Made by a program: the position numbers and the translations under genes
In this document: piece by piece, positions 1 through 32,000 of the stretch
Layout: each line of letters begins with the position of its first letter
Numbering within the stretch: position 1 is the stretch's first letter
Source: Halorhodospira halophila SL1
GTDB taxonomy: Bacteria; Pseudomonadota; Gammaproteobacteria; Nitrococcales; Halorhodospiraceae
Direction of reading: 5' to 3'
DNA: 32,000 bases
Assembly (NCBI RefSeq): GCF_000015585.1
Contig: NC_008789.1
Coordinates: 690,001-722,000, forward strand
Notes under the pieces: generated by a model
Told to the model about the DNA's origin: nothing
The model's database searches: none
What the model saw: only the letters and a program-made list of their open reading frames with translations

Positions 1-74
<74 letters not shown>

Positions 75-115
75 CCTGGTCAAACAGGAGGTCGTGGCAA
101 GGTCTGCCGAGTACT

Positions 116-192
116 GCGCCCGTAGCTCAATCGGATAGAGCATCGGCCTTCTAAGCCGAGGGTTGCAGGTTCGAACCCTGCCGGGCGCGCCA
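116..192 (+). tRNA. tRNA-Arg (anticodon TCT)
   Basis: Acceptor gcgcccg/cgggcgc. D-arm tagctcaatcggatagagc. Anticodon stem tcggc/gccga with loop cttctaa. T-arm gcaggttcgaaccctgc. Ends in CCA. Confidence 0.9.
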
Positions 193-226
193 CTAGCGCA
201 GCGCAGGCAGGGTACAGGTTAACGGT

Positions 227-303
227 GGTGGGCGTAGCTCAGCTGGTAGAGCCCCGGATTGTGGCTCCGGTGGTCGTGGGTTCGAGTCCCATCGCTCACC
301 CCA
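227..303 (+). tRNA. tRNA-His (anticodon GTG) with extra 5' G(-1)
   Basis: Anticodon stem ccgga/tccgg with loop ttgtggc. T-arm gtgggttcgagtcccat. The extra 5' G is typical of tRNA-His. Ends in CCA. Confidence 0.9.
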
Positions 304-404
304 TCTTTCGATGCGCAGGCCCGGTCCGCCGGGCCGTTTTCGTCGCCGTCCACGGGGCACCTTGTCCGCCGAGGGACGACTTGGCAGAATAAGCAACGAA
401 CACT

Positions 405-480
405 GGGCCGCTAGCTCAACTGGTAGAGCAGCTGACTCTTAATCAGTAGGTTGAAGGTTCGAGTCCTTCGCGGCCCACCA
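405..480 (+). tRNA. tRNA-Lys (anticodon CTT); island integration target
   Basis: Acceptor gggccgc/gcggccc. Anticodon loop ctcttaa. T-arm gaaggttcgagtccttc. Ends in CCA. Its 3' 47 nt recur at 31366-31412. Confidence 0.92.
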
Positions 481-533
481 GACAACGACCCGCAGCCATC
501 ACCGGTATGCGAAGGTAGGTCCGAGCCAGGGGC

Positions 534-594
534 GAGCCCGCTTTCCTTCCCCGTTGGCGGGCTCCGAAGGGGCCGGTGCTGCGTCCACCGGCCC
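534..594 (+). terminator. Two GC-rich hairpins downstream of tRNA-Lys (possible terminator)
   Basis: First hairpin: gagcccgc..gcgggctc (534-564). Second hairpin: gggccggtg..caccggccc (570-594). The T-tract is weak. The two repeat-copy differences at 582/583 fall in the loop. Confidence 0.3.
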
Positions 595-768
595 TTCTCC
601 CACTTCCTTGTAGACCCCTGGGGCTAAGACGCCTCAGCGTTCATCCTGGCTTCATCCGGTCTCGGTAAGATGCACCTCCCCCGTTGTACCGACTACGGCG
701 CACCCCAATGCACCGCAGCTCCCTCAGCGTTACCTCAACACATGACTAAGCGCTTCCCGGCACTCTAG

Positions 769-987
769 TCAAGTATCGACATCCTGTGAACGGTCGCGAC
801 CCGGACCTCGATGCGGACTGCGCGGGTCCGGCAGACTGTCGACCAACCGATGCAACTGGCCCAGATCGGGTTCCAAGTACTGCATCGTCGTCATCAGGCT
901 GCTATGCCCTAAGAGCTGTTGCAACCCGCGCAGGTCCGGCTGCGGTTGCGCAGCGATCTCGCTCGCGCATGTGTGGCGGAGCCGATG
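769..987 (-). pseudogene. Tyrosine recombinase (integrase) 3' remnant, truncated by an IS
   Basis: Identical to the 3' part of the integrase ORF at 31701-31994, which carries HRLRHT...LLGHSSLMTTMQY. Homology stops at 987, where the IS3-family inverted repeat begins. Confidence 0.8.
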
Positions 988-1017
988 TGGTCTTACCCAG
1001 CGAACGTGGACACGGTG

Positions 1018-1397
1018 TTAGCTATTAAGCCGGGCCTCGTAGTCGTCCGGGGATAGGTACCCGAGCGTGCTATGAAGACGCCGGCGATTGTAGTAGCCCT
1101 CAATGTATTCGAAGACGGCCTCACGCATCGAGGCCCGCGTGGGGAATTTCTCGCCATGCAGGGCCTCGACCTTCAGGGAACGGAAAAAGCTCTCGTTGCA
1201 GGCATTGTCGTAGCAGCTGCCCTTCGCGCTCATGCTGCTGATCAGCCCGTAGTCGCTGATGAGCCTGCGGTACGCACGGGAGCAGTACTGGCTGCCACGA
1301 TCCGTATGGACGATGACACCCGTAGGGTAGCCTCGCCGTTCCAGGGCCATCTGAAGCGCCTCACAGGCCAGTTCAGCGCTCATCTGCTCGCGCATGG
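1018..1397 (-). pseudogene. IS3-family transposase OrfB, C-terminal part (split by IS21 insertion)
   Basis: Contains the DDE integrase core motifs HTDRGSQY and CYDNA. It joins in frame to 4084-4577 (..VIGWAM|REQMSAEL..) once one copy of the 7-bp duplication is removed. Confidence 0.85.
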
Positions 1398-1596
1398 TAT
1401 GGAATAGTCCTCAAGTGGGGGGCATGTTCCACGGGAAGTGGGGTGCCGATTCCACGCGAAGCGGGTGTGCTGTTCCACCGGATGTGGGGGGCCGATTCCA
1501 CGGGATGTGGTGGGGCCGTTCCACGGCAATGGGGTGGATAGGCGCGGCGATCGGGGATACTTGGACTCTCCCCACCACCTGCTCCGGAGAGAGTCC

Positions 1597-3139
1597 ATGC
1601 CCACCCCGAGGTCGTCCATGCGCAAAATCCGTGAGGTGCTTCGCCTTCGCTACGAGCTGGGCCTGAGCCAGCCCCGCATCGCCTCCGCCTGCCAGCTGGG
1701 GGTGAACACCGTGTACCGATACCTTCGGCGCGCCCGGGCCGCCGGCCTCGGGTGGCCGCTGCCCGAGGAGCTGGATGATCATGCCCTGGAGCGGCTGCTC
1801 TTTCCGCATCGCTCGGGCGCTCGGACTGACCTCCCGCCGGAACCGGACTGGGAGCAGGTTGCCCGCGAGCTCACTCGCAAGGGTGTCACCCGGCACCAGC
1901 TCTGGCTCGAGTACCGCGAGCAGGAGCCGAAGGGGTACGGCTACTCGGCGTTTTGCGTGCACCTGCGCCGTCATGTGGGCCGAGAGCAGCCGAGCATGGC
2001 GCAGCTCCATACCGCCGGCGAGGCGCTCTATGTCGATTACGCCGGCATGACCGTCCCGATCCAGGATGGCGAGACCGGGGAGCAGGCGCCGGCGCAGGTC
2101 TTTGTCGCGGTGCTCGGCTGCTCGCAGCTGATCTACACCGAGGCCGCGGCGAGCCAGTGCAGCAGCGACTGGCTCAACGCCCACATCCGGGCGCTGACCT
2201 ACATCGGTGGCGTACCCGAGTGCATCGTCCCTGATAACCTCAAAAGCGCCGTACAGCGCCCCCATCGCTACGACCCACAGCTCAACCGGGCCTACGCTGA
2301 GCTGGCCGAGGTCTACGGGTTTGCCGTCGTGCCGGCCCGGGTGCGTGCCCCCAAAGATAAGGCGCTGGCCGAGAACGCCGTGCTGATTGTCGAGCGAGAG
2401 ATCCTTGCGCCGATGCGCGATCGGCGCTTCTTCAGCCTGGCGGAGGCGAATGCGGCGATCCGCGAGCGGCTCGATGCGCTGAATGAGCGGCCGTTCTCGC
2501 GCCGTGCTGGCAGTCGGCGGCAGCGTTTTGAGGAACTCGAGCGCGCGGCACTGCGGCCATTGCCGACGCACCCCTTTGAGCCGGCCCTGTGGCGCCGTTT
2601 GCAGCTCGGGTCGACCTATCATGTCGAGCACGCCGGGCATAGCTACAGCGTCCCGCACGGGCTCATCGGCCAGGAGGTGGAGCTGCGGATCACCGCCGCC
2701 GCGCTCGAGATCTTCCACGCCAGCCAGCGCGTTGCCGCCCATCCGCGTCACGACGGCCCGGGGGGGGCAAAGCACCCTGAGCGAGCACATGCCGCCGCAC
2801 CACCGGGCTTACGCGGCGCTCGACGGCGGGCAGATGCTGCGCTGGGCCGAGGGCGTCGGCGTGGCGACCGCCACGCTACTGCGCCAGGAGCTCGAAAACG
2901 GCCCGCTACGCCGCGCAAGGCGTCTGGCCGAAGGACTCCAGCGCCTGGCTCGTCATTACGGCCCACAGCGCCTGGAAGCGGCCTCGGAGCGGGCATTGAG
3001 CCTGGGGGTAGGTAGCTACACGAACCTGGAGTCGATCCTGCGTCGCGGTCTGGATCGTCAGCCGCTGGACGGGGAGCGGCGAACCGAGGCCACGCCCATC
3101 GAGCATACCAATGTGCGCGGCCCCGGCTACTACCACTGA
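1597..3139 (+). pseudogene. istA: IS21-family transposase IstA, frameshifted in an 8-G run
   Basis: The N-terminal HTH and DDE part reads in the frame starting at ATG 1597. The genuine C-terminus (..GQSTLSEHMPPHH...HTNVRGPGYYH) is in another frame (ORF 2483-3139). The switch falls at the G8 tract at 2760-2767. Confidence 0.8.
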
Positions 3140-3167
3140 TCGCCCCCACCACGGAGAGATCCTGATC

Positions 3168-3932
3168 ATGCTACCGCATCCAACCCTGGAGAAGCTCTCG
3201 GCGCTGAAGCTCAACGGCATGCGCGCCGCCGTCGAGGAGCAATTGGGACGCACGGACCTGGAGGCGATGCCCTTTCTCGATCGCCTCGCCCTGCTGGTCG
3301 AGCGCGAAGCAGCCGTGCGTGCCGATCGACAACTGACAGCTCGGCTACGTGCCGCCAAGCTGCGCTACCCGGAGGCCTGCGTCGAGGGGATCGACCGCCG
3401 CGCCCGCCGCAAGCTCTCGGGCGCTGTGCTCGAGCCGCTTTTCACCAGTCGGTGGGTGGCCGATCAGCGCAACGTGCTGATTAGTGGTCCGACCGGCGTC
3501 GGCAAGTCGTACCTGGCCTGCGCCCTGGCGCAGAAGGCCTGCCGCGACGGCTACCGGGCCTACTACGCACGCCTGCCCCGGCTGCTTGGCGAGCTGACCC
3601 TCGCCCGCGCAGACGGCACCTATGCTCGTCGCTTTGCCGAGCTGGCCAAGGCCCAGGTCCTGGTACTCGACGACTTCGGTCTCGGGGCGCTGGATGACAC
3701 CGACCGACGGGAACTGCTGGAGGTCCTCGAGGATCGCTATCGGCGCCGTTCCACGGTGATTGCCAGTCAGCTGCCCATCGCCCAATGGTACGAGGTCATC
3801 GGCGATGCCACACTGGCGGACGCCATCCTCGATCGGGTGGTGCACAACAGCTATCGCCTCGAGATGCAGGGCGAATCCATGCGTCGCTCCCAGGATGCCC
3901 TCGAGACAACCACCTCGGAGTCGAACCCATGA
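3168..3932 (+). CDS. istB: IS21-family helper ATPase IstB
   Basis: Starts MLPHPTLEKLSALKLNGM. Walker A is GPTGVGKSYL and Walker B is VLVLDDFG. A ggagag RBS lies upstream of ATG 3168. Confidence 0.9.
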   Translation: MLPHPTLEKLSALKLNGMRAAVEEQLGRTDLEAMPFLDRLALLVEREAAVRADRQLTARLRAAKLRYPEACVEGIDRRARRKLSGAVLEPLFTSRWVADQRNVLISGPTGVGKSYLACALAQKACRDGYRAYYARLPRLLGELTLARADGTYARRFAELAKAQVLVLDDFGLGALDDTDRRELLEVLEDRYRRRSTVIASQLPIAQWYEVIGDATLADAILDRVVHNSYRLEMQGESMRRSQDALETTTSESNP

Positions 3933-4083
3933 GCCGGTGGCCTGATGTGGACCTACTGCCCGGGAAGGCACCCCAATTCAGTGGAATGGCCCCACCACTT
4001 CCCGTGGAACGGGCCCCCCACATGCGGTGGAACGGGCACCCCTCATCACGTGGAACAGGCCACCCACTTGACTGGAATCCCCA

Positions 4084-4577
4084 CGCATGGCCCAACCGAT
4101 CACTTTGCGGCCACAAAGATCCAGGACGACCGCGAGATAGAGCCATCCTTCGCCGGTCGCCAAATACGTGATGTCGCCAGTCCATTTCTGGTTCCGCTGC
4201 TCGGCTTCAAAGTGCTGGGCCAAGTGGTTTGGCGCGACCGGCAGGCTGTGAGCCGAGTTCGTCGTCACCTTAAACCGGCGTGACGTGCGTGCCCGGAGGC
4301 CCTGACGGCGCATGCTCCGGGCCACGGTTTTGCGATTGGCCGACACGCCTTGCCCGTCCAGCTCTCGCGTCAGTCGAGGCGCTCCAGAGCGTTGCCTGGA
4401 GTCTTCGAAGGCCTCTTGCACCTGCCCATCAAAGGCCTGCTGGCGTTCTTCCCGTGCGGCGCGGGCCGCCTTGTTCCGGCACCATGCGTAGAAGCCGCTG
4501 CGAGCGACGCCAAGGACGCGGCACATCGCCTGGATCCGGTGCTCGTGACGCTGCTGATCGATGAACGCGTACTTCAC
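4084..4577 (-). pseudogene. IS3-family transposase OrfB, N-terminal part
   Basis: Reads MKYAFIDQQ...WTGDITYLATGEGWLYLAVVLDLCGRKVIGWAM and then runs into the IS21 end. Confidence 0.85.
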
Positions 4578-4888
4578 TTCTGGTTTTTCGCGAAGTACGC
4601 CGCGGCCTTTTTTGTGATCGACAGCTCCTCATTCGCTTCCGAGAGCTGACGCTTGAGCCGGGCATTCTCCTCGGCCAACTCCCGCTCTCGCTGCGAGCGG
4701 TCCGCTTCGTTCCGGGCCTTGGTGCGCCACTGGTAGATCTGCGGCGGTTGGAGCCCCAGCTGCTGGGCCGCCTCGCTGACGCCGACGCGCTCGGCCAACG
4801 CCAGCGCCTCGTCTCGATAGGCCGGGCTGTAGCGTGTGCGCTTGGATTTCGTCTTGGTCTTGCTCATCTGAATAGCTTGCCTCGTCAT
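4574..4888 (-). CDS. IS3-family OrfA (HTH)
   Basis: HTH plus a leucine-zipper-like region (ENARLKRQLSEANEEL). Ends ..KKAAAYFAKNQK with an A6G frameshift site. Confidence 0.85.
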   Translation of the reverse strand: MTRQAIQMSKTKTKSKRTRYSPAYRDEALALAERVGVSEAAQQLGLQPPQIYQWRTKARNEADRSQRERELAEENARLKRQLSEANEELSITKKAAAYFAKNQK

Positions 4889-4944
4889 GGATCACCTCGT
4901 CGAATGGTAGCTATTGAGGTGTCCACGGTTGGTGGGCAAGACCA

Positions 4945-5609
4945 CTCTCGGCCATCGAGTTGTCGTAACAGTCGCCCACCGAACTCATCGAAGGGCGCAC
5001 CCCGGCCTCCCGGCAGCGGTTGCCGAAGGCAATGGATGTGTACTGCGACCCACGGTCCGAGTGGTGTATGACGGCCTCTGGACGGCGCTGCCAGATCGCC
5101 ATCTCGAGGGCGTCGAGGACGATCTCCGTGCGCATGTGGCCAGCCATTGACCAGCCCACGACACGCCGTGAGAACACGTCGATGACGACAGCGAGGTACA
5201 GGAATCCCGCCCACGTTGGAACGTACGTGATATCCGCGACATAGAGCTGGTCTGGCCCATTTGCGGTGAAGTCCCGCTCGACGAGATCCGGCTTGTCTTC
5301 GCTGTCCCGGTCCGGAATCGTCGCAATCGTTCCCTTGCGGCGGCTGACGCCTTGCAGGCCAGCGGCCCGCATCAGGCGGGCGACTCGCTTTGCGGAGAAG
5401 CGCCAGCCTTCATCCCGGAGCTCGGCATGAATCCGCGGTGCACCGTATGTGCCGCGAGAATTGTCGTGGATCGCCTCGATCCGCTCCGTCAGAGCGGCGT
5501 CTGTCGCCGCACGGACTGAGCGGCCGCGATTGCGCCACGCGTAGAAACCGCTGGGGGAGACGCCCAGTACCCCGCAAAGCGTGGCAGTGCTGTAATAGGC
5601 CCGATTCAC
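4945..5609 (-). pseudogene. IS3-family OrfB, truncated after CYDNSMAES
   Basis: DDE motifs HSDRGSQYTS and CYDN are present. The ORF then reads through into the neighbouring IS inverted repeat (GLAHQPWTPQ). Confidence 0.8.
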
Positions 5610-5926
5610 TTCGACGAACTCGAAGATCCGCTGGACTTCGCGTCGGTCTCCCGAGCGAACCAGGCCGCGGCTTTTGACAGAATCTCCCGCTCTTCGCGCA
5701 GCCGCTTATTCTCGGCTCGCAGCCGCTTGAGCTCCTCGTTTTGCTCGCTGGTCGGACCGTCCGTGCGCTTGCCAGCGTCGCGGTCTGCCTGGGCGACCCC
5801 GTTGGTGATGGTCTGAGCGGTCGGCTCAAACTCCTGAGCTAGTTCCGAAGGCGTGCGCCCTGAGCGGACAAGATCAATCATCTGCTGGCGAAACGCCTGC
5901 GTGTAAGGCGGTCGGGTTCTGGGCAT
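5606..5926 (-). CDS. IS3-family OrfA
   Basis: HTH (TPSELAQEFEPTAQTITN) plus a coiled coil (EELKRLRAENKRLREE). Overlaps the orfB start. Confidence 0.8.
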   Translation of the reverse strand: MPRTRPPYTQAFRQQMIDLVRSGRTPSELAQEFEPTAQTITNGVAQADRDAGKRTDGPTSEQNEELKRLRAENKRLREEREILSKAAAWFARETDAKSSGSSSSSK

Positions 5927-5983
5927 CGTGGAAACCTCCTTTTACCAAAGCATCAAGGTCTCCACGGAAGCGGATCAACTCCA

Positions 5984-6726
5984 CAATCCCTTTTCCAACA
6001 GGGCTAGGTTCGGACGTACCAGTGGCTCAGTGCTCGAACGCTGCTCGGTGTCTTAATCCCTTTTCCAACAGGGCTAGGTTCGGACCCGGCATGAACGGCA
6101 AGGGAACCCAAAGTACCGCCGTCTTAATCCCTTTTCCAACAGGGCTAGGTTCGGACCCATGCTTGTCAGTCAACCCAGCCTTACCGAAGCCGTCTTAATC
6201 CCTTTTCCAACAGGGCTAGGTTCGGACGTACCAGTGGCTCAGTGCTCGAACGCTGCTCGGTGTCTTAATCCCTTTTCCAACAGGGCTAGGTTCGGACCCG
6301 GCATGAACGGCAAGGGAACCCAAAGTACCGCCGTCTTAATCCCTTTTCCAACAGGGCTAGGTTCGGACCCATGCTTGTCAGTCAACCCAGCCTTACCGAA
6401 GCCGTCTTAATCCCTTTTCCAACAGGGCTAGGTTCGGACTCGTGGACCTCGGGCGGCCGAGCGATCCCACTTTGTCTTAATCCCTTTTCCAACAGGGCTA
6501 GGTTCGGACTTGGTGGGAGCATGGAGGTCGGTGTCGATGGCCACTTCGTCTTAATCCCTTTTCCAACAGGGCTAGGTTCGGACCAAAACACGGTGAGCAT
6601 GTTGGTCATCCGTCAGGTGTCTTAATCCCTTTTCCAACAGGGCTAGGTTCGGACAGAGTTTGTTCGCCTACCCTACGACCCGGAGACCTAGTCTTAATCC
6701 CTTTTCCAACAGGGCTAGGTTCGGAC
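5984..6726 (-). CRISPR. CRISPR array 1: 11 repeats (trailer-most truncated by IS), 10 spacers of 34-38 nt
   Basis: 36-nt repeat, plus-strand gtcttaatcccttttccaacagggctaggttcggac. The transcribed sense is inferred as GTCCGAACCTAGCCCTGTTGGAAAAGGGATTAAGAC, giving the 8-nt tag ATTAAGAC. Repeats start at 5984 (partial), 6050, 6121, 6192, 6262, 6333, 6404, 6474, 6548, 6619 and 6691. Confidence 0.97.
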
Positions 6727-6949
6727 TCCTCGGCCCCATAAAGCCTTTCTGATCATGGGGTTACGAAGGGGGTTACCGCAAATCGCGGGACCCGCGGAGT
6801 TATGAGCACCTCTCATCCGCACCTTATTCCTATTTGACAAAGAGCCCGCTCCATTGGCGCAACATCTGATCATATAACAGCAGCTAAAGCATACGCCAGG
6901 GGCGGCAAGCTTGCTGTGCCCGGCTTCCAGCATCGGGGTCTGGGCAAAG
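6727..6949 (-). promoter_or_regulatory. CRISPR leader of array 1
   Basis: Lower-GC region abutting the last repeat. It shares conserved blocks with 25238-25400 and, in reverse complement, with 21440-21565. Confidence 0.65.
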
Positions 6950-7186
6950 TCAGCGATGGTGTTCGCCTTCCTCAAAGCAGGCGAAATACGCCTCGATTAA
7001 GCGGATTGGGGGCAACCTCAGCGCCTTGGCTAATTCCGCGATCGTATAGACCGTAGGATTCGCTCGGCAGCGGCAGAGGTCATAGAGCCACTGGCGACTA
7101 ACTCCAGCCCGGCGAGCGACCTCGGACAGGGAGCGCCCCTGGGCGCGGGCCTGCTTGCGGATCAGCAGCTCAAACTCCGTGCACAT
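6950..7186 (-). CDS. Small XRE/Cro-type HTH protein between cas1 and the leader
   Basis: 78 aa. HTH reads RSLSEVARRAGVSRQWLYDL. Its start is 1 nt after the cas1 stop. A paralog lies at 25471-25707. Confidence 0.8.
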   Translation of the reverse strand: MCTEFELLIRKQARAQGRSLSEVARRAGVSRQWLYDLCRCRANPTVYTIAELAKALRLPPIRLIEAYFACFEEGEHHR

Positions 7187-7187
7187 G

Positions 7188-8150
7188 CTACGCCTCGGGA
7201 ATAGTTTGGGCGCCGTGGTGGGCGCACTCGGCGGCTAGGGCCTGAGCGGCGCGGCGCTGCCAGCGTCGATGGAGCCCGGCATGGCGTTCCCAGCAGCCGA
7301 AGAAGGTCTGCCGTGCAGCCTTGCCTAGTCGTACGCCCTCGGTGCTGTTGGTGAAGTCCGTGCGCTGGAGCGTCTCGCTCGCGAATAGCTCCCAGGTCAG
7401 CCGCTCCACCCGGGCCCGGGCGATCTCCGTGAGATCGCAGGCCAAGGAGTCTCGCCCCCAGGCAGGCTCGTGCAGTACGCCGATGGCCGGATCGAGGCCG
7501 GCAGCGGTGACGGCCCGCAGTGCATCGCCGTGCGCGAGGGTGTAGCCGAGCGAGAGGACGGCGTTGACGGGATCCCGGGGTGGCCGGCGATTTCGCCCGG
7601 AGAAGCCTAGCGCTTCGGCGAAGAGAGCGCCGTAGCCGCGGAAGAAGGCCGCCGCGGCCGTACCCTCCTGCCCCCGCAGTTGCTCACCGGCGGGCGCCTC
7701 GCGGCGCACGGTCGCCTGGGCCGCCTCGATCTCGCGGTGGGCAGCCGTGAGCGGCTGGCGTTGATCAGGACGCCGGTATAGCGCACTCGCGAGGAGCCGC
7801 TGCTGCCCGGCCAGACGCAGTCGCACGAGGCGGCGCGCCCAGGCCTGGCGCTCAGCCTCGAGGTGGATGAGCCTGTACTGGCCGAGGCGGCGGACGGCAT
7901 CGCCATGGCCCTCGCTGCGGAGGAAGGCGCTGCGCCGCTGTCCACGGCTCGGCATGAAGACCAGGCTGACGCCGCTCTCGGCGAGAGTAGTGAGCACGCC
8001 GCTGCTCAGCTCGACCTGGCCAATGACGATCAGTCGGTCGATGAGGCTCAGCGGCACCGAGCGGGGCTGGGCCTCCGGTTCCCGAATGGTGAGCGCCTTG
8101 TGCGCGAGCTCCAGGCGCGTCCGGCGCCGGTCGATGTAGAGGGTGCCCAC
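7188..8150 (-). CDS. cas1: CRISPR integrase Cas1
   Basis: Starts (GTG)GTLYIDRR. Contains RNRRPPRDPVNAVLSLGYTL and GVLHEPAWGRDSLACDLTE, which are typical Cas1 motifs. Confidence 0.92.
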   Translation of the reverse strand: MGTLYIDRRRTRLELAHKALTIREPEAQPRSVPLSLIDRLIVIGQVELSSGVLTTLAESGVSLVFMPSRGQRRSAFLRSEGHGDAVRRLGQYRLIHLEAERQAWARRLVRLRLAGQQRLLASALYRRPDQRQPLTAAHREIEAAQATVRREAPAGEQLRGQEGTAAAAFFRGYGALFAEALGFSGRNRRPPRDPVNAVLSLGYTLAHGDALRAVTAAGLDPAIGVLHEPAWGRDSLACDLTEIARARVERLTWELFASETLQRTDFTNSTEGVRLGKAARQTFFGCWERHAGLHRRWQRRAAQALAAECAHHGAQTIPEA

Positions 8151-8260
8151 TTCCTTACTCCCTTTTGGCTGGAGGCTTGGACATCAGATTGGCACAGGGG
8201 CGCCAGCGTGGCGGGCACGGCAATCTTGCGGCGCGTGGCCGGGCGCCGGCTGCCACGGCG

Positions 8261-8575
8261 CTAGTCGGCCTCCGGGAATTGCGGTCTCAGGCTTAACCCC
8301 GGCAACACCAGGCCTGGCGGCAGGGGCGCCGGACCCTGGTAGGTGCCCTCCCCTTGAGGCTGCAAGGCGTAGATCCGCACGTCGTCGACGCGCTCGTCGA
8401 TCTCGCGGCGCAGAGCCTCGGCGAGCTGATGCCGGGCGCTCGGGACGAGGCGGCAGTAGAAAACGCTGTACTGCAGCGGCACGCCCCATTCCTTCATCAG
8501 CCGATGGACACGGCGCAGGCGGGCCGGCTTGCGGATGTCATAACAGACCAGGTGATCGATGGCGCGCTCACCCAT
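8261..8575 (-). CDS. cas2: Cas2
   Basis: Reads MGERAIDHLVCYDIRKPARLRRVHRLMKEWGVPLQYSVFYCRL. The ATG at 8575 overlaps the upstream ORF's stop by 8 nt. Confidence 0.85.
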   Translation of the reverse strand: MGERAIDHLVCYDIRKPARLRRVHRLMKEWGVPLQYSVFYCRLVPSARHQLAEALRREIDERVDDVRIYALQPQGEGTYQGPAPLPPGLVLPGLSLRPQFPEAD

Positions 8576-9365
8576 GGGCGGGCTCCTCCCGGCGCATGCG
8601 CTGCCAGCTGACGTAGTATTCCTCCGTGAGCGCCTGCAGGTGCCGATGAAGCTGGCTGGGCACGGGGCGCGCGAGCTGGAGCTCAAGGAACTCGACACGC
8701 CGGCGCTCAGTAAGCTCTGGGGGCTGATGGCGTCGCCACCGGACGAAGCGCAAGAGCAGGGGGATATAGAGGCAACGGCGCAGCTCGCCTTCTAGGTCTT
8801 CACCTTGGGCGGCGAGCGCGCGGCAGGCAGGTCGCCAGCCGCTGCGGTGCAGCTCCGCCTGTAGCCAGCTTTGCAACCCCCCGCCGAGCGCCGCGATCTC
8901 GTGCGGGATCCAGCGCAGCGGGCTGAGCTTGCGCAGGTAGTCCTCAAGCCGTCGGCAGGCGCTCTGGAAATCGCCGCGGGGACCGCGCCGGAAGACAAGG
9001 CTCCAGGCGTGGCGGCGCTGGGCGTCTCGCCACCAGTGGTAGGGGACGAGCCCGGTCTGTGTCTCAATCAGCGAGGTCAGCTCCTGGACGGGCCGATTCT
9101 GCGGCTCCTGGGCCGGCTGCAGGCAGGCCGTGGGCTGGCCGTGGCCGTCCTGAAAGTGGACGACAGCACCCGCCTCGACCAGGGCGAGGCAAGCCTGGAG
9201 GAGCCCCTCGCCGGCGCTGCCGCGCACGACGGCACGGCTAACCCGGGCGAGCGGGACGTACTCCGCGGCCTTGCCGGGGCGGCACAGGCGCAGCGCCGAG
9301 CCCTCGTACCGGACCTGGATCCGCTCGGCGTTGAGGTAGAGGGTACGCGGCTCGAGGCGGGGCAT
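8568..9365 (-). CDS. Short divergent Cas1-like protein (265 aa), catalytic motifs not evident
   Basis: The N-terminus parallels the Cas1 beta-domain: TLYLNAERIQV...VPLARVSRAVVRGSAGEGLLQACLALVEAGAVVHF vs Cas1 TLYIDRR...VPLSLIDRLIVIGQVELSSGVLTTLAESGVSLVF. The C-terminal half is helical but lacks the RNR..P.D..N..LS.GY and G..H motifs. An agggagg RBS is present. Confidence 0.55.
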   Translation of the reverse strand: MPRLEPRTLYLNAERIQVRYEGSALRLCRPGKAAEYVPLARVSRAVVRGSAGEGLLQACLALVEAGAVVHFQDGHGQPTACLQPAQEPQNRPVQELTSLIETQTGLVPYHWWRDAQRRHAWSLVFRRGPRGDFQSACRRLEDYLRKLSPLRWIPHEIAALGGGLQSWLQAELHRSGWRPACRALAAQGEDLEGELRRCLYIPLLLRFVRWRRHQPPELTERRRVEFLELQLARPVPSQLHRHLQALTEEYYVSWQRMRREEPAHG

Positions 9366-9378
9366 GATCGGGCCTCCC

Positions 9379-9660
9379 TTAGCCGAAGTAGAAGAAGTCT
9401 GGATCGGCGGGCACCTCGGCAGCGCCGAGGGTGACCAGGGGGCGGCGCGGCTCCAGCGGCAGGAGCGCGAACTGGTCCTCAGTGGGGTCGATGACCTGCG
9501 CCATTTCCGTGTGCAGCGCCTTGTGCTCGGCGGGGGTCAGCCAGCACTCATAGGCCGACTTCTGGCCGCCGCTGGCGTATCCCTTGATGACCCTTACGGC
9601 GCGGGATAGCCGGCGTGGGCAGCGAACATCGTAGGCGGCGAGGTAGAGTTTGCGGCGCAT
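9379..9660 (-). CDS. cas2: Second Cas2
   Basis: Reads MRRKLYLAAYDVRCPRRLSRAVRVIKGYASGGQKSAYECWLTPAEHKAL, the Cas2 ferredoxin-fold pattern. Confidence 0.8.
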   Translation of the reverse strand: MRRKLYLAAYDVRCPRRLSRAVRVIKGYASGGQKSAYECWLTPAEHKALHTEMAQVIDPTEDQFALLPLEPRRPLVTLGAAEVPADPDFFYFG

Positions 9661-9884
9661 CGGACCGCCCTCCGCGTGATTGCTGGTGCCTAGGCTGGCA
9701 TCCAGCGTCGCGCAGGGCGGGAGATGGGAAGCTTGCCGCCGGGATGGCTCTCTCGAACGTCGCCAGGACCCCCCAAGGCAGCCGCCTGGCGACCACTACT
9801 CCGCGGAGGGTGGCAGAAATTGGTTGAAGACACTGCTCAGCGGCTCATGGAGCACTTAAGGGCTCTGCTCAGCGCCAAGCGCAA

Positions 9885-11042
9885 TCAGCAGGGCTCCACG
9901 TGCGCCTTCCACTCCCGGACGATATCCCGCAGCCGGGGCAGCTCATCCGGGCCAATGAGTCGGATCCGATGCTGCCGGGCGCGCTCTCGCATAATATCCG
10001 TCGGCTGCCGGGCGCTGACCATCCAACTGGTACCGAAGAAGCCGCGCAGGTTATCGCCGATGCTGTCCAGCTTGTAGAGTTGCTGGTCATCGGCGGCTTC
10101 GTTGCCGTGGCGCAGGGTCTTGCACTCCACCACCAACAGACGATTGACATGGATGGCAACCACATCTAGTTCGTTGCGGGCCTTGTCGGTACCTTCCCAG
10201 GTGCCTTCCACCCCCATGGCCACATCGTCGAGCCCCTCATCCCGGAGCCGGTGGTAGACATACTCCTCCAGCCAGCCGCCGTTGAGAAAGCGAGTCCGCT
10301 CCTCGTCGAGGAAGGTCACCTCGGCACCACCCTCCCAGTCCAGCAAGCCCTGGTCGCGGAGCCAGCCCAGATTATTGGCCCAGCGGCCGTACGGTGGGTC
10401 ATCGAAGGCCTGGTCACGCGCGACCAGCCGCCCCTCCCTGTCCAGAGACCGGGAAGCGACCGCATTCAGCGCACCCAGGAAATCGCCATGGTCCCTGGCG
10501 ACCTCCGCTAGCCTCTTGGCCACCTGCTTGCGCTCGCCAGCCTCACGCTGCCAGTCCTCGTCCGCGGAGGCAGCACGGTGGTAGCGAAACCCCTGGGCGC
10601 GCAGGCTGATTGGCACGTCAAGCACCGAGGTCTGTGGCGTCGGCGCCTCGGCCCGTTCATTCCCCTCCGGCAAGTGCTCCAACCGGCCATGGGCGGTATC
10701 GGTGTAGATCCGGCGGTGTACACTATCCCGCAGCATCTCGAGAAACCCCAGAGCCATGAGCTTGTTGCCGCCCGTCAGATTGAGGACCACCTCGTCCGCC
10801 GCCGGCAACTCTTCCAAGATCCCCAGGGCGAATTCGTGCAACTGGGGCAGGTCGGCATCCGGGGCATTCTCGAAGGTCTGAACCGCAATACCGGCCTCTT
10901 CTTCCAGCTTGCGGAGCAACTGAGCCTGCCCGGCCATGGCCGGCGTAACAATGAGAGCCGCATGCTCCGGGCGCTCCATGAGCGCGGGTATCAGATTGCC
11001 GGCAAGCTGGGCAGACACCAGCTGGATGTGGAGTCGGGTCAT
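9885..11042 (-). CDS. can2: CARF + PD-(D/E)xK nuclease effector (Can2/Card1 type)
   Basis: N-terminal CARF with NLTGGNKLMA. C-terminal ELDVVAIHVNRLLVVECKT gives the D...ExK motif. An aaggag RBS lies before ATG 11042. Confidence 0.8.
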   Translation of the reverse strand: MTRLHIQLVSAQLAGNLIPALMERPEHAALIVTPAMAGQAQLLRKLEEEAGIAVQTFENAPDADLPQLHEFALGILEELPAADEVVLNLTGGNKLMALGFLEMLRDSVHRRIYTDTAHGRLEHLPEGNERAEAPTPQTSVLDVPISLRAQGFRYHRAASADEDWQREAGERKQVAKRLAEVARDHGDFLGALNAVASRSLDREGRLVARDQAFDDPPYGRWANNLGWLRDQGLLDWEGGAEVTFLDEERTRFLNGGWLEEYVYHRLRDEGLDDVAMGVEGTWEGTDKARNELDVVAIHVNRLLVVECKTLRHGNEAADDQQLYKLDSIGDNLRGFFGTSWMVSARQPTDIMRERARQHRIRLIGPDELPRLRDIVREWKAHVEPC

Positions 11043-11071
11043 GGGATTGGTCTCCTTCGAGTGATAGGGCA

Positions 11072-11383
11072 TCAGTTGCCCGGTTCCACTTCGCCCAGGC
11101 TCTCTACACGGTAGGCCTCGAGACGGGCGCCAGCGGCCTCCATGTCGTCGGCGGTTAGTTCTTGGCCGCGCAACTGCGGTGGGAGATCCAGCGACAGATG
11201 GAGATACCGCCCACCACGCTCGCATACAGCGGCCGCAAGATGCACGGGGAGCGTTCCGATCACCCTATCCCCAACCTCCAGCTCGGCCGGATTTAGATGA
11301 TCCACCTGCCGATCAACCGCCAGGCCCCGGCGCTGGGCCCATTCCACAGCCCCCGAGTGACGGGTCACGAACCAAGTCGTCAT
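11072..11383 (-). CDS. csx16: Csx16 (VVA1548-family CRISPR-associated protein), copy a
   Basis: 103 aa. Reads MTTWFVTRHSGAVEWAQRRG...GDRVIGTLPVHLAA...YLHLSLDLPPQLRGQELTADDM. About 55-60 percent identical to the copy at 23008-23310. Confidence 0.7.
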   Translation of the reverse strand: MTTWFVTRHSGAVEWAQRRGLAVDRQVDHLNPAELEVGDRVIGTLPVHLAAAVCERGGRYLHLSLDLPPQLRGQELTADDMEAAGARLEAYRVESLGEVEPGN

Positions 11384-11615
11384 GGTGGTGCTGTCTCCTT
11401 TTCCTTACCTTCCTTTGGGTCAGCCGGCCTCTTTACCTCGTTGGCAGCCGCCTCAGGGTGCCCGTCACGGTAGACCCTTTTCGGCGCCAGAGAGCGGCTT
11501 GCAAGCTTACGACCACCAGCTCCTCTGGCCCTGCAAACTTGCGGTTTGTAAGGTCAACCATGACACTAAGCTAGCCTTGCGGAGGATCGCTCGAAACGCA
11601 CACGGAGTGCTGCTC

Positions 11616-12749
11616 ATGACCGCCGACACCGACGCGCCTCATACCCTCCTCTGCGTCACCGGGCTGACGCCACAGGTGGTCACCGAGACGCTCTACGCCC
11701 TCGCGCAGGAGGGGGCACACGCCCTTCCGGATCGCATCGAGGTCATCACCACGACCGAGGGCCGGCGCCGCCTGGCGTTGACCCTGCTCGCCGAGCACGG
11801 CGGCCACGGCTACCTGGACCGACTTTGCGCCGACTACGGTATCGACCGCGGCGCCCTCGCCTTCGACGTGGACAGTATCCACGTTGTCGGCGGCGCCGAC
11901 GACGAGCCCCTCGCCGATATCGTCACTGAGGCGGACAACGCCGCGGCCGCCGACCGGATCCACGAGCGCATCCGCACCCTGACCGAGCAGCCCGGGCGGC
12001 TGCACGTCTCCCTCGCCGGGGGACGCAAGACCATGGGCTTCTACGCCGGTTACTCGCTCTCGCTCTACGGCCGGGGGCACGACCGGCTCAGCCACGTGCT
12101 GGTCAATCCGCCCTTCGAGTCGCACCCGGACTTCTTCTACCCACCACCGACGCCGGCAACCCTCCAGCTACCCGGGCGCAACGACATCATCAGCACCGCC
12201 GAGGCCGAGGTGCGTCTCGCCGAACTGCCTTTCGTCCGGCTGCGCGAGGAGCTCGGCGAGGAGCTGCCGCATCAGGGGCTATCCTTCAGCGAGGCGGTCG
12301 AGCGCGCCCAGCAGGTACTGATCCCGCCCCAATTGACCATCGATCTTACTGAGCGCACCGTCACGCTCCAGGGGCAGCCGATCACCCTCTCGGCAACCCA
12401 CTTCCTCTGGCTGACCTGGCTGGCCGACCGCGCTCGGCAAGAGGCCCCAGCGATCGCCTTCGACGAGGCCGCGGTTGATGAACTGACGGGCTACGCCGAC
12501 TGGCTTGAAGGTCGCCTCTCACAGCTGCATGAGAGCCTGGCCTCGGCGCGCAAGGAGATCGAGCGAGAAGGCCGCTCGAACTACTTCGAGCGCACCCGCT
12601 CGCGACTCAACAAGGCCATCGCCGAGCGCAGCGGCCTGCCCACCCGGGCGGCAGCGCGCTACCAGATCCACACCCACAGCAGCCGGCCCCAGACCACCTA
12701 CGGCCTGAAGCTCGAGCCGGAGCAGATTCGTATCGAGGGGGAGCCGTGA
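11616..12749 (+). CDS. CARF-domain protein, Cas_NE0113-like, with uncharacterised C-terminal domain
   Basis: Reads LLCVTGLTPQVVTETLYAL...HVSLAGGRKTMGFYAGY...HVLVNPPFE. The C-terminal 150 aa or so are helical with no recognisable nuclease motif. A ggag RBS lies before ATG 11616. Confidence 0.7.
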   Translation: MTADTDAPHTLLCVTGLTPQVVTETLYALAQEGAHALPDRIEVITTTEGRRRLALTLLAEHGGHGYLDRLCADYGIDRGALAFDVDSIHVVGGADDEPLADIVTEADNAAAADRIHERIRTLTEQPGRLHVSLAGGRKTMGFYAGYSLSLYGRGHDRLSHVLVNPPFESHPDFFYPPPTPATLQLPGRNDIISTAEAEVRLAELPFVRLREELGEELPHQGLSFSEAVERAQQVLIPPQLTIDLTERTVTLQGQPITLSATHFLWLTWLADRARQEAPAIAFDEAAVDELTGYADWLEGRLSQLHESLASARKEIEREGRSNYFERTRSRLNKAIAERSGLPTRAAARYQIHTHSSRPQTTYGLKLEPEQIRIEGEP

Positions 12750-12826
12750 GCCGGCAAGCTTGCAGGCATGCTGACCACGTTGATCGCCGGGCGATACTGC
12801 GGCCACGCAAGAGAGCGAAGAGCACC

Positions 12827-13816
12827 ATGGAGCAACGACACCTGACCCTGGAGCTGCTGACCCCGACCTTTCTCGGGGATGCTCAGCAGACCGCCGCCTG
12901 GCGGACGCCGCCAATCAAGGCGCAGCTGCGCCGCTGGTGGCGGGTCGCCGCGTTCGCGCAGGGGATGCGCCTACCCGAGCTACGCGCCCTGGAAGGACGG
13001 CTTTTCGGCGACGCCGCCGGGCAGCAGGGCCGCAAGAGCCAGGTTCGGCTGCGCCTACAGCCGCATAAGGGACGGCCGGGCACGCAGCACAACAACGCGT
13101 GGCGCCAGCAAGCCAATCAACAGCCGTTACGGATGAATAACGGCTTGCCGGCCGATGGCTACCTCGGTTTCGGCCGGGTCAAGACCAAAGGTGCTAACGA
13201 GACCGCCCTGCCACCCGAGGAGAAGGCCGAGCTGCGCCTGGCCTGGCCGGCGGAAGCCGAGGGCGCCGAGGCCCTCGACGAGGCCCTCGGGCTCTTCCAT
13301 CGGCTCGGCAGCCTCGGAGGACGCAGCCGCAACGGCTGGGGCGCCTGCCACCTGCACGGCGCCGAGGCCATTGGCCTGGACGCCTACAGCCGTCCCTGGG
13401 AAGAGGCCTTGGAAGAGGCCTGGATCCACGCCCTCGGCAGGGATGGAAACGGCCTGCTGCTGTGGTGGACCCCGCCGTGCAAGAGCTGGGAGGCCGCCAT
13501 GCGACGGCTCGGCGACCTGCGCAAGGGCCTGTGCGGCGAGGCGGGGGCGCTGCGGCCGCTGCTCTCCTGGCCGGTCACAGGCCAGCAGCAGCAGGGTCTC
13601 GACAACCAGAACCGGATCCCCAACACCCTGCAGCTTAAGGTTGTCCGGGACGAGCAGGGGCAGCTGCGGGGACAACTCGCGCACCTCCCCTGCCGACCCG
13701 AGCCGAAGATCTGGGATGCGCTACCCAAGGAGGTGCGCGACGACCATCCTGCGCTCTGGCGCAACGCCCACGCCTTCCTCGACCGGCACAGCGATCTCGA
13801 GCGGGTGCACGCATGA
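12827..13816 (+). CDS. cmr1: Cmr1 (RAMP)
   Basis: Reads LTLELLTPTFLGDA...PPIKAQLRRWWR. G-rich loop is GSLGGRSRNGWG. First gene of a cmr operon with overlapping stops and starts. Confidence 0.85.
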   Translation: MEQRHLTLELLTPTFLGDAQQTAAWRTPPIKAQLRRWWRVAAFAQGMRLPELRALEGRLFGDAAGQQGRKSQVRLRLQPHKGRPGTQHNNAWRQQANQQPLRMNNGLPADGYLGFGRVKTKGANETALPPEEKAELRLAWPAEAEGAEALDEALGLFHRLGSLGGRSRNGWGACHLHGAEAIGLDAYSRPWEEALEEAWIHALGRDGNGLLLWWTPPCKSWEAAMRRLGDLRKGLCGEAGALRPLLSWPVTGQQQQGLDNQNRIPNTLQLKVVRDEQGQLRGQLAHLPCRPEPKIWDALPKEVRDDHPALWRNAHAFLDRHSDLERVHA

Positions 13817-16746
13817 CGGAGGCAACCCTCATGGACATTGATCTGGCCCGGAACAAGCTGCTCGCCCGACTGCACGACCCGGCGGAGAAGGCGCTGGTCC
13901 TGCTGCGCGATCCCGCCGGCCACGAGGGGGGCACCGTGCGCACCCTCATCGAGGAGATCCTCGGCGAGGTGCCGCAGGCGGCCTGGGCGCCCGTGCGCAA
14001 GGCCGACCGCTGGGCCTCGGCGGCGGACCGGCCGCAATTCCCCCGTGAGCGCGACGGCGATCGCTTCGCGCGCTGGAGCCAGGTGCGCTTCGCCGAGCAG
14101 CCGGTGCTGCGCCATCCGCTCACCGGCGAGAAGATCGATCTCGGCGAGCACGGCAAGCTGCGGGAGATCGAGCTCGACACGCTCAAGGCCGGCAGCCTCG
14201 AGCATTTCCGGCACCTGATCCATCGTGACGAGGCGGGGAGCGTCGATTCCTGGCGGACCCTGCTCGCGCTGTGGCGCTTCGGCCCCGAGCCGGCAACGAG
14301 CGGCGATGCGACCGGGCTCGGCGAGCTGTGGCGCTATCTGCCGGCGGATACCCGCATCCCGGACCACACCATCTGGCAGCACCTGGACCTGAGCTCCGCG
14401 CTCACCGGCGCCTTCGCGGGCGATGGCCAGGGCCGCTGCGCCCTGCTCAACGTCACCCTCGGCCCGGTGCAGGAGCTGATCGCCGCCGCCCGGACGACCT
14501 CGGACCTATGGGCCGGCTCGCACCTGCTCGCCCGGCTCGCCTGGGAGGCGATGCGCGTCGTCTGCGAGCGCCTCGGCCCCGACGCCGTGCTCTTCCCGCA
14601 GCTGCGCGGCGTCCCGCAGGTCGACCTCTGGCTCCTCGAGCAGGGGCTGGCGCCGGAGCTCTTCGCGAAGGAGCCCTGGAACGAGCGCACCGTCACCGAC
14701 GCCAACCCGCTGTTCAGCGCCGCCCTGCCCAACCGCTTCCTCGCCGTGGTCCCGGCGGATCAGGCGGAGGCGATCGGCCGCGCCATCGAGGCGCACCTGC
14801 ACGAGTGGGTCGCCGAGACCGCCGAGGGCGTGGTCAGCGATCTGCTCAGGGCCGTCAACCTGCACACCGATCCGACAACACCCGCCTATCAGCAGGCACG
14901 GGAGCAGCTGGCCGGATTCCCTGAGGTCTACTGGTCGGCCGTGGGCTGGGACGAGATCGCCACGGACGCCAACGGCGAGCCCGAGGCGGACCGCCTCGCC
15001 GAGGCCCTGCGCCCCTTCTATGAGCCGCAGGCCGAGGCCCCCGGCTTCCTCAGCTCCGAGGCCTGGCGCGTACTACAGCGGCCCATCGAGGTCATCGATC
15101 CGGAAGCGGGGACGCCGGCGACCTTCTACCGGCCCAATCCCGGCGTGCTCTACCCCGCGCTCTACGAGCTCAGCGAGCGAGTGATGGGCGGCGTCAAGGC
15201 GACCCGCCCCTTCGCCGCGCAGCACGAGGGCGGCTATCGCTGCTCGCTGACCGGCGAGGTGGAGTGGCTGACCCACGATCGCAGCCACCTCGACCTGCCG
15301 CCGGGCCAGCGGGAAGGGCACGACACCCTCTGGAGCCTCGTTGCCAAGCGCCACCCGAGCTGGGCGCGCAAGGGTGAGCACCTCGGGGCGCTGGCCGCCC
15401 TCAAGCGGCTCTGGCCGCAGCGCTTCTGCCGCGAACTCGCCGGGACCCTCGGGCAGGAGCAGACGCCGCGCTTCGTCGTCTCCACGCACACCATGGCGCT
15501 GGCCACCTCCCTGGCCCGCGCTGCCGAGGAGCCGAATCCCGCCGGCGGGCTCAGCGCCGAGCAGGCCGAGGCGATCCGCAACGCCGATCGGGTTGCGCTA
15601 CCGCGGCGGCTGGCGCAGCGGCTACACCACCTCGAGCACGGTGAGCTCCTCGCCCGGTTGCCCGGCTGGGTCGAGCAGCAGCGCGAATCCGACGACGGCG
15701 ATGAGACCGCCGCCCGGCAGGCGATCCGCAAGGTCACCGGCACCGAGGCCGAGGCCTACTACGCCCTGCTGCTCATGGACGGCGACCGCATGGGGGCCTG
15801 GCTCTCCGGCGGCGACGGGACGACCATCCCCTACCGGGCGGCCTTCCACCCCGACCTGGCGGACGCAGTGGACACACGCTTCGGCGACCATACGGTCCTG
15901 CAGGCGTACCTCGACACGCCGCGGGCGGTCTCACCGGCCCGGCACCTGGCCATCTCCGGGGCGCTGAACGACTTCTCCACCACCCTCGCCCGCAGGGTGG
16001 TCGAGGAGTGTCACCACGGCCGCGTCCTCTATGCCGGCGGCGACGACCTCATGGCCATGCTGCCCACTGGCGATCTGCTCAGCGCCATGCGCGAGCTGCG
16101 CGACGCTTACTCGGGCACGGCTACCAGCGGTGAGGCCGAGGAAGAGGACGCCTGGTGCCGCAACGGCTTCATCTATCGGCAGGACCGGCTGTACCTGACC
16201 ATGGGGTCGCAGGCCACCGCCTCGATGGGGGCGGTGATCGCCCACCATAAGACCCCTCTGACCGCGGCCCTCGCTGAACTGCGCCAGGCCGAGCAGCGGG
16301 CCAAGAACGAGGGCGGGCGCGACGCCTTCGCCCTGTCCGTTCTCAAGCGCAGCGGCGGCGCCCTGCGCCACGTCGGCCGCTGGGCACCAGCAGCGGGTAT
16401 CGACGAGATGAGCGCCCTGCGCGACTTCGCCGAGGCGCTCCATGCCAACCCCGAGGCCTCCCGGCGCGCCGCCTACAACGTCGCGGGCTGGCTCGCCGAT
16501 CTCCCCGAGCCCGACACCCTCCCCCCGGAGGACGGCGTCGCCGGCTACCTCGAGGCGGTGCTGCACTACCAATTCTGCCGCCAGGGCCTCGAGCAGCAGG
16601 GGCAGCCCATCCACGCGCGGCGGCTCGGATCGCTCGCCAGCGTCTCGCCAACCGGCGACGAGCTGAGCAGCGCCGCCAAGATCCGCGACCGTCTCAGCCA
16701 CCTCGTCGGCGTGGCCGAGTTCCTCGCCCGCGAGACCCGGAGGTAG
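13813..16746 (+). CDS. cas10: Cas10/Cmr2 large subunit
   Basis: 977 aa. N-terminal LHDPAEKAL. Contains YYALLLMDGDRMGAWL and the cyclase motif LYAGGDDLMAML. ATGA overlap with cmr1. Confidence 0.92.
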   Translation: MTEATLMDIDLARNKLLARLHDPAEKALVLLRDPAGHEGGTVRTLIEEILGEVPQAAWAPVRKADRWASAADRPQFPRERDGDRFARWSQVRFAEQPVLRHPLTGEKIDLGEHGKLREIELDTLKAGSLEHFRHLIHRDEAGSVDSWRTLLALWRFGPEPATSGDATGLGELWRYLPADTRIPDHTIWQHLDLSSALTGAFAGDGQGRCALLNVTLGPVQELIAAARTTSDLWAGSHLLARLAWEAMRVVCERLGPDAVLFPQLRGVPQVDLWLLEQGLAPELFAKEPWNERTVTDANPLFSAALPNRFLAVVPADQAEAIGRAIEAHLHEWVAETAEGVVSDLLRAVNLHTDPTTPAYQQAREQLAGFPEVYWSAVGWDEIATDANGEPEADRLAEALRPFYEPQAEAPGFLSSEAWRVLQRPIEVIDPEAGTPATFYRPNPGVLYPALYELSERVMGGVKATRPFAAQHEGGYRCSLTGEVEWLTHDRSHLDLPPGQREGHDTLWSLVAKRHPSWARKGEHLGALAALKRLWPQRFCRELAGTLGQEQTPRFVVSTHTMALATSLARAAEEPNPAGGLSAEQAEAIRNADRVALPRRLAQRLHHLEHGELLARLPGWVEQQRESDDGDETAARQAIRKVTGTEAEAYYALLLMDGDRMGAWLSGGDGTTIPYRAAFHPDLADAVDTRFGDHTVLQAYLDTPRAVSPARHLAISGALNDFSTTLARRVVEECHHGRVLYAGGDDLMAMLPTGDLLSAMRELRDAYSGTATSGEAEEEDAWCRNGFIYRQDRLYLTMGSQATASMGAVIAHHKTPLTAALAELRQAEQRAKNEGGRDAFALSVLKRSGGALRHVGRWAPAAGIDEMSALRDFAEALHANPEASRRAAYNVAGWLADLPEPDTLPPEDGVAGYLEAVLHYQFCRQGLEQQGQPIHARRLGSLASVSPTGDELSSAAKIRDRLSHLVGVAEFLARETRR

Positions 16747-16749
16747 CCC

Positions 16750-17901
16750 ATGGCCGAGTACCGCTACATCGAGCCCCAGGACGTCCTCTTCTTCCGCGGC
16801 AACCGCCTCTTTGGCGAGCCCGGCAACGCCGGCGCCGCCCTCATGCCGCCCTGGCCCTCGGTCTTCGCCGGGGCCCTGCGCAGCGCCATGCTCAGCGCCG
16901 CCGGCGCGGACCCGGCGCAGCTGCGCAGCGGCGAGCTGCCTGCCCCGCTCGACACGGTGCTCGGCACCCCCGAGGAGCCGGGGACCTTCACCCTCACCGG
17001 CGTGACGCTGGCTCGCCGGCAGTCGTCCGGCACCGCCGAGCCCCTCCACCCCCTGCCGGCGGACCTGAGCGTCGAGCGTGATGAGGCCACAGGCGAGTGC
17101 GCGGTCCATCGCCTGACGCCGCAGCCACTGCCCGCCGGCGTCGCCAGCAGCCAACCCCTGGAGCGCCTGCCGGTGCTCCGGCGCAGCGACCGCGGTAAGC
17201 CGGCCGCCGGCTACTGGCTCACCCATAGCGGCTGGCAGCGCTACTGCCAGGGCGAGCCCCCACCGGCTGAGGCCCTCGTTCACCGCTCGGCGATCTGGAG
17301 CAGCGACCCGCGCCTGGGCATTGCCCTGAAGCCCGAGCAGCGCACGGCGGCCGAGAGCCAGCTCTACACCACCGAGGGCATCCGGCTGTGCGAGGGATAC
17401 GGCTTTCTCGCCGCCATCGCCGGCTCCGACCCGACCAGCCTGCCTAAGCAGGCAACCCTGCGCCTCGGCGGCGACGGCCGCGGCGCGTTCATGAGCGCCG
17501 TCGCAGCCCCGGTCGAAACCTCGCCGGAGCCGGCCGCCATCGAGGCAGAGGGCCGCCTACGGATCGTACTCACCACGCCCGGCATCTTCCCGGGGGGGTG
17601 GCAACTCCCCGGGCTCGACGCCAATGGCCTCTGGCACTATCCCGGCGGCCGGGCGCGGCTGGTCGCCGCTGCTGTGCCCCGCGGCCAGGTCATCAGCGGC
17701 TGGGATCTGGCTCACCACCGGCCCAAACCCGCCCAACGTGCGGCCCCAGCCGGGACCGTCTACTGGCTCGAGGCGCTTGAGGGCGGGCTCAAGCCGCTTC
17801 GCAAGCTTGCCGAATCCGGTCTCTGGGGCATGACCCCGGAGAATGAAGACCCAGCACGGCGAGCCGAGGGCTTCAACCGCTTCGCCATCGCCAACGCCTG
17901 A
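16750..17901 (+). CDS. cmr3: Cmr3
   Basis: Reads YRYIEPQDVLFFRGNRLFG...PPWPSVFAGALRSA. Its position after cas10 also fits. Confidence 0.85.
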   Translation: MAEYRYIEPQDVLFFRGNRLFGEPGNAGAALMPPWPSVFAGALRSAMLSAAGADPAQLRSGELPAPLDTVLGTPEEPGTFTLTGVTLARRQSSGTAEPLHPLPADLSVERDEATGECAVHRLTPQPLPAGVASSQPLERLPVLRRSDRGKPAAGYWLTHSGWQRYCQGEPPPAEALVHRSAIWSSDPRLGIALKPEQRTAAESQLYTTEGIRLCEGYGFLAAIAGSDPTSLPKQATLRLGGDGRGAFMSAVAAPVETSPEPAAIEAEGRLRIVLTTPGIFPGGWQLPGLDANGLWHYPGGRARLVAAAVPRGQVISGWDLAHHRPKPAQRAAPAGTVYWLEALEGGLKPLRKLAESGLWGMTPENEDPARRAEGFNRFAIANA

Positions 17902-17915
17902 AGGGATCGCAGACC

Positions 17916-18830
17916 ATGTTCGAGAAGAACGCCGCCCTATTCCTCTACAGCGTCAGCCCCGTCCACATGGGGGCTGGCACCGCGACCGGGGTGATCGACA
18001 ACCCCATCCAGCGCGAGGTGCACACGCAACACCCGAGCTTCGCCGGCTCCGGGCTCAAGGGCGCCATCCGCCACGGCTTCAAGGCCCTTGGCGGCAACCC
18101 CGACCAGGCCGATCAGCTCTTCGGCCCCCGCCAGGGCGATCTCCACGCCGGCGCCGTGAGCCTCGGGGACGCACAGCTCGTCGCCCTGCCGGTGCGCACC
18201 CGCCGGGAAGGCTACGCCTACGCCACCTCGCCATTGGCCCTCGCCCGGCTGCAGCGGCTGCTCCACCAGGCCGGCCTCCAGCCCGAGTGGACAGTGCCCA
18301 CGCTGCCCCAGGGCGAGGCGGCTCGCGCGCCGGCGGCCGTCACGCCCGAGGGGCTCGAGGCCCTCACCGCCGACGGCGGCCGGCTCCACTTGGAGGTCTT
18401 CGAGCTCGCCGCACAGGCCGAACCCGGCGTAGCCGCCATCGGGCAGTGGCTCGCCGAGCACGCCCTCAGCAAGGACCACGGCGAGTACTTCCGGAACAAG
18501 CTCGCGCGGGACCTAGTGATCCTCCCGGAGACCGAGCTCAACTACTTCAGCCGCAACGCCATGGTGGTCGAGCCCCACGTGCGCATCGATCCGAAAACCG
18601 GCACCGCCGATGGCAGTGGGCTGTTTTATACCGAGAACCTGCCGCCGGAGAGCCTGCTCGCCGCGCCGGTGATGGCCAGCGGCGACCGCAGCGGTGAGCG
18701 GGAGCTCGACAGTGCCGCTGTCATGGCGCAGCTCCATACCGCCCTCGACGGCAACACGCTGCAGATCGGCGGCGACGCCACCACCGGCCGGGGGCTGGTC
18801 ACGGCCCGACTCGTGGAGAAGGTATCATGA
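17916..18830 (+). CDS. cmr4: Cmr4 (backbone RAMP, target RNase subunit)
   Basis: Reads PVHMGAGTATGVIDNPIQREVHTQHPSFAGSGLKGAIRH. C-terminal G-rich loop is IGGDATTGRGLV. Confidence 0.9.
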   Translation: MFEKNAALFLYSVSPVHMGAGTATGVIDNPIQREVHTQHPSFAGSGLKGAIRHGFKALGGNPDQADQLFGPRQGDLHAGAVSLGDAQLVALPVRTRREGYAYATSPLALARLQRLLHQAGLQPEWTVPTLPQGEAARAPAAVTPEGLEALTADGGRLHLEVFELAAQAEPGVAAIGQWLAEHALSKDHGEYFRNKLARDLVILPETELNYFSRNAMVVEPHVRIDPKTGTADGSGLFYTENLPPESLLAAPVMASGDRSGERELDSAAVMAQLHTALDGNTLQIGGDATTGRGLVTARLVEKVS

Positions 18831-19216
18831 CAACGCCCATGACCCTCGAGCAGCAGCGCGCCGCCGATGCCTGGCAGGCTGCGGCGGCCTGCACGGACCC
18901 CTACGCCAAGCTCGCCAAGGGGGCGCCGGCGCTAATTATGAACAGCGGTCTGATGCAGACCCTGGCTTTCCTTGAAGACAAGGGCGAGGACCACCACCGA
19001 GCCCTCGCTCGACAGCTGCGGCGGTGGATTGTGCGGCAGCACCCGGAGCTGCTAAGCACCCGCGGCGATAGCGCGGACCCGGGCTATGAGGCAATCATGG
19101 AGGCGCTGCTCCACGCCGAGCCGCGCACCTTCCAGGCCGTGACCGCGGAGGCCCTCGCCTGGCTGCGCTGGGTCCGCCAGATCGCGCCCACTCGCGTCGA
19201 GGAGCGTTCGTCATGA
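18827..19216 (+). CDS. cmr5: Cmr5 (small subunit)
   Basis: 129 aa and helical. Reads APALIMNSGLMQTLAFLEDKG. Overlaps both neighbouring genes. Confidence 0.8.
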   Translation: MTTPMTLEQQRAADAWQAAAACTDPYAKLAKGAPALIMNSGLMQTLAFLEDKGEDHHRALARQLRRWIVRQHPELLSTRGDSADPGYEAIMEALLHAEPRTFQAVTAEALAWLRWVRQIAPTRVEERSS

Positions 19217-20424
19217 GCCGCGCCGCCGTTCCCGCCTACCTCGGTGAGGACTTCCGGGAGGCCGCTCCGGGCCACCGCTTTGCGCTCTATCTCAGCGTCT
19301 GGGATCAGCAATGGAAGAAGCAGCGGGGCGGTGCGATCGAGGAGCTGCTGAAGCTGAACGACGACGATCGGAAGCGGCTGGGCGCTTTGATCGAGCGCCA
19401 ACGCCGGCTACTCCAGCATGAGGAGAGCGCACAACCAGGGAGCACCCTGAACCTGCCGGCCACGAGCACGAGCCCCTTCACAACAGGGCTCGGCATGGCC
19501 CACCCGCTGGAGAACGGCTTCGCTTTTCTCACCCCCTACGGCCTGCCTTACCTCGCGGGAAGCGGCGTCAAGGGTGTCCTGCGCCAGGCGGCGCGGGAGC
19601 TCGCCGAGGGGGGTGAGTTCGAGGATCCCGGGCGCGATTGGGACTGGCCCGAGATCGAGGCACTTTTCGGGAGCCCCGGCGAGGACGAAGGCGGCGTGAC
19701 AGGCCGGCGCCGAGGCGCCCTAAACTTCTGGGACGTCTTCCCCGAACCAGGGCGAGGGCAAGACCTGGCCTGGGAGGTCATGACACCCCATCAGGGCAGC
19801 TACTACCAGGACGCTACCGGCCAAACCGCACCGCACGATAACGGCGCGCCCGTGCCGATCTACTTCCTCGGTATCCCGGCCGGCAGCGGTTTCCGCTTTC
19901 ATATCCAGTGCAATCGGGCCCTGTTACGGCAGACGGGACCGACACTGCTTGAGCCAGCGGGCGAGGACGGCGATCGAGCACGCTGGCAGGTTCTGCTCGA
20001 AACCCTCTTCGCGCACGCCTTCGAGTGGCTCGGCTTCGGCGCCAAGACGGCGGTCGGCTACGGCGCGCTGTCCATCGACGAGAAGACCCGGCGGCACGAG
20101 GCCGAGGCGCGCGAAAAGATCCGGGCCGAACAGGCACGCAAGGAACAGCTTGCGAGCTTGCCGCCCGGGCAGCGTCGCGCGGAAGAGCTGCTTGAGCAGC
20201 GCCAAGACCCCAGCTATCCGGCGCACCGCTTCTTGCTCGAACAGCTCGAAGCCGGTGCAGTAGCCGCCGAGGAGCAAGCGGCCCTGGCGCAGGTTGCGCT
20301 CGACTACCTCGCGCAAGACCGTGAAAAGGTTCGTAAGACGAAGAAAGCCAAGCAGAAGCTGCCGAAACTGGACGAGGAAGAGGTGCAACTTCAGCGCTTC
20401 GTCGACGAGGAAGGCACAGGGTGA
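19213..20424 (+). CDS. cmr6: Cmr6 (RAMP) with about 117-aa charged C-terminal extension
   Basis: Reads PYLAGSGVKGVLRQAAREL. G-rich loop is GFGAKTAVGYGAL. This is followed by a K/E/R/Q-rich helical tail. Confidence 0.85.
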   Translation: MSRAAVPAYLGEDFREAAPGHRFALYLSVWDQQWKKQRGGAIEELLKLNDDDRKRLGALIERQRRLLQHEESAQPGSTLNLPATSTSPFTTGLGMAHPLENGFAFLTPYGLPYLAGSGVKGVLRQAARELAEGGEFEDPGRDWDWPEIEALFGSPGEDEGGVTGRRRGALNFWDVFPEPGRGQDLAWEVMTPHQGSYYQDATGQTAPHDNGAPVPIYFLGIPAGSGFRFHIQCNRALLRQTGPTLLEPAGEDGDRARWQVLLETLFAHAFEWLGFGAKTAVGYGALSIDEKTRRHEAEAREKIRAEQARKEQLASLPPGQRRAEELLEQRQDPSYPAHRFLLEQLEAGAVAAEEQAALAQVALDYLAQDREKVRKTKKAKQKLPKLDEEEVQLQRFVDEEGTG

Positions 20425-21335
20425 TTCGACTCCATCCGCTGCAGCTGACCTTCGAGGCGCAGGATGCGCTGGTGCTGCCGGCGCAGCCGGGGACCTTGTG
20501 GCGTAGCGCCATCGGGGCGCGGCTGCGAGCCGACGCCTGCATCACCGGCGCCTCGCAGTGCCGCGGGTGCCGGGTCGCCGAGCGCTGCGCCTACGCGCAG
20601 CTCTTCGAGCCGCCGCGCCGGCATGCCGGCCTCGCCCCGCGCTTTCGCGATCCACCTCGCCCCTGGGTGATCGCCCCTGGCCCCGGCGGGCAGCGGGTGG
20701 CCCCCGGCGAGCACCTCGAGCTCGGTCTCACCCTCATGGCCGATGGCCTGGCGTACTGGCCCTCCCTCTATCGAGCCCTTCAGCGGCTGCGGCTCGGGCC
20801 TGCCCCGCTGAGGCTGGTTCGTGCCGTCAGCCACCCGCCCCAGGGCGAGCCGGCCCCGGCGCCAGCCAAGCCGCTGCCGGGCTATCGGCCCGAGCCGCCC
20901 GCGCCGCCGCCGGAGGGCTCAGTCCAGATCACCCTCGACAGCCCCCTTCGGTTGCAGCGCAACGGCCGCCCGCTCACAGCCGAGGCATTTTCCCCCGAAC
21001 CGCTGATCGCCGCGCTATTGCGCCGGATCACGAGCCTCGATGAAACGGCGCCCGAGGTCGACCATGGTGCGCTAACCCGTCATGCGCAAGAGGCCGTGGC
21101 CCTGCGTGATCCGGTGTTGCGCTGGTACGACGCCGATCGATCCTCGAGCCGCCAGGGCCGGCGCGTACCGCTCGGCGGGTTGGTCGGGCACTTCCGTCTT
21201 GAAGGCGCGCTCGCCCCCATCTGGCCGTGGCTTTGGACAGGGCAGTGGGTTCATGCCGGGAAAAGCGCCGTCATGGGCCTTGGGCGGTTTCGCTTGGTCG
21301 AAAGTGAGGAGCGAGGCGGTGTACTTGGGATCTAG
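20421..21335 (+). CDS. cas6: Cas6-type crRNA endoribonuclease (DUF2276/COG5551-like)
   Basis: GTG start overlapping the cmr6 stop. N-terminal Cys cluster is CITGASQCRGCRVAERC. C-terminal G-rich loop is HAGKSAVMGLGRF. Confidence 0.7.
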   Translation: MIRLHPLQLTFEAQDALVLPAQPGTLWRSAIGARLRADACITGASQCRGCRVAERCAYAQLFEPPRRHAGLAPRFRDPPRPWVIAPGPGGQRVAPGEHLELGLTLMADGLAYWPSLYRALQRLRLGPAPLRLVRAVSHPPQGEPAPAPAKPLPGYRPEPPAPPPEGSVQITLDSPLRLQRNGRPLTAEAFSPEPLIAALLRRITSLDETAPEVDHGALTRHAQEAVALRDPVLRWYDADRSSSRQGRRVPLGGLVGHFRLEGALAPIWPWLWTGQWVHAGKSAVMGLGRFRLVESEERGGVLGI

Positions 21336-21399
21336 TCCTGCGCACCCCGTTTGCCCGGGACACCTGCCCCCGGGGCACAGTTGGGGGCGGTTTCAGGGC

Positions 21400-21565
21400 T
21401 AGCCAGCCCGCTAACCCTGCAGTACCATCGCCTCTATGGGCCTATATGCTCTTTCACAATAGGATTTGGATGCAGATGCAACTGCATATTAACTACTCAG
21501 GCGCGGGAAAACTCGCTAACCCCCTTTGCAACCTGCTGATTACAAAGTACTTTTGGGGTCGAGGA
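21400..21565 (+). promoter_or_regulatory. CRISPR leader of mini-array 3
   Basis: Lower-GC region. Blocks aataggat, ggatgc, taaccccctt and tggggtcgagga match the reverse complements of leaders 1 and 2. Confidence 0.6.
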
Positions 21566-21671
21566 GTCTGAGACGAGCCCTGCTTGAAAAGGGATTAAGA
21601 CAAGGTCTTGATGTGACCCATGGTGGCCACATCCTGTCTGAGACGAGCCCTGCTTGAAAAGGGATTAAGAC
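21566..21671 (+). CRISPR. CRISPR mini-array 3: 2 repeats, 1 spacer (34 nt), variant repeat
   Basis: GTCTGAGACGAGCCCTGCTTGAAAAGGGATTAAGAC occurs at 21566-21601 and 21636-21671. It differs at 6 of 36 positions from the array 1/2 repeat and keeps the same 3' half. Confidence 0.85.
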
Positions 21672-21883
21672 CGCTCCTGGACGGCCACCCCGAACCGGAC
21701 CATGGATCCCGACTCGATACCGAGCTGCTCTGCTTCCTCAGGCGCCAGCTCCAATGCGGCATCCACCGGCTCGGGCGGACGATACTGACCACGCCCGGGC
21801 GTCATGCGCTCGAGGGCGATAACCTCACCGTCGGCGATCCGGGCTATCGTCAGCGGAGCAGCCGTATTATCCAGGCCTGGCAC
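21665..21883 (-). pseudogene. DUF192-like gene fragment (C-terminal half only)
   Basis: Positions about 21685-21874 are roughly 93 percent identical to 25978-26171. The encoded APLTIARIADGEVIALERMTPGRGQYRPPEPVDAALELAPEEAEQLGIESGSMV has no N-terminal part. Confidence 0.7.
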
Positions 21884-21898
21884 AGCTGGGCCCGGGCT

Positions 21899-22080
21899 GC
21901 CGGCTGGAGCCGTTCAAGGGCCTGGCTCTGACGCTCAAGGCGGACTGGCAGGGCATCCTCAACGCCTTCGACTCGCGCATGTCCAACGGTCAGATCCAGG
22001 TCACCAAGGGCCACGCTCGAGGTTTCCGCACCACCAAGAACCTGATCACGAAGCGGCGGATGGCCGTAGAACAGGCCATC
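21899..22080 (+). pseudogene. Possible transposase C-terminal remnant (ISL3-like)
   Basis: In-frame peptide LKADWQGILNAFDSRMSNGQIQVTKGHARGFRTTKNLIT resembles the W..IlN.f....sNG..EG.N..iK...R.a.GfR tail of ISL3-type transposases. There is no upstream catalytic part. Confidence 0.3.
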
Positions 22081-22132
22081 AAAGCCCTTTGGCATCCGCC
22101 CGGTTGGCTCGATAGGCCCGCCGAGACGAGTG

Positions 22133-23011
22133 TTAACGGTCTTCGTGATCGTATTCGATATCGATCACGCTGATGCGAGCACCAACGGCCTTGTCGACGC
22201 GCACATACTGGCAGCGCCGCCCTTGAGCCTGCGTGAATAAGGCAGCAGCCACCGAGGCCTTCTTGGTCCCCCCGGTGATGTCCACAAGAACATCTCTCTC
22301 CCGTAGCCGGAGCCCCCGTGTTTTGATCAGACCGTTCCAGACCGATTCGATCGCCCGCCAGACCGCGCTGACGTCCTCAAAATCGCAGCCGTGTGCCATT
22401 TCGGTTGAGTGCGTATCCAGACCCTCGACCGTCACCTGCCGATCCGCCCCGTCAAGGAGGCTTTCGACGAGCTGCCGAAATACCGGAAACTGCTTGCACG
22501 ATCCATGGGTCCCGGAGGAGTAGATGACCACGACGCGCTCGAGCTTGGGCAAGTGGGCGCGGATGGCCTCCAGAGGCATCCTCCAGTTGCTCAGCGCATC
22601 GTTCACCAGCCCGAGGTCCGTAGAGCTATTCAACGGACGCACTCCCCCCTTCGCGAGGTCGTTGACCAAGTTGTTAGGGTTCGGGTGAGCGCTCAACAGA
22701 AGGATCAGTACCCGGCGCGGTTGCGGGTTCTCCTCGTCGGTCGCGTGCATAGACGGCGGGATTTCATGGTAAATCAGATAGATCCAAACCCCGATTAATA
22801 CCAGTACCGCAGCGATAAGGGCCGCCGTGTATCCCCACTGGTCGGCGAGAAAGCCCCCCCCATCTTCCAGGAGCCGCAAGAGCCCACTCGACAGGGTGTC
22901 GATGGATAGCAGCACAAGCAGAACAACGACCAGCGCCTTGCCGGTTCGAAATCCCAGTCGGCGGCAGGTGCGAATCAGCTCACGCCCAAGATCTCCGGGT
23001 ACCCTTTTCAT
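22133..23011 (-). CDS. Membrane-anchored CARF protein (two predicted TM helices + CARF), Cam1-like
   Basis: Hydrophobic segments are ALVVVLLVLLSIDTLSSGLLRLL and YTAALIAAVLVLIGVWIYLIY. The C-terminal Rossmann-like domain reads RVLILLLS...VVVIYSSGTHGS...VLVDITGGTKKASVAAAL. ATGA overlap with csx16b. Confidence 0.7.
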   Translation of the reverse strand: MKRVPGDLGRELIRTCRRLGFRTGKALVVVLLVLLSIDTLSSGLLRLLEDGGGFLADQWGYTAALIAAVLVLIGVWIYLIYHEIPPSMHATDEENPQPRRVLILLLSAHPNPNNLVNDLAKGGVRPLNSSTDLGLVNDALSNWRMPLEAIRAHLPKLERVVVIYSSGTHGSCKQFPVFRQLVESLLDGADRQVTVEGLDTHSTEMAHGCDFEDVSAVWRAIESVWNGLIKTRGLRLRERDVLVDITGGTKKASVAAALFTQAQGRRCQYVRVDKAVGARISVIDIEYDHEDR

Positions 23012-23310
23012 CTGTCAGCCTTGACCTGCTGCACGTGATAATACGCGAGTCGGGCATCCATGCCGTCCATCTCATCGGCACTGAGCTCTCGGCCCCGGCG
23101 CTCCGGAGGGATATCCAGAATCAAGTGGCAATACCACGCGCCACGGCAACAGACCCCTTCGGCAAGGTGCACGGGGAGTGTACCGATCACTGTATCGCCG
23201 GCTGCGACCTGCTCGACATCCAGGTGCTCGACCTGCCGATCGACATCGAATCCCTGCCGCTTAGCCCACTCTGTAGCCCCGGGATGACGGGATACGAACC
23301 ATACTGTCAT
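23008..23310 (-). CDS. csx16: Csx16 (VVA1548 family), copy b
   Basis: Reads MTVWFVSRHPGATEWAKRQG...GDTVIGTLPVHLAE...YCHLILDIPPERRGRELSADEM. Confidence 0.7.
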   Translation of the reverse strand: MTVWFVSRHPGATEWAKRQGFDVDRQVEHLDVEQVAAGDTVIGTLPVHLAEGVCCRGAWYCHLILDIPPERRGRELSADEMDGMDARLAYYHVQQVKADR

Positions 23311-23544
23311 GTCATTTCCTGCAAAGGAGTGACCCGGGGCTTGCTCCGCCCGGGGGTTCCCGGTCTCTGTGCATCAGCCGCCTACGCCATCGGCCCGCGC
23401 CGCGCATCACGATAGCCTCGCCGAGCGCCAGGGTCGAGTGGATCGTGCACTCGATGGCGACTAGCAAGCTTGCAGGAACGCTTGCCGGTGCGCTGCTTCG
23501 TTACGATACCTCCAACGTCACGTCACGATTGGAGGGAATGAGCC

Positions 23545-24075
23545 ATGAAGCGTTACCTGCCGAGTGTTCTGCTAACCGGTGTCGTGCTTAGCTCTGGTGC
23601 AGCCAATGCGGCGCCGGCCCCGTTCGGTCTCGAGATCGGTGCTTCCTGCGATTCCGCGACGCAGTACAACGCGCAGTCGCAGGGCGTATCTGCTATCACC
23701 GACGGACCTGTCTACGAGATCGGCGGCAACCAGATTGACTTCGAAGGGCTGCAGTCCGTGACGGTGATCTGCGATGAGCAAACGAACGTAGCCGCCGTGG
23801 TTGCCGATTTTCAAAAGCGCTTCGGGGGGGCGACCTTTAATCGGCTTGTCGACATGTTGCGAGATGAGTATCGGCTTGTCGAGATGAACGACGCGCATGT
23901 CGGGGATCAGAATGCACGGTTCCAGGCTGATGAAGTCCATATCCTTGTTGAAGAGCCCCACATGAGCCGAACCACCTCACTCGTCTACAAGACGGAGGCG
24001 TTCAGCGATGCGTTTGCCGCTTACCAGCAACAGCAACAACGCCGGCAACAGGAGAAGGAAGCAGGTCAACTCTAA
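23545..24075 (+). CDS. Hypothetical secreted protein
   Basis: Signal peptide MKRYLPSVLLTGVVLSSGAANA|AP. A ggaggg RBS is present. Q-rich C-terminus (QQQQQRRQQEKE). Local GC is lower. Confidence 0.55.
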   Translation: MKRYLPSVLLTGVVLSSGAANAAPAPFGLEIGASCDSATQYNAQSQGVSAITDGPVYEIGGNQIDFEGLQSVTVICDEQTNVAAVVADFQKRFGGATFNRLVDMLRDEYRLVEMNDAHVGDQNARFQADEVHILVEEPHMSRTTSLVYKTEAFSDAFAAYQQQQQRRQQEKEAGQL

Positions 24076-24110
24076 CTCACGCCCATCGAGCCGGGAGGGG
24101 GGATAATCCA

Positions 24111-24638
24111 ATGTGGAACTGGCTACGTGAATGGTTTCTCCAAGTGGGCGCGGGCCACGCCAGGGAAGACACGGACGGTGGCACCGACACGAATGAAAGG
24201 ATGATCAACCCGGCTACGGGCTTGCCCATGGTTGGCTCCGTGGACACGGAAGGGAACCCCTACGGAACAGCCCCCCCGTCGAGCGGACAAGAGGACATAC
24301 CTACGAACGAGTACCCGTCGAGCCACGCAGGCGGGGGAACACCCTGCGAGATGGGCTTTGAGGAGTCAATGGGCGACTCGGGTCCGGTTGACGATCCCCA
24401 CACGCCGCGAATCAACCCGGCCACTGGGCTTCCCATGACTGGATCGCTCGATACCGCAGGCAATCCTTACGGCACTGATACAAGCACTGGGCCCGAGCAT
24501 GGGCATACGGGACTAGCTGACGATGGCACCCCATCTCCATTCAATGATGATATCGATCATAGCCGGCTGTCTGGCGGGTTTTCCGGCCTGGACGACGACT
24601 GGGGCGTTGGCGGATCCTCCAGCCCCTTCGATGACTAA
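24111..24638 (+). CDS. Hypothetical acidic G/P/D-rich protein with duplicated INPATGLPM-GS-DT-GNPYGT motif
   Basis: Two motif copies occur: MINPATGLPMVGSVDTEGNPYGT and RINPATGLPMTGSLDTAGNPYGT. A gggagggggg RBS region lies before the ATG. Confidence 0.5.
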   Translation: MWNWLREWFLQVGAGHAREDTDGGTDTNERMINPATGLPMVGSVDTEGNPYGTAPPSSGQEDIPTNEYPSSHAGGGTPCEMGFEESMGDSGPVDDPHTPRINPATGLPMTGSLDTAGNPYGTDTSTGPEHGHTGLADDGTPSPFNDDIDHSRLSGGFSGLDDDWGVGGSSSPFDD

Positions 24639-24987
24639 GAGCAAGGAATAATTTTTTCAGGGCCATGGAAGGCCCTCCCTGGATGACCCGTCCGCATGAT
24701 TTTTCACTTTCCCGTCCCGCTGTCCTAGCACCCCACCCGATTTACCAAAAAGATTTCTCCATGGACCAGCACAAAGGACCCGGGACCCCAGTGCTTTCGG
24801 GGCTTTTTTTTACCCCGTCGAAGGCGCTCGTAGCAGCAACTCCGAGACCGCCTTCCGACCGCATCCAGCTAAATCCCTTGGCACCGCTACTGGATCCCCA
24901 CCCTTCCGTTCTTGCCCATGCACCAGAGGATGGCTTCGGAACTCAGATCGAAAAGCCTCCCTCCAAGGACTCCGCGGGAGAATTTAG

Positions 24988-25237
24988 GAACCTAACCCCT
25001 TTCCAACAGGGCTAGGTTCGGACAAGAAGAGGCTAAGGCCATCATCGAGGTCCTCGGCGAGTCTTAATCCCTTTTCCAACAGGGCTAGGTTCGGACGAGC
25101 TTGGCAAGGAGATCAAGGAGGAGGAGTCCCGTCTTAATCCCTTTTCCAACAGGGCTAGGTTCGGACAAGGGACACTCCGGAAAGAGTGGCCCCGTTGGGA
25201 GGTCTTAATCCCTTTTCCAACAGGGCTAGGTTCGGAC
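24988..25237 (-). CRISPR. CRISPR array 2: 4 repeats (trailer one degenerate), 3 spacers
   Basis: Same 36-nt repeat as array 1, at 25061, 25131 and 25202. A degenerate copy, gaacctaacccctttccaac..., lies at 24988-25023. Spacers are 37, 34 and 35 nt. Confidence 0.93.
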
Positions 25238-25470
25238 TCCTCGACTCTGTACGCCCTTTATTATCAGCGCGTTACAAAGGGTGTTAGCGAGAATCGCGGA
25301 ATCCTGCGAGTTATGATTGCCTCTCATCCGCACATTATTCTCATTTGTAAAATGATCGTGATCTGCCTACCTCACTGAGATTCTAAAGCAAATGGGCAGC
25401 CGTCAGCCAGGGGTGTACGCCCATGGCGGCTCAACTGCTCGCCCACGGCGCAAGGCCGCGGGCACGAAGC
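25238..25470 (-). promoter_or_regulatory. CRISPR leader of array 2
   Basis: Reads tcctcgactctg..gttacaaagggtgttagcgagaatcgcgg..gttatgattgcctctcatccgcacattattctcatttg. This parallels leader 1 block by block. Confidence 0.6.
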
Positions 25471-25707
25471 TCAGTCATCGCGCTCGCCTCGCTCGACGCA
25501 GGCGAAATACACCCTGATCAGGAGGAGCGGCCGCAACTCAAGCGCTTTAGCCAGATCCGCGATCGTGTAGATCGTTGGGTTGGCCCGACAGCGACAAAGG
25601 TCGTAGAGACTCTGGCGACTGATCCCTGCCCGGCGGGCCACTTCGGAGAGCGAGAGCCCACGGGCGCGGGCCTGCTTGCGGATGAGCAACTCAAGCGCCG
25701 TGGACAT
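25471..25707 (-). CDS. XRE/Cro-type HTH protein, paralog of 6950-7186
   Basis: 78 aa. MSTALELLIRKQARARGLSLSEVARRAGISRQSLYDLCRCRANPTIYTIADLAKAL is about 80 percent identical to the copy next to cas1. Confidence 0.75.
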   Translation of the reverse strand: MSTALELLIRKQARARGLSLSEVARRAGISRQSLYDLCRCRANPTIYTIADLAKALELRPLLLIRVYFACVERGERDD

Positions 25708-25882
25708 CGCCGTTCTCCGCAATCGCTGGCGTACCGAGATAGACGCACTCGGCTGCCAAGGCTTGAGCAGCACGGCGCTGCCAGCGCCGGTGCAAACCGG
25801 CATGTACCTCCCAGCGGCTGAAAAGCGCTTTATTCGCGACTTCCAACCTCGTCCCACGCCGGTCGATATAGAGCGTCCCCAC
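25691..25882 (-). pseudogene. cas1: cas1 remnant with large internal deletion
   Basis: (GTG)GTLYIDRRGTRLEVANKAL is joined directly to WEVHAGLHRRWQRRAAQALAAEC. These match Cas1 residues about 1-20 and about 283-305 of the intact copy, so roughly 260 codons are missing. Confidence 0.8.
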
Positions 25883-26392
25883 TCCTTTGCTCCCCTGCTG
25901 CAGGCTTGGCAGCAGATTGGCACAGAGGGCGACAGGACAGCGGTAGCGGCAATCTTGCGGAACACACCCCACCCTCCGAACGCGGACCATGGATCCCGAC
26001 TCGATACCGAGCTGCTCTGCTTCCTCAGGCGCCAGCTCCAATGCGGCATCCACCGGCTCGGGCGGCCGATACTGACCGCGCCCGGGCGTCATGCGCTCGA
26101 GGGCGATAACCTCACCGTCGGCGATCCAGGCTATCTTCAGCGGAGCCGCCAAATTGTCCATGTGGAAGACGGGCTCGCTCTCCTCCGGCCATGTAAACAG
26201 GATCCGCTCCGACCGGATCTGCCCCGGGCTGGCGTGCTGAAACCCCCTGGCCCGGGTCTCGGGGGTGGCCGCGAGCCGGACCTCGACGGGATCTCCGTCA
26301 ATGAGGACCGATACTTGCGGAAAGCCCTCGACCCCCTTGGAGCAGCCAAGGGGCACCAACACGGTTAGGGCCAAGATCTTCAGGTACCGCAT
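25691..26392 (-). CDS. DUF192-like lipoprotein; ORF reads through into the cas1 upstream region and remnant
   Basis: Lipobox in MRYLKILALTVLVPLGC|S. The DUF192-like core reads FTWPEESEPVFHMDNLAAPLKIAWIADGEVIALERM. There is no stop where the fragment copy at 21665 stops. Confidence 0.6.
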   Translation of the reverse strand: MRYLKILALTVLVPLGCSKGVEGFPQVSVLIDGDPVEVRLAATPETRARGFQHASPGQIRSERILFTWPEESEPVFHMDNLAAPLKIAWIADGEVIALERMTPGRGQYRPPEPVDAALELAPEEAEQLGIESGSMVRVRRVGCVPQDCRYRCPVALCANLLPSLQQGSKGVGTLYIDRRGTRLEVANKALFSRWEVHAGLHRRWQRRAAQALAAECVYLGTPAIAENGDVHGA

Positions 26393-26481
26393 CGGCACGG
26401 TCTCCACCAACCGGATGGGTCACGGCGCCTTTGCCGATCACGCCGGCTCCAGAAACCCTATGGGGGCCATGAGGGCCCGCG

Positions 26482-27255
26482 TCATCCGGCTTGTCTGCGA
26501 TAGCTGTCCCAGGTGAATTGCAAGGCGGTCCCATCCTCCAGCAGGCGGTCCATGACGCGCTCGCCCAGGGTTCCGGTGAGTTCCTCGTAGCCGAGGTTGG
26601 AGATGACCACCGTCGGCCGCATGTCGGAGTAACGCCGGTTGAAGACCTCGAAAAGCACCATGCGCTCGTGCTCAGAGCCGGTCTGCACACCCACCTCGTC
26701 CAGGACCAGCAGCGGCACGCCCGCGAGCCAATCGAAGACCTTTTGCTCGCTTTGCTCGCTTGCGCGGTCGTAGGTTCGACGCACCTGGCGGACCGCATCC
26801 GAGACGCTGGTGTAGTGCGCCTGGCGCTGGTGGTCGTTAATGACCCGCCGCGCCATGGCACACGCCAGATGCGTCTTACCGGTACCGACCCCACCCGAGA
26901 GGATGAGGTTGGTGCCCGCCTGGAGACGCTCGGGGAAAGTCTCGGTATAGCGGCGACAGCATTCACGAACCCGACCCGCCTGCTCTGTCACCGCCTCAAA
27001 GGTGTCGAACGTGGCGGTTTGATACCGCGCCGGGATGCCGGCCAATCTCAGCATGGCCCGGGTCCGCCACTCCCGACGCCGCTCCAGATCCTCTCGTCGC
27101 TGACGCTCGCGCTGGGCCTCGAGGCAGTGCGGACACTGCCCTCCAACCCAACGATCGCCTAACCGGGTGTAGATGGCCGAATAGTGCCCGTGCTCCGGGC
27201 AGTGCTCCTGCTGCTCGCAATACCCACTGTTGAGGGCGTGCCCGATGCTTTGCAT
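26482..27255 (-). CDS. DnaC/IstB-like AAA+ ATPase (helicase-loader type) with N-terminal Cys/His cluster
   Basis: Walker A is LSGGVGTGKTHLA and Walker B is LLVLDEVG. N-terminal CEQQEHCPEHGH...CPHC. Confidence 0.8.
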   Translation of the reverse strand: MQSIGHALNSGYCEQQEHCPEHGHYSAIYTRLGDRWVGGQCPHCLEAQRERQRREDLERRREWRTRAMLRLAGIPARYQTATFDTFEAVTEQAGRVRECCRRYTETFPERLQAGTNLILSGGVGTGKTHLACAMARRVINDHQRQAHYTSVSDAVRQVRRTYDRASEQSEQKVFDWLAGVPLLVLDEVGVQTGSEHERMVLFEVFNRRYSDMRPTVVISNLGYEELTGTLGERVMDRLLEDGTALQFTWDSYRRQAG

Positions 27256-27263
27256 ACTGCCTC

Positions 27264-28244
27264 CTACCAGTCGGGGTCCGTTTCGAAACCGGCGGCTGCG
27301 AACTTCTCGGCCTCGGCTTGGTAGCTCTTCTCCAATGACTGCGTGTTGGGAGCGGCCGGGCCGGCCCCGCCGACTTGCCGGCCGCGCTCGATGGACTCGA
27401 GCCAGCGCTCGTCTTTCAGGTAATTCCCCGGGTTGGGGATATACCCCGCGCGCCAGCGCCGGTCCTCACGCTGTCGACGTTCGATATCGCTGAGGATGGT
27501 GTCGATGCGCCACCACAGTCCCCGCTTGCGGAAAATCTGGTAGGCCTCGCTCTGCTTGACCTTCCTCGGGTAGGCCGCCCAGAAGCGCTCGAAGATGGCG
27601 CGGCTATCGGTCGTGGCCGACGACGGCCCCTGCCCGCTCTGCTGCACGGGGGCCTTGCCGGCGTCCGCACACTCCGCGTCACACACCGGTGCGCCCTCTA
27701 ACCTGGAACCGTCCGCGGTGTGTGATGGGGCTCTCTTCCGGACACCGGAGACCGGAGGTGTGCCGGGATGAGGCTCGTCAGGGCGTGCCGGCTTTATGCC
27801 GGTTTCCGTGCCGAGATCCCCCGTCCACATCCCGCCATGAGCGGATTCAGTCGTGTCGGCATGCGTGCCGGGATGATCGTGCCGGGATTGTGTCGGGTTT
27901 GTGCCGGGTTTTTCCTGGGAAGAAGAATCCGTCTGCGCCAGCGGACAGTAGAAGATCAGGCGCTTGCCCTGCGTACAATCGATGGCCAATCCCGACCGGA
28001 TGAGCCAGTCGACGGCACGCCGCACGGACGACTTGCTCGGGGTGCCGGTGTCTGTGAGCCCTTGGTGCGGCTCGACATAGCTCGCTTCCCGCAACGACTG
28101 CCAGCTGATGCGACGCTGCGCGCCAACCAGGCCCGTGCTGTAGTCCATGTGCGGACGGATGCCCAGGATATAGACACGCAGCGCCAGGCTGGGGAGGCCG
28201 GCCAGGGCCTCCAGTTCTTCCTGGCTGAGCTTGATGGCACTCAT
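27264..28244 (-). CDS. Replication-initiator-like protein (wHTH N-terminus, phage/plasmid O/DnaD-like C-terminus)
   Basis: Reads LALRVYILGIRPHMDYSTG...VRRAVDWLIRSGL. The C-terminus reads FERFWAAYPRKV...IPNPGNYLKDERW. Its ATG overlaps the upstream stop. Confidence 0.55.
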   Translation of the reverse strand: MSAIKLSQEELEALAGLPSLALRVYILGIRPHMDYSTGLVGAQRRISWQSLREASYVEPHQGLTDTGTPSKSSVRRAVDWLIRSGLAIDCTQGKRLIFYCPLAQTDSSSQEKPGTNPTQSRHDHPGTHADTTESAHGGMWTGDLGTETGIKPARPDEPHPGTPPVSGVRKRAPSHTADGSRLEGAPVCDAECADAGKAPVQQSGQGPSSATTDSRAIFERFWAAYPRKVKQSEAYQIFRKRGLWWRIDTILSDIERRQREDRRWRAGYIPNPGNYLKDERWLESIERGRQVGGAGPAAPNTQSLEKSYQAEAEKFAAAGFETDPDW

Positions 28245-28798
28245 CACCGCCCCTCCTCCACCGCCGGCACACCCTGGCGTCGCGCGGCGTACTCTCGCTG
28301 GATGGAATCGGCCTCCTGGACGAGCTGCCATACGGCCTGAGCAGGCACGCGGCAGCGTTGCGCGACACGCAAGTAGCGCTCAGGGCCGGGCAGACCATGG
28401 TGTTGTTTCCAGGATCTCCAGACGGCGTCGGCCTGCTCCGGCTGCAAGCGCCGCGGCCGGCCGGGATCCCGGGCCACCCCCAGCGTCCGCCGGCGACGGG
28501 CGACCTCGGCGGGCGTCATACCGAACAGCGCTTCCATCATCGCCCCATGGGCGTGGTGGCGGATGAGCTCATCGGCCAGGTCGTCTTCCTGCGCACGGCG
28601 GCGAGCCCGCTCGATAGCGGCCGCCAGGCGTTCGGGGTGGACGTGGATATCGAGGAAGTAGCGGGCTTGGGACAGCAGGTACAGGTACTCCCGGAATGTG
28701 AGCTTCTCGATCTGCTCGACGCTGCCCGGCTCCTGCTTGCACTCGAGGGCGTGCAGAATGGCCTCGTGTGCGAGCTTGTTGGGGCTCATCGTGCTCAT
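28244..28798 (-). CDS. Hypothetical ICE-backbone protein (DUF2857-like?)
   Basis: 184 aa. A gggaggg RBS lies 7 nt before ATG 28798. Helical. Sits between the parB-side and replication genes, as in the ICE maintenance modules I recall. Confidence 0.5.
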   Translation of the reverse strand: MSTMSPNKLAHEAILHALECKQEPGSVEQIEKLTFREYLYLLSQARYFLDIHVHPERLAAAIERARRRAQEDDLADELIRHHAHGAMMEALFGMTPAEVARRRRTLGVARDPGRPRRLQPEQADAVWRSWKQHHGLPGPERYLRVAQRCRVPAQAVWQLVQEADSIQREYAARRQGVPAVEEGR

Positions 28799-28800
28799 GG

Positions 28801-29523
28801 CTAGCCCTCCCATAGGTCCATATTGCGCTCGGTGGCGGTCTTGCGGAGTTGGCGACAAAGCTGAATCAGCTGCACGAAATCGTGGATGTCGGCGTCCGGA
28901 ACGGAGGGGTCCGACCAGAACTCCATCGCGATCCGGGGGTAGACGGGCGACCCCATGCGGCTGCGCACGGTGTCGGGGCTTTCCTTCGCCAGATGGGGCA
29001 GCTCGTAATTGCCCGGTAGGTGTTGCCGGTGGGCGTCGCGAGCCAGGGCTTCGGAAACAGCGAGCAAGGTCCACCAGATCCACTGGCGGGCCGGGCGGCC
29101 GGATTCCACGTCACGCATTGCCGGCAACTCGATGAGATACCCGACCCCGTGATCCCACGAGTGCAGGTACCGATCGAGCTCATGGCGTTGTGCGATCCGG
29201 TGGGCGAGACGATAGATGTGTTCGCGCAGATCCGGGACGGAGTCGTACTCAACCTCATCTTCCGGGGGTTGCGGAGGGGGCGCCTTAGCCTTGGGCCGGT
29301 TGAGCACCGCTTCGGGCTCAAACGGAGTGGACTCTTCCAGGCTCCCGCCCCCCTCCTCGCCCCAGGATGGCGCGTGCGCGTCGGCGCTATCCTTGGGGGA
29401 CGATCTCTCTACCCCCCCCAGCGTCTGCCGAGGTGCTCTCCTCCGGGGTAGCGCCCTCCATTCCCAGTACTGAAGCGGGCTGATCCGCCATGTGGTCGGC
29501 GCGTTTTGGGAGCGGGTGGCCAC
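28801..29523 (-). CDS. Hypothetical protein; start uncertain (listed start overlaps parB by 137 nt)
   Basis: Open frame with a coding-like C-terminal 150 aa or so (YRLAHRIAQRHELDRYLHSWDHGVGYLIEL). The true start is probably internal, for example GTG near 29307. Confidence 0.4.
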   Translation of the reverse strand: MATRSQNAPTTWRISPLQYWEWRALPRRRAPRQTLGGVERSSPKDSADAHAPSWGEEGGGSLEESTPFEPEAVLNRPKAKAPPPQPPEDEVEYDSVPDLREHIYRLAHRIAQRHELDRYLHSWDHGVGYLIELPAMRDVESGRPARQWIWWTLLAVSEALARDAHRQHLPGNYELPHLAKESPDTVRSRMGSPVYPRIAMEFWSDPSVPDADIHDFVQLIQLCRQLRKTATERNMDLWEG

Positions 29524-30382
29524 TCAGGACTGTGTCCATTTCGTAACGCACGGCACGGCGGTCGATGCCGAGCGCTTCCGCCATCCGGGCCGCAAGCTCC
29601 TCCCGACCCTCCTCGGGGTCCCACTCGGCGGCATCCGTATTGGCCAGAGCCTGCTCCCAGAGGATGTCGAAATCCTCAGCGTCCCGCTGATAGTGGTGCC
29701 AGACCTGGCAGGCCGCGTCGTGGATCCTCCTCAGGTAGTCGAGCGTTCTGGCCCCGAGACTGTTCAGCGCCTCTGGAATCGCGGCCAGCAGGTGTTGCGC
29801 CGCAAACTCGTACCGGAGCAGTTGACGCTTACTGATCGTGTAACCAAGGGCATGGAGCCGGGTAATGAAGGCATTCCGGCTGAGACGCTCCCCCACTTCG
29901 GATTCCAGATGCCTCCGGAGGTGCTCCAGCGCAAGGGCCTTATCGATCAGCGCGAGCTCGCCTCGAAGCTCGTTCTCGACCAGGTGGCTGGTTAGAACGG
30001 TGGTCTCACCCTGCCAGGGGTGGTAGAGGCAGTAGATCCGCGCGAAAGCCTCATCCCCCGTTTCGGCGTAGAGCTCACGCAGAATGCGTAAACGGGTATT
30101 GCCGCCGGCACAGGTGATGTAATGCTCATCCCCTGGCCGGCGGGTCACATCCAGGCTGTTGTTGAGCCCGCGCTGCGCAGCAATCGACTGCTTAATCTCC
30201 TCGTAACGGGGATTCTCCAGGCGGCGCGGGTTGTCCTCGTACTCAACCACCTGGTCGATGGAAAGCACCATCTGGGTCACCGTGACCGGGTCACCCGGTC
30301 GGTCCAGGGACTGCTCCCGGTTGCCGTAGTGCCCCTGCCACAGACCCTGACGGACCTTCTCGGTCAGGCCGCGTTTTGCCAT
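29387..30382 (-). CDS. parB: ParB-family (ParB/Srx N-terminal domain) protein, ICE type
   Basis: Reads EYEDNPRRLENPRYEEIKQSIAAQRGLNNSLDVTRRPGDEHYITCAGGNTRLRIL. Confidence 0.8.
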   Translation of the reverse strand: MAKRGLTEKVRQGLWQGHYGNREQSLDRPGDPVTVTQMVLSIDQVVEYEDNPRRLENPRYEEIKQSIAAQRGLNNSLDVTRRPGDEHYITCAGGNTRLRILRELYAETGDEAFARIYCLYHPWQGETTVLTSHLVENELRGELALIDKALALEHLRRHLESEVGERLSRNAFITRLHALGYTISKRQLLRYEFAAQHLLAAIPEALNSLGARTLDYLRRIHDAACQVWHHYQRDAEDFDILWEQALANTDAAEWDPEEGREELAARMAEALGIDRRAVRYEMDTVLSGHPLPKRADHMADQPASVLGMEGATPEESTSADAGGGREIVPQG

Positions 30383-30418
30383 ATGCGTCTCCGGCGCTCT
30401 GAGCTGCGCTCTTGCTGG

Positions 30419-31240
30419 TTAGGCCGAGTCGAGATGCGGGAACAGCTCTTGCGTAAGAGCTCGCATGGTCTCGAGCGCTGAAGGGGTCGGCCCTTCCCGC
30501 CTTGGCTCCCAGCGATGCGCCGGGATCTGTCGGGTCGCCGCCTCCCGGTAGGCCACGGTCGCCGGCACTGCGGTTTCCAGGATCGTGATCTGCCCCTTAC
30601 TCGGCTCGTAAGTCTCTCGACGCAGCTCGTGCGCAATGGCCCGGGCGTCGGCCGTACGATCCATGCGGTAGAGCAGTCCCCGCAGCGGGGCAATCGGTGC
30701 GCCAAGTGCCGCCATGGGCTTGAGGCGATCGATCATGCCGAGCGTGCCGCGGGCGAACTCACGCGCTGAAAGGATCTCGGGTGGAATCGGGGACAGGAGC
30801 ATGTCCGCCGAGAGGACTGCAGCGTCCTGCAGTGGGCCGACGGCACCCTGCGTGTCGATCAGCACGACGTCGTAGATGTCGTCGTACTCGCTCAGGATGT
30901 GCCGAAGCCGAACCCGGCCGTCCGGGGTGTGCAGGATCCAATTCTGCAGGGCACCGTCCGGATCATCACTGAGAACCAGGTCGAGCAGCCCGCCCTCGTC
31001 GCCATCGATCTTGGTGGTGCTGACGGTGCTCCCGGTCTCGCCTTCGGTGATGAGTGCCGTTAGCCCCCTGGGGGATGGCGGGTCGTGAATGGGGAAATAG
31101 CTGGAAAGTGTTGGTTGAACGTCTGCATCGACGAGCAGCACGCGCTGCCCCAGATCGGCCAGATAGGCGCCCAGATTGGCGGTGACGGTCGTCTTGCCGA
31201 CGCCCCCTTTGGTGGAGCAGACGCAGAGTTTGATTGCCAT
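30419..31240 (-). CDS. parA: ParA/Soj partition ATPase
   Basis: Deviant Walker A is CSTKGGVGKTTVTANL, followed by VLLVDADVQ. A ggaggggaag RBS is present. Confidence 0.9.
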   Translation of the reverse strand: MAIKLCVCSTKGGVGKTTVTANLGAYLADLGQRVLLVDADVQPTLSSYFPIHDPPSPRGLTALITEGETGSTVSTTKIDGDEGGLLDLVLSDDPDGALQNWILHTPDGRVRLRHILSEYDDIYDVVLIDTQGAVGPLQDAAVLSADMLLSPIPPEILSAREFARGTLGMIDRLKPMAALGAPIAPLRGLLYRMDRTADARAIAHELRRETYEPSKGQITILETAVPATVAYREAATRQIPAHRWEPRREGPTPSALETMRALTQELFPHLDSA

Positions 31241-31365
31241 GGTGCTTCCCCTCCGCTTGGACCCAAACGGAGGGAATGCATCACCAGCCTAAAAGAGCTA
31301 AGACGATCAGAGCAGAACGCGGTACTTCGTGCGCAATGCCGTCATTTTGTCAACATTTCGACGCC

Positions 31366-31919
31366 GACTCTTAATCAGTAGGTTGAAGGTTCGAGTCCTT
31401 CGCGGCCCACCAGACAACTACCCGCAGCCATCATCGGTATGCGAAGGTAGGTCCGAGCCAGGGGCGAGCCCGCTTTCCTTCCCCGTTGGCGGGCTCCGAA
31501 GGGGCCGGTGCTGGATCCACCGGCCCTTCTCCCACTTCCTTGTAGACCCCTGGGGCTAAGACGCCTCGGCGTTCATCCTGGCTTCACCCGGTCTCGGTAA
31601 GATGCACCTCCCCCGTTGTACCGACTACGGCGCACCCCAATGCACCGCAGCTCCCTCAGCGTTACCTCAACACATGACTAAGCGCTTCCCGGCACTCTAG
31701 TCAAGTATCGACATCCTGTGAACGGTCGCGACCCGGACCTCGATGCGGACTGCGCGGGTCCGGCAGACTGTCGACCAACCGATGCAACTGGCCCAGATCG
31801 GGTTCCAAGTACTGCATCGTCGTCATCAGGCTGCTATGCCCTAAGAGCTGTTGCAACCCGCGCAGGTCCGGCTGCGGTTGCGCAGCGATCTCGCTCGCGC
31901 ATGTGTGGCGGAGCCGATG
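31366..31919 (+). repeat. Right copy of 554-bp direct repeat; 31366-31412 is a tRNA-Lys 3' fragment (attR / attL of the next element)
   Basis: gactcttaatcagtaggttgaaggttcgagtccttcgcggcccacca is identical to 434-480. The remainder matches 481-987 with 6 substitutions. Confidence 0.9.
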
Positions 31920-32000
31920 GCCTCGTACCACTGAGCCATGAGCAGCTGACTGGCGATCACCGTCGAGCGGCGGCGGTACTCGCCGATATAGCACCTCCTC
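31701..32000 (-). CDS. Tyrosine recombinase/integrase, C-terminal part (gene continues past window end)
   Basis: HRLRHTCASE...LQQLLGHSSLMTTMQYL gives the R, H-x-x-R and catalytic Y boxes. Confidence 0.8.
   Translation of the reverse strand, partial: EEVLYRRVPPPLDGDRQSAAHGSVVRGHRLRHTCASEIAAQPQPDLRGLQQLLGHSSLMTTMQYLEPDLGQLHRLVDSLPDPRSPHRGPGRDRSQDVDT

Follow-up and report, generated by a model that had tools for sequence, protein, structure and literature searches.

A small XRE-type helix-turn-helix gene adjoining cas1 in Halorhodospira-type type III-B CRISPR-Cas loci

Small XRE controllers are typical of transferable elements, and the C genes among defence-locus regulators precede the gene that they time and have their C-boxes upstream of themselves. 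At the leaders of type I-E and type I-F systems it is IHF that acts, beside the Cas1-Cas2 integration site. To our knowledge, little is known about the control or the targeting of spacer acquisition in type III systems. The Xre proteins of the I-F3 Tn7-CRISPR-Cas elements autoregulate and repress either the CRISPR-array promoter or the tniQ-cas operon, and come as a 68-aa C.AhdI-like and a ~100-aa C.Csp231I-like type (bioRxiv 10.1101/2020.07.02.184150). For Csa3a of the type I-A system of Sulfolobus islandicus, activation of the adaptation genes, interaction with Cas1 and binding of a leader motif are reported (PMC4333418, PMC9456107).

We analyzed a 32,000-nt stretch of the Halorhodospira halophila SL1 genome (“the window”), in which a 78-aa helix-turn-helix (HTH) protein, HTH1, is encoded between cas1 and a CRISPR leader. 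Like the I-F3 Xre proteins, HTH1 is a small XRE-family protein encoded inside a CRISPR-Cas locus on what looks like a mobile element, and C.AhdI is its best structural match as well. In the CRISPR-associated transposons (CAST), however, the xre gene is flanked by tnsABC and tniQ-cas and has its binding sites ahead of it, whereas here a type III-B adaptation operon ends with the HTH gene, which is coupled to cas1. No Tn7 genes were found among the Pfam-annotated ORFs of the window, where the system is type III-B Cmr, and no specific sequence relationship to the I-F3 Xre proteins was detectable, the similarity being weak and of the generic XRE kind. With the C proteins (C.AhdI, 1Y7Y; C.BclI, 2B5A; C.Esp1396I, 3CLC) the HTH protein shares a size of ~75-80 aa, a five-helix XRE fold and a gene within a defence locus, and the structures match at Foldseek TM scores of 0.64-0.79 and 16-28% identity; unlike theirs, its gene comes last, overlapping or abutting cas1, its partner is an integrase as against a nuclease/methylase pair, and no private operator was identified for it. 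Csa3a is comparable as a DNA-binding factor encoded in the cas locus, but combines CARF and winged-HTH domains and is regulated by cyclic oligoadenylate, whereas the 78 aa of HTH1 make up a single XRE domain and leave no room for a sensor. A likeness to IHF would hold if the protein were an integration cofactor, that is, a DNA-binding factor at the leader by the Cas1-Cas2 integration site; IHF, unlike HTH1, is host-encoded outside the cas locus, bends DNA and has a different fold.

The gene beside cas1 and its fold

The minus strand carries, in order, a Card1-type CARF nuclease gene, cas2a, a diverged cas1, cas2b, cas1, HTH1, the leader and array 1, and a Cmr operon diverges from it. The features of this first locus are:

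5984..6726, minus strand: CRISPR array 1, with a 36-nt repeat present 11 times (minus-strand reading GTCCGAAC...GGGATTAAGAC)
6727..6949, minus strand: leader 1, 223 nt (leader alignment A4, motif positions)
6950..7186, minus strand: HTH1 (P0001), 78-aa XRE-type HTH protein (ORF and translation, Pfam, AF2)
7188..8150, minus strand: cas1, 320 aa, intact, stop 1 nt ahead of the HTH1 start (PF01867, E 1e-69)
8185..8231, minus strand: cis blocks A and B upstream of cas1, conserved across HTH-bearing loci
8261..~8575, minus strand: cas2b, ~104 aa, exact start uncertain (PF09827, E 1e-14 on ORF 8261-8698)
8568..9365, minus strand: diverged second Cas1-like gene, 265 aa (weak Pfam Cas1 N-terminal match; PADLOC)
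9379..9660, minus strand: cas2a, 93 aa (PF09827, E 6e-11)
9885-11225, minus strand: Card1-type CARF nuclease gene
11382-21335, plus strand: divergent type III-B Cmr operon

A single nucleotide separates the TAG stop of cas1 (7188-7190) from the ATG of HTH1 (7184-7186), with a GAGG Shine-Dalgarno sequence 7 nt upstream of the latter, and 223 nt lie between the end of HTH1 and the first repeat of array 1 (the leader-proximal 36-nt repeat, 6691-6726 in minus-strand reading). The preliminary description of the locus had placed a 78-aa HTH protein 1 nt past the cas1 stop and reaching the leader of array 1, and its coordinates agree with ours. Relatives of cas2b are 103-104 aa long, and the product of 8568-9365 matches the PADLOC model “Cas1, diverged variant, second in the loci” at E 4e-4.

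Direct repeats of at least 310 nt and 98% identity flank the CRISPR-Cas region (431-730 and 31363-31662) and begin in the 3′ half of tRNA-Lys (405-480), and ParA-, IstB- and DUF2857-type genes are found at 26482-31240. Because of these repeats and genes, the region looks like a ~31-kb integrated genomic island carrying the type III-B system; a transferable element fits both the tRNA-Lys repeats and the ParA/IstB-like genes. A 23-nt unit (AAGTGGGG.GC..TTCCACG.G) is repeated four to five times in tandem at 1413-1527, close to the left end of the island, which is rich in IS elements.

Membership of the XRE/Cro-C1 family is clear from both profile and fold. HTH1 scores above the Pfam cutoffs for HTH_31 (35.1 bits, cutoff 27) and HTH_3 (32.8 bits, cutoff 23), the second copy described below (P0004) scores 39.0 bits for HTH_3, and the AF2 model (pLDDT 91.9) is a five-helix bundle (residues 4-15, 20-26, 31-38, 46-56 and 60-76) with the helix 2-turn-helix 3 arrangement. 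The closest structures found by Foldseek were C.AhdI, DdrO, a mycobacterial XRE regulator, C.BclI, ClgR, SinR, C.Esp1396I and the N-terminal domain of CapH, aligned at 16-34% identity; nearly all of those listed have the XRE fold, and the nearest are transcriptional regulators, several of them of defence operons. C.AhdI, the top match, gave TMq 0.69, TMt 0.79 and an rmsd of 1.5 over 61 columns. A PDB sequence profile returned weak matches to a similar set of XRE regulators, and the PADLOC Control_protein models matched P0004 and P0007 only, weakly (E 1e-4 to 1e-3). Neither PADLOC-DB v2 nor NCBIfam holds a specific model that names the protein, the hits being weak and generic (capH, HTH_VI, mad1, RmrA, TrbA). 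The family is uncatalogued; a small HTH controller embedded in a defence locus is a known kind of element.

A few of the profile matches point away from CRISPR biology, toward an antitoxin-like or hitch-hiking XRE gene that was captured beside cas1 in one lineage and regulates something else or nothing, a reading that we consider very unlikely. Weak matches to dnstrm_HI1420/HigA antidotes favor it, PF21716 (dnstrm_HI1420, cutoff 27) reaching 29.7 bits for P0004 and 22.6 bits for P0001 and so passing the cutoff for HTH2 alone, but the NCBIfam antidote model TIGR02684 stays far under its cutoff (28-33 bits vs 53.7).

The second locus and selection on the gene

The arrangement recurs in the window, as the preliminary description had noted for 25471-25882, with a second HTH gene, a shortened cas1, a leader and a short array:

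~24988..25237, minus strand: CRISPR array 2, 4 repeats, trailer repeat degenerate
25238..25470, minus strand: leader 2, ~80% nt identity to leader 1 in the core (leader alignment A4)
25471..25707, minus strand: HTH2 (P0004), second copy, 78 aa (HTH_3, 39.0 bits; 74% aa identity to HTH1)
25691..25882, minus strand: cas1 remnant, 63-codon ORF left by an in-frame deletion of ~262 codons
25913..25960, minus strand: blocks A and B upstream of the cas1 remnant, with GCAATCTTGC at 25949-25958 on the plus strand

The repeat of array 2 is that of array 1. From the 3′ end of cas1 through the HTH gene the two loci run in parallel, always 18521 nt apart, and past a 10-nt indel they stay colinear into the leader at an offset of 18511 nt; the duplicated arrangement is far beyond chance. 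HTH1 and HTH2 share 58 of 78 residues (74%) and 76% of their nucleotides, somewhat less than the 80 percent or so estimated at first. The remnant of cas1 consists of 20 N-terminal codons (VGTLYIDRRGTRLEVANKAL) fused to ~43 C-terminal codons, retains the GTG start and its RBS, and stops 17 nt inside HTH2, which is the overlap that intact cas1 has with the HTH gene in another Halorhodospira sp. (L007, below). An earlier estimate of ~260 lost codons was right in size, but the “decay” that it was taken to represent came about in one in-frame deletion.

Direct repeats of 178 nt (21696-21873 and 25983-26160; 96% identity) flank a 4.3-kb segment with array 2, leader 2, HTH2 and the cas1 remnant, the right copy lying within a DUF192 ORF; this suggests that the second locus arrived or was rearranged through recombination.

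Comparison of the two copies allowed selection on the gene to be estimated. Between HTH1 and HTH2 dN/dS is 0.18 (dS 0.88); residues 1-60 alone give 0.10, and the C-terminal tail gives 0.80; the HTH copies against L007 gave 0.20-0.24, and cas1, for comparison, 0.17. The copies differ by 20 amino acid changes where 35.5 would be expected from 56 random substitutions, and 20 changes or fewer were seen in none of 20,000 simulations of 56 random substitutions each; the frame stayed open in just 13% of random-substitution trials. On the strength of the dN/dS values and these simulations, the HTH gene is a functional protein-coding gene under purifying selection, and the original assignment as an XRE-type HTH gene is upheld.

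That an intact HTH frame sits beside a shrunken cas1 had been offered as an argument for selection on the HTH itself. The argument does not carry. Against intact cas1, the surviving codons of the locus 2 copy show a dN/dS as low as 0.09 (40 C-terminal codons) and 0.11 (15 N-terminal codons), and therefore most of the divergence between loci 1 and 2 predates what was a single in-frame deletion; the open frame of HTH2 beside the deleted cas1 says little about selection after that event. In a three-way comparison, lineage-specific replacements in the HTH number 7 in copy 1, 4 in copy 2 and 9 in L007, and in the cas1 segments 1, 7 and 4, respectively. The 7 replacements in the remnant versus 4 in HTH2 (Fisher p = 0.053) give a weak hint of differential constraint on the two after the deletion.

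Linkage to cas1, distribution and origin

An HTH orthologue was found immediately 3′ of cas1 in all seven loci recovered, with an overlap of 4-17 nt or a 1-nt gap:

Window locus 1, H. halophila SL1: 100% identity to HTH1; 1-nt gap; followed by leader and array
Window locus 2, H. halophila SL1: 74% to HTH1; 17-nt overlap with the cas1 remnant; followed by leader and array
L007, Halorhodospira sp., GCA_022227985.1: 73% to HTH1 (68% in alignment A1); 17-nt overlap; leader, then contig end
L008 and L017, two contigs of the congener G029: 51% to HTH1; past the cas1 C-terminus; leader and array
L024, congener G030: 45% to HTH1; 14-nt overlap; 170-nt leader and array
L025, contig assembled from the public run SRR17886269: 57% to HTH1; 11-nt overlap; contig end
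L026, GCA_964562765.1: 51% to HTH1; 4-nt overlap; followed by an NE0113-family CARF gene

Whether homologues always adjoin cas1 or the leader had been named as the point to check. For the orthologues it holds with regard to cas1 (7/7 loci); because L026 has a CARF gene and no array after the HTH gene, the HTH-leader link is less constant than the HTH-cas1 link.

An exhaustive HMMER search of 1.84 billion cluster representatives returned seven proteins at E ≤ 1e-10, three of which are small single-domain proteins, all three adjoining cas1. No member of the subfamily was found at that threshold in 400 sampled genomes of the class, and no relatives in a JGI metagenome scan (alignment A6). Across 14 genomes of the family, the cas1 clade of the HTH loci is present in three (G000, G029 and G030), exactly those with the small HTH gene, and the remaining congeners have fused HTH paralogues only. 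By these searches, the HTH family is restricted to Halorhodospira-type type III-B loci in one genus and its near relatives.

Two further proteins of the same genome carry a paralogous HTH domain of 49-51% identity at their N-terminus:

L005:5215-7155 (genome 783214-785154): 646-aa HTH-PAS-GGDEF-EAL protein
L006:5649-6332 (genome 2043648-2044331): 227-aa protein with HTH and NBR1-type Ig-like domains

Both architectures are found repeatedly across the genus. Since the same domain occurs in fused host proteins, it seems that one lineage took a DNA-binding domain of the host into its cas locus; a tree of the cas-linked HTHs and fused paralogues (73 columns), with 10 of 19 inner branches open, is compatible with one origin of the cas-linked group and with several. 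On the question raised earlier of whether homologues are CRISPR-linked elsewhere, the answer is therefore divided: the standalone orthologues all follow cas1, but paralogous domains serve in non-CRISPR signalling proteins.

This last observation, together with the limitation of the family to one genus and near relatives, is what else could be said for a captured gene with no CRISPR-specific role. Against it, cas1 is invariably the gene upstream, leaving no toxin as a partner; position and coupling to cas1 have been kept across orthologues that are 45-57% identical, with purifying selection maintained; and the small HTH is missing in congeners without the HTH-linked cas1 clade.

Two standard contexts of small HTH genes were considered and rejected. 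A toxin-antitoxin pair does not fit the neighborhood, where no RelE/HigB-type toxin gene is found, cas1 lies upstream in 7/7 loci, and a leader or CARF gene lies downstream; nor does an anti-CRISPR-associated (Aca) gene, as the gene upstream is cas1 and there is no small acr-like ORF upstream.

Outside the clade, Cas1 relatives (at most 59% identity) are found in an Ectothiorhodospiraceae MAG, Arhodomonas, Steroidobacteraceae, methanotrophs, Acidobacteriota, Nitrospirota and others. In the eight such loci examined, the order is cas2a-cas1-diverged cas1-cas2b-array, as far as the fetched DNA shows, and an HTH of the cas1-linked family was present in none of 18 fetched relative loci (DNA around cas1, up to 4 kb per side where the contig allows). 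Halorhodospira-type loci differ by three linked traits: cas1 stands at the end, the HTH gene follows it, and the leader is long (150-230 nt).

These traits bring in the possibility that the protein is an integration cofactor, which would bind the leader and possibly Cas1, and guide the Cas1-Cas2 integrase to the leader-repeat junction, a task performed by IHF in type I-E and I-F systems and by Csa3a, with Cas1, at the leader of the Sulfolobus I-A system. We regard this as unlikely. Translational coupling to cas1 in every locus favors matched co-production, and a leader follows the HTH gene in 5/5 loci whose sequence past the gene can be read and holds no further gene there; the exception is L026, with its CARF gene in that place. 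HTH-bearing loci also have a long conserved leader (150-230 nt), and in the four HTH-less relatives checked the array begins 35-75 nt past cas2b (L027, L028 and L029, gaps read directly) or ~225 nt past the assumed position of cas2b (L039). A precedent exists in a cas-encoded DNA-binding factor that is reported to contact both Cas1 and a leader motif (PMC9456107). Against this, relatives with the same set of cas1, diverged cas1 and cas2 genes do without the HTH, an XRE fold is what one expects of a classical regulator that binds operators and not of a DNA-bending protein, and no Cas1-HTH fusion occurs among the best 128 matches of an all-length HMMER search. A complex prediction for Cas1 and HTH (alignments A5 and A1) returned “no answer” with a score of 0.01, which counts neither for nor against.

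Candidate DNA sites and the probable role of the protein

The repeat-proximal ~150 nt of the leader are conserved in all HTH-bearing loci (alignment A4), directly after the HTH stop in G029 and G030, and the distal part is variable. Upstream of cas1 lie blocks A and B. In locus 1, block A is the palindrome variant GCAAGATTGC (8220-8229) and block B is GCCAATCT, ~24 nt downstream on the coding strand; block B (GCCAAYCT) looks similar to a palindrome half. Window loci 1 and 2, G030 and G029 have kept both blocks, whereas in L007 block A is conserved and block B degenerate, and in L026 both are merely approximate. A conserved inverted repeat at 8185-8231 had been proposed as a target of the HTH protein; the conservation stands for HTH-bearing loci, but elements of the block A type also occur in loci that have no HTH gene.

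The same palindrome recurs elsewhere in the island. In the distal part of leader 1 it is present as GCAAGCTTGC (6905-6914), and a copy or near-copy lies 36-65 nt past the HTH stop in window locus 1, L007 and L026; the two window loci, L007, G030 and G029 each have a variant some 80 nt ahead of cas1. Exact GCAAGCTTGC has six copies in the 2.68-Mb genome, four of them within the 32-kb window, and GCAANNTTGC has 25 copies, seven of them in the window, mostly at intergenic or promoter positions; the two paralogous HTH-fusion genes have no GCAANNTTGC upstream. Such a distribution could be that of an island-wide regulon in which the HTH protein reads GCAAGCTTGC palindromes and so coordinates the adaptation genes, leader, cmr operon and CARF effector genes, a reading to which the enrichment in the island, the variant upstream of cas1 in all readable HTH-bearing lineages and the copies past the HTH stop would lend some weight. 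Even so, we find it quite improbable. The motif is missing from leader 2 and from the leaders of G029 and G030. Moreover, other families and phyla have the palindrome ~50-70 nt ahead of cas2a in five loci that lack the HTH (L027, L029, L035, L036 and L039), the sources being an Ectothiorhodospiraceae MAG, Steroidobacteraceae, Methyloglobulus, Acidobacteriota and Sphingomonadaceae (HTH absence judged from the fetched DNA around cas1, up to 4 kb per side where the contig allows); in L037 it lies near the NE0113 gene. In 113 kb of such loci there are five exact copies of GCAAGCTTGC against ~0.1 expected.

The palindrome is thus a widespread, conserved cis element of such type III-B loci across Proteobacteria, Acidobacteriota and Nitrospirota, and its place at the head of the adaptation operon in HTH-less loci makes it unlikely to be a private operator of the Halorhodospira HTH. 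The proposal that these sites are HTH targets keeps its observation, enrichment in the island (4/6 copies), and loses its exclusivity. A more widely shared component would be the more economical reader, and one candidate is the NE0113/CARF5 protein, whose C-terminal region is WYL-like and which has the motif next to it in the window, L026, L027 and L037; within the fetched flanks, NE0113 is present in the window and in 3/8 other palindrome-bearing loci (L026, L027 and L037).

Several details of these elements may be noted. The palindrome, GCAAG(N)TTGC, often extends to 12-14 bp (e.g., CGGCAAGCTTGCCG) and typically lies ~50-85 nt upstream of the first adaptation gene. Copies in the window are at 6905, 8220, 11533, 12754, 17801, 23464 and 25949, and elsewhere at L027:2765, L029:3640, L035:3665, L036:3666, L037:2988, L039:3644 and 3667, L024:5450 and 6966, and L026:3670. 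Along its entire length, the NE0113-family CARF protein of the window (11382-12749) is matched by two PADLOC models, “CARF5--CARF” at E 1e-113 and “WYL/Csx1, CARF+WYL C” at E 4e-71, which suggests a signal-sensing transcription factor rather than a nuclease. Positions 6770-6800 of the leader core hold a short GC-rich inverted repeat and then a T-rich run (CCGCGGGTCCCGCGATTT); the arms vary in a compensating manner (TCGGGCACCTCGA in G030, GGGATGCCC in G029), and the element could be a pre-crRNA leader hairpin or a protein site.

Two elements are candidate sites peculiar to the clade. One is block B; the other, at 6802-6816 of the leader core, is ATGAG-N5-CTCAT, which L007 shares with leader 1 in perfect form, while leader 2 has arms of 4 bp and G029 has ACAT-N8-ATGT instead. 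Both are drawn from few, closely related loci in which they are inseparable from shared ancestry, and among the candidate cis elements of the loci compared none could be assigned as the operator of the HTH. Scanning 6600-8400 found no sigma-70-like promoter in the leader or in the cas2b-cas1 spacer and a single terminator-like match, at chance level; Rfam gave nothing meaningful in 5800-8400.

To the reading that we prefer we give about an even chance: the HTH would be a locus-specific transcriptional controller, similar to the C proteins and Xre, of the cas1-HTH unit and/or the leader promoter. The gene of a small XRE-family protein, probably dimeric, would have joined the type III-B-associated adaptation operon at its end (cas2a, diverged cas1, cas2b, cas1, HTH), and the protein would be translated together with Cas1 through the stop-start overlap or 1-nt gap. 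Acting like an R-M controller protein or the Xre of Tn7-CRISPR-Cas, it would bind an operator in its own locus and set transcription of the cas1-HTH unit and/or of the CRISPR leader promoter directly downstream. The locus would in this way adjust its own uptake of spacers and supply of crRNA, with de-repression possible on entry of the island into a naive cell. The fold, purifying selection, invariable place after cas1 and narrow lineage are established; we infer DNA binding, dimerisation, the operator and the direction of regulation. The XRE fold, retained function, linkage to cas1, candidate cis elements, precedent of the I-F3 systems and mobile context bring this controller to roughly the halfway mark in our judgement. 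Weighing against it, the foremost operator candidate, the palindrome GCAAGNTTGC, also heads the adaptation operon in HTH-less loci; C genes and the CAST xre genes head the unit that they control and have their operators directly ahead of them, whereas the HTH gene comes last; and the scan gave no sigma-70-like promoter in the leader or in the cas2b-cas1 spacer. Furthermore, L026 has the HTH gene without an array downstream, and therefore control of the leader promoter cannot be universal.

A more speculative version of the cofactor proposal, which we hold to be rather improbable, is that the HTH is a dedicated, cas-encoded leader-recognition subunit of type III-B adaptation, made in step with Cas1 and tethering or orienting a Cas1-Cas2-diverged-Cas1 integrase at the long leader. 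If true, bacteria would have an equivalent of host IHF that is encoded in the locus itself, and there would be a possible reason for the move of cas1 next to the leader in the Halorhodospira clade.

The narrow distribution of the HTH family limits its general importance. What the locus offers is a DNA-binding gene recruited, apparently in one lineage, at the exact cas1/leader junction, and a compact, testable handle made up of one protein of 78 aa and two or three short conserved DNA blocks. As a leader-binding cofactor, the protein would found a new class among adaptation accessories; as a controller, it would add a type III case to the Xre/C-protein logic known from CRISPR-associated transposons.

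Follow-up and report, generated by a model that had tools for sequence, protein, structure and literature searches.

Within the adaptation operon of a type III-B CRISPR locus of Halorhodospira halophila SL1, a 265-aa ORF (hereafter cas1', product Cas1') appears from sequence comparison to encode a catalytically inactive paralogue of Cas1 whose metal-binding active site has been lost. On balance, this inactive paralogue probably has a structural, non-catalytic place in a heteromeric spacer integrase. The same four adaptation genes occur together in many type III CRISPR loci, and a profile database already lists the family as a 'diverged' second Cas1. The stretch of DNA analysed (the window) comprises 32,000 nt of contig NC_008789.1 (assembly GCF_000015585.1), positions 690,001-722,000 of the forward strand, and all coordinates given here are positions within it (Table 1).

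Table 1. Features of the adaptation operon and its surroundings in the window.
Feature	Position	Strand	Evidence and remarks
CRISPR array, 11 repeats of 36 nt	5977..6726	-	repeat GTCCGAACCTAGCCCTGTTGGAAAAGGGATTAAGAC (minus-strand reading); downstream of adaptation operon
Small helix-turn-helix protein (78 aa)	6950..7186	-	HTH_31 / HTH_3, E 1.6e-8; directly 3' of cas1
Canonical cas1 (320 aa)	7188..8150	-	PF01867 E 1.1e-69, TIGR00287 191 bits; E162, H227, D239 and E242 intact
cas2 (104 aa; 'cas2a' of the preliminary description)	8261..8575	-	PF09827 E 4.5e-15; ABM61405; internal ATG start
8-nt overlap ATGGGTGA, cas1' stop / cas2 (104 aa) start	8568..8575	-	direct sequence reading
cas1' (265 aa), putative catalytically degenerate Cas1 paralogue	8568..9365	-	ABM61406 / WP_011813429, annotated 'hypothetical protein'
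GGGAGG ribosome-binding site	9373..9378	-	within 13-nt gap between cas2 (93 aa) stop and cas1' ATG; direct sequence reading
cas2 (93 aa; 'cas2b' of the preliminary description)	9379..9660	-	PF09827 E 6.4e-11, TIGR01573 above cut-off; ABM61407
Card1-type CARF nuclease gene	about 11042-9885	-	PF09002 E 8.5e-63, PF23400; upstream of operon, same direction
csx16	11383-11072	-	PF09652 E 4e-41; upstream of operon, same direction
Type III-B effectors cmr1, cas10/cmr2, cmr3, cmr4, cmr6 and cas6	12746..21335	+	Pfam RAMPs, Cmr2_N, Cas10 palm2, Cas_Cmr3, CRISPR_Cas6
Two-repeat mini-array	21566-21671		5' half of repeat unlike main repeat

The operon lies on the minus strand and reads cas2 (93 aa), cas1', cas2 (104 aa), cas1 (320 aa); its four products exactly match the deposited H. 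halophila SL1 proteins ABM61404-ABM61407. ORF calling and reading of the sequence reproduced the coordinates and the tight junctions of the preliminary description in full. The TAA stop codon of the first cas2 is separated from the cas1' ATG at 9365 by a gap of 13 nt, GGGAGGCCCGATC, which contains GGGAGG, and the 8-nt overlap that follows (8575-8568) suggests that cas1' and cas2 (104 aa) are translationally coupled. A scan for promoters and terminators between 6600 and 11500 returned nothing over background. Both small ORFs match the Pfam Cas2 family, so that the operon does encode two Cas2 proteins as had been proposed. They share 30% identity, and the upstream (93-aa) type is distinguished by the motif GGQKS.YECWL and, at the C terminus, by a conserved PADP-FFYFG tail. 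Whether the 78-aa helix-turn-helix protein belongs to the adaptation module is uncertain; its gene was not called in other loci. The main CRISPR array has a degenerate terminal repeat at 5977 and its leader is presumed to occupy 6727-6949. A weak match to a cas1 HMM at 25694-26080 was dismissed as spurious, since it falls in an alternative frame of a G+C-rich stretch where the called ORF encodes a DUF192 protein.

Against Pfam, Cas1' aligns with PF01867 over residues 9-90 and profile positions 1-81 only (E 1.4e-3), and its score of 18.2 bits is under the curated family cut-off of 22.3 bits; TIGR00287 gave no match. This partial match corresponds to the N-terminal parallel with Cas1, about 85 residues long, that had been noticed from the letters alone. 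The link to Cas1 is not a chance match, since PF01867 also matches 13 of the 14 close relatives and, in a wider set, 50 of 60, and since hhalign aligned the cas1' family with the partner Cas1 end to end (probability 98.5-98.7%, E 2e-15 to 3.5e-15). An AlphaFold (AF2) model of the protein (pLDDT 87.7, pTM 0.86) was compared with the PDB using Foldseek, and the best 50 matches were all Cas1 or casposase, with E-values down to 1.6e-8. These alignments span both domains (258-346 aligned columns, TM mostly about 0.5-0.63) at 12-15% identity to solved Cas1 chains. Searching the PDB by sequence, both with the protein itself and with the profile of its family, retrieved no Cas1, which was found by fold comparison alone. 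The model retains the two-domain Cas1 fold, an N-terminal beta domain followed by a C-terminal alpha-helical domain, and on this predicted structure Cas1' is a full-length Cas1 homologue that keeps the whole Cas1 architecture. The N-terminal domain in common with Cas1 is the most conserved part of the family. An unrelated fold was thus not seen by either profile or structure. The preliminary description had set the C-terminal half apart for want of Cas1 motifs; the listed motifs are indeed missing, but the half is not unrelated to Cas1, as its helical domain fold is retained.

Residues of the partner Cas1 were mapped onto Cas1' by profile alignment and secondary-structure correspondence. In the canonical 320-aa protein (model pLDDT 93.1), E162, H227 and E242 are invariant across 45 relatives, and D239 is conserved in at least 90% of them. 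The catalytic histidine, H227, aligns with A185 of Cas1', and this column holds a histidine in 3 of 60 family members and in 4 of about 160 members of a wider set. The metal-binding glutamate, E242, aligns with R197, in a column where 13/60 members carry an acid, and the segment that matches the surroundings of E162, the first glutamate, is truncated. Moreover, helix 128-151, the hairpin at 266-275 and the RNRRPPRDP loop of Cas1 have no counterpart. The R-N-R-R-P-P-x-D-P-x-N-A loop, which stands before the helix preceding the histidine loop and whose motif residues are invariant or nearly so in 45 partner-type Cas1 proteins, is replaced in Cas1' by a 5-residue loop (148-152). The reported absence of the RNRRPP.DP.NA, G..H and DL.E-acid motifs is therefore confirmed, and with no intact triad found by alignment the proposal of a degenerate active site stands. 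E194, the first acid of the DLxE motif, is retained, and D132 is invariant in the Halorhodospira subfamily and falls on the catalytic glutamate position if the alignment is carried on contiguously. Only in this close subfamily may D132 correspond to the first glutamate. Together, the invariance of D132 and the retention of E194 leave some room for a non-canonical residual activity of Cas1'.

The family is widespread: a search of a representative protein library with the family profile gave 366 clusters at 50% identity (E<1e-3), yet its members carry the label "hypothetical" or the misleading one of an active "Cas1 endonuclease". Among the best 150 of the 366 clusters, nearly all are 245-285 aa in length, and none scores below 100 bits with the family HMM or above 47 bits with the Cas1 HMM. 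The dN/dS of cas1' is 0.108, compared with 0.10-0.15 for neighbouring genes; the value for the gene upstream of cas2 (93 aa) was disregarded, the sequences being non-orthologous or misaligned (28% identity). These comparisons show Cas1' to be conserved and under purifying selection. PADLOC-DB v2 holds a profile, PDLC01185, described as 'Cas1, diverged variant, second in the loci'. It is matched by 45 of 60 family members (best E 6.5e-81), which indicates that the family is already catalogued, and the distant member Plasticicumulans P0169 matches it over the full length (3.6e-17). PDLC01185 is also the best PADLOC match of the window protein, where the hit is weak and N-terminal (E 4.4e-4, 18 bits, residues 12-113); the link is a transitive one, through the 60 proteins retrieved with the family profile of the window protein. 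A literature search outside the 2015 and 2020 CRISPR classification reviews returned no paper on an inactive additional Cas1 paired with another Cas2, nor on the function of the family. A tblastn search of plasmids gave no match, and a Foldseek search of viral structures gave nothing under E 0.05, and hence no sign of a phage-borne mimic.

All four genes, that is a canonical cas1, cas1' and two different cas2 genes, are present in 13 distinct complete loci (window included), and 4 partial contigs agree. A Cas1-like gene and a second cas2 beside an intact cas1-cas2 pair, as first described for the window, were thus found in 13/13 complete loci. When Cas1 proteins were chosen solely by similarity to the window Cas1, Cas1' and a second Cas2 came directly after it in three of three cases. 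The genes usually stand in the order cas2(93)-cas1-cas1'-cas2(104), with cas1 before cas1' in 10/13 loci. The Halorhodospira loci (the window, L006 and L020) read cas2(93)-cas1'-cas2(104)-cas1, with cas1' ahead of cas1, which is a Halorhodospira-specific rearrangement among these loci. Orthologues of cas2(93) start the module in all complete loci. In every locus examined cas1' adjoins the cas2(104) type, which always follows it, and start and stop codons within the module overlap or nearly abut. A csx16 gene lies ahead of the module in most related loci. Where the flanking sequence suffices, a CRISPR array is almost always found beside the module, usually after it, and these arrays, of 7 to 133 repeats, make the module compatible with active adaptation. 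A repeat family with the end GGGATTAAGAC follows the module in the window and in other loci. The module accompanies type III effector loci. The suggested co-occurrence with type III-B holds for the window, with its Cmr genes, but is not confined to that subtype, as two module loci carry Csm-type effectors. The pairwise divergences of the four module proteins are correlated (Spearman 0.74 for Cas1 versus Cas1'). Mean identity is 34.5% for Cas1' and 39.4% for Cas2(104), against 48.4% for Cas1 and 49.9% for Cas2(93). Divergence is thus faster for Cas1' and Cas2(104) than for Cas1 and Cas2(93), and gene adjacency follows the same two pairs, a pattern as compatible with a distinct Cas1'-Cas2(104) sub-complex as with a single heteromer.

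Half of the Cas1 protomers in an ordinary Cas1-Cas2 complex never act as catalysts, and in solved Cas1 structures the N-terminal beta domain makes the dimer and Cas2 contacts. To our knowledge, every Cas1-Cas2 integrase with a characterised structure contains a single species each of Cas1 and Cas2. A degenerate Cas1-like protein and a second Cas2 beside a Cas1-Cas2 pair fit, at the level of sequence, either a pseudoenzyme subunit or a specialised integrase, the two possibilities named in the preliminary description. We infer a mechanism in which Cas1' would be a stoichiometric component of the spacer integrase with a structural rather than a catalytic role. The duplication would have fixed a division of labour in which active sites come from the canonical Cas1 and the non-catalytic positions are filled by Cas1'. 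The dissimilar Cas2(93) and Cas2(104) would form a bridging heterodimer, and the two ends or faces of the resulting integrase would be non-equivalent. Such a complex could be arranged as (Cas1-Cas1')2 bridged by Cas2(93)-Cas2(104), or alternatively as Cas1(2)-Cas2(93) joined to Cas2(104)-Cas1'(2).

A stronger version of this model is offered tentatively. The module may be an obligately heteromeric and intrinsically asymmetric integrase, in which Cas1 provides catalysis, Cas1' permanently occupies the non-catalytic positions or lobe and the Cas2(93)-Cas2(104) heterodimer breaks the two-fold symmetry. Type III systems lack a PAM, and the asymmetry might there give protein-encoded control of prespacer loading and insertion or of orientation. 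We know of no characterised integrase with such built-in asymmetry.

Other explanations have to be weighed against a structural subunit. In one that we regard as rather unlikely, Cas1' and Cas2(104) would make up a complex of their own that does not integrate but works beside a Cas1-Cas2(93) integrase. Its task might be the capture, measurement or protection of prespacers, or recognition of leader and repeat, comparable to the help that other integrases receive from Cas4, Csn2 or IHF. The adjacency and coupling of cas1' and cas2(104) in both gene orders, their move as a block in Halorhodospira, and the similar, faster rates of the two proteins would all be expected of such a complex. However, no cas1'-cas2(104) pair without cas1-cas2(93) was found in loci with enough flanking sequence, and the most conserved part of Cas1' is the very N-terminal domain that it has in common with Cas1. 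It is distinctly improbable that Cas1' is instead a built-in brake, a dominant-negative mimic that titrates Cas1, Cas2 or prespacers and so guards against self-acquisition. A Cas1 fold without an active site, encoded by a gene that, judging by the junctions, is co-transcribed with those of the integrase, would suit this role, but module loci have large arrays, of up to 133 repeats, and a brake has no obvious need for a dedicated, co-evolving Cas2.

Still less probable is an ordinary, active second cas1-cas2 pair whose integrase, its active site having shifted, would be redundant with the first or an alternative to it. D132, E156, E194, H119 and H242 are invariant in the close subfamily, and D132 can be placed on the catalytic glutamate as described above; across the wider family, however, position 194 alone of these five is conserved, the columns of the catalytic histidine and the metal-binding glutamate are unconserved, and the Arg/Pro loop of the partner Cas1 is absent. 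The suggestion that the extra pair serves a second repeat variant of the genome draws on the mini-array, whose repeat differs from the main one in its 5' half. It is contradicted by 11 of the other loci with the same module, each of which has one dominant repeat type, and an inactive Cas1 would be unable to integrate alone, so that little credence can be given to it. A decaying, functionless remnant of a duplicated cas1 might likewise be annotated 'hypothetical' and fall under the Pfam threshold. This candidate was rejected on the grounds of a dN/dS of 0.108, an intact frame and conserved length in 366 clusters, and a confident predicted fold.

The structural-subunit reading bears on a problem that is awkward to approach elsewhere: the contribution of the non-catalytic half of Cas1 is hard to study because in one-Cas1 integrases any mutation affects both kinds of protomer. 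In the present module each of the two Cas1 roles apparently has a gene of its own, and two further genes share the Cas2 bridge. If the roles are split in this way, the division of labour would be directly testable by deletions, subunit-specific mutations and structure determination, and may bear on spacer loading in PAM-less type III systems.

Among known families, PDLC01185 is one of the closest. Its profile of 246 positions is near the length of the family proteins, and its name fits the usual position of the gene, second, after canonical cas1. The window protein differs in that cas1' precedes cas1 in Halorhodospira, and the description is silent on inactivation, on the paired second Cas2 and on function. 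With canonical Cas1 (PF01867 / TIGR00287; the neighbouring 320-aa protein and the solved I-D, I-C and I-E structures), Cas1' has in common the two-domain fold and the N-terminal motif pattern VPL..V.R.VV....L..L...G..V.F.D..G, and it likewise adjoins cas2 and a CRISPR array in the window and related loci. The partner Cas1 and Cas1' also have the same set of best subtype profiles (I-G, I-C, generic, I-D). However, Cas1' is about 55 aa shorter, with a truncated catalytic helix, and lacks the catalytic histidine, the metal-binding Glu/Asp, the RNRRPP.DP.NA loop and the beta hairpin.

Two distinct cas2 genes in one type III adaptation operon are also found in the type III-D RT-Cas1-Cas2A-Cas2B module of Vibrio vulnificus YJ016, where acquisition depends on both Cas2 proteins, which have been proposed to form a Cas2A/Cas2B heterodimer (PMC6821258). 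The V. vulnificus island carries csx16 genes, as here. Its two Cas2 proteins are about 70% identical, compared with 30% for the present pair, and it has a single RT-Cas1 fusion with no second Cas1-like gene described, whereas the window module has no reverse transcriptase and its 320-aa Cas1 carries PF01867 only. The role proposed for Cas1' corresponds in position to the inactive Cas1 protomers of Cas1-Cas2 and Cas4-Cas1-Cas2 complexes. In solved Cas4-Cas1-Cas2 complexes, active and inactive Cas1 subunits are distinguished and the inactive ones make contacts of their own: in type I-C they touch the C-terminal helix of Cas4, in type I-G the repeat (10.1101/2022.05.30.494039). Those inactive protomers are the same polypeptide as the active ones, whereas Cas1' would be a separate, genetically fixed pseudoenzyme.

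The coordinates, lengths and junctions that the preliminary description gave for the cas2-ORF-cas2-cas1 stretch were found to be exact by ORF listing and sequence reading, and the products of all four genes are identical to deposited H. halophila SL1 proteins (ABM61404-ABM61407). The 265-aa protein, deposited as hypothetical, is referred to here as Cas1', and the two Cas2 proteins by their lengths. Directly 3′ of cas1, with a stop-to-start distance of 1 nt, lies a small helix-turn-helix gene with the presumed leader beyond it. This gene was not called in non-Halorhodospira loci, and its product could be a local regulator.

Features of the adaptation operon and its surroundings in the window
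Feature	Position	Strand	Basis
cas2(93), 93 aa	9660-9379	-	ORF listing, direct reading; Cas2 by Pfam and NCBIfam
13-nt spacer with GGGAGG	between cas2(93) and 265-aa ORF	-	direct reading
cas1', 265-aa ORF	9365-8568	-	ORF listing, direct reading
8-nt ATGGGTGA overlap	265-aa ORF / cas2(104) junction	-	direct reading
cas2(104), 104 aa	8575-8261	-	ORF listing; Cas2 by Pfam and NCBIfam
110-nt gap	between cas2(104) and cas1	-	direct reading
cas1, 320 aa	8150-7188	-	ORF listing; Cas1 by Pfam and NCBIfam
78-aa helix-turn-helix gene (XRE/HTH_31-type)	7186-6950	-	ORF listing
CRISPR array, 11 repeats of 36 nt	5977-6726		
csx16 and Card1-type CARF nuclease gene	upstream of cas2(93), same direction		
Cas_NE0113-family gene, cmr1, cas10, cmr3, cmr4, cmr6, cas6	divergent from adaptation operon		

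The Cas1 profile PF01867 aligned to residues 9-90 of the 265-aa protein (profile positions 1-81) at E 1.4e-3 and 18.2 bits, below the cut-off of 22.3, and BLASTP found 29% identity to the neighbouring Cas1 over 72 N-terminal residues. The same profile was also matched by 13/14 close and 50/60 wider homologues, and profile-profile comparison aligned the family end to end with the partner Cas1 family (probability 98.5-98.7%, E 2e-15 to 3.5e-15, 241-251 columns). Judged by sequence comparison, the weak Cas1 signal is real. An AlphaFold2 model (14 homologues) was confident (pLDDT 87.7, pTM 0.86). Since its best 50 matches in the PDB were all Cas1 or casposase chains, over 258-346 columns (E down to 1.6e-8, TM mostly ~0.5-0.63, identity 11-15%), the Cas1 fold is predicted to span the entire protein, beyond the N-terminal domain.

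E162, H227, E242 and R245 do not vary among 45 partner-type Cas1 proteins, D239 hardly varies, and the residues of loop R186-A197 are invariant or nearly so; they are also invariant in a set of 8 partner sequences. In the profile alignment, H227 corresponds to A185 of the 265-aa protein (His in 3/60 members, and in 4/~160 of a wider set), D239, the first acid of DLxE, to E194 (Asp in 44/60), and E242, the second acid and the metal ligand in solved Cas1 structures, to R197 (acid in 13/60). E162 falls on a truncated segment: it lies within helix 155-174 of the Cas1 model, and the matching helix of the 265-aa protein begins only at residue 133. Extending the alignment contiguously from a conserved Tyr (Y173 to Y143) places D132 at this position; this Asp never varies within the close subfamily, and the column holds Asp or Glu in just 23/60 wider members. 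Comparison of the secondary structure of the models also showed that counterparts of Cas1 helix 128-151, the Arg/Pro loop 175-193 and hairpin 266-275 are absent. The family signature residues are P38, R41, R44, W112 and E228, and the family alignment contained no alternative polar residue set conserved family-wide. Judged from alignment and secondary structure, the protein no longer has the canonical metal-dependent active site. The main reading of the preliminary description, a degenerate Cas1 with an extra Cas2, holds: profile and structure comparison recover a Cas1 fold, no intact E/H/D(E) triad is present, and the second Cas2 is confirmed.

A word-indexed search returned just 15 relatives, and an exhaustive profile search was then run on 1.84 billion representatives, yielding 366 clusters at E<1e-3, of which 74 remained at E<1e-10 and 27 at E<1e-30. 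Among the 150 listed of these 366, nearly all are 245-285 aa long, and all 150 reach 100 bits or more on the family HMM and no more than 47 bits on the partner Cas1 HMM. This contrast involves some circularity for the 60 sequences from which the HMM was built, and none for the other 90. The family has already been noticed and given a profile, since PADLOC-DB PDLC01185 ("Cas1, diverged variant, second in the loci") matches 45/60 members (best E 6.5e-81). Plasticicumulans P0169 is matched by this profile along its full length (3.6e-17); for the window protein it is the best PADLOC match, though a weak one in the N-terminal part (E 4.4e-4). The Halorhodospira proteins form a divergent branch of this family, and the window gene is not new in kind: it belongs, in diverged and rearranged form, to a catalogued group whose NCBI labels read "hypothetical protein" or "CRISPR-associated endonuclease Cas1". 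A full-text literature search, with classification reviews outside its reach, found no functional description of the family, nor was any description of the inactivation, the obligatory second Cas2 or the tight four-gene architecture found in the searchable literature.

All four genes occur in 13 distinct loci, and four shorter contigs are consistent over their extent. The order is cas2(93)-cas1-cas1'-cas2(104) in 10 loci and cas2(93)-cas1'-cas2(104)-cas1 in the window and two further Halorhodospira loci (L006, L020), the latter order being specific to this genus; the cas1'-cas2(104) pair is kept together in both. Gene boundaries mostly overlap by 4-11 nt or lie a few nt apart, and csx16 is usually 5′ of the module; in H. 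halophila the Card1 nuclease gene intervenes between them and the 110-nt gap lies before cas1. Three Cas1 proteins were picked solely by 48-57% identity to the window Cas1 and their flanks then inspected. All three had Cas1' (263-282 aa) and a second Cas2 encoded after them, so this Cas1 clade and Cas1' travel together. Most loci have Cmr-type effectors beside the module. Two loci reached through Cas1 relatives (L017, L018) have Csm-type effectors; there the module is joined to Csm1_B and Csm2 effector genes, csx16 and a Cas_NE0113-family gene. The module thus extends beyond subtype III-B, and the association with type III-B loci raised in the preliminary description stands for most loci and not for these two.

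Nei-Gojobori dN/dS between the window and its 83%-identical relative L020 was 0.108 for cas1', 0.113 for cas2(93), 0.103 for cas2(104) and 0.153 for the N-terminal part of cas1. Across 11 loci, mean pairwise identity was 48.4% for Cas1 and 49.9% for Cas2(93), and 34.5% for Cas1' and 39.4% for Cas2(104), the latter pair evolving faster. Divergences of the module proteins are correlated (Spearman 0.74 for Cas1 vs Cas1'), which together with the low dN/dS indicates that the four genes are co-inherited and all constrained. The two Cas2 proteins share only 30% identity: the 93-aa type has a conserved GGQKS(A/V)(Y/F)EC(W/F)L motif and the conserved C-terminal tail PADP(D/E)(F/Y)(F/Y)Y(F/V)G, features replaced in the 104-aa type by QYSVF and a P.G(L/V) tail. 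Because Cas2 C-terminal tails contact Cas1 in known complexes, the differing tails may, by analogy, specify different partners.

The locus appears to be flanked by mobile-element DNA. An IS21-family element (1413-4067; istA-like transposase 1438-3015, IstB ATPase 3111-3932) is bounded by inverted arrays of a 23-nt unit (1413-1534, 3966-4067) and appears to interrupt an IS3-like transposase gene, a truncated piece of which is left at 3978-4577; another IS3-type transposase is encoded at 4911-5609. At the right end, 25400-31300 looks like mobile-element DNA (IstB-like ATPase 26482-27255, DUF2857 28244-29083, ParA-type ATPase 30419-31240), as does a TraS-like ORF at 24111-24638. Taken with the IS elements at the left end, such DNA may mean that the CRISPR-Cas locus sits on a genomic island.

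Arrays adjoining the module have 7 to 133 repeats ending GGGATTA(A/C)GAC. They follow cas2(104) in 8 loci and lie upstream in 3; L002, a locus of 17.5 kb, has no array. In the window, the main array carries a perfect 212-bp tandem duplication (5985-6196 = 6197-6408), so that three spacer-repeat units are present twice, which points to recombination inside the array and not acquisition. A further array, with four copies of the main repeat, lies at 24988-25237, ~3.7 kb beyond the cas genes; between them are the TraS-like ORF and other ORFs that match no family. Downstream of the module on a Wenzhouxiangella contig (L009, 11695-11838) is a perfect 12-nt tandem repeat, AGCGACGTGGGC, in ~9 copies, unrelated to the CRISPR repeat.

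The 265-aa protein is a conserved, inactive paralogue of Cas1 under constraint, and in all 13 complete loci it is encoded together with an intact Cas1 and two dissimilar Cas2 proteins. We infer that Cas1' is a structural subunit of the spacer integrase. It is improbable, though worth entertaining, that Cas1' and its adjacent, similarly fast-evolving Cas2(104) form a separate accessory complex. A brake on adaptation is a good deal less probable, and the arrays adjoining the module have clearly grown. There is little to expect of an active non-canonical integrase: D132 is invariant in the close subfamily, and the family shares no alternative polar set. The suggestion that the pair serves a second repeat variant fares worse still. 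The window does hold a two-repeat mini-array (21566-21671, immediately 3′ of cas6, on the other strand) whose repeat, GTCTGAGACGAGCCCTGCTTGAAAAGGGATTAAGAC, has only its 3′ half in common with the main repeat; however, each related locus with arrays has one dominant repeat type, and the suggestion was not upheld. Least credible of all is a relic, for a gene with a dN/dS this low.

As a non-catalytic structural subunit, Cas1' would have arisen by duplication of cas1 followed by loss of an unused active site, fixing genetically an asymmetry between active and inactive subunits. Cas1' is best conserved in its N-terminal domain, the part through which Cas1 dimerises and contacts Cas2 in known structures. 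Two arrangements can be envisaged: (Cas1-Cas1')2 bridged by a Cas2 heterodimer, which would be favoured because two transesterifications are needed, or a one-armed complex in which Cas1(2)-Cas2(93) is joined to Cas2(104)-Cas1'(2), favoured by gene adjacency and matched rates. The module provides a concrete example of a natural Cas1 pseudoenzyme that is open to testing. Solved complexes contain distinguishable active and inactive Cas1 subunits, and the inactive ones have contacts of their own with Cas4 or the repeat (10.1101/2022.05.30.494039). Moreover, the two Cas2 proteins have an experimental precedent in V. vulnificus, where Cas2A and Cas2B are both required and a heterodimer has been proposed (PMC6821258).

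Follow-up and report, generated by a model that had tools for sequence, protein, structure and literature searches.

Multi-effector type III loci that signal through cA4, a cyclic oligoadenylate (cOA), are common, and a 2024 survey of type III systems recorded three that combine Csx1, Can1-2 and Cam1 (PMC11229360). Both Cam1 and Card1 are activated by cA4, and Cam1 binds this messenger and depolarises the membrane (PMC10808066). Csx16 is a cA4-specific ring nuclease, that is, an off switch, as shown for one member of the family; ring nucleases are found solely alongside cA4 effectors, most often accompany Can1-2 (66% of loci) and Cam1 (81%), and number more than one in only ~4% of ring-nuclease-positive loci (PMC12409355). 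In archaea, Csa3 (2WTE, 6WXQ) fuses a CARF sensor to a winged-helix DNA-binding domain; two reports describe it as binding cA4 and regulating CRISPR genes (PMC8844856, PMC8699464). Multi-effector cA4 loci, the pairing of ring nucleases with effectors and all of the protein families considered below are previously described.

We analysed a 32,000-nt window of the Halorhodospira halophila SL1 genome (NC_008789.1, positions 690,001 to 722,000), which contains a complete cmr1-cas10-cmr3-cmr4-cmr5-cmr6-cas6 operon, three CARF proteins, two csx16 genes, three CRISPR arrays and two cas1-cas2 pairs (Table 1). Pfam, NCBIfam and PADLOC profiles recovered all the genes listed in the original prediction at the positions it had assigned, and profile searches found CARF families for each of the three CARF proteins. 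These had been called unrelated; they do fall into three different clades, named here after their PADLOC profiles, but within one superfamily. The tRNA-Lys island, taken to be small, extends over ~31 kb. The proposal that one sensor drives parallel outputs finds good support in the family assignments, for a nuclease, a membrane protein and a probable regulator; the novelty claimed for the combination does not, as this very locus (GCF_000015585.1_0, III-B) appears in a supplementary table of PMC11229360 and all three CARF families recur, together with csx16, in Marichromatium gracile.

We consider it likely that the locus encodes a complete type III-B (Cmr) system signalling through cOA, most probably cA4, with Can2-type, Cam1-like and NE0113 outputs and a Csx16-dependent reset. 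The presence of Can2 and Csx16 points to cA4 as the messenger. Specifically, crRNAs from the three arrays, which share the 8-nt tag ATTAAGAC, would be processed by Cas6 and direct the Cmr complex against foreign transcripts, where Cmr4 would cut the target RNA and the Palm domain of Cas10 (GGDD) would make cA4. The three CARF proteins of different clades would read this signal: the Can2/Card1-type PD-(D/E)xK nuclease would degrade nucleic acids, the two-TM Cam1-like protein would depolarise or perturb the membrane, and the NE0113 protein may alter transcription through its OmpR/PhoB-like winged helix, with the NE0113-cmr operon that encodes it and the divergent csx16a-can2 operon as the likeliest targets. 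Cleavage of cA4 by the two Csx16 ring nucleases would then reset the system. In this sequenced halophile, a single type III sensor would thereby be connected, in compact form, to nuclease and membrane effectors and to a probable transcriptional regulator, with the off switches built in. The locus leaves current understanding unchanged; in practice it can serve as a test bed for the abundant NE0113 CARF-wHTH and two-TM CARF8 families.

Table 1. Features of the type III-B locus; positions are counted from the first nucleotide of the window.
Feature	Position	Strand	Description
CRISPR array 1	5980-6726	-	11 repeats (including a degenerate terminal one at the low-coordinate end), 10 spacers
Array 1 leader	6727-6949	-	Homologue of the array 2 and array 3 leaders
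Small HTH_3/HTH_31 protein	6950-7186	-	Between cas1 and the array 1 leader
cas1	7188-8150	-	Cas_Cas1 1.1e-69
cas2	8261-8575	-	CRISPR_Cas2 4.5e-15; start placed at the Met preceding the Cas2 domain
Diverged second cas1-like gene	8568-9365	-	PADLOC 'Cas1, diverged variant, second in the loci', weak (E 4.4e-4)
Second cas2	9379-9660	-	CRISPR_Cas2 6.4e-11
Can2/Card1-type effector	9885-11042	-	385 aa; CARF (clade CARF4) and PD-(D/E)xK nuclease domains
csx16a, predicted ring nuclease	11072-11383	-	103 aa; Cas_VVA1548; 29 nt upstream of can2
Divergent intergenic region	11384-11615		Candidate control region between the csx16a-can2 and NE0113-cmr operons
NE0113-family protein	11616-12749	+	377 aa; CARF5 and C-terminal domain; directly upstream of cmr1
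cmr1	12746-13816	+	Pfam RAMP; TIGR01894 weak (19.3 bits, below the cut-off of 28.65)
cas10/cmr2	13813-16746	+	977 aa; Cmr2_N 1.5e-31, palm2 2.1e-27, TIGR02577 219 bits
cmr3	16750-17901	+	Profile match 6.9e-103 (Pfam, NCBIfam)
cmr4	17916-18830	+	TIGR02580 180 bits; Pfam, NCBIfam
cmr5	18827-19216	+	Pfam, NCBIfam
cmr6	19213-20424	+	Pfam, NCBIfam
cas6	20421-21335	+	Pfam; PADLOC 1.6e-76
Leader and mini-array 3	21490-21671	+	Two variant repeats GTCTGAGACGAGCCCTGCTTGAAAAGGGATTAAGAC, one spacer
Two-TM CARF effector (clade CARF8, Cam1-like)	22133-23011	-	292 aa; PADLOC CARF8--CARF_TM 2.5e-124
csx16b, predicted ring nuclease	23008-23310	-	100 aa; Cas_VVA1548; 4-nt overlap between its stop and the TM-CARF start
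CRISPR array 2 and leader	24987-25400	-	3 perfect repeats and 1 degenerate repeat
tRNA-Lys island	~31 kb		Flanked by 557-bp direct repeats

All six Cmr subunits were found in canonical order, five of them above the NCBIfam cut-offs, while the Cmr1 call rests on its Pfam RAMP match and gene position; the true start of cmr1 may be the ATG at 12827. Residues 739–750 of Cas10 read LYAGGDDLMAML, and the GGDD at residues 742–745, which the original prediction had singled out, aligns with the GGDD of the closest solved Cmr2. With this motif kept in its second Palm domain, Cas10 is predicted to be an active cyclase. The N-terminal HD dipeptide occupies residues 21–22, and the HDP motif likewise aligns with that Cmr2. 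In Cmr4, the Asp of GVIDNPIQRE probably occupies the position of the catalytic Asp of characterised Cmr4 proteins.

The protein proposed to combine CARF and PD-(D/E)xK domains proved to be of the Can2/Card1 type, matching Card1_endonuc over positions 1–136 of 136 (8.5e-63), CARF_Card1 (26.9 bits, cut-off 24.6) and PADLOC CARF4--CARF_PDDEXK (7e-96). It retains the nuclease motif ELDVV...VVECK and matches solved Can2 (7BDV, 1.4e-22), VC1899 and Card1, with D...ExK conserved relative to 7BDV and 1XMX. Can2/Card1 (7BDV, 6WXW) and VC1899 (1XMX) share its domain layout, its approximate length and the D...ExK residues, and a cA4-dependent nuclease activity is predicted; characterised Can2/Card1 members vary in substrate preference (DNA, RNA or both). 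An upstream-extended ORF of 446 aa was rejected, as homologues are 385 aa long and the extension overlaps csx16a.

Both csx16 genes were confirmed by full-length profile matches (Cas_VVA1548, 4.2e-41 and 5.4e-41; 4e-41 to 2.5e-50 over Pfam and PADLOC together), and their products are, by family, predicted cA4 ring nucleases; a single-sequence search of the PDB returned no significant match for Csx16. Each gene lies directly upstream of one effector gene. The two copies share 58% identity, and for each the closer relative is an orthologue elsewhere; separate acquisition, each as a cassette of ring nuclease and effector, is probable. Compared with the Csx16 family at large, this locus stands out for having two diverged copies, each attached to its own effector.

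The expected two-TM CARF protein was recovered by the PADLOC CARF8 profile, while Pfam and a single-sequence search of the PDB gave no match and no significant match, respectively. Its hydrophobic helices lie at about residues 24–50 and 59–81, and the AF2 model (pLDDT 91) places these two N-terminal helices ahead of a CARF fold; the DITGGTK motif is conserved. Cam1 is the closest solved relative, being the best match both in Foldseek (cA4-bound Cam1, 8T65; E 1.5e-5, TM 0.61) and among PDB profile matches (E 0.0027). Cam1 of Nitrosococcus halophilus (8T64–8T66) has an analogous layout of N-terminal membrane anchor and C-terminal cytoplasmic CARF, but it has one TM helix in 206 aa, whereas the H. 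halophila protein has two in 292 aa and is ~14% identical. Given the second helix and the 14% identity, a Cam1-like pore mechanism would be an extrapolation. The two-TM CARF8 family is abundant, and in this locus it stands beside the well-understood partners Can2 and Csx16.

The gene upstream of cmr1 belongs to the NE0113 family, as anticipated (Cas_NE0113 3.6e-67; TIGR02584 222.6 bits, cut-off 80.65; PADLOC CARF5--CARF 7e-114 over positions 3–350 of 351), which numbers >4000 homologues of 366–390 aa. An upstream-extended ORF of 455 aa was rejected because homologues are ~377 aa long. The protein consists of a CARF domain (~1–215), whose closest folds in a structure search are the Cad1 CARF (TM ~0.7) and Crn1, and a winged-helix-like domain with a helical insertion (~235–377). 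For this C-terminal domain, previously left as unknown, a family profile searched against PDB sequences found RstA (E 4e-4); of the 18 matches that followed, 16 were likewise DNA-binding domains of the OmpR/PhoB family, matched in two collinear segments. The secondary structure of this region in the AF2 model (pLDDT 94) fits an OmpR/PhoB winged helix, and BaeR was among the matches in the fold search. A Pfam scan of the domain, which holds the insertion of ~55 residues, gave no consistent family, with Trans_reg_C matching one of 20 family members (E 0.024); a single-sequence search of the PDB had no significant match. The domain looks like an OmpR/PhoB-type winged helix, borderline by sequence, and this resemblance makes cOA-gated control of transcription the probable role of the protein.

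This arrangement follows the same logic as Csa3, but the resemblance is functional rather than one of family membership. Csa3 structures ranked 47–50 in the fold search (E ~1e-2), and no Csa3 match appeared in Pfam, NCBIfam or PADLOC. Unlike Csa3, the NE0113 protein has a CARF that matches PADLOC CARF5 profiles and most closely resembles that of Cad1, and its putative DNA-binding domain is OmpR/PhoB-like with a helical insertion, whereas that of Csa3 is a MarR-like wHTH. We found no experimental study of any NE0113 family member in the searchable literature. As a tentative proposal, the NE0113 family could comprise cA4-gated OmpR/PhoB-like transcription factors at the head of cmr operons, which upon infection would activate or release their own operon and the divergent csx16-can2 cassette. 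Bacterial type III systems would then possess transcriptional feedback comparable to that of Csa3 in archaea. In the H. halophila locus, moreover, each toxic effector would have a private, cassette-acquired ring nuclease, which would allow the nuclease and membrane outputs to be damped independently.

The NE0113 protein might instead serve mainly as one more off switch, a ring nuclease of the CARF type that degrades cA4; the locus would then have two effectors and three ring nucleases. NCBI names TIGR02584 'CRISPR-associated ring nuclease Csm6', one UniRef homologue is named a Crn1-type ring nuclease, the CARF fold is similar to those of the ring nucleases Sso2081 and Sis0455 and of Cad1, whose own CARF a preprint describes as a ring nuclease (bioRxiv 10.1101/2024.12.12.628194), and the invariant motifs GLTPQ...T and SLAGGRKT resemble the TGGRK of Crn1 proteins. 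A ring nuclease, however, does not need the 140-residue OmpR/PhoB-like domain that is conserved in >4000 homologues, and a third would join two Csx16 genes where more than one is already rare (PMC12409355); we regard this as a rather unlikely main role. The two functions are not exclusive; there are precedents for Csa3-like regulators and also for effectors that limit themselves. That the three CARF proteins read different messengers, with Cas10 making several cOA species (for example cA4 and cA6) for graded or separate outputs, seems improbable. Various cOA species are indeed among the in vitro products of type III complexes (PMC11229360), CARF5-clade Cad1 responds to cA4 and cA6, and the Can2-family Cdn1 is activated by both (PMC12825302). 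Yet in the genome survey the effectors of one locus respond in nearly all cases to the same activator, those with different signals being almost never found together (PMC11229360), and both ring nucleases in this locus belong to the cA4-specific Csx16 family (PMC12409355).

A quite improbable reading, which would render the wiring only apparent, takes the locus for a mosaic in decay on an immobilised island, in which the csx16b–TM-CARF cassette was a later addition and may have no function or work for a different type III system of the genome. An ISL3 transposase remnant separates array 3 from the TM-CARF gene, and the G+C content falls from ~0.70–0.73 in the cmr genes to ~0.60 around the cassette. 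Halorhodospira halochloris shares the block of csx16b, TM-CARF and two small neighbouring genes, with cmr genes that are quite different (Cas10 of 610 aa). In addition, the arrays are short, one with duplicated spacers, the island integrase is truncated by IS elements, and IS elements are nested. Against decay, all cas and accessory reading frames of the locus are intact, with full-length matches in Pfam, NCBIfam and PADLOC, their G+C by codon position is typical of expressed genes, and the gene combination is retained across several genera, which argues for selection on the set.

Some observations also count against the favoured reading, a single cA4-signalling system: its arrays are short, one with an internal duplication, their spacers have no match in the phage and plasmid collections, and IS elements crowd the island, so that activity in vivo is not assured. 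Related loci were compared using an 8-sequence alignment. Among 14 loci retrieved with TM-CARF, NE0113 was present in nine, csx16 in six and can2 in four, and all four families occur together in M. gracile. The III-B locus of M. gracile DSM 203 (NZ_SMDC01000005.1) forms one co-directional block, namely cas6, NE0113, cmr1, cas10, cmr3-6, csx16, TM-CARF, can2, cas2 and cas1. It has one csx16 rather than two, and its effectors lie in a single operon, whereas those of H. halophila are split between two divergent/convergent cassettes. Its Cas10 is short (622 aa), without the N-terminal region of ~200 residues that carries the HD dipeptide, and its locus proteins are only 28–58% identical to those of H. 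halophila.

Within the intergenic region between the two divergent operons, no regulator binding site was identified, only a short palindrome (GCTTGCAAGC) at 11497. A comparison of 9-mers between the divergent promoter regions and the leaders yielded a single recurrent element, a short palindrome that includes CAAGCTTG (11497, 23464 and 6905), too weak to be called a site. A scan for promoters and terminators gave counts at chance level, except for one promoter-like site in leader 2. Two ORFs, 21620–21931 and 21804–22115, were rejected as genes: the former overlaps mini-array 3, and another frame of this region contains the ISL3 transposase remnant. A secreted protein of 176 aa (23545–24075) was likewise set aside as a hidden accessory, having only six homologues, the most distant in an unrelated context.

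The 10 unique spacers had no match in phage and plasmid collections (blastn 'distant' mode). The CRISPR arrays, the adaptation genes of the same locus and the role of Csx16 had not featured in the original prediction. As transcribed, the array 1 repeat is GTCCGAACCTAGCCCTGTTGGAAAAGGGATTAAGAC, and a 212-nt tandem duplication within this array doubles three of its spacers.

Genuine genes were separated from many spurious open reading frames by third-position G+C, in a window whose G+C content ranges from 60 to 73%, together with profile searches. The genes from NE0113 to cas6 mostly overlap by 4 nt or lie a few bases apart, the largest gap being 14 nt between cmr3 and cmr4, and thus form one operon. 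The operon, CARF genes and csx16 genes of the original prediction all hold in the Pfam, NCBIfam and PADLOC searches. Its choice of shorter start codons was likewise sound, as homologues of the can2 product (Can2/Card1 type) have 385 aa and those of the NE0113 protein (a CARF protein of the CARF5 clade) 366–390 aa; the longer can2 reading frame, which would run into csx16a, the left csx16 copy, was rejected.

Features of the locus and its island (window positions unless a related locus is named; plus-strand genes from NE0113 to cas6 were called with Pfam, NCBIfam and PADLOC profiles)
Feature	Position	Strand	Remark
tRNA-Lys	405–480
Direct repeat, 557 bp	431–987 and 31363–31919		98.7% identical
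IS3-family transposase gene, two parts	1018–1395 and 3978–4888		interrupted by IS21
Tandem 23/46-nt repeats	1413–1534 and 3966–4067		IS21 ends by appearance
IS21 istA	1438–3015
IS21 istB	3111–3932
Second IS3-family element	4911–5926
Array 1	6726–5980 (with leader to 6949)	-	11 repeats
Small HTH gene	7186–6950	-	between cas1 and array 1 leader
cas1	8150–7188	-	profile search
cas2	8575–8261	-	profile search
Diverged cas1-like gene	9365–8568	-	PADLOC "Cas1, diverged variant, second in the loci"
cas2' (second cas2)	9660–9379	-	beyond can2
can2	11042–9885	-	after csx16a; divergent from operon
csx16a	11383–11072	-	divergent from operon
NE0113-family gene	11616–12749	+
cmr1	12746–13816	+
cas10/cmr2	13813–16746	+
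cmr3	16750–17901	+
cmr4	17916–18830	+
cmr5	18827–19216	+
cmr6	19213–20424	+
cas6	20421–21335	+
Array 3	21490–21671	+	two-repeat mini-array, variant repeat, directly downstream of cas6
ISL3 transposase remnant	~21898–22053	+	C-terminal end (DDE_Tnp_ISL3, 7.2e-8)
Two-TM CARF gene	23011–22133	-	convergent on operon; 4-nt overlap with csx16b
csx16b	23310–23008	-	convergent on operon from the right
176-aa protein gene	23545–24075	+	diverges from csx16b
175-aa protein gene	24111–24638	+	diverges from csx16b
Array 2	~24987–25237 (with leader to 25400)	-
HTH protein	25471–26049	-	right part of island
DUF192	25691–26410	-	right part of island
IstB/DnaA-like ATPase	26482–27255	-	right part of island
DUF2857	28244–29083	-	right part of island
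ParA-like ATPase	30419–31240	-	right part of island
Small neighbour genes, locus L001 (H. halochloris)	8397–9459
Small neighbour genes, related locus L002	8357–8896

Cas10 (977 aa) retains its GGDD motif, as had been read from the sequence: residues 739–750, LYAGGDDLMAML, align with the corresponding GGDD of PDB 9L7C, the closest solved Cmr2 (E = 5e-50). Near the N-terminus, an HD dipeptide (residues 21–22, LHDPAEK) aligns with FHDPPDK of 9L7C, pointing to a putative HD nuclease domain that Cas10 probably carries. The Cmr4 stretch GVIDNPIQRE contains an Asp at what we take to be the position of the catalytic Asp in characterised Cmr4 proteins.

The CARF + PD-(D/E)xK protein was assigned as predicted. 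The can2 product matches Card1_endonuc over the whole model (8.5e-63) and CARF_Card1 in Pfam, PADLOC CARF4--CARF_PDDEXK (7e-96), and the solved Can2 (7BDV, 1.4e-22), VC1899 and Card1, with NELDVV...VIECKT conserved. The predicted two-TM CARF protein, for which a Pfam scan returned no match, was recognized by PADLOC CARF8--CARF_TM (2.5e-124) and "CARF, 2 TMs" (4.7e-43). Its structural model (pLDDT 91) comprises helices at residues 24–50 and 59–81, coinciding with its two hydrophobic segments, followed by a CARF fold. The basic N-terminus and the acidic inter-helix loop suggest that both termini are cytoplasmic. Foldseek returned cA4- and cA6-bound Cam1 as the best match (E = 1.5e-5, TM about 0.6), as did a profile search (Cam1, E = 0.0027). 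With HMMER, a complete scan across 1.84 billion representatives yielded 2357 relatives, mostly of 270–310 aa. The WRMPLEA and DITGGTK motifs are conserved.

The third CARF protein, predicted as NE0113-like and located upstream of cmr1, scored 222 bits against TIGR02584 (cut-off 80.65), matched PADLOC CARF5--CARF along its whole length, and belongs to a large family of uniform length (4073 matches at E ≤ 1e-5). In a confident AlphaFold model (pLDDT 94, from 42 homologues), the N-terminal domain is a CARF domain whose closest fold is that of the CARF of the Cad1 deaminase (TM 0.69–0.71), followed by Crn1 ring nucleases and TtCsm6. The C-terminal domain, noted originally as present and unknown, is indeed there, but can now be given a probable identity. 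Using a profile of residues 222–377 built from 20 family members, we searched PDB sequences and obtained the RstA DNA-binding domain as the best match (E = 4e-4), with OmpR/PhoB-family effector domains accounting for 16 of the 18 matches ranking after it. The alignment consists of two collinear segments, one spanning the N-terminal β-sheet and helix 1, the other the end of the recognition helix and the wing; two other searches showed the resemblance more weakly. The predicted order (three short strands, a helix, inserted helices, a helix and a terminal hairpin) fits the OmpR/PhoB type apart from a helical insertion of ~55 residues, and BaeR was among the matches in a fold search with the whole-protein model. 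Because Pfam Trans_reg_C did not detect the domain reliably, we grade an OmpR/PhoB-like DNA-binding domain as probable rather than proven. Literature searches retrieved no experimental papers on the NE0113 family; the assignment agrees with an older prediction that NE0113 proteins are transcription regulators (PMC4012209).

The second of the two predicted csx16 copies was recovered by tblastn (58% identity to the first) and matched Cas_VVA1548 (4.2e-41). Each copy lies directly upstream of one effector gene, csx16a before can2 and csx16b before the two-TM CARF gene. Csx16 has demonstrated ring-nuclease activity specific for cA4; across genomes, ring nucleases co-occur only with cA4-activated effectors, most frequently with Cam1 (81% of loci) and Can1-2 (66%), and more than one is present in only about 4% of the loci that have any (PMC12409355). 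As cA4 also activates Card1/Can2 and Cam1 (PMC10808066), we infer cA4 to be the messenger of this locus. It is reasonable to regard Csx16 as a predicted off switch, one per effector, and such pairing is already a known theme, since natural Csx16 fusions have their own PADLOC profiles (CARF8--CARF_CSX16_TM and CARF2--CARF_HEPN_CSX16).

In sequence, csx16a is nearer to Thioalkalivibrio Csx16 (70–73%) than to csx16b, and csx16b shares 75% identity with its H. halochloris counterpart. The two copies therefore did not arise by a recent duplication, and each probably arrived together with its partner gene. That the right-hand cassette originated separately is further supported by three observations: the block of csx16b, the two-TM CARF gene and two small neighbours is shared with H. 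halochloris, where it stands beside quite different cmr genes; G+C is lower around the csx16b cassette; and an ISL3 remnant, which marks a seam with the cmr module, separates the two-TM CARF gene from cas6/array 3. A cassette origin is probable for both effector modules.

Of the two small neighbours, the 176-aa protein has an N-terminal segment resembling a signal peptide, and the 175-aa protein is Gly/Asp/Pro-rich with two copies of an internal repeat, INPATGLPM...GNPYGT. Only six homologues of the 176-aa protein were found in a large protein collection; its gene lies beside csx16 and/or the two-TM CARF gene in five examined neighbourhoods (the window, L001, L002, L017 and L018), from Halorhodospira-like sequences and Thioalkalivibrio, and the most distant homologue has an unrelated gene context.

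To compare gene content, 14 retrieved loci encoding relatives of the two-TM CARF protein were searched by tblastn with the window proteins: NE0113 was present in nine, csx16 in six and can2 in four. Marichromatium gracile DSM 203 resembles the window in having the same three CARF families and csx16 in one block (cas6-NE0113-cmr1-cas10-cmr3-6-csx16-TM-CARF-can2-cas2-cas1). In H. halochloris and M. gracile (L011), Cas10 has 610–622 aa versus 977 aa here, so that the same accessory set is joined to different Cmr2 variants. According to a type III survey that left aside transcription factors and ring nucleases, cA4 effectors commonly co-occur but three effectors are rare, with Csx1, Can1-2 and Cam1 together in three loci; its supplementary table includes the window locus (GCF_000015585.1_0, III-B, 385-aa DUF1887 protein) (PMC11229360). 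The suggestion that the combination had not been described therefore does not stand: every family involved has already been catalogued, a published data set includes this locus, and the same combination is found again among Chromatiales. The accompanying interpretation, one sensor driving nuclease, membrane and possibly regulatory outputs, is reasonable from the family assignments, to which we add the probable OmpR-like domain, a Csx16 off switch per effector, the cassette origin and extra arrays. Two diverged csx16 genes with a third, putatively regulatory CARF protein (NE0113) remain slightly unusual.

The CRISPR repeat occurs at three sites with homologous leaders. Array 1 contains an exact 212-nt tandem duplication (5985–6408) that doubles three repeat-spacer units, leaving seven unique spacers of ten. 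The 8-nt 3' repeat end, read as transcribed, is identical in all three arrays (ATTAAGAC) and resembles the usual type III crRNA tag. Spacers gave no match in phage and plasmid collections. A second adaptation pair, cas1-like plus cas2', adjoins the normal cas1-cas2 pair (8261–9660 region, minus strand); the cas1-like product is strongly diverged, its Cas1 similarity being weak and N-terminal only, and additional cas2 copies were also found in related loci L008 and L012.

The locus was placed originally on a small tRNA-Lys island; the island is real but not small. The 557-bp direct repeats, each made up of the tRNA-Lys 3' half and the 3' terminus of a tyrosine-integrase gene, bracket a ~31-kb island that carries the locus. 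IS elements cut off the left integrase copy, and the right one runs beyond the window. From this layout, the island is probably one of a tandem pair of related islands inserted at tRNA-Lys. At the left integrase, an IS3-family element split by IS21 is followed by another IS3. The genes in the right part of the island are of kinds typical of integrative elements.

Follow-up and report, generated by a model that had tools for sequence, protein, structure and literature searches.

Makarova et al. 2020 predicted ring-nuclease activity for Csx16 (summarised in PMC8284326). One representative of the family, assayed alone in vitro, proved to be a ring nuclease specific for cA4: cA4 was fully degraded, and cA3 and cA6 were not (PMC12409355). 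The same study found 96% of ring nuclease instances in effector-containing loci, and there only with cA4-dependent effectors. The share of loci with a ring nuclease was 66% for Can1-2 effectors and 81% for Cam1; only ≈ 4% of ring-nuclease-positive loci had more than one, and Csx15 showed little ring-nuclease activity (PMC12409355). Can2 has no intrinsic ring-nuclease activity and has been proposed to 'outsource' it to a neighbouring gene; csx16 was seen to take the position of crn2 beside can2 (Zhu et al. 2021, PMC7969007). Csx16–Csx1 fusions are already known, and two ring nucleases together with one membrane effector have been described in the Cap1 locus of Parafilimonas terrae, which carries Csx3 and DUF1874. 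The preliminary description of the locus analysed here called the function of Csx16 poorly defined. This is outdated, the cA4 ring-nuclease biochemistry having been published in 2024-25 (bioRxiv 10.1101/2024.09.24.614671, the same work as PMC12409355), whereas its proposal of an off-switch was of the right functional class.

We analysed a window of 32,000 nucleotides of Halorhodospira halophila SL1 (contig NC_008789.1, positions 690,001 to 722,000), which contains a GC-rich type III-B (Cmr) CRISPR–Cas locus. The interference operon, on the plus strand at 12746–21335, consists of cmr1, cas10/cmr2, cmr3, cmr4, cmr5, cmr6 and cas6, as identified by Pfam matches (RAMPs, Cmr2_N and Cas10 palm2, Cas_Cmr3 with an E-value of 7e-103, Cas_Cmr5 and CRISPR_Cas6). 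Translation of Cas10/Cmr2 revealed an intact GGDD cyclase motif at residue 742, so cyclic oligoadenylate signalling is expected of this locus. Two csx16 genes are present, each followed by an effector gene, and all four genes are on the minus strand. The first pair consists of csx16a (103 aa, 11072–11383) and a can2/card1-like gene (385 aa, 9885–11042); the second consists of csx16b (100 aa, 23008–23310) and a gene of the CARF8 TM family, here called TM-CARF (292 aa, 22133–23011). Divergent to csx16a, at the head of the interference operon, lies an NE0113-family CARF5 gene on the plus strand, whose start codon is uncertain (~11613–12749; PF09623, E = 2e-67; TIGR02584; PADLOC CARF5--CARF, E = 7e-114). 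On the 3' side of can2, a gap of 224 nt leads to the adaptation genes, identified with Pfam (minus strand, 7188–9660): cas2 (9660–9379; CRISPR_Cas2, E = 6e-11), a divergent cas1-like gene (9365–8568) whose match to Cas_Cas1 (E = 1.4e-3) is below the cutoff, and cas1 (8150–7188; Cas_Cas1, E = 1e-69).

CRISPR array 1 (11 repeats, 5985–6726) and array 3 (4 repeats, 24993–25237) are both on the plus strand. A mini array with 2 copies of a 36-nt variant repeat (21566–21671, strand not assigned) lies in the interval that separates cas6 from the TM-CARF gene and has a match in the array region of a Halorhodospira halochloris locus (L081 below). H. halochloris also has a convergent csx1 gene, of which no remnant turned up in the window. 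Promoter and terminator consensus scans around both csx16–effector pairs gave nothing exceeding shuffled expectation, and operon evidence is thus not provided by them. Both pairs are read here as putative bicistrons.

That the two small reading frames encode Csx16, as first proposed, was confirmed by full-length matches in three profile collections. Both covered the whole PF09652 (Cas_VVA1548) profile (cutoff, 25 bits), with E = 4.2e-41 and 139.5 bits for csx16a and E = 5.4e-41 and 139.1 bits for csx16b. Their scores with NCBIfam TIGR02620 (Csx16) were 110.2 and 106.9 bits, respectively, against a cutoff of 46.35, and the PADLOC Csx16 models matched both copies with E-values of 1e-49 to 1e-50. 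The two proteins are 58% identical over 96 aa. An alignment of 77 family members has 16 invariant columns (H9, G11, A12, W15, D24, H29, L30, D39, G43, L45, L49, L63, P68, R72, G73 and L76), and all of them are present in both copies. They include the polar residues H9, D24, H29, D39 and R72, retained by Csx16a and Csx16b alike. The AF2 model of Csx16a has an alpha/beta fold (pLDDT 91.9). Its best PDB matches in Foldseek were Crn1-type ring nucleases, Sis0455 and Sso2081 (7z55, 7ygh), and the CARF domains of Cam1 and Csm6, all of them weak (E ≥ 0.035, none reaching 0.001); the fold is in line with the assignment but does not prove it. No solved Csx16 was recovered when the PDB was searched by sequence. 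Both genes lie in a type III locus with Cmr1-6, a GGDD Cas10 and, as neighbours, Can2 and CARF8-TM effectors. We infer that Csx16a and Csx16b are themselves cA4 ring nucleases.

The first pair is closely spaced. The stop codon of csx16a (TGA, 11074–11072) is separated by 29 nt from the next ATG at 11042, in agreement with the spacing given in the preliminary description, and a GGAG ribosome-binding site precedes this ATG. Use of 11042 as the start of can2 is backed by profile alignments, which set in at residue 2-3 of the protein. The encoded protein has a CARF domain and a PD-(D/E)xK nuclease domain: it matched PF09002 (E = 6e-63, 210.8 bits) and PF23400 (27.3 bits), both above cutoff, as well as PADLOC CARF4--CARF_PDDEXK (E = 7e-96). 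PDB matches were Can2, VC1899 and Card1, with E = 1.4e-22 for Can2 7bdv and E = 3e-12 for 6wxw. The nuclease motif can be read in the translation as ELDVVAI...VVECKT.

The second pair is joined even more tightly. At the junction, which reads 'gac aga tga aaa', csx16b and the TM-CARF gene overlap by 4 nt in an ATGA, as had been noted from the start. Hydropathy analysis of TM-CARF placed two hydrophobic helices at the N-terminus (≈ aa 22-48 and 58-82); the CARF motifs DITGGTK and NWRMPLEAI are present, and the protein matched PADLOC PDLC01947 CARF8--CARF_TM with an E-value of 2.5e-124. Its AF2 model is of moderate quality (pLDDT 75), and the best Foldseek matches of the model were the Cam1 CARF domain (8t65/8t66), Sso2081 (Crn1) and the Can2 CARF domain, all significant (E = 8.5e-5 to 1e-3). 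The match to Cam1 8t66 had E = 8.5e-5, and TM-scores on the target were 0.55-0.66 (0.62-0.66 for 8t65). A phmmer search against PDB sequences, including the Cam1 chains 8t64-8t66, gave no match at E ≤ 1, and hence no sequence relative. Judging by its architecture and predicted fold, TM-CARF may act by a Cam1-like perturbation of the membrane.

The TM-CARF family is rare, and we found only 8 clusters. The 4-nt overlap seen in the window also joins a 100-aa csx16 to the TM-CARF ortholog in H. halochloris (L081) and on a read-archive contig (L087); these Csx16 proteins are 76-78% identical to csx16b, and the TM-CARF proteins are 73-74% identical to that of the window. A more distant TM-CARF homolog (40% identity) occurs in locus L085, where the gene ahead of it encodes Crn2 (PF08960, DUF1874) and the two genes once more share 4 nt; in L083 and L084 Crn2 is a convergent neighbour of the TM-CARF homolog. 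The order in Thioalkalivibrio sp. AKL10 (L082) is TM-CARF, a 118-aa ORF, Csx1 and a single csx16. The TM-CARF family is therefore always accompanied by a ring nuclease, but one ring-nuclease family can stand in for another, and the position can change as well. This interchangeability suggests that enzymatic activity is needed at TM-CARF, rather than a particular protein partner.

To place the two pairs in context, we surveyed the neighbourhoods of other csx16 genes. The sample consisted of the best 80 of ≈ 395 genome matches, species-representative and closest to a Csx16 query alignment headed by csx16a. The flank was 6 kb per locus, a range from which more distant second csx16 copies would escape. 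Loci were annotated with HMMs built from the effector clusters found, and cluster representatives were named with PADLOC. We scored csx16 as directly upstream when an effector gene lay 3' of it on the same strand at a distance of ≤ 200 nt. This was the case in 46 of the 80 loci. In a further 7, csx16 was directly downstream of an effector (2 sandwiched loci are counted within the 46), and in 3 it was convergent with can2. The effector was farther off in 11 loci, no effector was found in the 6 kb in 10, and in 3 the contig left no room downstream. The partners in the 46 upstream cases were Can2 (20), a SAVED-TM protein of ≈ 175 aa (13), Csx1 (CARF-HEPN; 8), CARF8-TM (3) and NE0113 (2). Thirteen of the 46 pairs overlapped by 4 nt and 32 had a spacer of ≤ 30 nt. 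The adjacency of csx16 and effector genes, which the preliminary description had proposed to check in other genomes, is thus conserved and far from chance, and the survey shows that csx16 first, with a tightly coupled effector gene of varied type behind it, is the standard layout of the family. A doubled pair is an infrequent arrangement, but there is at least one further example, L091, with the order cmr6>csx16>SAVED-TM>cas6>csx16>csx1.

Csx16 also occurs fused to effectors. A natural Csx16–Can2 fusion was found in Accumulibacter (L032), in which the Csx16 domain has lost the invariant H29. PADLOC holds a fusion model CARF8--CARF_CSX16_TM of 390 positions, of which positions 3-93 were matched by csx16a and csx16b and positions 252-375 by TM-CARF. 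A second fusion model, CARF2--CARF_HEPN_CSX16, also exists, and both window proteins match it as well.

The two csx16 genes of the window had been described as diverged paralogs, as if each had co-evolved with its partner. Divergence is evident, since an identity of 58% is not that of a recent duplication in place; the second part of the claim found no support, because the pattern of identities looks like separate ancestry instead. Csx16a shares 82-89% identity with its Thiohalospira and Ectothiorhodospira mobilis orthologs and 68-70% with Csx16 proteins of distant proteobacteria that have other partners. The corresponding values for csx16b are 76-78% (orthologs) and 65-67% (others). Each Csx16 of the window is therefore closer to foreign Csx16 proteins with other partners (65-70%) than to its locus-mate. 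The situation in L091 differs, in that its two copies are 77% identical and one of them has no closer relative in the set than its locus-mate; this csx16 pair may have arisen by local duplication. Both cassettes of the window have a GC content of 61-66%, compared with 70-75% for the cmr core, which is compatible with separate acquisition without proving it. Taken together, the identities suggest that the two csx16–effector cassettes were acquired separately.

We consider it likely that the window represents a cA4-signalling type III-B locus with two separately acquired cassettes of ring nuclease plus effector that draw on one shared cA4 pool and are matched in dose. One cassette, csx16a>can2, would form the DNA/RNA nuclease arm and the other, csx16b>TM-CARF, the membrane arm. 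Upon recognition of target RNA, Cas10 with its intact GGDD motif would synthesise cA4, which would switch on both Can2 (nicking of DNA and RNA) and TM-CARF; activation of Can2 and of Cam1-type effectors by cA4 is taken from the literature and would apply here by analogy. Dimers of either Csx16 would cut cA4 to linear products, resetting the system and limiting self-damage. With csx16 first in each bicistron, and the effector gene following after a 29-nt spacer or coupled through ATGA, the off-switch would be made every time the toxic effector is, and in a matching amount. Gain of a second effector cassette would then bring the locus additional ring-nuclease capacity too, because the dose of the off-switch scales with that of the effector. 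Both Csx16 proteins would drain a single diffusible pool, which makes them dose-matched rather than effector-specific. This rationale of dose-matching is our own reading of the gene order.

The opposite had been suggested at first, namely that the repeated one-to-one pairing marks an effector-specific rather than a global modulator. In its strict form, each Csx16 would be bound, or functionally restricted, to its own effector, and the two arms would be switched off independently. Several observations are in line with such dedicated partners: the ATGA coupling is conserved in three genomes (the window, L081 and L087), fusion families join Csx16 to TM-CARF8, Csx1 and Can2, a second doubled pair exists in L091, and in 38 of 51 cases the partner was shared with the nearest-neighbour Csx16. 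The last figure shows that some linkage of csx16 and effector exists at the level of the cassette, as would follow from inheritance of whole cassettes. The mean pairwise identity of Csx16 proteins was 63.2% for the same partner and 61.3% for different partners; this effect of 1.9 percentage points had a permutation p of 0.0025, a value confounded by close relatives.

The remaining evidence argues against effector specificity. A lone csx16 served two effectors in 8 of the 80 loci (L004, L036, L067, L074, L016, L053, L005 and L049), with L082 as a further case. Two of these, L004 and L036, have the order csx16>CARF8-TM>can2 and hence the effector combination of the window in a single operon; L067 and L074 have csx16>SAVED-TM>can2. 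The latter two were initially candidates for near-identical Csx16 proteins with different partners and were rejected as such when HMM annotation gave the same order in both. A valid example is provided by L053 and L016, whose Csx16 proteins are 81% identical and are partnered with Can2 and Csx1, respectively. A neighbour-joining tree of Csx16 revealed no partner-specific clades; with ≈ 100 aa the tree is poorly resolved, so we used it qualitatively and relied on pairwise identities instead. At TM-CARF, Crn2 can occupy the same slot with a 4-nt overlap (L085). In E. mobilis, the cmr operon ends with csx16, which is convergent with can2, and in one strain of this species two type III modules, each ending in csx16, flank a single can2. 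Moreover, cA4 is a small molecule that diffuses, and the Csx16 that was assayed is active alone in vitro (PMC12409355). The claim of an effector-specific modulator is therefore unsupported, and we regard dedicated partners as unlikely. The same low probability applies to what would follow from them: that each Csx16 is produced at a fixed ratio to its effector and stays beside it, that Csx16b is held at the membrane on the TM-CARF pore and makes this pore self-limiting, much as in the natural fusions of Csx16 with TM-CARF8, that the arms are shut off with different timing and that the cassettes are true exchangeable accessory units. An antitoxin or chaperone role of Csx16, also raised at the outset, was set aside, as nothing requires it and the interchangeability with Crn2 indicates that enzymatic activity matters.

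A further reading concerns the copies themselves. One of them, most likely the faster-evolving csx16b, could have been altered in kinetics or specificity, or have become a sponge or sensor of cyclic oligoadenylate. Indeed, csx16b has a long branch in the tree and substitutions at three near-invariant positions (A51E, R59W and E89A), Csx15 with its low activity offers a precedent (PMC12409355), and the fused Csx16 domain of L032 lacks H29. Yet csx16b keeps all 16 invariant residues, R59W is also found in a csx16a ortholog (P0002), and the CARF domain of its partner TM-CARF resembles cA4-binding CARF domains. Such sub-functionalisation thus appears quite improbable. Least probable of all is that the second csx16 is a neutral hitch-hiker of cassette acquisition whose copy number and position have no selective value, since, although more than one ring nuclease is rare (≈ 4% of loci; PMC12409355) and a single csx16 suffices in many two-effector loci, both copies are intact and conserved and the csx16b pair with its overlap has been maintained across genera at 73-78% protein identity.

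The locus offers a natural test of global against local control of cA4: ring nucleases could serve as sinks for the whole cA4 pool, or each could be tuned to a single effector. It also bears on how the two arms, nuclease and membrane-depolarising, are kept in balance within a cell. In the survey, the ring nuclease usually stands first in an effector operon, frequently with translational coupling to the effector, and one family can replace another (Csx16 or Crn2). The rare CARF effector family with two TM helices and the natural Csx16–Can2 fusion are flagged for follow-up.

Compared with known systems, the csx16a>can2 pair has exactly the arrangement of the can2 loci with adjoining crn2 or csx16 reported by Zhu et al. 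2021 (PMC7969007), and we see no material difference. The window copies share the Pfam/TIGRFAM family, the length of ≈ 100 aa and the conserved residues with the Csx16 of Hoikkala et al. (PMC12409355). The setting, a cA4-signalling type III locus beside cA4 effectors, is also common to both; the window differs from their loci in having two diverged csx16 copies in one locus. TM-CARF shares with Cam1 (Baca et al. 2024, PMC10808066) an N-terminal TM region followed by a C-terminal CARF domain of the cA4 type, and the Cam1 CARF domain is the best structural match of its model; in contrast, TM-CARF has 292 aa and two TM helices, whereas Cam1 has 206 aa and one TM helix, and the two have no sequence similarity detectable by phmmer. 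The self-limiting Csx1–Crn2 'fuse to defuse' effector and the Csx16 fusion families follow the same logic as the pairs of the window, in that ring nuclease and effector are linked in their stoichiometry, and csx16b>TM-CARF has its genes in the same order as the domains of the CARF8--CARF_CSX16_TM fusion. The difference is that the window has separate, translationally coupled genes where the fusions have one polypeptide. Since its components and logic have already been published, the finding mainly confirms known biology: the doubled csx16–effector pair is a twofold instance of a common, described arrangement and not a new kind of regulator.

The membrane effector TM-CARF, whose gene start overlaps the stop of csx16b, has homologs in the compared loci L085 (1102-2288) and L083 (8001-9310) of other genomes. 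At both sites the partner of the homolog is not Csx16 but Crn2 (PF08960, DUF1874), a ring nuclease unrelated to Csx16. The Crn2 and TM-CARF homolog genes of L085 overlap by 4 nt, as do those of the window pair. The presence of Crn2 for Csx16 beside TM-CARF is a non-orthologous ring-nuclease replacement within one gene slot.

Two csx16>effector pairs were also found in one Cmr locus, L091:7559-10778 (JGI Ga0117932_1000636), in the order csx16>SAVED-TM, cas6, csx16>csx1, SAVED-TM being an effector protein of about 175 aa. This is a second, independent case of doubled csx16>effector pairs within a single Cmr locus. The two Csx16 paralogs are 77% identical to each other, and one of them carries R8C and G38S at near-invariant positions. 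Ectothiorhodospira mobilis GCA_022228125.1 has one can2 toward which two type III modules converge (L088:215-18880). The modules differ, and each has its own csx16 at its end; these csx16 copies share 64% identity. A SAVED-TM gene stands at the head of one module.

In Accumulibacter sp. SCELSE-10 (NZ_JAMTDX010000073.1; L032:6001-7830), a free csx16 is joined by a 4-nt overlap to a downstream ORF of about 505 aa, in which an N-terminal Csx16-like domain is fused in-frame to Can2. The fused domain shares 50% identity with csx16a but no longer has H29, a residue invariant in the Csx16 family. The fusion may be a self-limiting Can2, or its Csx16-like domain may be a degenerate sensor.

Opposite csx16a in the window (region 11383-12749) lies a divergent NE0113/CARF5 gene, with approximately 230 nt between the two. 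Its product matches TIGR02584, which NCBIfam labels "ring nuclease", and also fits a CARF+WYL-type model of PADLOC. The gene was found again in many csx16 loci. It could encode a third cA4-binding component, as a regulator or a ring nuclease.

Divergent from csx16b are two small plus-strand ORFs (23545-24638), whose place beside the cassette is conserved in H. halochloris. The N-terminus of the first (176 aa) resembles a signal peptide; the second (175 aa) contains the internal repeat INPATGLPM.GS.DT.GNPYGT and gave a short TraS match in Pfam (E 6e-11). The accessory cassettes (9700-11500 and 21700-25300) have a GC content of 58-66%, below that of the cmr core (70-75%). The flank of the CRISPR locus (1-5609) holds four clustered tRNA genes (1-477) and the debris of insertion sequences. 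The debris consists of an istA/istB pair of the IS21 type (1438-3932) with 23-bp tandem repeats on either side (1413-1534 and 3966-4067), and of IS3-type transposase fragments (3978-5609).

Between cas6 and the TM-CARF 3' end lies a mini CRISPR array (21566-21671) in which a 36-nt variant repeat occurs twice, in the orientation opposite to that of the main arrays. The corresponding site in H. halochloris is occupied by a convergent csx1 gene, which the window lacks. The adaptation module (7188-9660) comprises, by Pfam, cas2, a canonical cas1 and a second, highly divergent cas1-like gene, the last with a match under the cutoff (E 1.4e-3). A matching module, in the order cas2, cas1-like, cas1, cas2, is present in E. 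mobilis (L089).

What the first reader, a model, noticed from the sequence alone, without database searches (positions are those of the whole stretch)
22133..23011. Membrane-anchored CARF protein (2 TM + CARF), Cam1-like but longer
The 292-aa protein has two strongly hydrophobic about 22-aa segments in its first 85 residues. A Rossmann-like domain follows, ending in the CARF-type loop DITGGTKKASVAAAL. No enzymatic domain is visible.

A TM+CARF architecture is known for Cam1, which depolarises membranes on cA4 binding in a Nitrosococcus type III-B system. This protein appears to have two TM helices and a longer linker, so it may be a distinct family or a variant pore.
Basis: partly seen in the sequence, partly recalled or inferred. 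Interest (0 to 1): 0.75.

Follow-up and report, generated by a model that had tools for sequence, protein, structure and literature searches.

The report
Two-helix membrane CARF effector with Csx16
This gene encodes a membrane-anchored sensor of CRISPR alarm nucleotides, a catalogued but untested cousin of the membrane-depolarising protein Cam1, so it is a sound but only moderately new finding.

Summary
Window 22133-23011 (-) encodes a 292-aa protein with two hydrophobic helices (about residues 24-50 and 59-82). A canonical CARF domain follows, and no enzymatic domain is detected. The window comes from Halorhodospira halophila.

The gene lies in a type III-B CRISPR-Cas locus. Its ATG overlaps the stop codon of csx16, which encodes a ring nuclease shown experimentally to be cA4-specific.

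The closest solved structures to a high-confidence AlphaFold2 model (pLDDT 90.7) are the Cam1 CARF domain, then Can2, Crn1 and Csa3. All of these bind cA4.

The protein is not a Cam1 family member:
- Cam1 has one TM helix and 206 aa.
- Cam1 homologues match PADLOC profile PDLC01946. This protein and all 60 relatives tested match PDLC01947 ("CARF8--CARF_TM"), PDLC01053 ("TM+CARF") and PDLC01168 ("CARF, 2 TMs").
- Profile-profile similarity to Cam1 is remote (hhalign probability 80%, 94 columns).

The family is large, with at least 196 clusters at 50% identity. It keeps the 2-TM architecture and usually sits in type III loci, often beside a ring nuclease.

The best explanation is a cA4-gated membrane-perturbing effector that Csx16 resets. 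This is inferred, not shown. The subfamily is already catalogued bioinformatically and has not been characterised experimentally. Interest is moderate.

The parts
22133..23011 (-). Gene for the 292-aa 2-TM + CARF protein (member of PADLOC family PDLC01947, 'CARF8--CARF_TM')
   Evidence: ORF. 100% identical to a Halorhodospira halophila hypothetical protein. PADLOC PDLC01947 E = 2.5e-124 over the full length.
22868..22936 (-). TM1 hydrophobic core (residues 26-48; AF2 helix 24-50). Contains D38 and S41/S42 in its outer half.
   Evidence: Hydropathy, AF2, family conservation.
22766..22831 (-). TM2 (residues 61-82; AF2 helix 59-81)
   Evidence: Hydropathy peak of 2.62, AF2. Conserved positions in the family alignment at 68, 72, 75 and 79.
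22145..22753 (-). Cytoplasmic canonical CARF domain (residues about 87-289)
   Evidence: The AF2 model has pLDDT of at least 85 in every 10-residue block of residues 81-290. Foldseek top hits are Cam1 CARF (E = 1.7e-5, TM-score on target 0.56-0.61), Can2, Crn1 Sso2081, Csa3, Cami1 and Cad1.
22553..22588 (-). Family signature N-W-R-M-P-L-E-A-I-x-x-H (residues 142-153). It follows a family-specific insertion of about 33 residues after beta-1/S107.
   Evidence: W143, M145, P146 and A149 are at least 90% conserved and H153 is invariant in 60 sequences. Insertion length is 18-43 residues, mean 33.
22262..22282 (-). CARF motif II, D-I-T-G-G-T-K (residues 244-250)
   Evidence: D244 and G248 are invariant; T246, G247 and K250 are at least 90% conserved. 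The motif aligns to DLTGGK of Cam1 and DITGGRK of Crn1 Sso2081.
23008..23310 (-). csx16 (100 aa). Its TGA stop overlaps the ATG of the TM-CARF gene (ATGA).
   Evidence: Pfam PF09652 E = 5.4e-41. TIGR02620. The overlap was read. Csx16 is an experimentally confirmed cA4-specific ring nuclease (PMC12409355).
12746..21335 (+). Type III-B effector module: cmr1, cas10/cmr2 (13813-16746, GGDD at residues 742-745), cmr3, cmr4, a probable cmr5, cmr6 and cas6
   Evidence: NCBIfam and PADLOC hits. GGDD motif.
9885..11225 (-). Card1/Can2-like CARF + PD-(D/E)xK nuclease, a second cOA-responsive effector in the locus
   Evidence: PF09002 E = 8.5e-63 and PF23400. PADLOC CARF4--CARF_PDDEXK.
11382..12749 (+). 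NE0113-type (CARF5) CARF protein, the third CARF protein of the locus
   Evidence: PF09623 E = 3.6e-67. TIGR02584.
5977..6731 (.). CRISPR array, 11 repeats of about 36 nt
21566..21671 (.). Two-repeat mini-array (variant repeat, opposite orientation) between cas6 and the TM-CARF gene
24985..25242 (.). CRISPR array, 4 repeats

Best explanation
The protein is a cyclic-oligoadenylate (most likely cA4)-sensing membrane effector of the Halorhodospira halophila type III-B CRISPR-Cas system.

Shown here:
- An N-in/C-in hairpin of two TM helices holds a canonical CARF domain on the cytoplasmic face.
- The gene is translationally coupled to csx16 and sits beside a Cmr module whose Cas10 keeps the GGDD cyclase motif.

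Inferred:
- Target-RNA binding by the Cmr complex makes Cas10 synthesise cA4.
- cA4 binds at the interface of a CARF dimer. The contacts would include S107 (motif I), the W-R-M-P start of helix alpha-1 and the D-I-T-G-G-T-K loop.
- The resulting movement passes through the short TM2-CARF linker to the TM hairpins of a dimer-of-dimers (tetramer).
- This opens or creates an ion-conducting path, depolarises the membrane and arrests growth of the infected cell.
- Csx16 then degrades cA4 and resets the effector.
- The protein probably acts in parallel with the Card1/Can2-like nuclease of the same locus.
For: - **Architecture.** Two conserved hydrophobic helices with positive-inside charge.
- **CARF identity.** PADLOC CARF_TM profiles at E = 2.5e-124, 4.2e-64 and 4.7e-43. 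All significant Foldseek hits are CARF proteins solved with cA4, led by Cam1.
- **Ligand-site residues.** S107, T246 and K250 are conserved. They correspond to Cam1 S75 and K160 and to Crn1 K106.
- **No enzymatic domain**.
- **Context in the window.** The Cmr1-6/Cas6 module and three CRISPR arrays are within 16 kb, and Cas10 has GGDD.
- **Context elsewhere.**
  - 11 of 13 genomic loci that encode relatives carry cas or CARF genes.
  - Metagenomic relatives lie next to RAMP genes.
- **Ring-nuclease link.**
  - There is an ATGA overlap with csx16.
  - Csx16 lies within 4 kb in 4 of the 13 loci.
  - The gene pair is identical in H. halochloris.
  - A DUF1874/Crn2-type gene is adjacent in another lineage.
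  - A fused Csx16-TM-CARF profile, PDLC01940, matches both proteins.
- **Literature on ring nucleases.** Csx16 is cA4-specific, and Cam1 co-occurs with ring nucleases in 81% of loci (PMC12409355).
- **TM domain is more than an anchor.** Conserved positions include G20 (95%), W39/F40 (about 65%), D42 (48%), W59 (68%), F68 (70%) and A79/R80.
- **Mechanistic precedents.**
  - Cam1 causes depolarisation (PMC10808066).
  - Cap1 has a 2-TM hairpin tetramer whose pore is opened by cA4 (10.1101/2025.11.13.688252).
  - Chp1 uses a CARF dimer-of-dimers to gate a tetrameric pore (10.64898/2026.08.05.743128).
Against: - Nothing functional was tested. Ligand identity, oligomeric state and pore formation all rest on analogy.
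- No multimer model could be made.
- Cam1's conserved pore-lining Asp has no clearly conserved counterpart. This protein has D38, but that column is G/S/N in most relatives, and D42 is present in only 48%.
- This protein departs from the family consensus at several conserved TM positions: T39 for W, A68 for F, and I80/Y81 for R/R.
- Conserved S107 and K250 are equally compatible with ring-nuclease catalysis.
- Similarity to Cam1 is remote.
Confidence: 0.6

Rival explanations
1. The protein is a membrane-tethered ring nuclease or cOA sink. The CARF domain would degrade or sequester cA4 at the membrane, making it a regulator of the Card1/Can2-like nuclease. The TM hairpin would only localise it.
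For: - Crn1 ring nucleases (Sso2081, Sis0455) are among the top structural and sequence matches.
- The Ser after beta-1 (S107) is invariant and K250 is at least 90% conserved. Ser/Thr plus Lys are the residues described as crucial for cA4 cleavage in Crn1 (PMC8284326).
- Invariant H153 and conserved R144 are residue types seen in metal-independent ring nucleases.
Against: - The same Ser and Lys positions bind cA4 in Cam1, for which intrinsic ring-nuclease activity is suspected to be absent but has not been tested. Their conservation therefore does not discriminate.
- A dedicated ring nuclease (Csx16, or Crn2 in another lineage) is encoded next to the gene or fused to it. That would be redundant for a ring nuclease.
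- The NCBIfam Crn1 model scores 13.9 bits against a cut-off of 125.
- The TM region carries conserved non-hydrophobic positions.
Confidence: 0.12
2. The protein is a cOA-activated membrane effector that does not form a defined ion pore. Instead it could disorder the lipid, cluster into higher oligomers, or control a partner membrane protein.
For: - The mode of action of the TM effector Csx23 on the membrane is still unresolved.
- There is no conserved charged pore-lining residue.
- A CARF dimer (2-fold symmetry) has to be reconciled with a pore of unknown symmetry.
Against: - The three TM CARF effectors with a known mode of action (Cam1, Cap1, Chp1) all depolarise through tetrameric pores or pore models.
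- No partner membrane gene is conserved next to family members.
Confidence: 0.15
3. The protein is simply a long orthologue of Cam1, in the same family, with an extra N-terminal helix.
For: - The Cam1 CARF domain is the best structural hit and the best PDB sequence hit for the family profile (E = 0.009).
- Both groups fall in the 'CARF8' set of PADLOC profiles, and both match the older 'CARF, 2 TMs' profile PDLC01168.
- A published census pipeline labels any TM-containing protein that hits the Cam1/Csx1 CARF profiles as Cam1 (PMC11229360).
Against: - Cam1 homologue fragments match PDLC01946 best (E down to 3.4e-51). PDLC01947 does not appear in the up-to-25 best families listed for any of the four fragments.
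- All 60 members of this family match PDLC01947.
- phmmer of the protein against PDB sequences finds no Cam1 match.
- hhalign probability is only 80% over 94 columns, with 18% identity.
- The TM number, the length and the insertion of about 33 residues all differ.
Confidence: 0.1

Closest known systems
[quoted passage not shown]
   Same: - N-terminal TM region plus a C-terminal canonical CARF domain, with no enzymatic domain.
- The Cam1 CARF domain is the closest solved structure (Foldseek E = 1.7e-5, TM-score on target 0.56-0.61).
- Shared D-x-T-G-G-(x)-K motif and the Ser after beta-1.
- Type III locus, co-occurrence with other CARF effectors and with ring nucleases.
- Same PADLOC 'CARF8' group.
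   Different: - One TM helix and 206 aa in Cam1, against two TM helices and 292 aa here.
- A different subfamily profile (PDLC01946 against PDLC01947).
- Only remote sequence similarity.
- An insertion of about 33 residues between beta-1 and alpha-1, and the invariant W-R-M-P...H signature. Neither is seen in the Cam1 homologue fragments available here.
- Cam1's conserved pore-lining Asp is not clearly conserved here.
Cap1 (CRISPR-associated pore 1, Parafilimonas terrae; bioRxiv 10.1101/2025.11.13.688252)
   Same: - A short cytosolic N-terminal segment, then a TM1/TM2 hairpin, then a cytosolic cOA sensor.
- It gives a solved precedent in which TM2 forms the inner ring and TM1 the outer ring of a tetrameric pore opened by cA4.
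   Different: - Cap1's sensor is a small non-canonical 'CARF-like' domain. It binds one cA4 per tetramer through an R(X3)QQ(X10)L motif.
- Here the domain is a canonical CARF and the motif is absent.
- There is no DUF4579.
Chp1 (HAD-TM4-CARF; bioRxiv 10.64898/2026.08.05.743128)
   Same: A canonical C-terminal CARF domain follows the last TM helix through a short linker. Its CARF dimer-of-dimers gates a tetrameric pore, which is the likeliest geometric model for this protein.
   Different: Chp1 has four TM helices and an N-terminal HAD phosphatase domain. This protein has neither.
Crn1 ring nucleases (Sso2081, Sis0455)
   Same: Similar CARF fold, a near-identical D-I-T-G-G-x-K motif, and a conserved Ser after beta-1.
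   Different: Crn1 proteins are soluble, stand-alone proteins of about 180 aa. The NCBIfam Crn1 model is far below its cut-off here (13.9 against 125 bits). This protein has a conserved 2-TM domain and its own adjacent ring nuclease.
PADLOC/CARF-census profiles PDLC01947 'CARF8--CARF_TM', PDLC01053 'TM+CARF', PDLC01168 'CARF, 2 TMs' and PDLC01940 'CARF8--CARF_CSX16_TM'
   Same: This protein matches the first profile end to end at E = 2.5e-124, and all 60 relatives match it too. The Csx16 + TM-CARF gene pair corresponds to the fused architecture of PDLC01940.
   Different: These are bioinformatic catalogue entries with no described function. No experimental work on this subfamily was found. A preprint of August 2026 lists only Cam1, Cap1, Csx23 and Chp1 as the TM-domain effectors studied so far.

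Membership tests
CARF superfamily (canonical CARF domain) | Rossmann-like alpha/beta fold that superposes on solved CARF domains | tested here: met
   For the AF2 model (pLDDT 90.7), all 14 Foldseek hits at E <= 0.001 in the PDB are CARF proteins: Cam1, Can2, Crn1 and Csa3. The lower-confidence model gave the same picture.
CARF superfamily (canonical CARF domain) | Motif I (Ser/Thr after beta-1) and motif II (D-x-T-G-G...K after beta-4) | tested here: met
   S107, D244 and G248 are invariant. T246, G247 and K250 are at least 90% conserved in 60 sequences. Motif II aligns to Cam1 and Crn1.
CARF superfamily (canonical CARF domain) | Binds a cyclic oligoadenylate | not testable with these tools
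   Needs ITC or a similar binding assay on the purified domain.
CARF8 'CARF_TM' subfamily (PADLOC PDLC01947) | Full-length match to the subfamily profile | tested here: met
   E = 2.5e-124, 411.7 bits, profile positions 1-248 of 248. 60 of 60 relatives also match.
CARF8 'CARF_TM' subfamily (PADLOC PDLC01947) | Two N-terminal TM helices before the CARF domain | tested here: met
   Hydropathy peaks of 2.35 and 2.62. AF2 helices 24-50 and 59-81. Conserved across the family. No dedicated TM predictor was available.
CARF8 'CARF_TM' subfamily (PADLOC PDLC01947) | Encoded in type III CRISPR-Cas neighbourhoods | tested here: met
   The window holds Cmr1-6/Cas6 plus arrays. 11 of 13 genomic loci and the loci carry cas or CARF genes.
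Cam1 | Single N-terminal TM helix, short linker, CARF domain; about 206 aa | tested here: not met
   This protein has two TM helices and 292 aa. The Cam1 architecture is from PMC10808066.
Cam1 | Sequence-family membership | tested here: not met
   phmmer against the PDB finds no Cam1 match. The family profile against Cam1 8T64 gives E = 0.009 over the motif II region only. hhalign probability is 80%. Cam1 homologue fragments match PDLC01946, whereas this family matches PDLC01947. Full-length NhCam1 was not retrieved, so the TM regions were not compared directly.
Cam1 | Conserved pore-lining Asp in the TM helix (D17 in NhCam1) | tested here: inconclusive
   This protein has D38 in TM1, but that column is G 42%, S 18% and N 17% in the family. 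D42 occurs in 48%.
Cam1 | cA4 binding by a CARF dimer, tetramerisation and membrane depolarisation | not testable with these tools
   Needs biochemistry and in vivo assays. No multimer prediction was available.
Cam1 | Frequent co-occurrence with an extrinsic ring nuclease | tested here: met
   csx16 overlaps the gene start. Csx16 or DUF1874 lies nearby in several related loci. The figure of 81% for Cam1 is from PMC12409355.
Cap1 | TM1/TM2 hairpin at the N-terminus | tested here: met
Cap1 | Non-canonical CARF-like domain with an R(X3)QQ(X10)L motif | tested here: not met
   The motif is absent from this protein and found in only 1 of 60 relatives. The fold matches canonical CARFs. Cap1 coordinates were not among the PDB hits, so no direct superposition was made.
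Crn1 ring nuclease | Match to the curated Crn1 model; soluble stand-alone CARF | tested here: not met
   NF040581 scores 13.9 bits against a cut-off of 125. The protein has a conserved 2-TM domain.
Crn1 ring nuclease | Catalytic Ser/Thr and Lys in the CARF pocket | tested here: inconclusive
   S107 and K250 are present and conserved. The same positions are ligand-binding residues in Cam1, so their presence does not show catalysis.

The most novel reading that the evidence does not exclude
This 2-TM CARF subfamily may be a mechanistically distinct class of cOA-gated membrane effector. Canonical two-fold CARF dimers would drive a Cap1-like double ring of TM hairpins. The family-specific insertion of about 33 residues, with the invariant W-R-M-P...H signature over the ligand pocket, would act as a lid. 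That lid could confer a ligand preference other than cA4, or a built-in ring-nuclease timer, making this a self-limiting pore backed up by Csx16.
Probability: 0.2. Interest if true: 0.6.

Novelty: new member of a known kind. Interest (0 to 1): 0.35.

Why it matters
Membrane-acting CARF effectors are the least understood arm of type III CRISPR signalling. As of August 2026 only four effectors with TM domains had been studied: Cam1, Cap1, Csx23 and Chp1.

This subfamily is abundant, with at least 196 clusters at 50% identity. It combines a canonical CARF sensor with a minimal two-helix membrane domain. It could therefore show how a two-fold-symmetric sensor gates a small pore.

Its tight pairing with Csx16 makes it a clean system for studying reversible, ring-nuclease-reset growth arrest.

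For annotation, the H. halophila 'hypothetical protein' can be named a CARF-TM (CARF8) type III ancillary effector, but it should not be called Cam1.

Tried and rejected
- **Curated libraries.** Pfam and NCBIfam gave only sub-threshold CARF hits. They cannot classify this protein.
- **phmmer against PDB sequences.** Nothing relevant was found.
- **Word-indexed homologue search.** It found only 8-9 relatives. The exhaustive profile search was needed to reveal the size of the family.
- **Retrieving full-length NhCam1.**
  - A 92-aa fragment read from the PDB alignment returned only truncated Cam1 homologues.
  - The Cam1 TM helix could therefore not be aligned to TM1 or TM2.
- **The search for related loci with the 60-sequence alignment.** This failed for lack of a sufficiently conserved stretch. 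The 8-sequence alignment worked, but it was restricted to the [NSK]WRMP[LI]EA[IL] pattern and so is biased towards Gammaproteobacteria.
- **Published lists.**
  - The Cam1 homologue table and the 'cam1' sheet of the census supplement are not held as text.
  - I could not check whether this protein has already been labelled Cam1.
- **CARF census paper.** Makarova et al. 2020 (PMC7498327) is not in the library. The meaning of 'CARF8' rests on the PADLOC profile names and on my own recollection.
- **Foldseek against viral structures.** No hit at E <= 0.001.
- **Promoter and terminator scan.** Nothing above the shuffled expectation around the operon.
- **Neighbouring genes.**
  - The 176-aa secreted protein and the TraS-like protein are conserved only within Halorhodospira.
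  - I rejected them as parts of the module.
- **Cap1 membership.** Rejected on fold and motif.
Full report
**1. The observation**

The ORF at 22133..23011 on the minus strand is real. It starts with ATG and encodes 292 aa. An identical protein is recorded as a hypothetical protein of Halorhodospira halophila on a 2.68-Mb contig, so the window is from that chromosome.

Kyte-Doolittle 19-residue averages peak at 2.35 (residues 27-45) and 2.62 (residues 62-80). An AlphaFold2 model built on a 60-sequence alignment has mean pLDDT 90.7 and pTM 0.81. It gives helices 24-50 and 59-81, followed by an alternating beta/alpha domain running to residue 288.

The two hydrophobic regions are found at the same positions in nearly all of 60 relatives that share only 23-40% identity with this protein. 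Net charge is +6 before TM1 and -3 in the 12-residue loop. Family means are +3.5, -0.3 and +2.8 for the N-terminus, the loop and the post-TM2 segment. This fits a hairpin with both ends, and therefore the CARF domain, in the cytoplasm.

The quoted loop DITGGTKKASVAAAL is at residues 244-258. It is not the end of the domain, because a helix and a beta-hairpin follow. No catalytic domain is detected by Pfam, NCBIfam or PADLOC.

**2. What the C-terminal domain is**

Curated general libraries give only sub-threshold CARF hits: PF23400 at 15.2 bits, TIGR02710 at 18.5 bits and Crn1 at 13.9 bits.

PADLOC-DB contains profiles for exactly this architecture:
- PDLC01947, 'CARF8--CARF_TM': E = 2.5e-124, all 248 profile positions matched.
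- PDLC01053, 'TM+CARF': E = 4.2e-64.
- PDLC01168, 'CARF, 2 TMs': E = 4.7e-43.

All 60 relatives tested match these three profiles.

Foldseek of the high-confidence model against the PDB returns only CARF proteins at E <= 0.001. Cam1 CARF is first (8T66/8T65; E = 1.7e-5 to 2.6e-5; TM-score normalised to the target 0.56-0.61). Can2, the ring nuclease Crn1 Sso2081 and Csa3 follow. Cami1, Cad1 and Csm6 come just below. The first, shallower model gave the same set.

A profile of the family searched against PDB sequences finds Cam1 first (E = 0.009) and Crn1 next (E about 0.02). Both matches lie over the D-x-T-G-G-x-K loop. The refutation criterion 'not CARF by profile or structure' is therefore not met. 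The domain is a canonical CARF.

**3. Family and conserved features**

An exhaustive profile search of 1.84 billion cluster representatives finds 2357 proteins at E <= 0.001, 1273 at E <= 1e-10 and 196 at E <= 1e-30. Almost all of the best 150 are 250-320 aa and match end to end. The weaker hits probably include other CARF families.

Conserved residues in the 60-sequence alignment:
- Invariant: L106, S107, H153, D244, G248, Y269.
- At least 90% conserved: G20, W143, M145, P146, A149, T246, G247, K250, Q268.

S107 follows beta-1 (CARF motif I). D-I-T-G-G-T-K follows beta-4 (motif II). Between S107 and W143 the family carries an insertion of 18-43 residues, mean 33.

The signature W-R-M-P-L-E-A-I appears to correspond to the E-V-P-x-x-x-I start of alpha-1 in a Cam1 homologue fragment (P0157). 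This is my own inference and not an alignment result. If it is right, W143-P146 sit at the ligand pocket.

In Cam1, S75/N76 after beta-1 and K160 of DLTGGK form the cA4 platform. K160 maps one residue before K250.

The TM region shows more than bare hydrophobicity: G20 (95%), W39/F40 (about 65%), D42 (48%), W59 (68%), F68 (70%), and A79/R80 at the cytoplasmic end of TM2. The H. halophila protein departs from the consensus at several of these positions (T39, A68, I80/Y81).

**4. Genomic context**

The gene is the second in a two-gene minus-strand unit. The TGA of the upstream 100-aa gene overlaps its ATG (ATGA). That upstream gene is csx16 (PF09652, E = 5.4e-41; TIGR02620).

Within about 1 kb on the other side lies a complete type III-B module on the plus strand:
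- cmr1;
- cas10/cmr2, with an intact GGDD cyclase motif at residues 742-745;
- cmr3, cmr4, a probable cmr5, cmr6 and cas6.

Before this module come an NE0113-type CARF protein and, divergently, a Card1/Can2-like CARF-nuclease. cas1 lies at 7188-8150. Three CRISPR arrays with the same repeat family lie at 5977-6731, 21566-21671 and 24985-25242.

Related loci show the same associations.
- Among 13 genomic loci that encode relatives (Thioalkalivibrio, Halorhodospira, Marichromatium, Lamprocystis, Puniceibacterium and MAGs), 11 have detectable cas or CARF genes nearby.
- Four of those 13 have csx16 within 4 kb. In Marichromatium gracile it is immediately upstream, inside a Cas6-NE0113-Cmr-Csx16-TMCARF-Can2-Cas1 array.
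- H. halochloris has the same overlapping csx16/TM-CARF pair next to cmr genes.
- A 31%-identical metagenomic relative sits beside a DUF1874/STIV_B116-like gene, the Crn2/AcrIII-1 ring-nuclease fold.
- Another relative directly follows RAMP genes.

PADLOC profile PDLC01940, 'CARF8--CARF_CSX16_TM', describes a fusion. The window's Csx16 matches its positions 3-92, and the TM-CARF matches positions 252-375. This is Rosetta-stone support for a functional pair.

**5. Mechanism**

Csx16 has been shown to be a cA4-specific ring nuclease. Cam1 is found with ring nucleases in 81% of loci, which was interpreted to mean that it lacks its own off-switch (PMC12409355). All the closest structural relatives of this CARF domain were solved with cA4. 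The co-resident Card1/Can2-type effectors are cA4-activated (PMC11229360).

I therefore propose the following sequence:
1. Target-RNA-activated Cas10 makes cA4.
2. cA4 binds the CARF dimer.
3. The change is transmitted through the short TM2-CARF linker (residues about 82-100, including a beta-strand at 87-94) to the TM hairpins of a dimer-of-dimers.
4. Ions leak, the membrane depolarises and growth stops.
5. Csx16 degrades cA4 and resets the system.

What is shown is the architecture, the fold, the motifs, the context and the Csx16 linkage. What is inferred is the ligand identity, the oligomeric state, the pore and the phenotype.

Three studied effectors serve as templates:
- Cam1: depolarisation and a tetramer model (PMC10808066).
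- Cap1: a 2-TM hairpin with TM2 as the inner ring and a pore opened by cA4.
- Chp1: a canonical CARF dimer-of-dimers gating a tetrameric pore.

**6. Comparison with known families**

*It works like Cam1 but fails the Cam1 membership test.*
- Cam1 has one TM helix, not two, and 206 aa, not 292.
- phmmer finds no similarity to the Cam1 crystal sequence.
- hhalign of the family against an alignment of Cam1 homologue fragments gives probability 80%, E = 1.4e-5, 94 columns and 18% identity.
- Cam1 homologue fragments match PDLC01946 best, at E = 3.4e-51 to 7.4e-34. PDLC01947 is not among the up-to-25 best families listed for any of them.

The two groups are sister subfamilies inside the 'CARF8' set, and both are covered by the older 'CARF, 2 TMs' profile.

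*It is not Cap1.* The sensor is a canonical CARF domain, the R(X3)QQ(X10)L motif is absent, and there is no DUF4579.

*It is not Chp1.* It has no HAD domain and only two TM helices.

*It is not a Crn1 ring nuclease by the curated model*. The conserved Ser and Lys leave intrinsic cA4 cleavage open.

**7. Novelty and verdict**

The 'distinct family' is already catalogued in PADLOC-DB under exactly this description, and this very protein scores 411.7 bits against that profile.

I found no experimental work on the subfamily. A preprint of August 2026 states that only Cam1, Cap1, Csx23 and Chp1 have been studied among effectors with TM domains.

I rate this a new member of a known kind. It is a reasonable target for experiments but not a surprise to a specialist, so interest is 0.35.

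The most novel reading that the evidence does not exclude is that the family-specific lid insertion and the W-R-M-P...H signature give a different ligand preference or an intrinsic timer, on a Cap1-like double-ring pore driven by canonical CARF dimers. I give this a probability of about 0.2.

**8. Limits**

- No dedicated TM predictor and no multimer prediction were available.
- Full-length NhCam1 could not be retrieved.
- The CARF census paper and the published Cam1 homologue lists were not readable.
- The genomic-locus sample is biased by the peptide pattern used to find it.

Noticed in passing
window 1413-4067: Inverted arrays of tandem repeats of about 23 bp (1413-1534 and 3966-4067) flank an IstA-like transposase (1438-3015) and IstB (3111-3932). 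This is an IS21-family element with multiple terminal repeats. It appears to be inserted into an IS3-like integrase ORF (3978-4577), and a second rve ORF lies at 4911-5609.
   Followed up: partly
window 5985-6509: Inside the 11-repeat CRISPR array, a 212-nt block (three repeat-spacer units) is present in 2.5 copies at 94% identity. This means a set of spacers is duplicated within the array.
   Followed up: no
window 21566-21671: A two-repeat mini-array lies between cas6 and the TM-CARF gene. Its repeat is a variant and it has the opposite orientation to the two larger arrays.
   Followed up: no
window 23545-24638; L017 6394-7459: A 176-aa protein with a signal-peptide-like N-terminus and a 175-aa TraS-like protein with repeated INPATGLPM..G..DT.GNPYGT motifs lie next to csx16. 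The same pair sits between cmr1 and csx16 in H. halochloris, but it is absent from the other related loci.
   Followed up: partly
window 25471-31240: The right flank carries genes typical of an integrative or conjugative element: an HTH regulator, an IstB/DnaC-like ATPase, DUF2857 and ParA. The CRISPR-Cas locus may border, or ride on, a mobile island. GC content drops from about 0.70-0.73 in the cmr genes to about 0.59-0.63 across 21-26 kb.
   Followed up: no
L014 8957-9310 and 11143-13059; L015: In a metagenomic lineage, the TM-CARF homologue P0008 is adjacent to a DUF1874/STIV_B116-like gene (Crn2-type ring nuclease), a Peptidase_C14 (caspase-like) gene and an NE0113 CARF gene. A different ring nuclease is therefore paired with the same effector family.
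   Followed up: partly
window 9885-12749 and 22133-23011: One type III-B locus has three CARF proteins (Card1/Can2-like nuclease, NE0113/CARF5 and TM-CARF) plus Csx16. Such three-way combinations are described as rare in the published census.
   Followed up: partly
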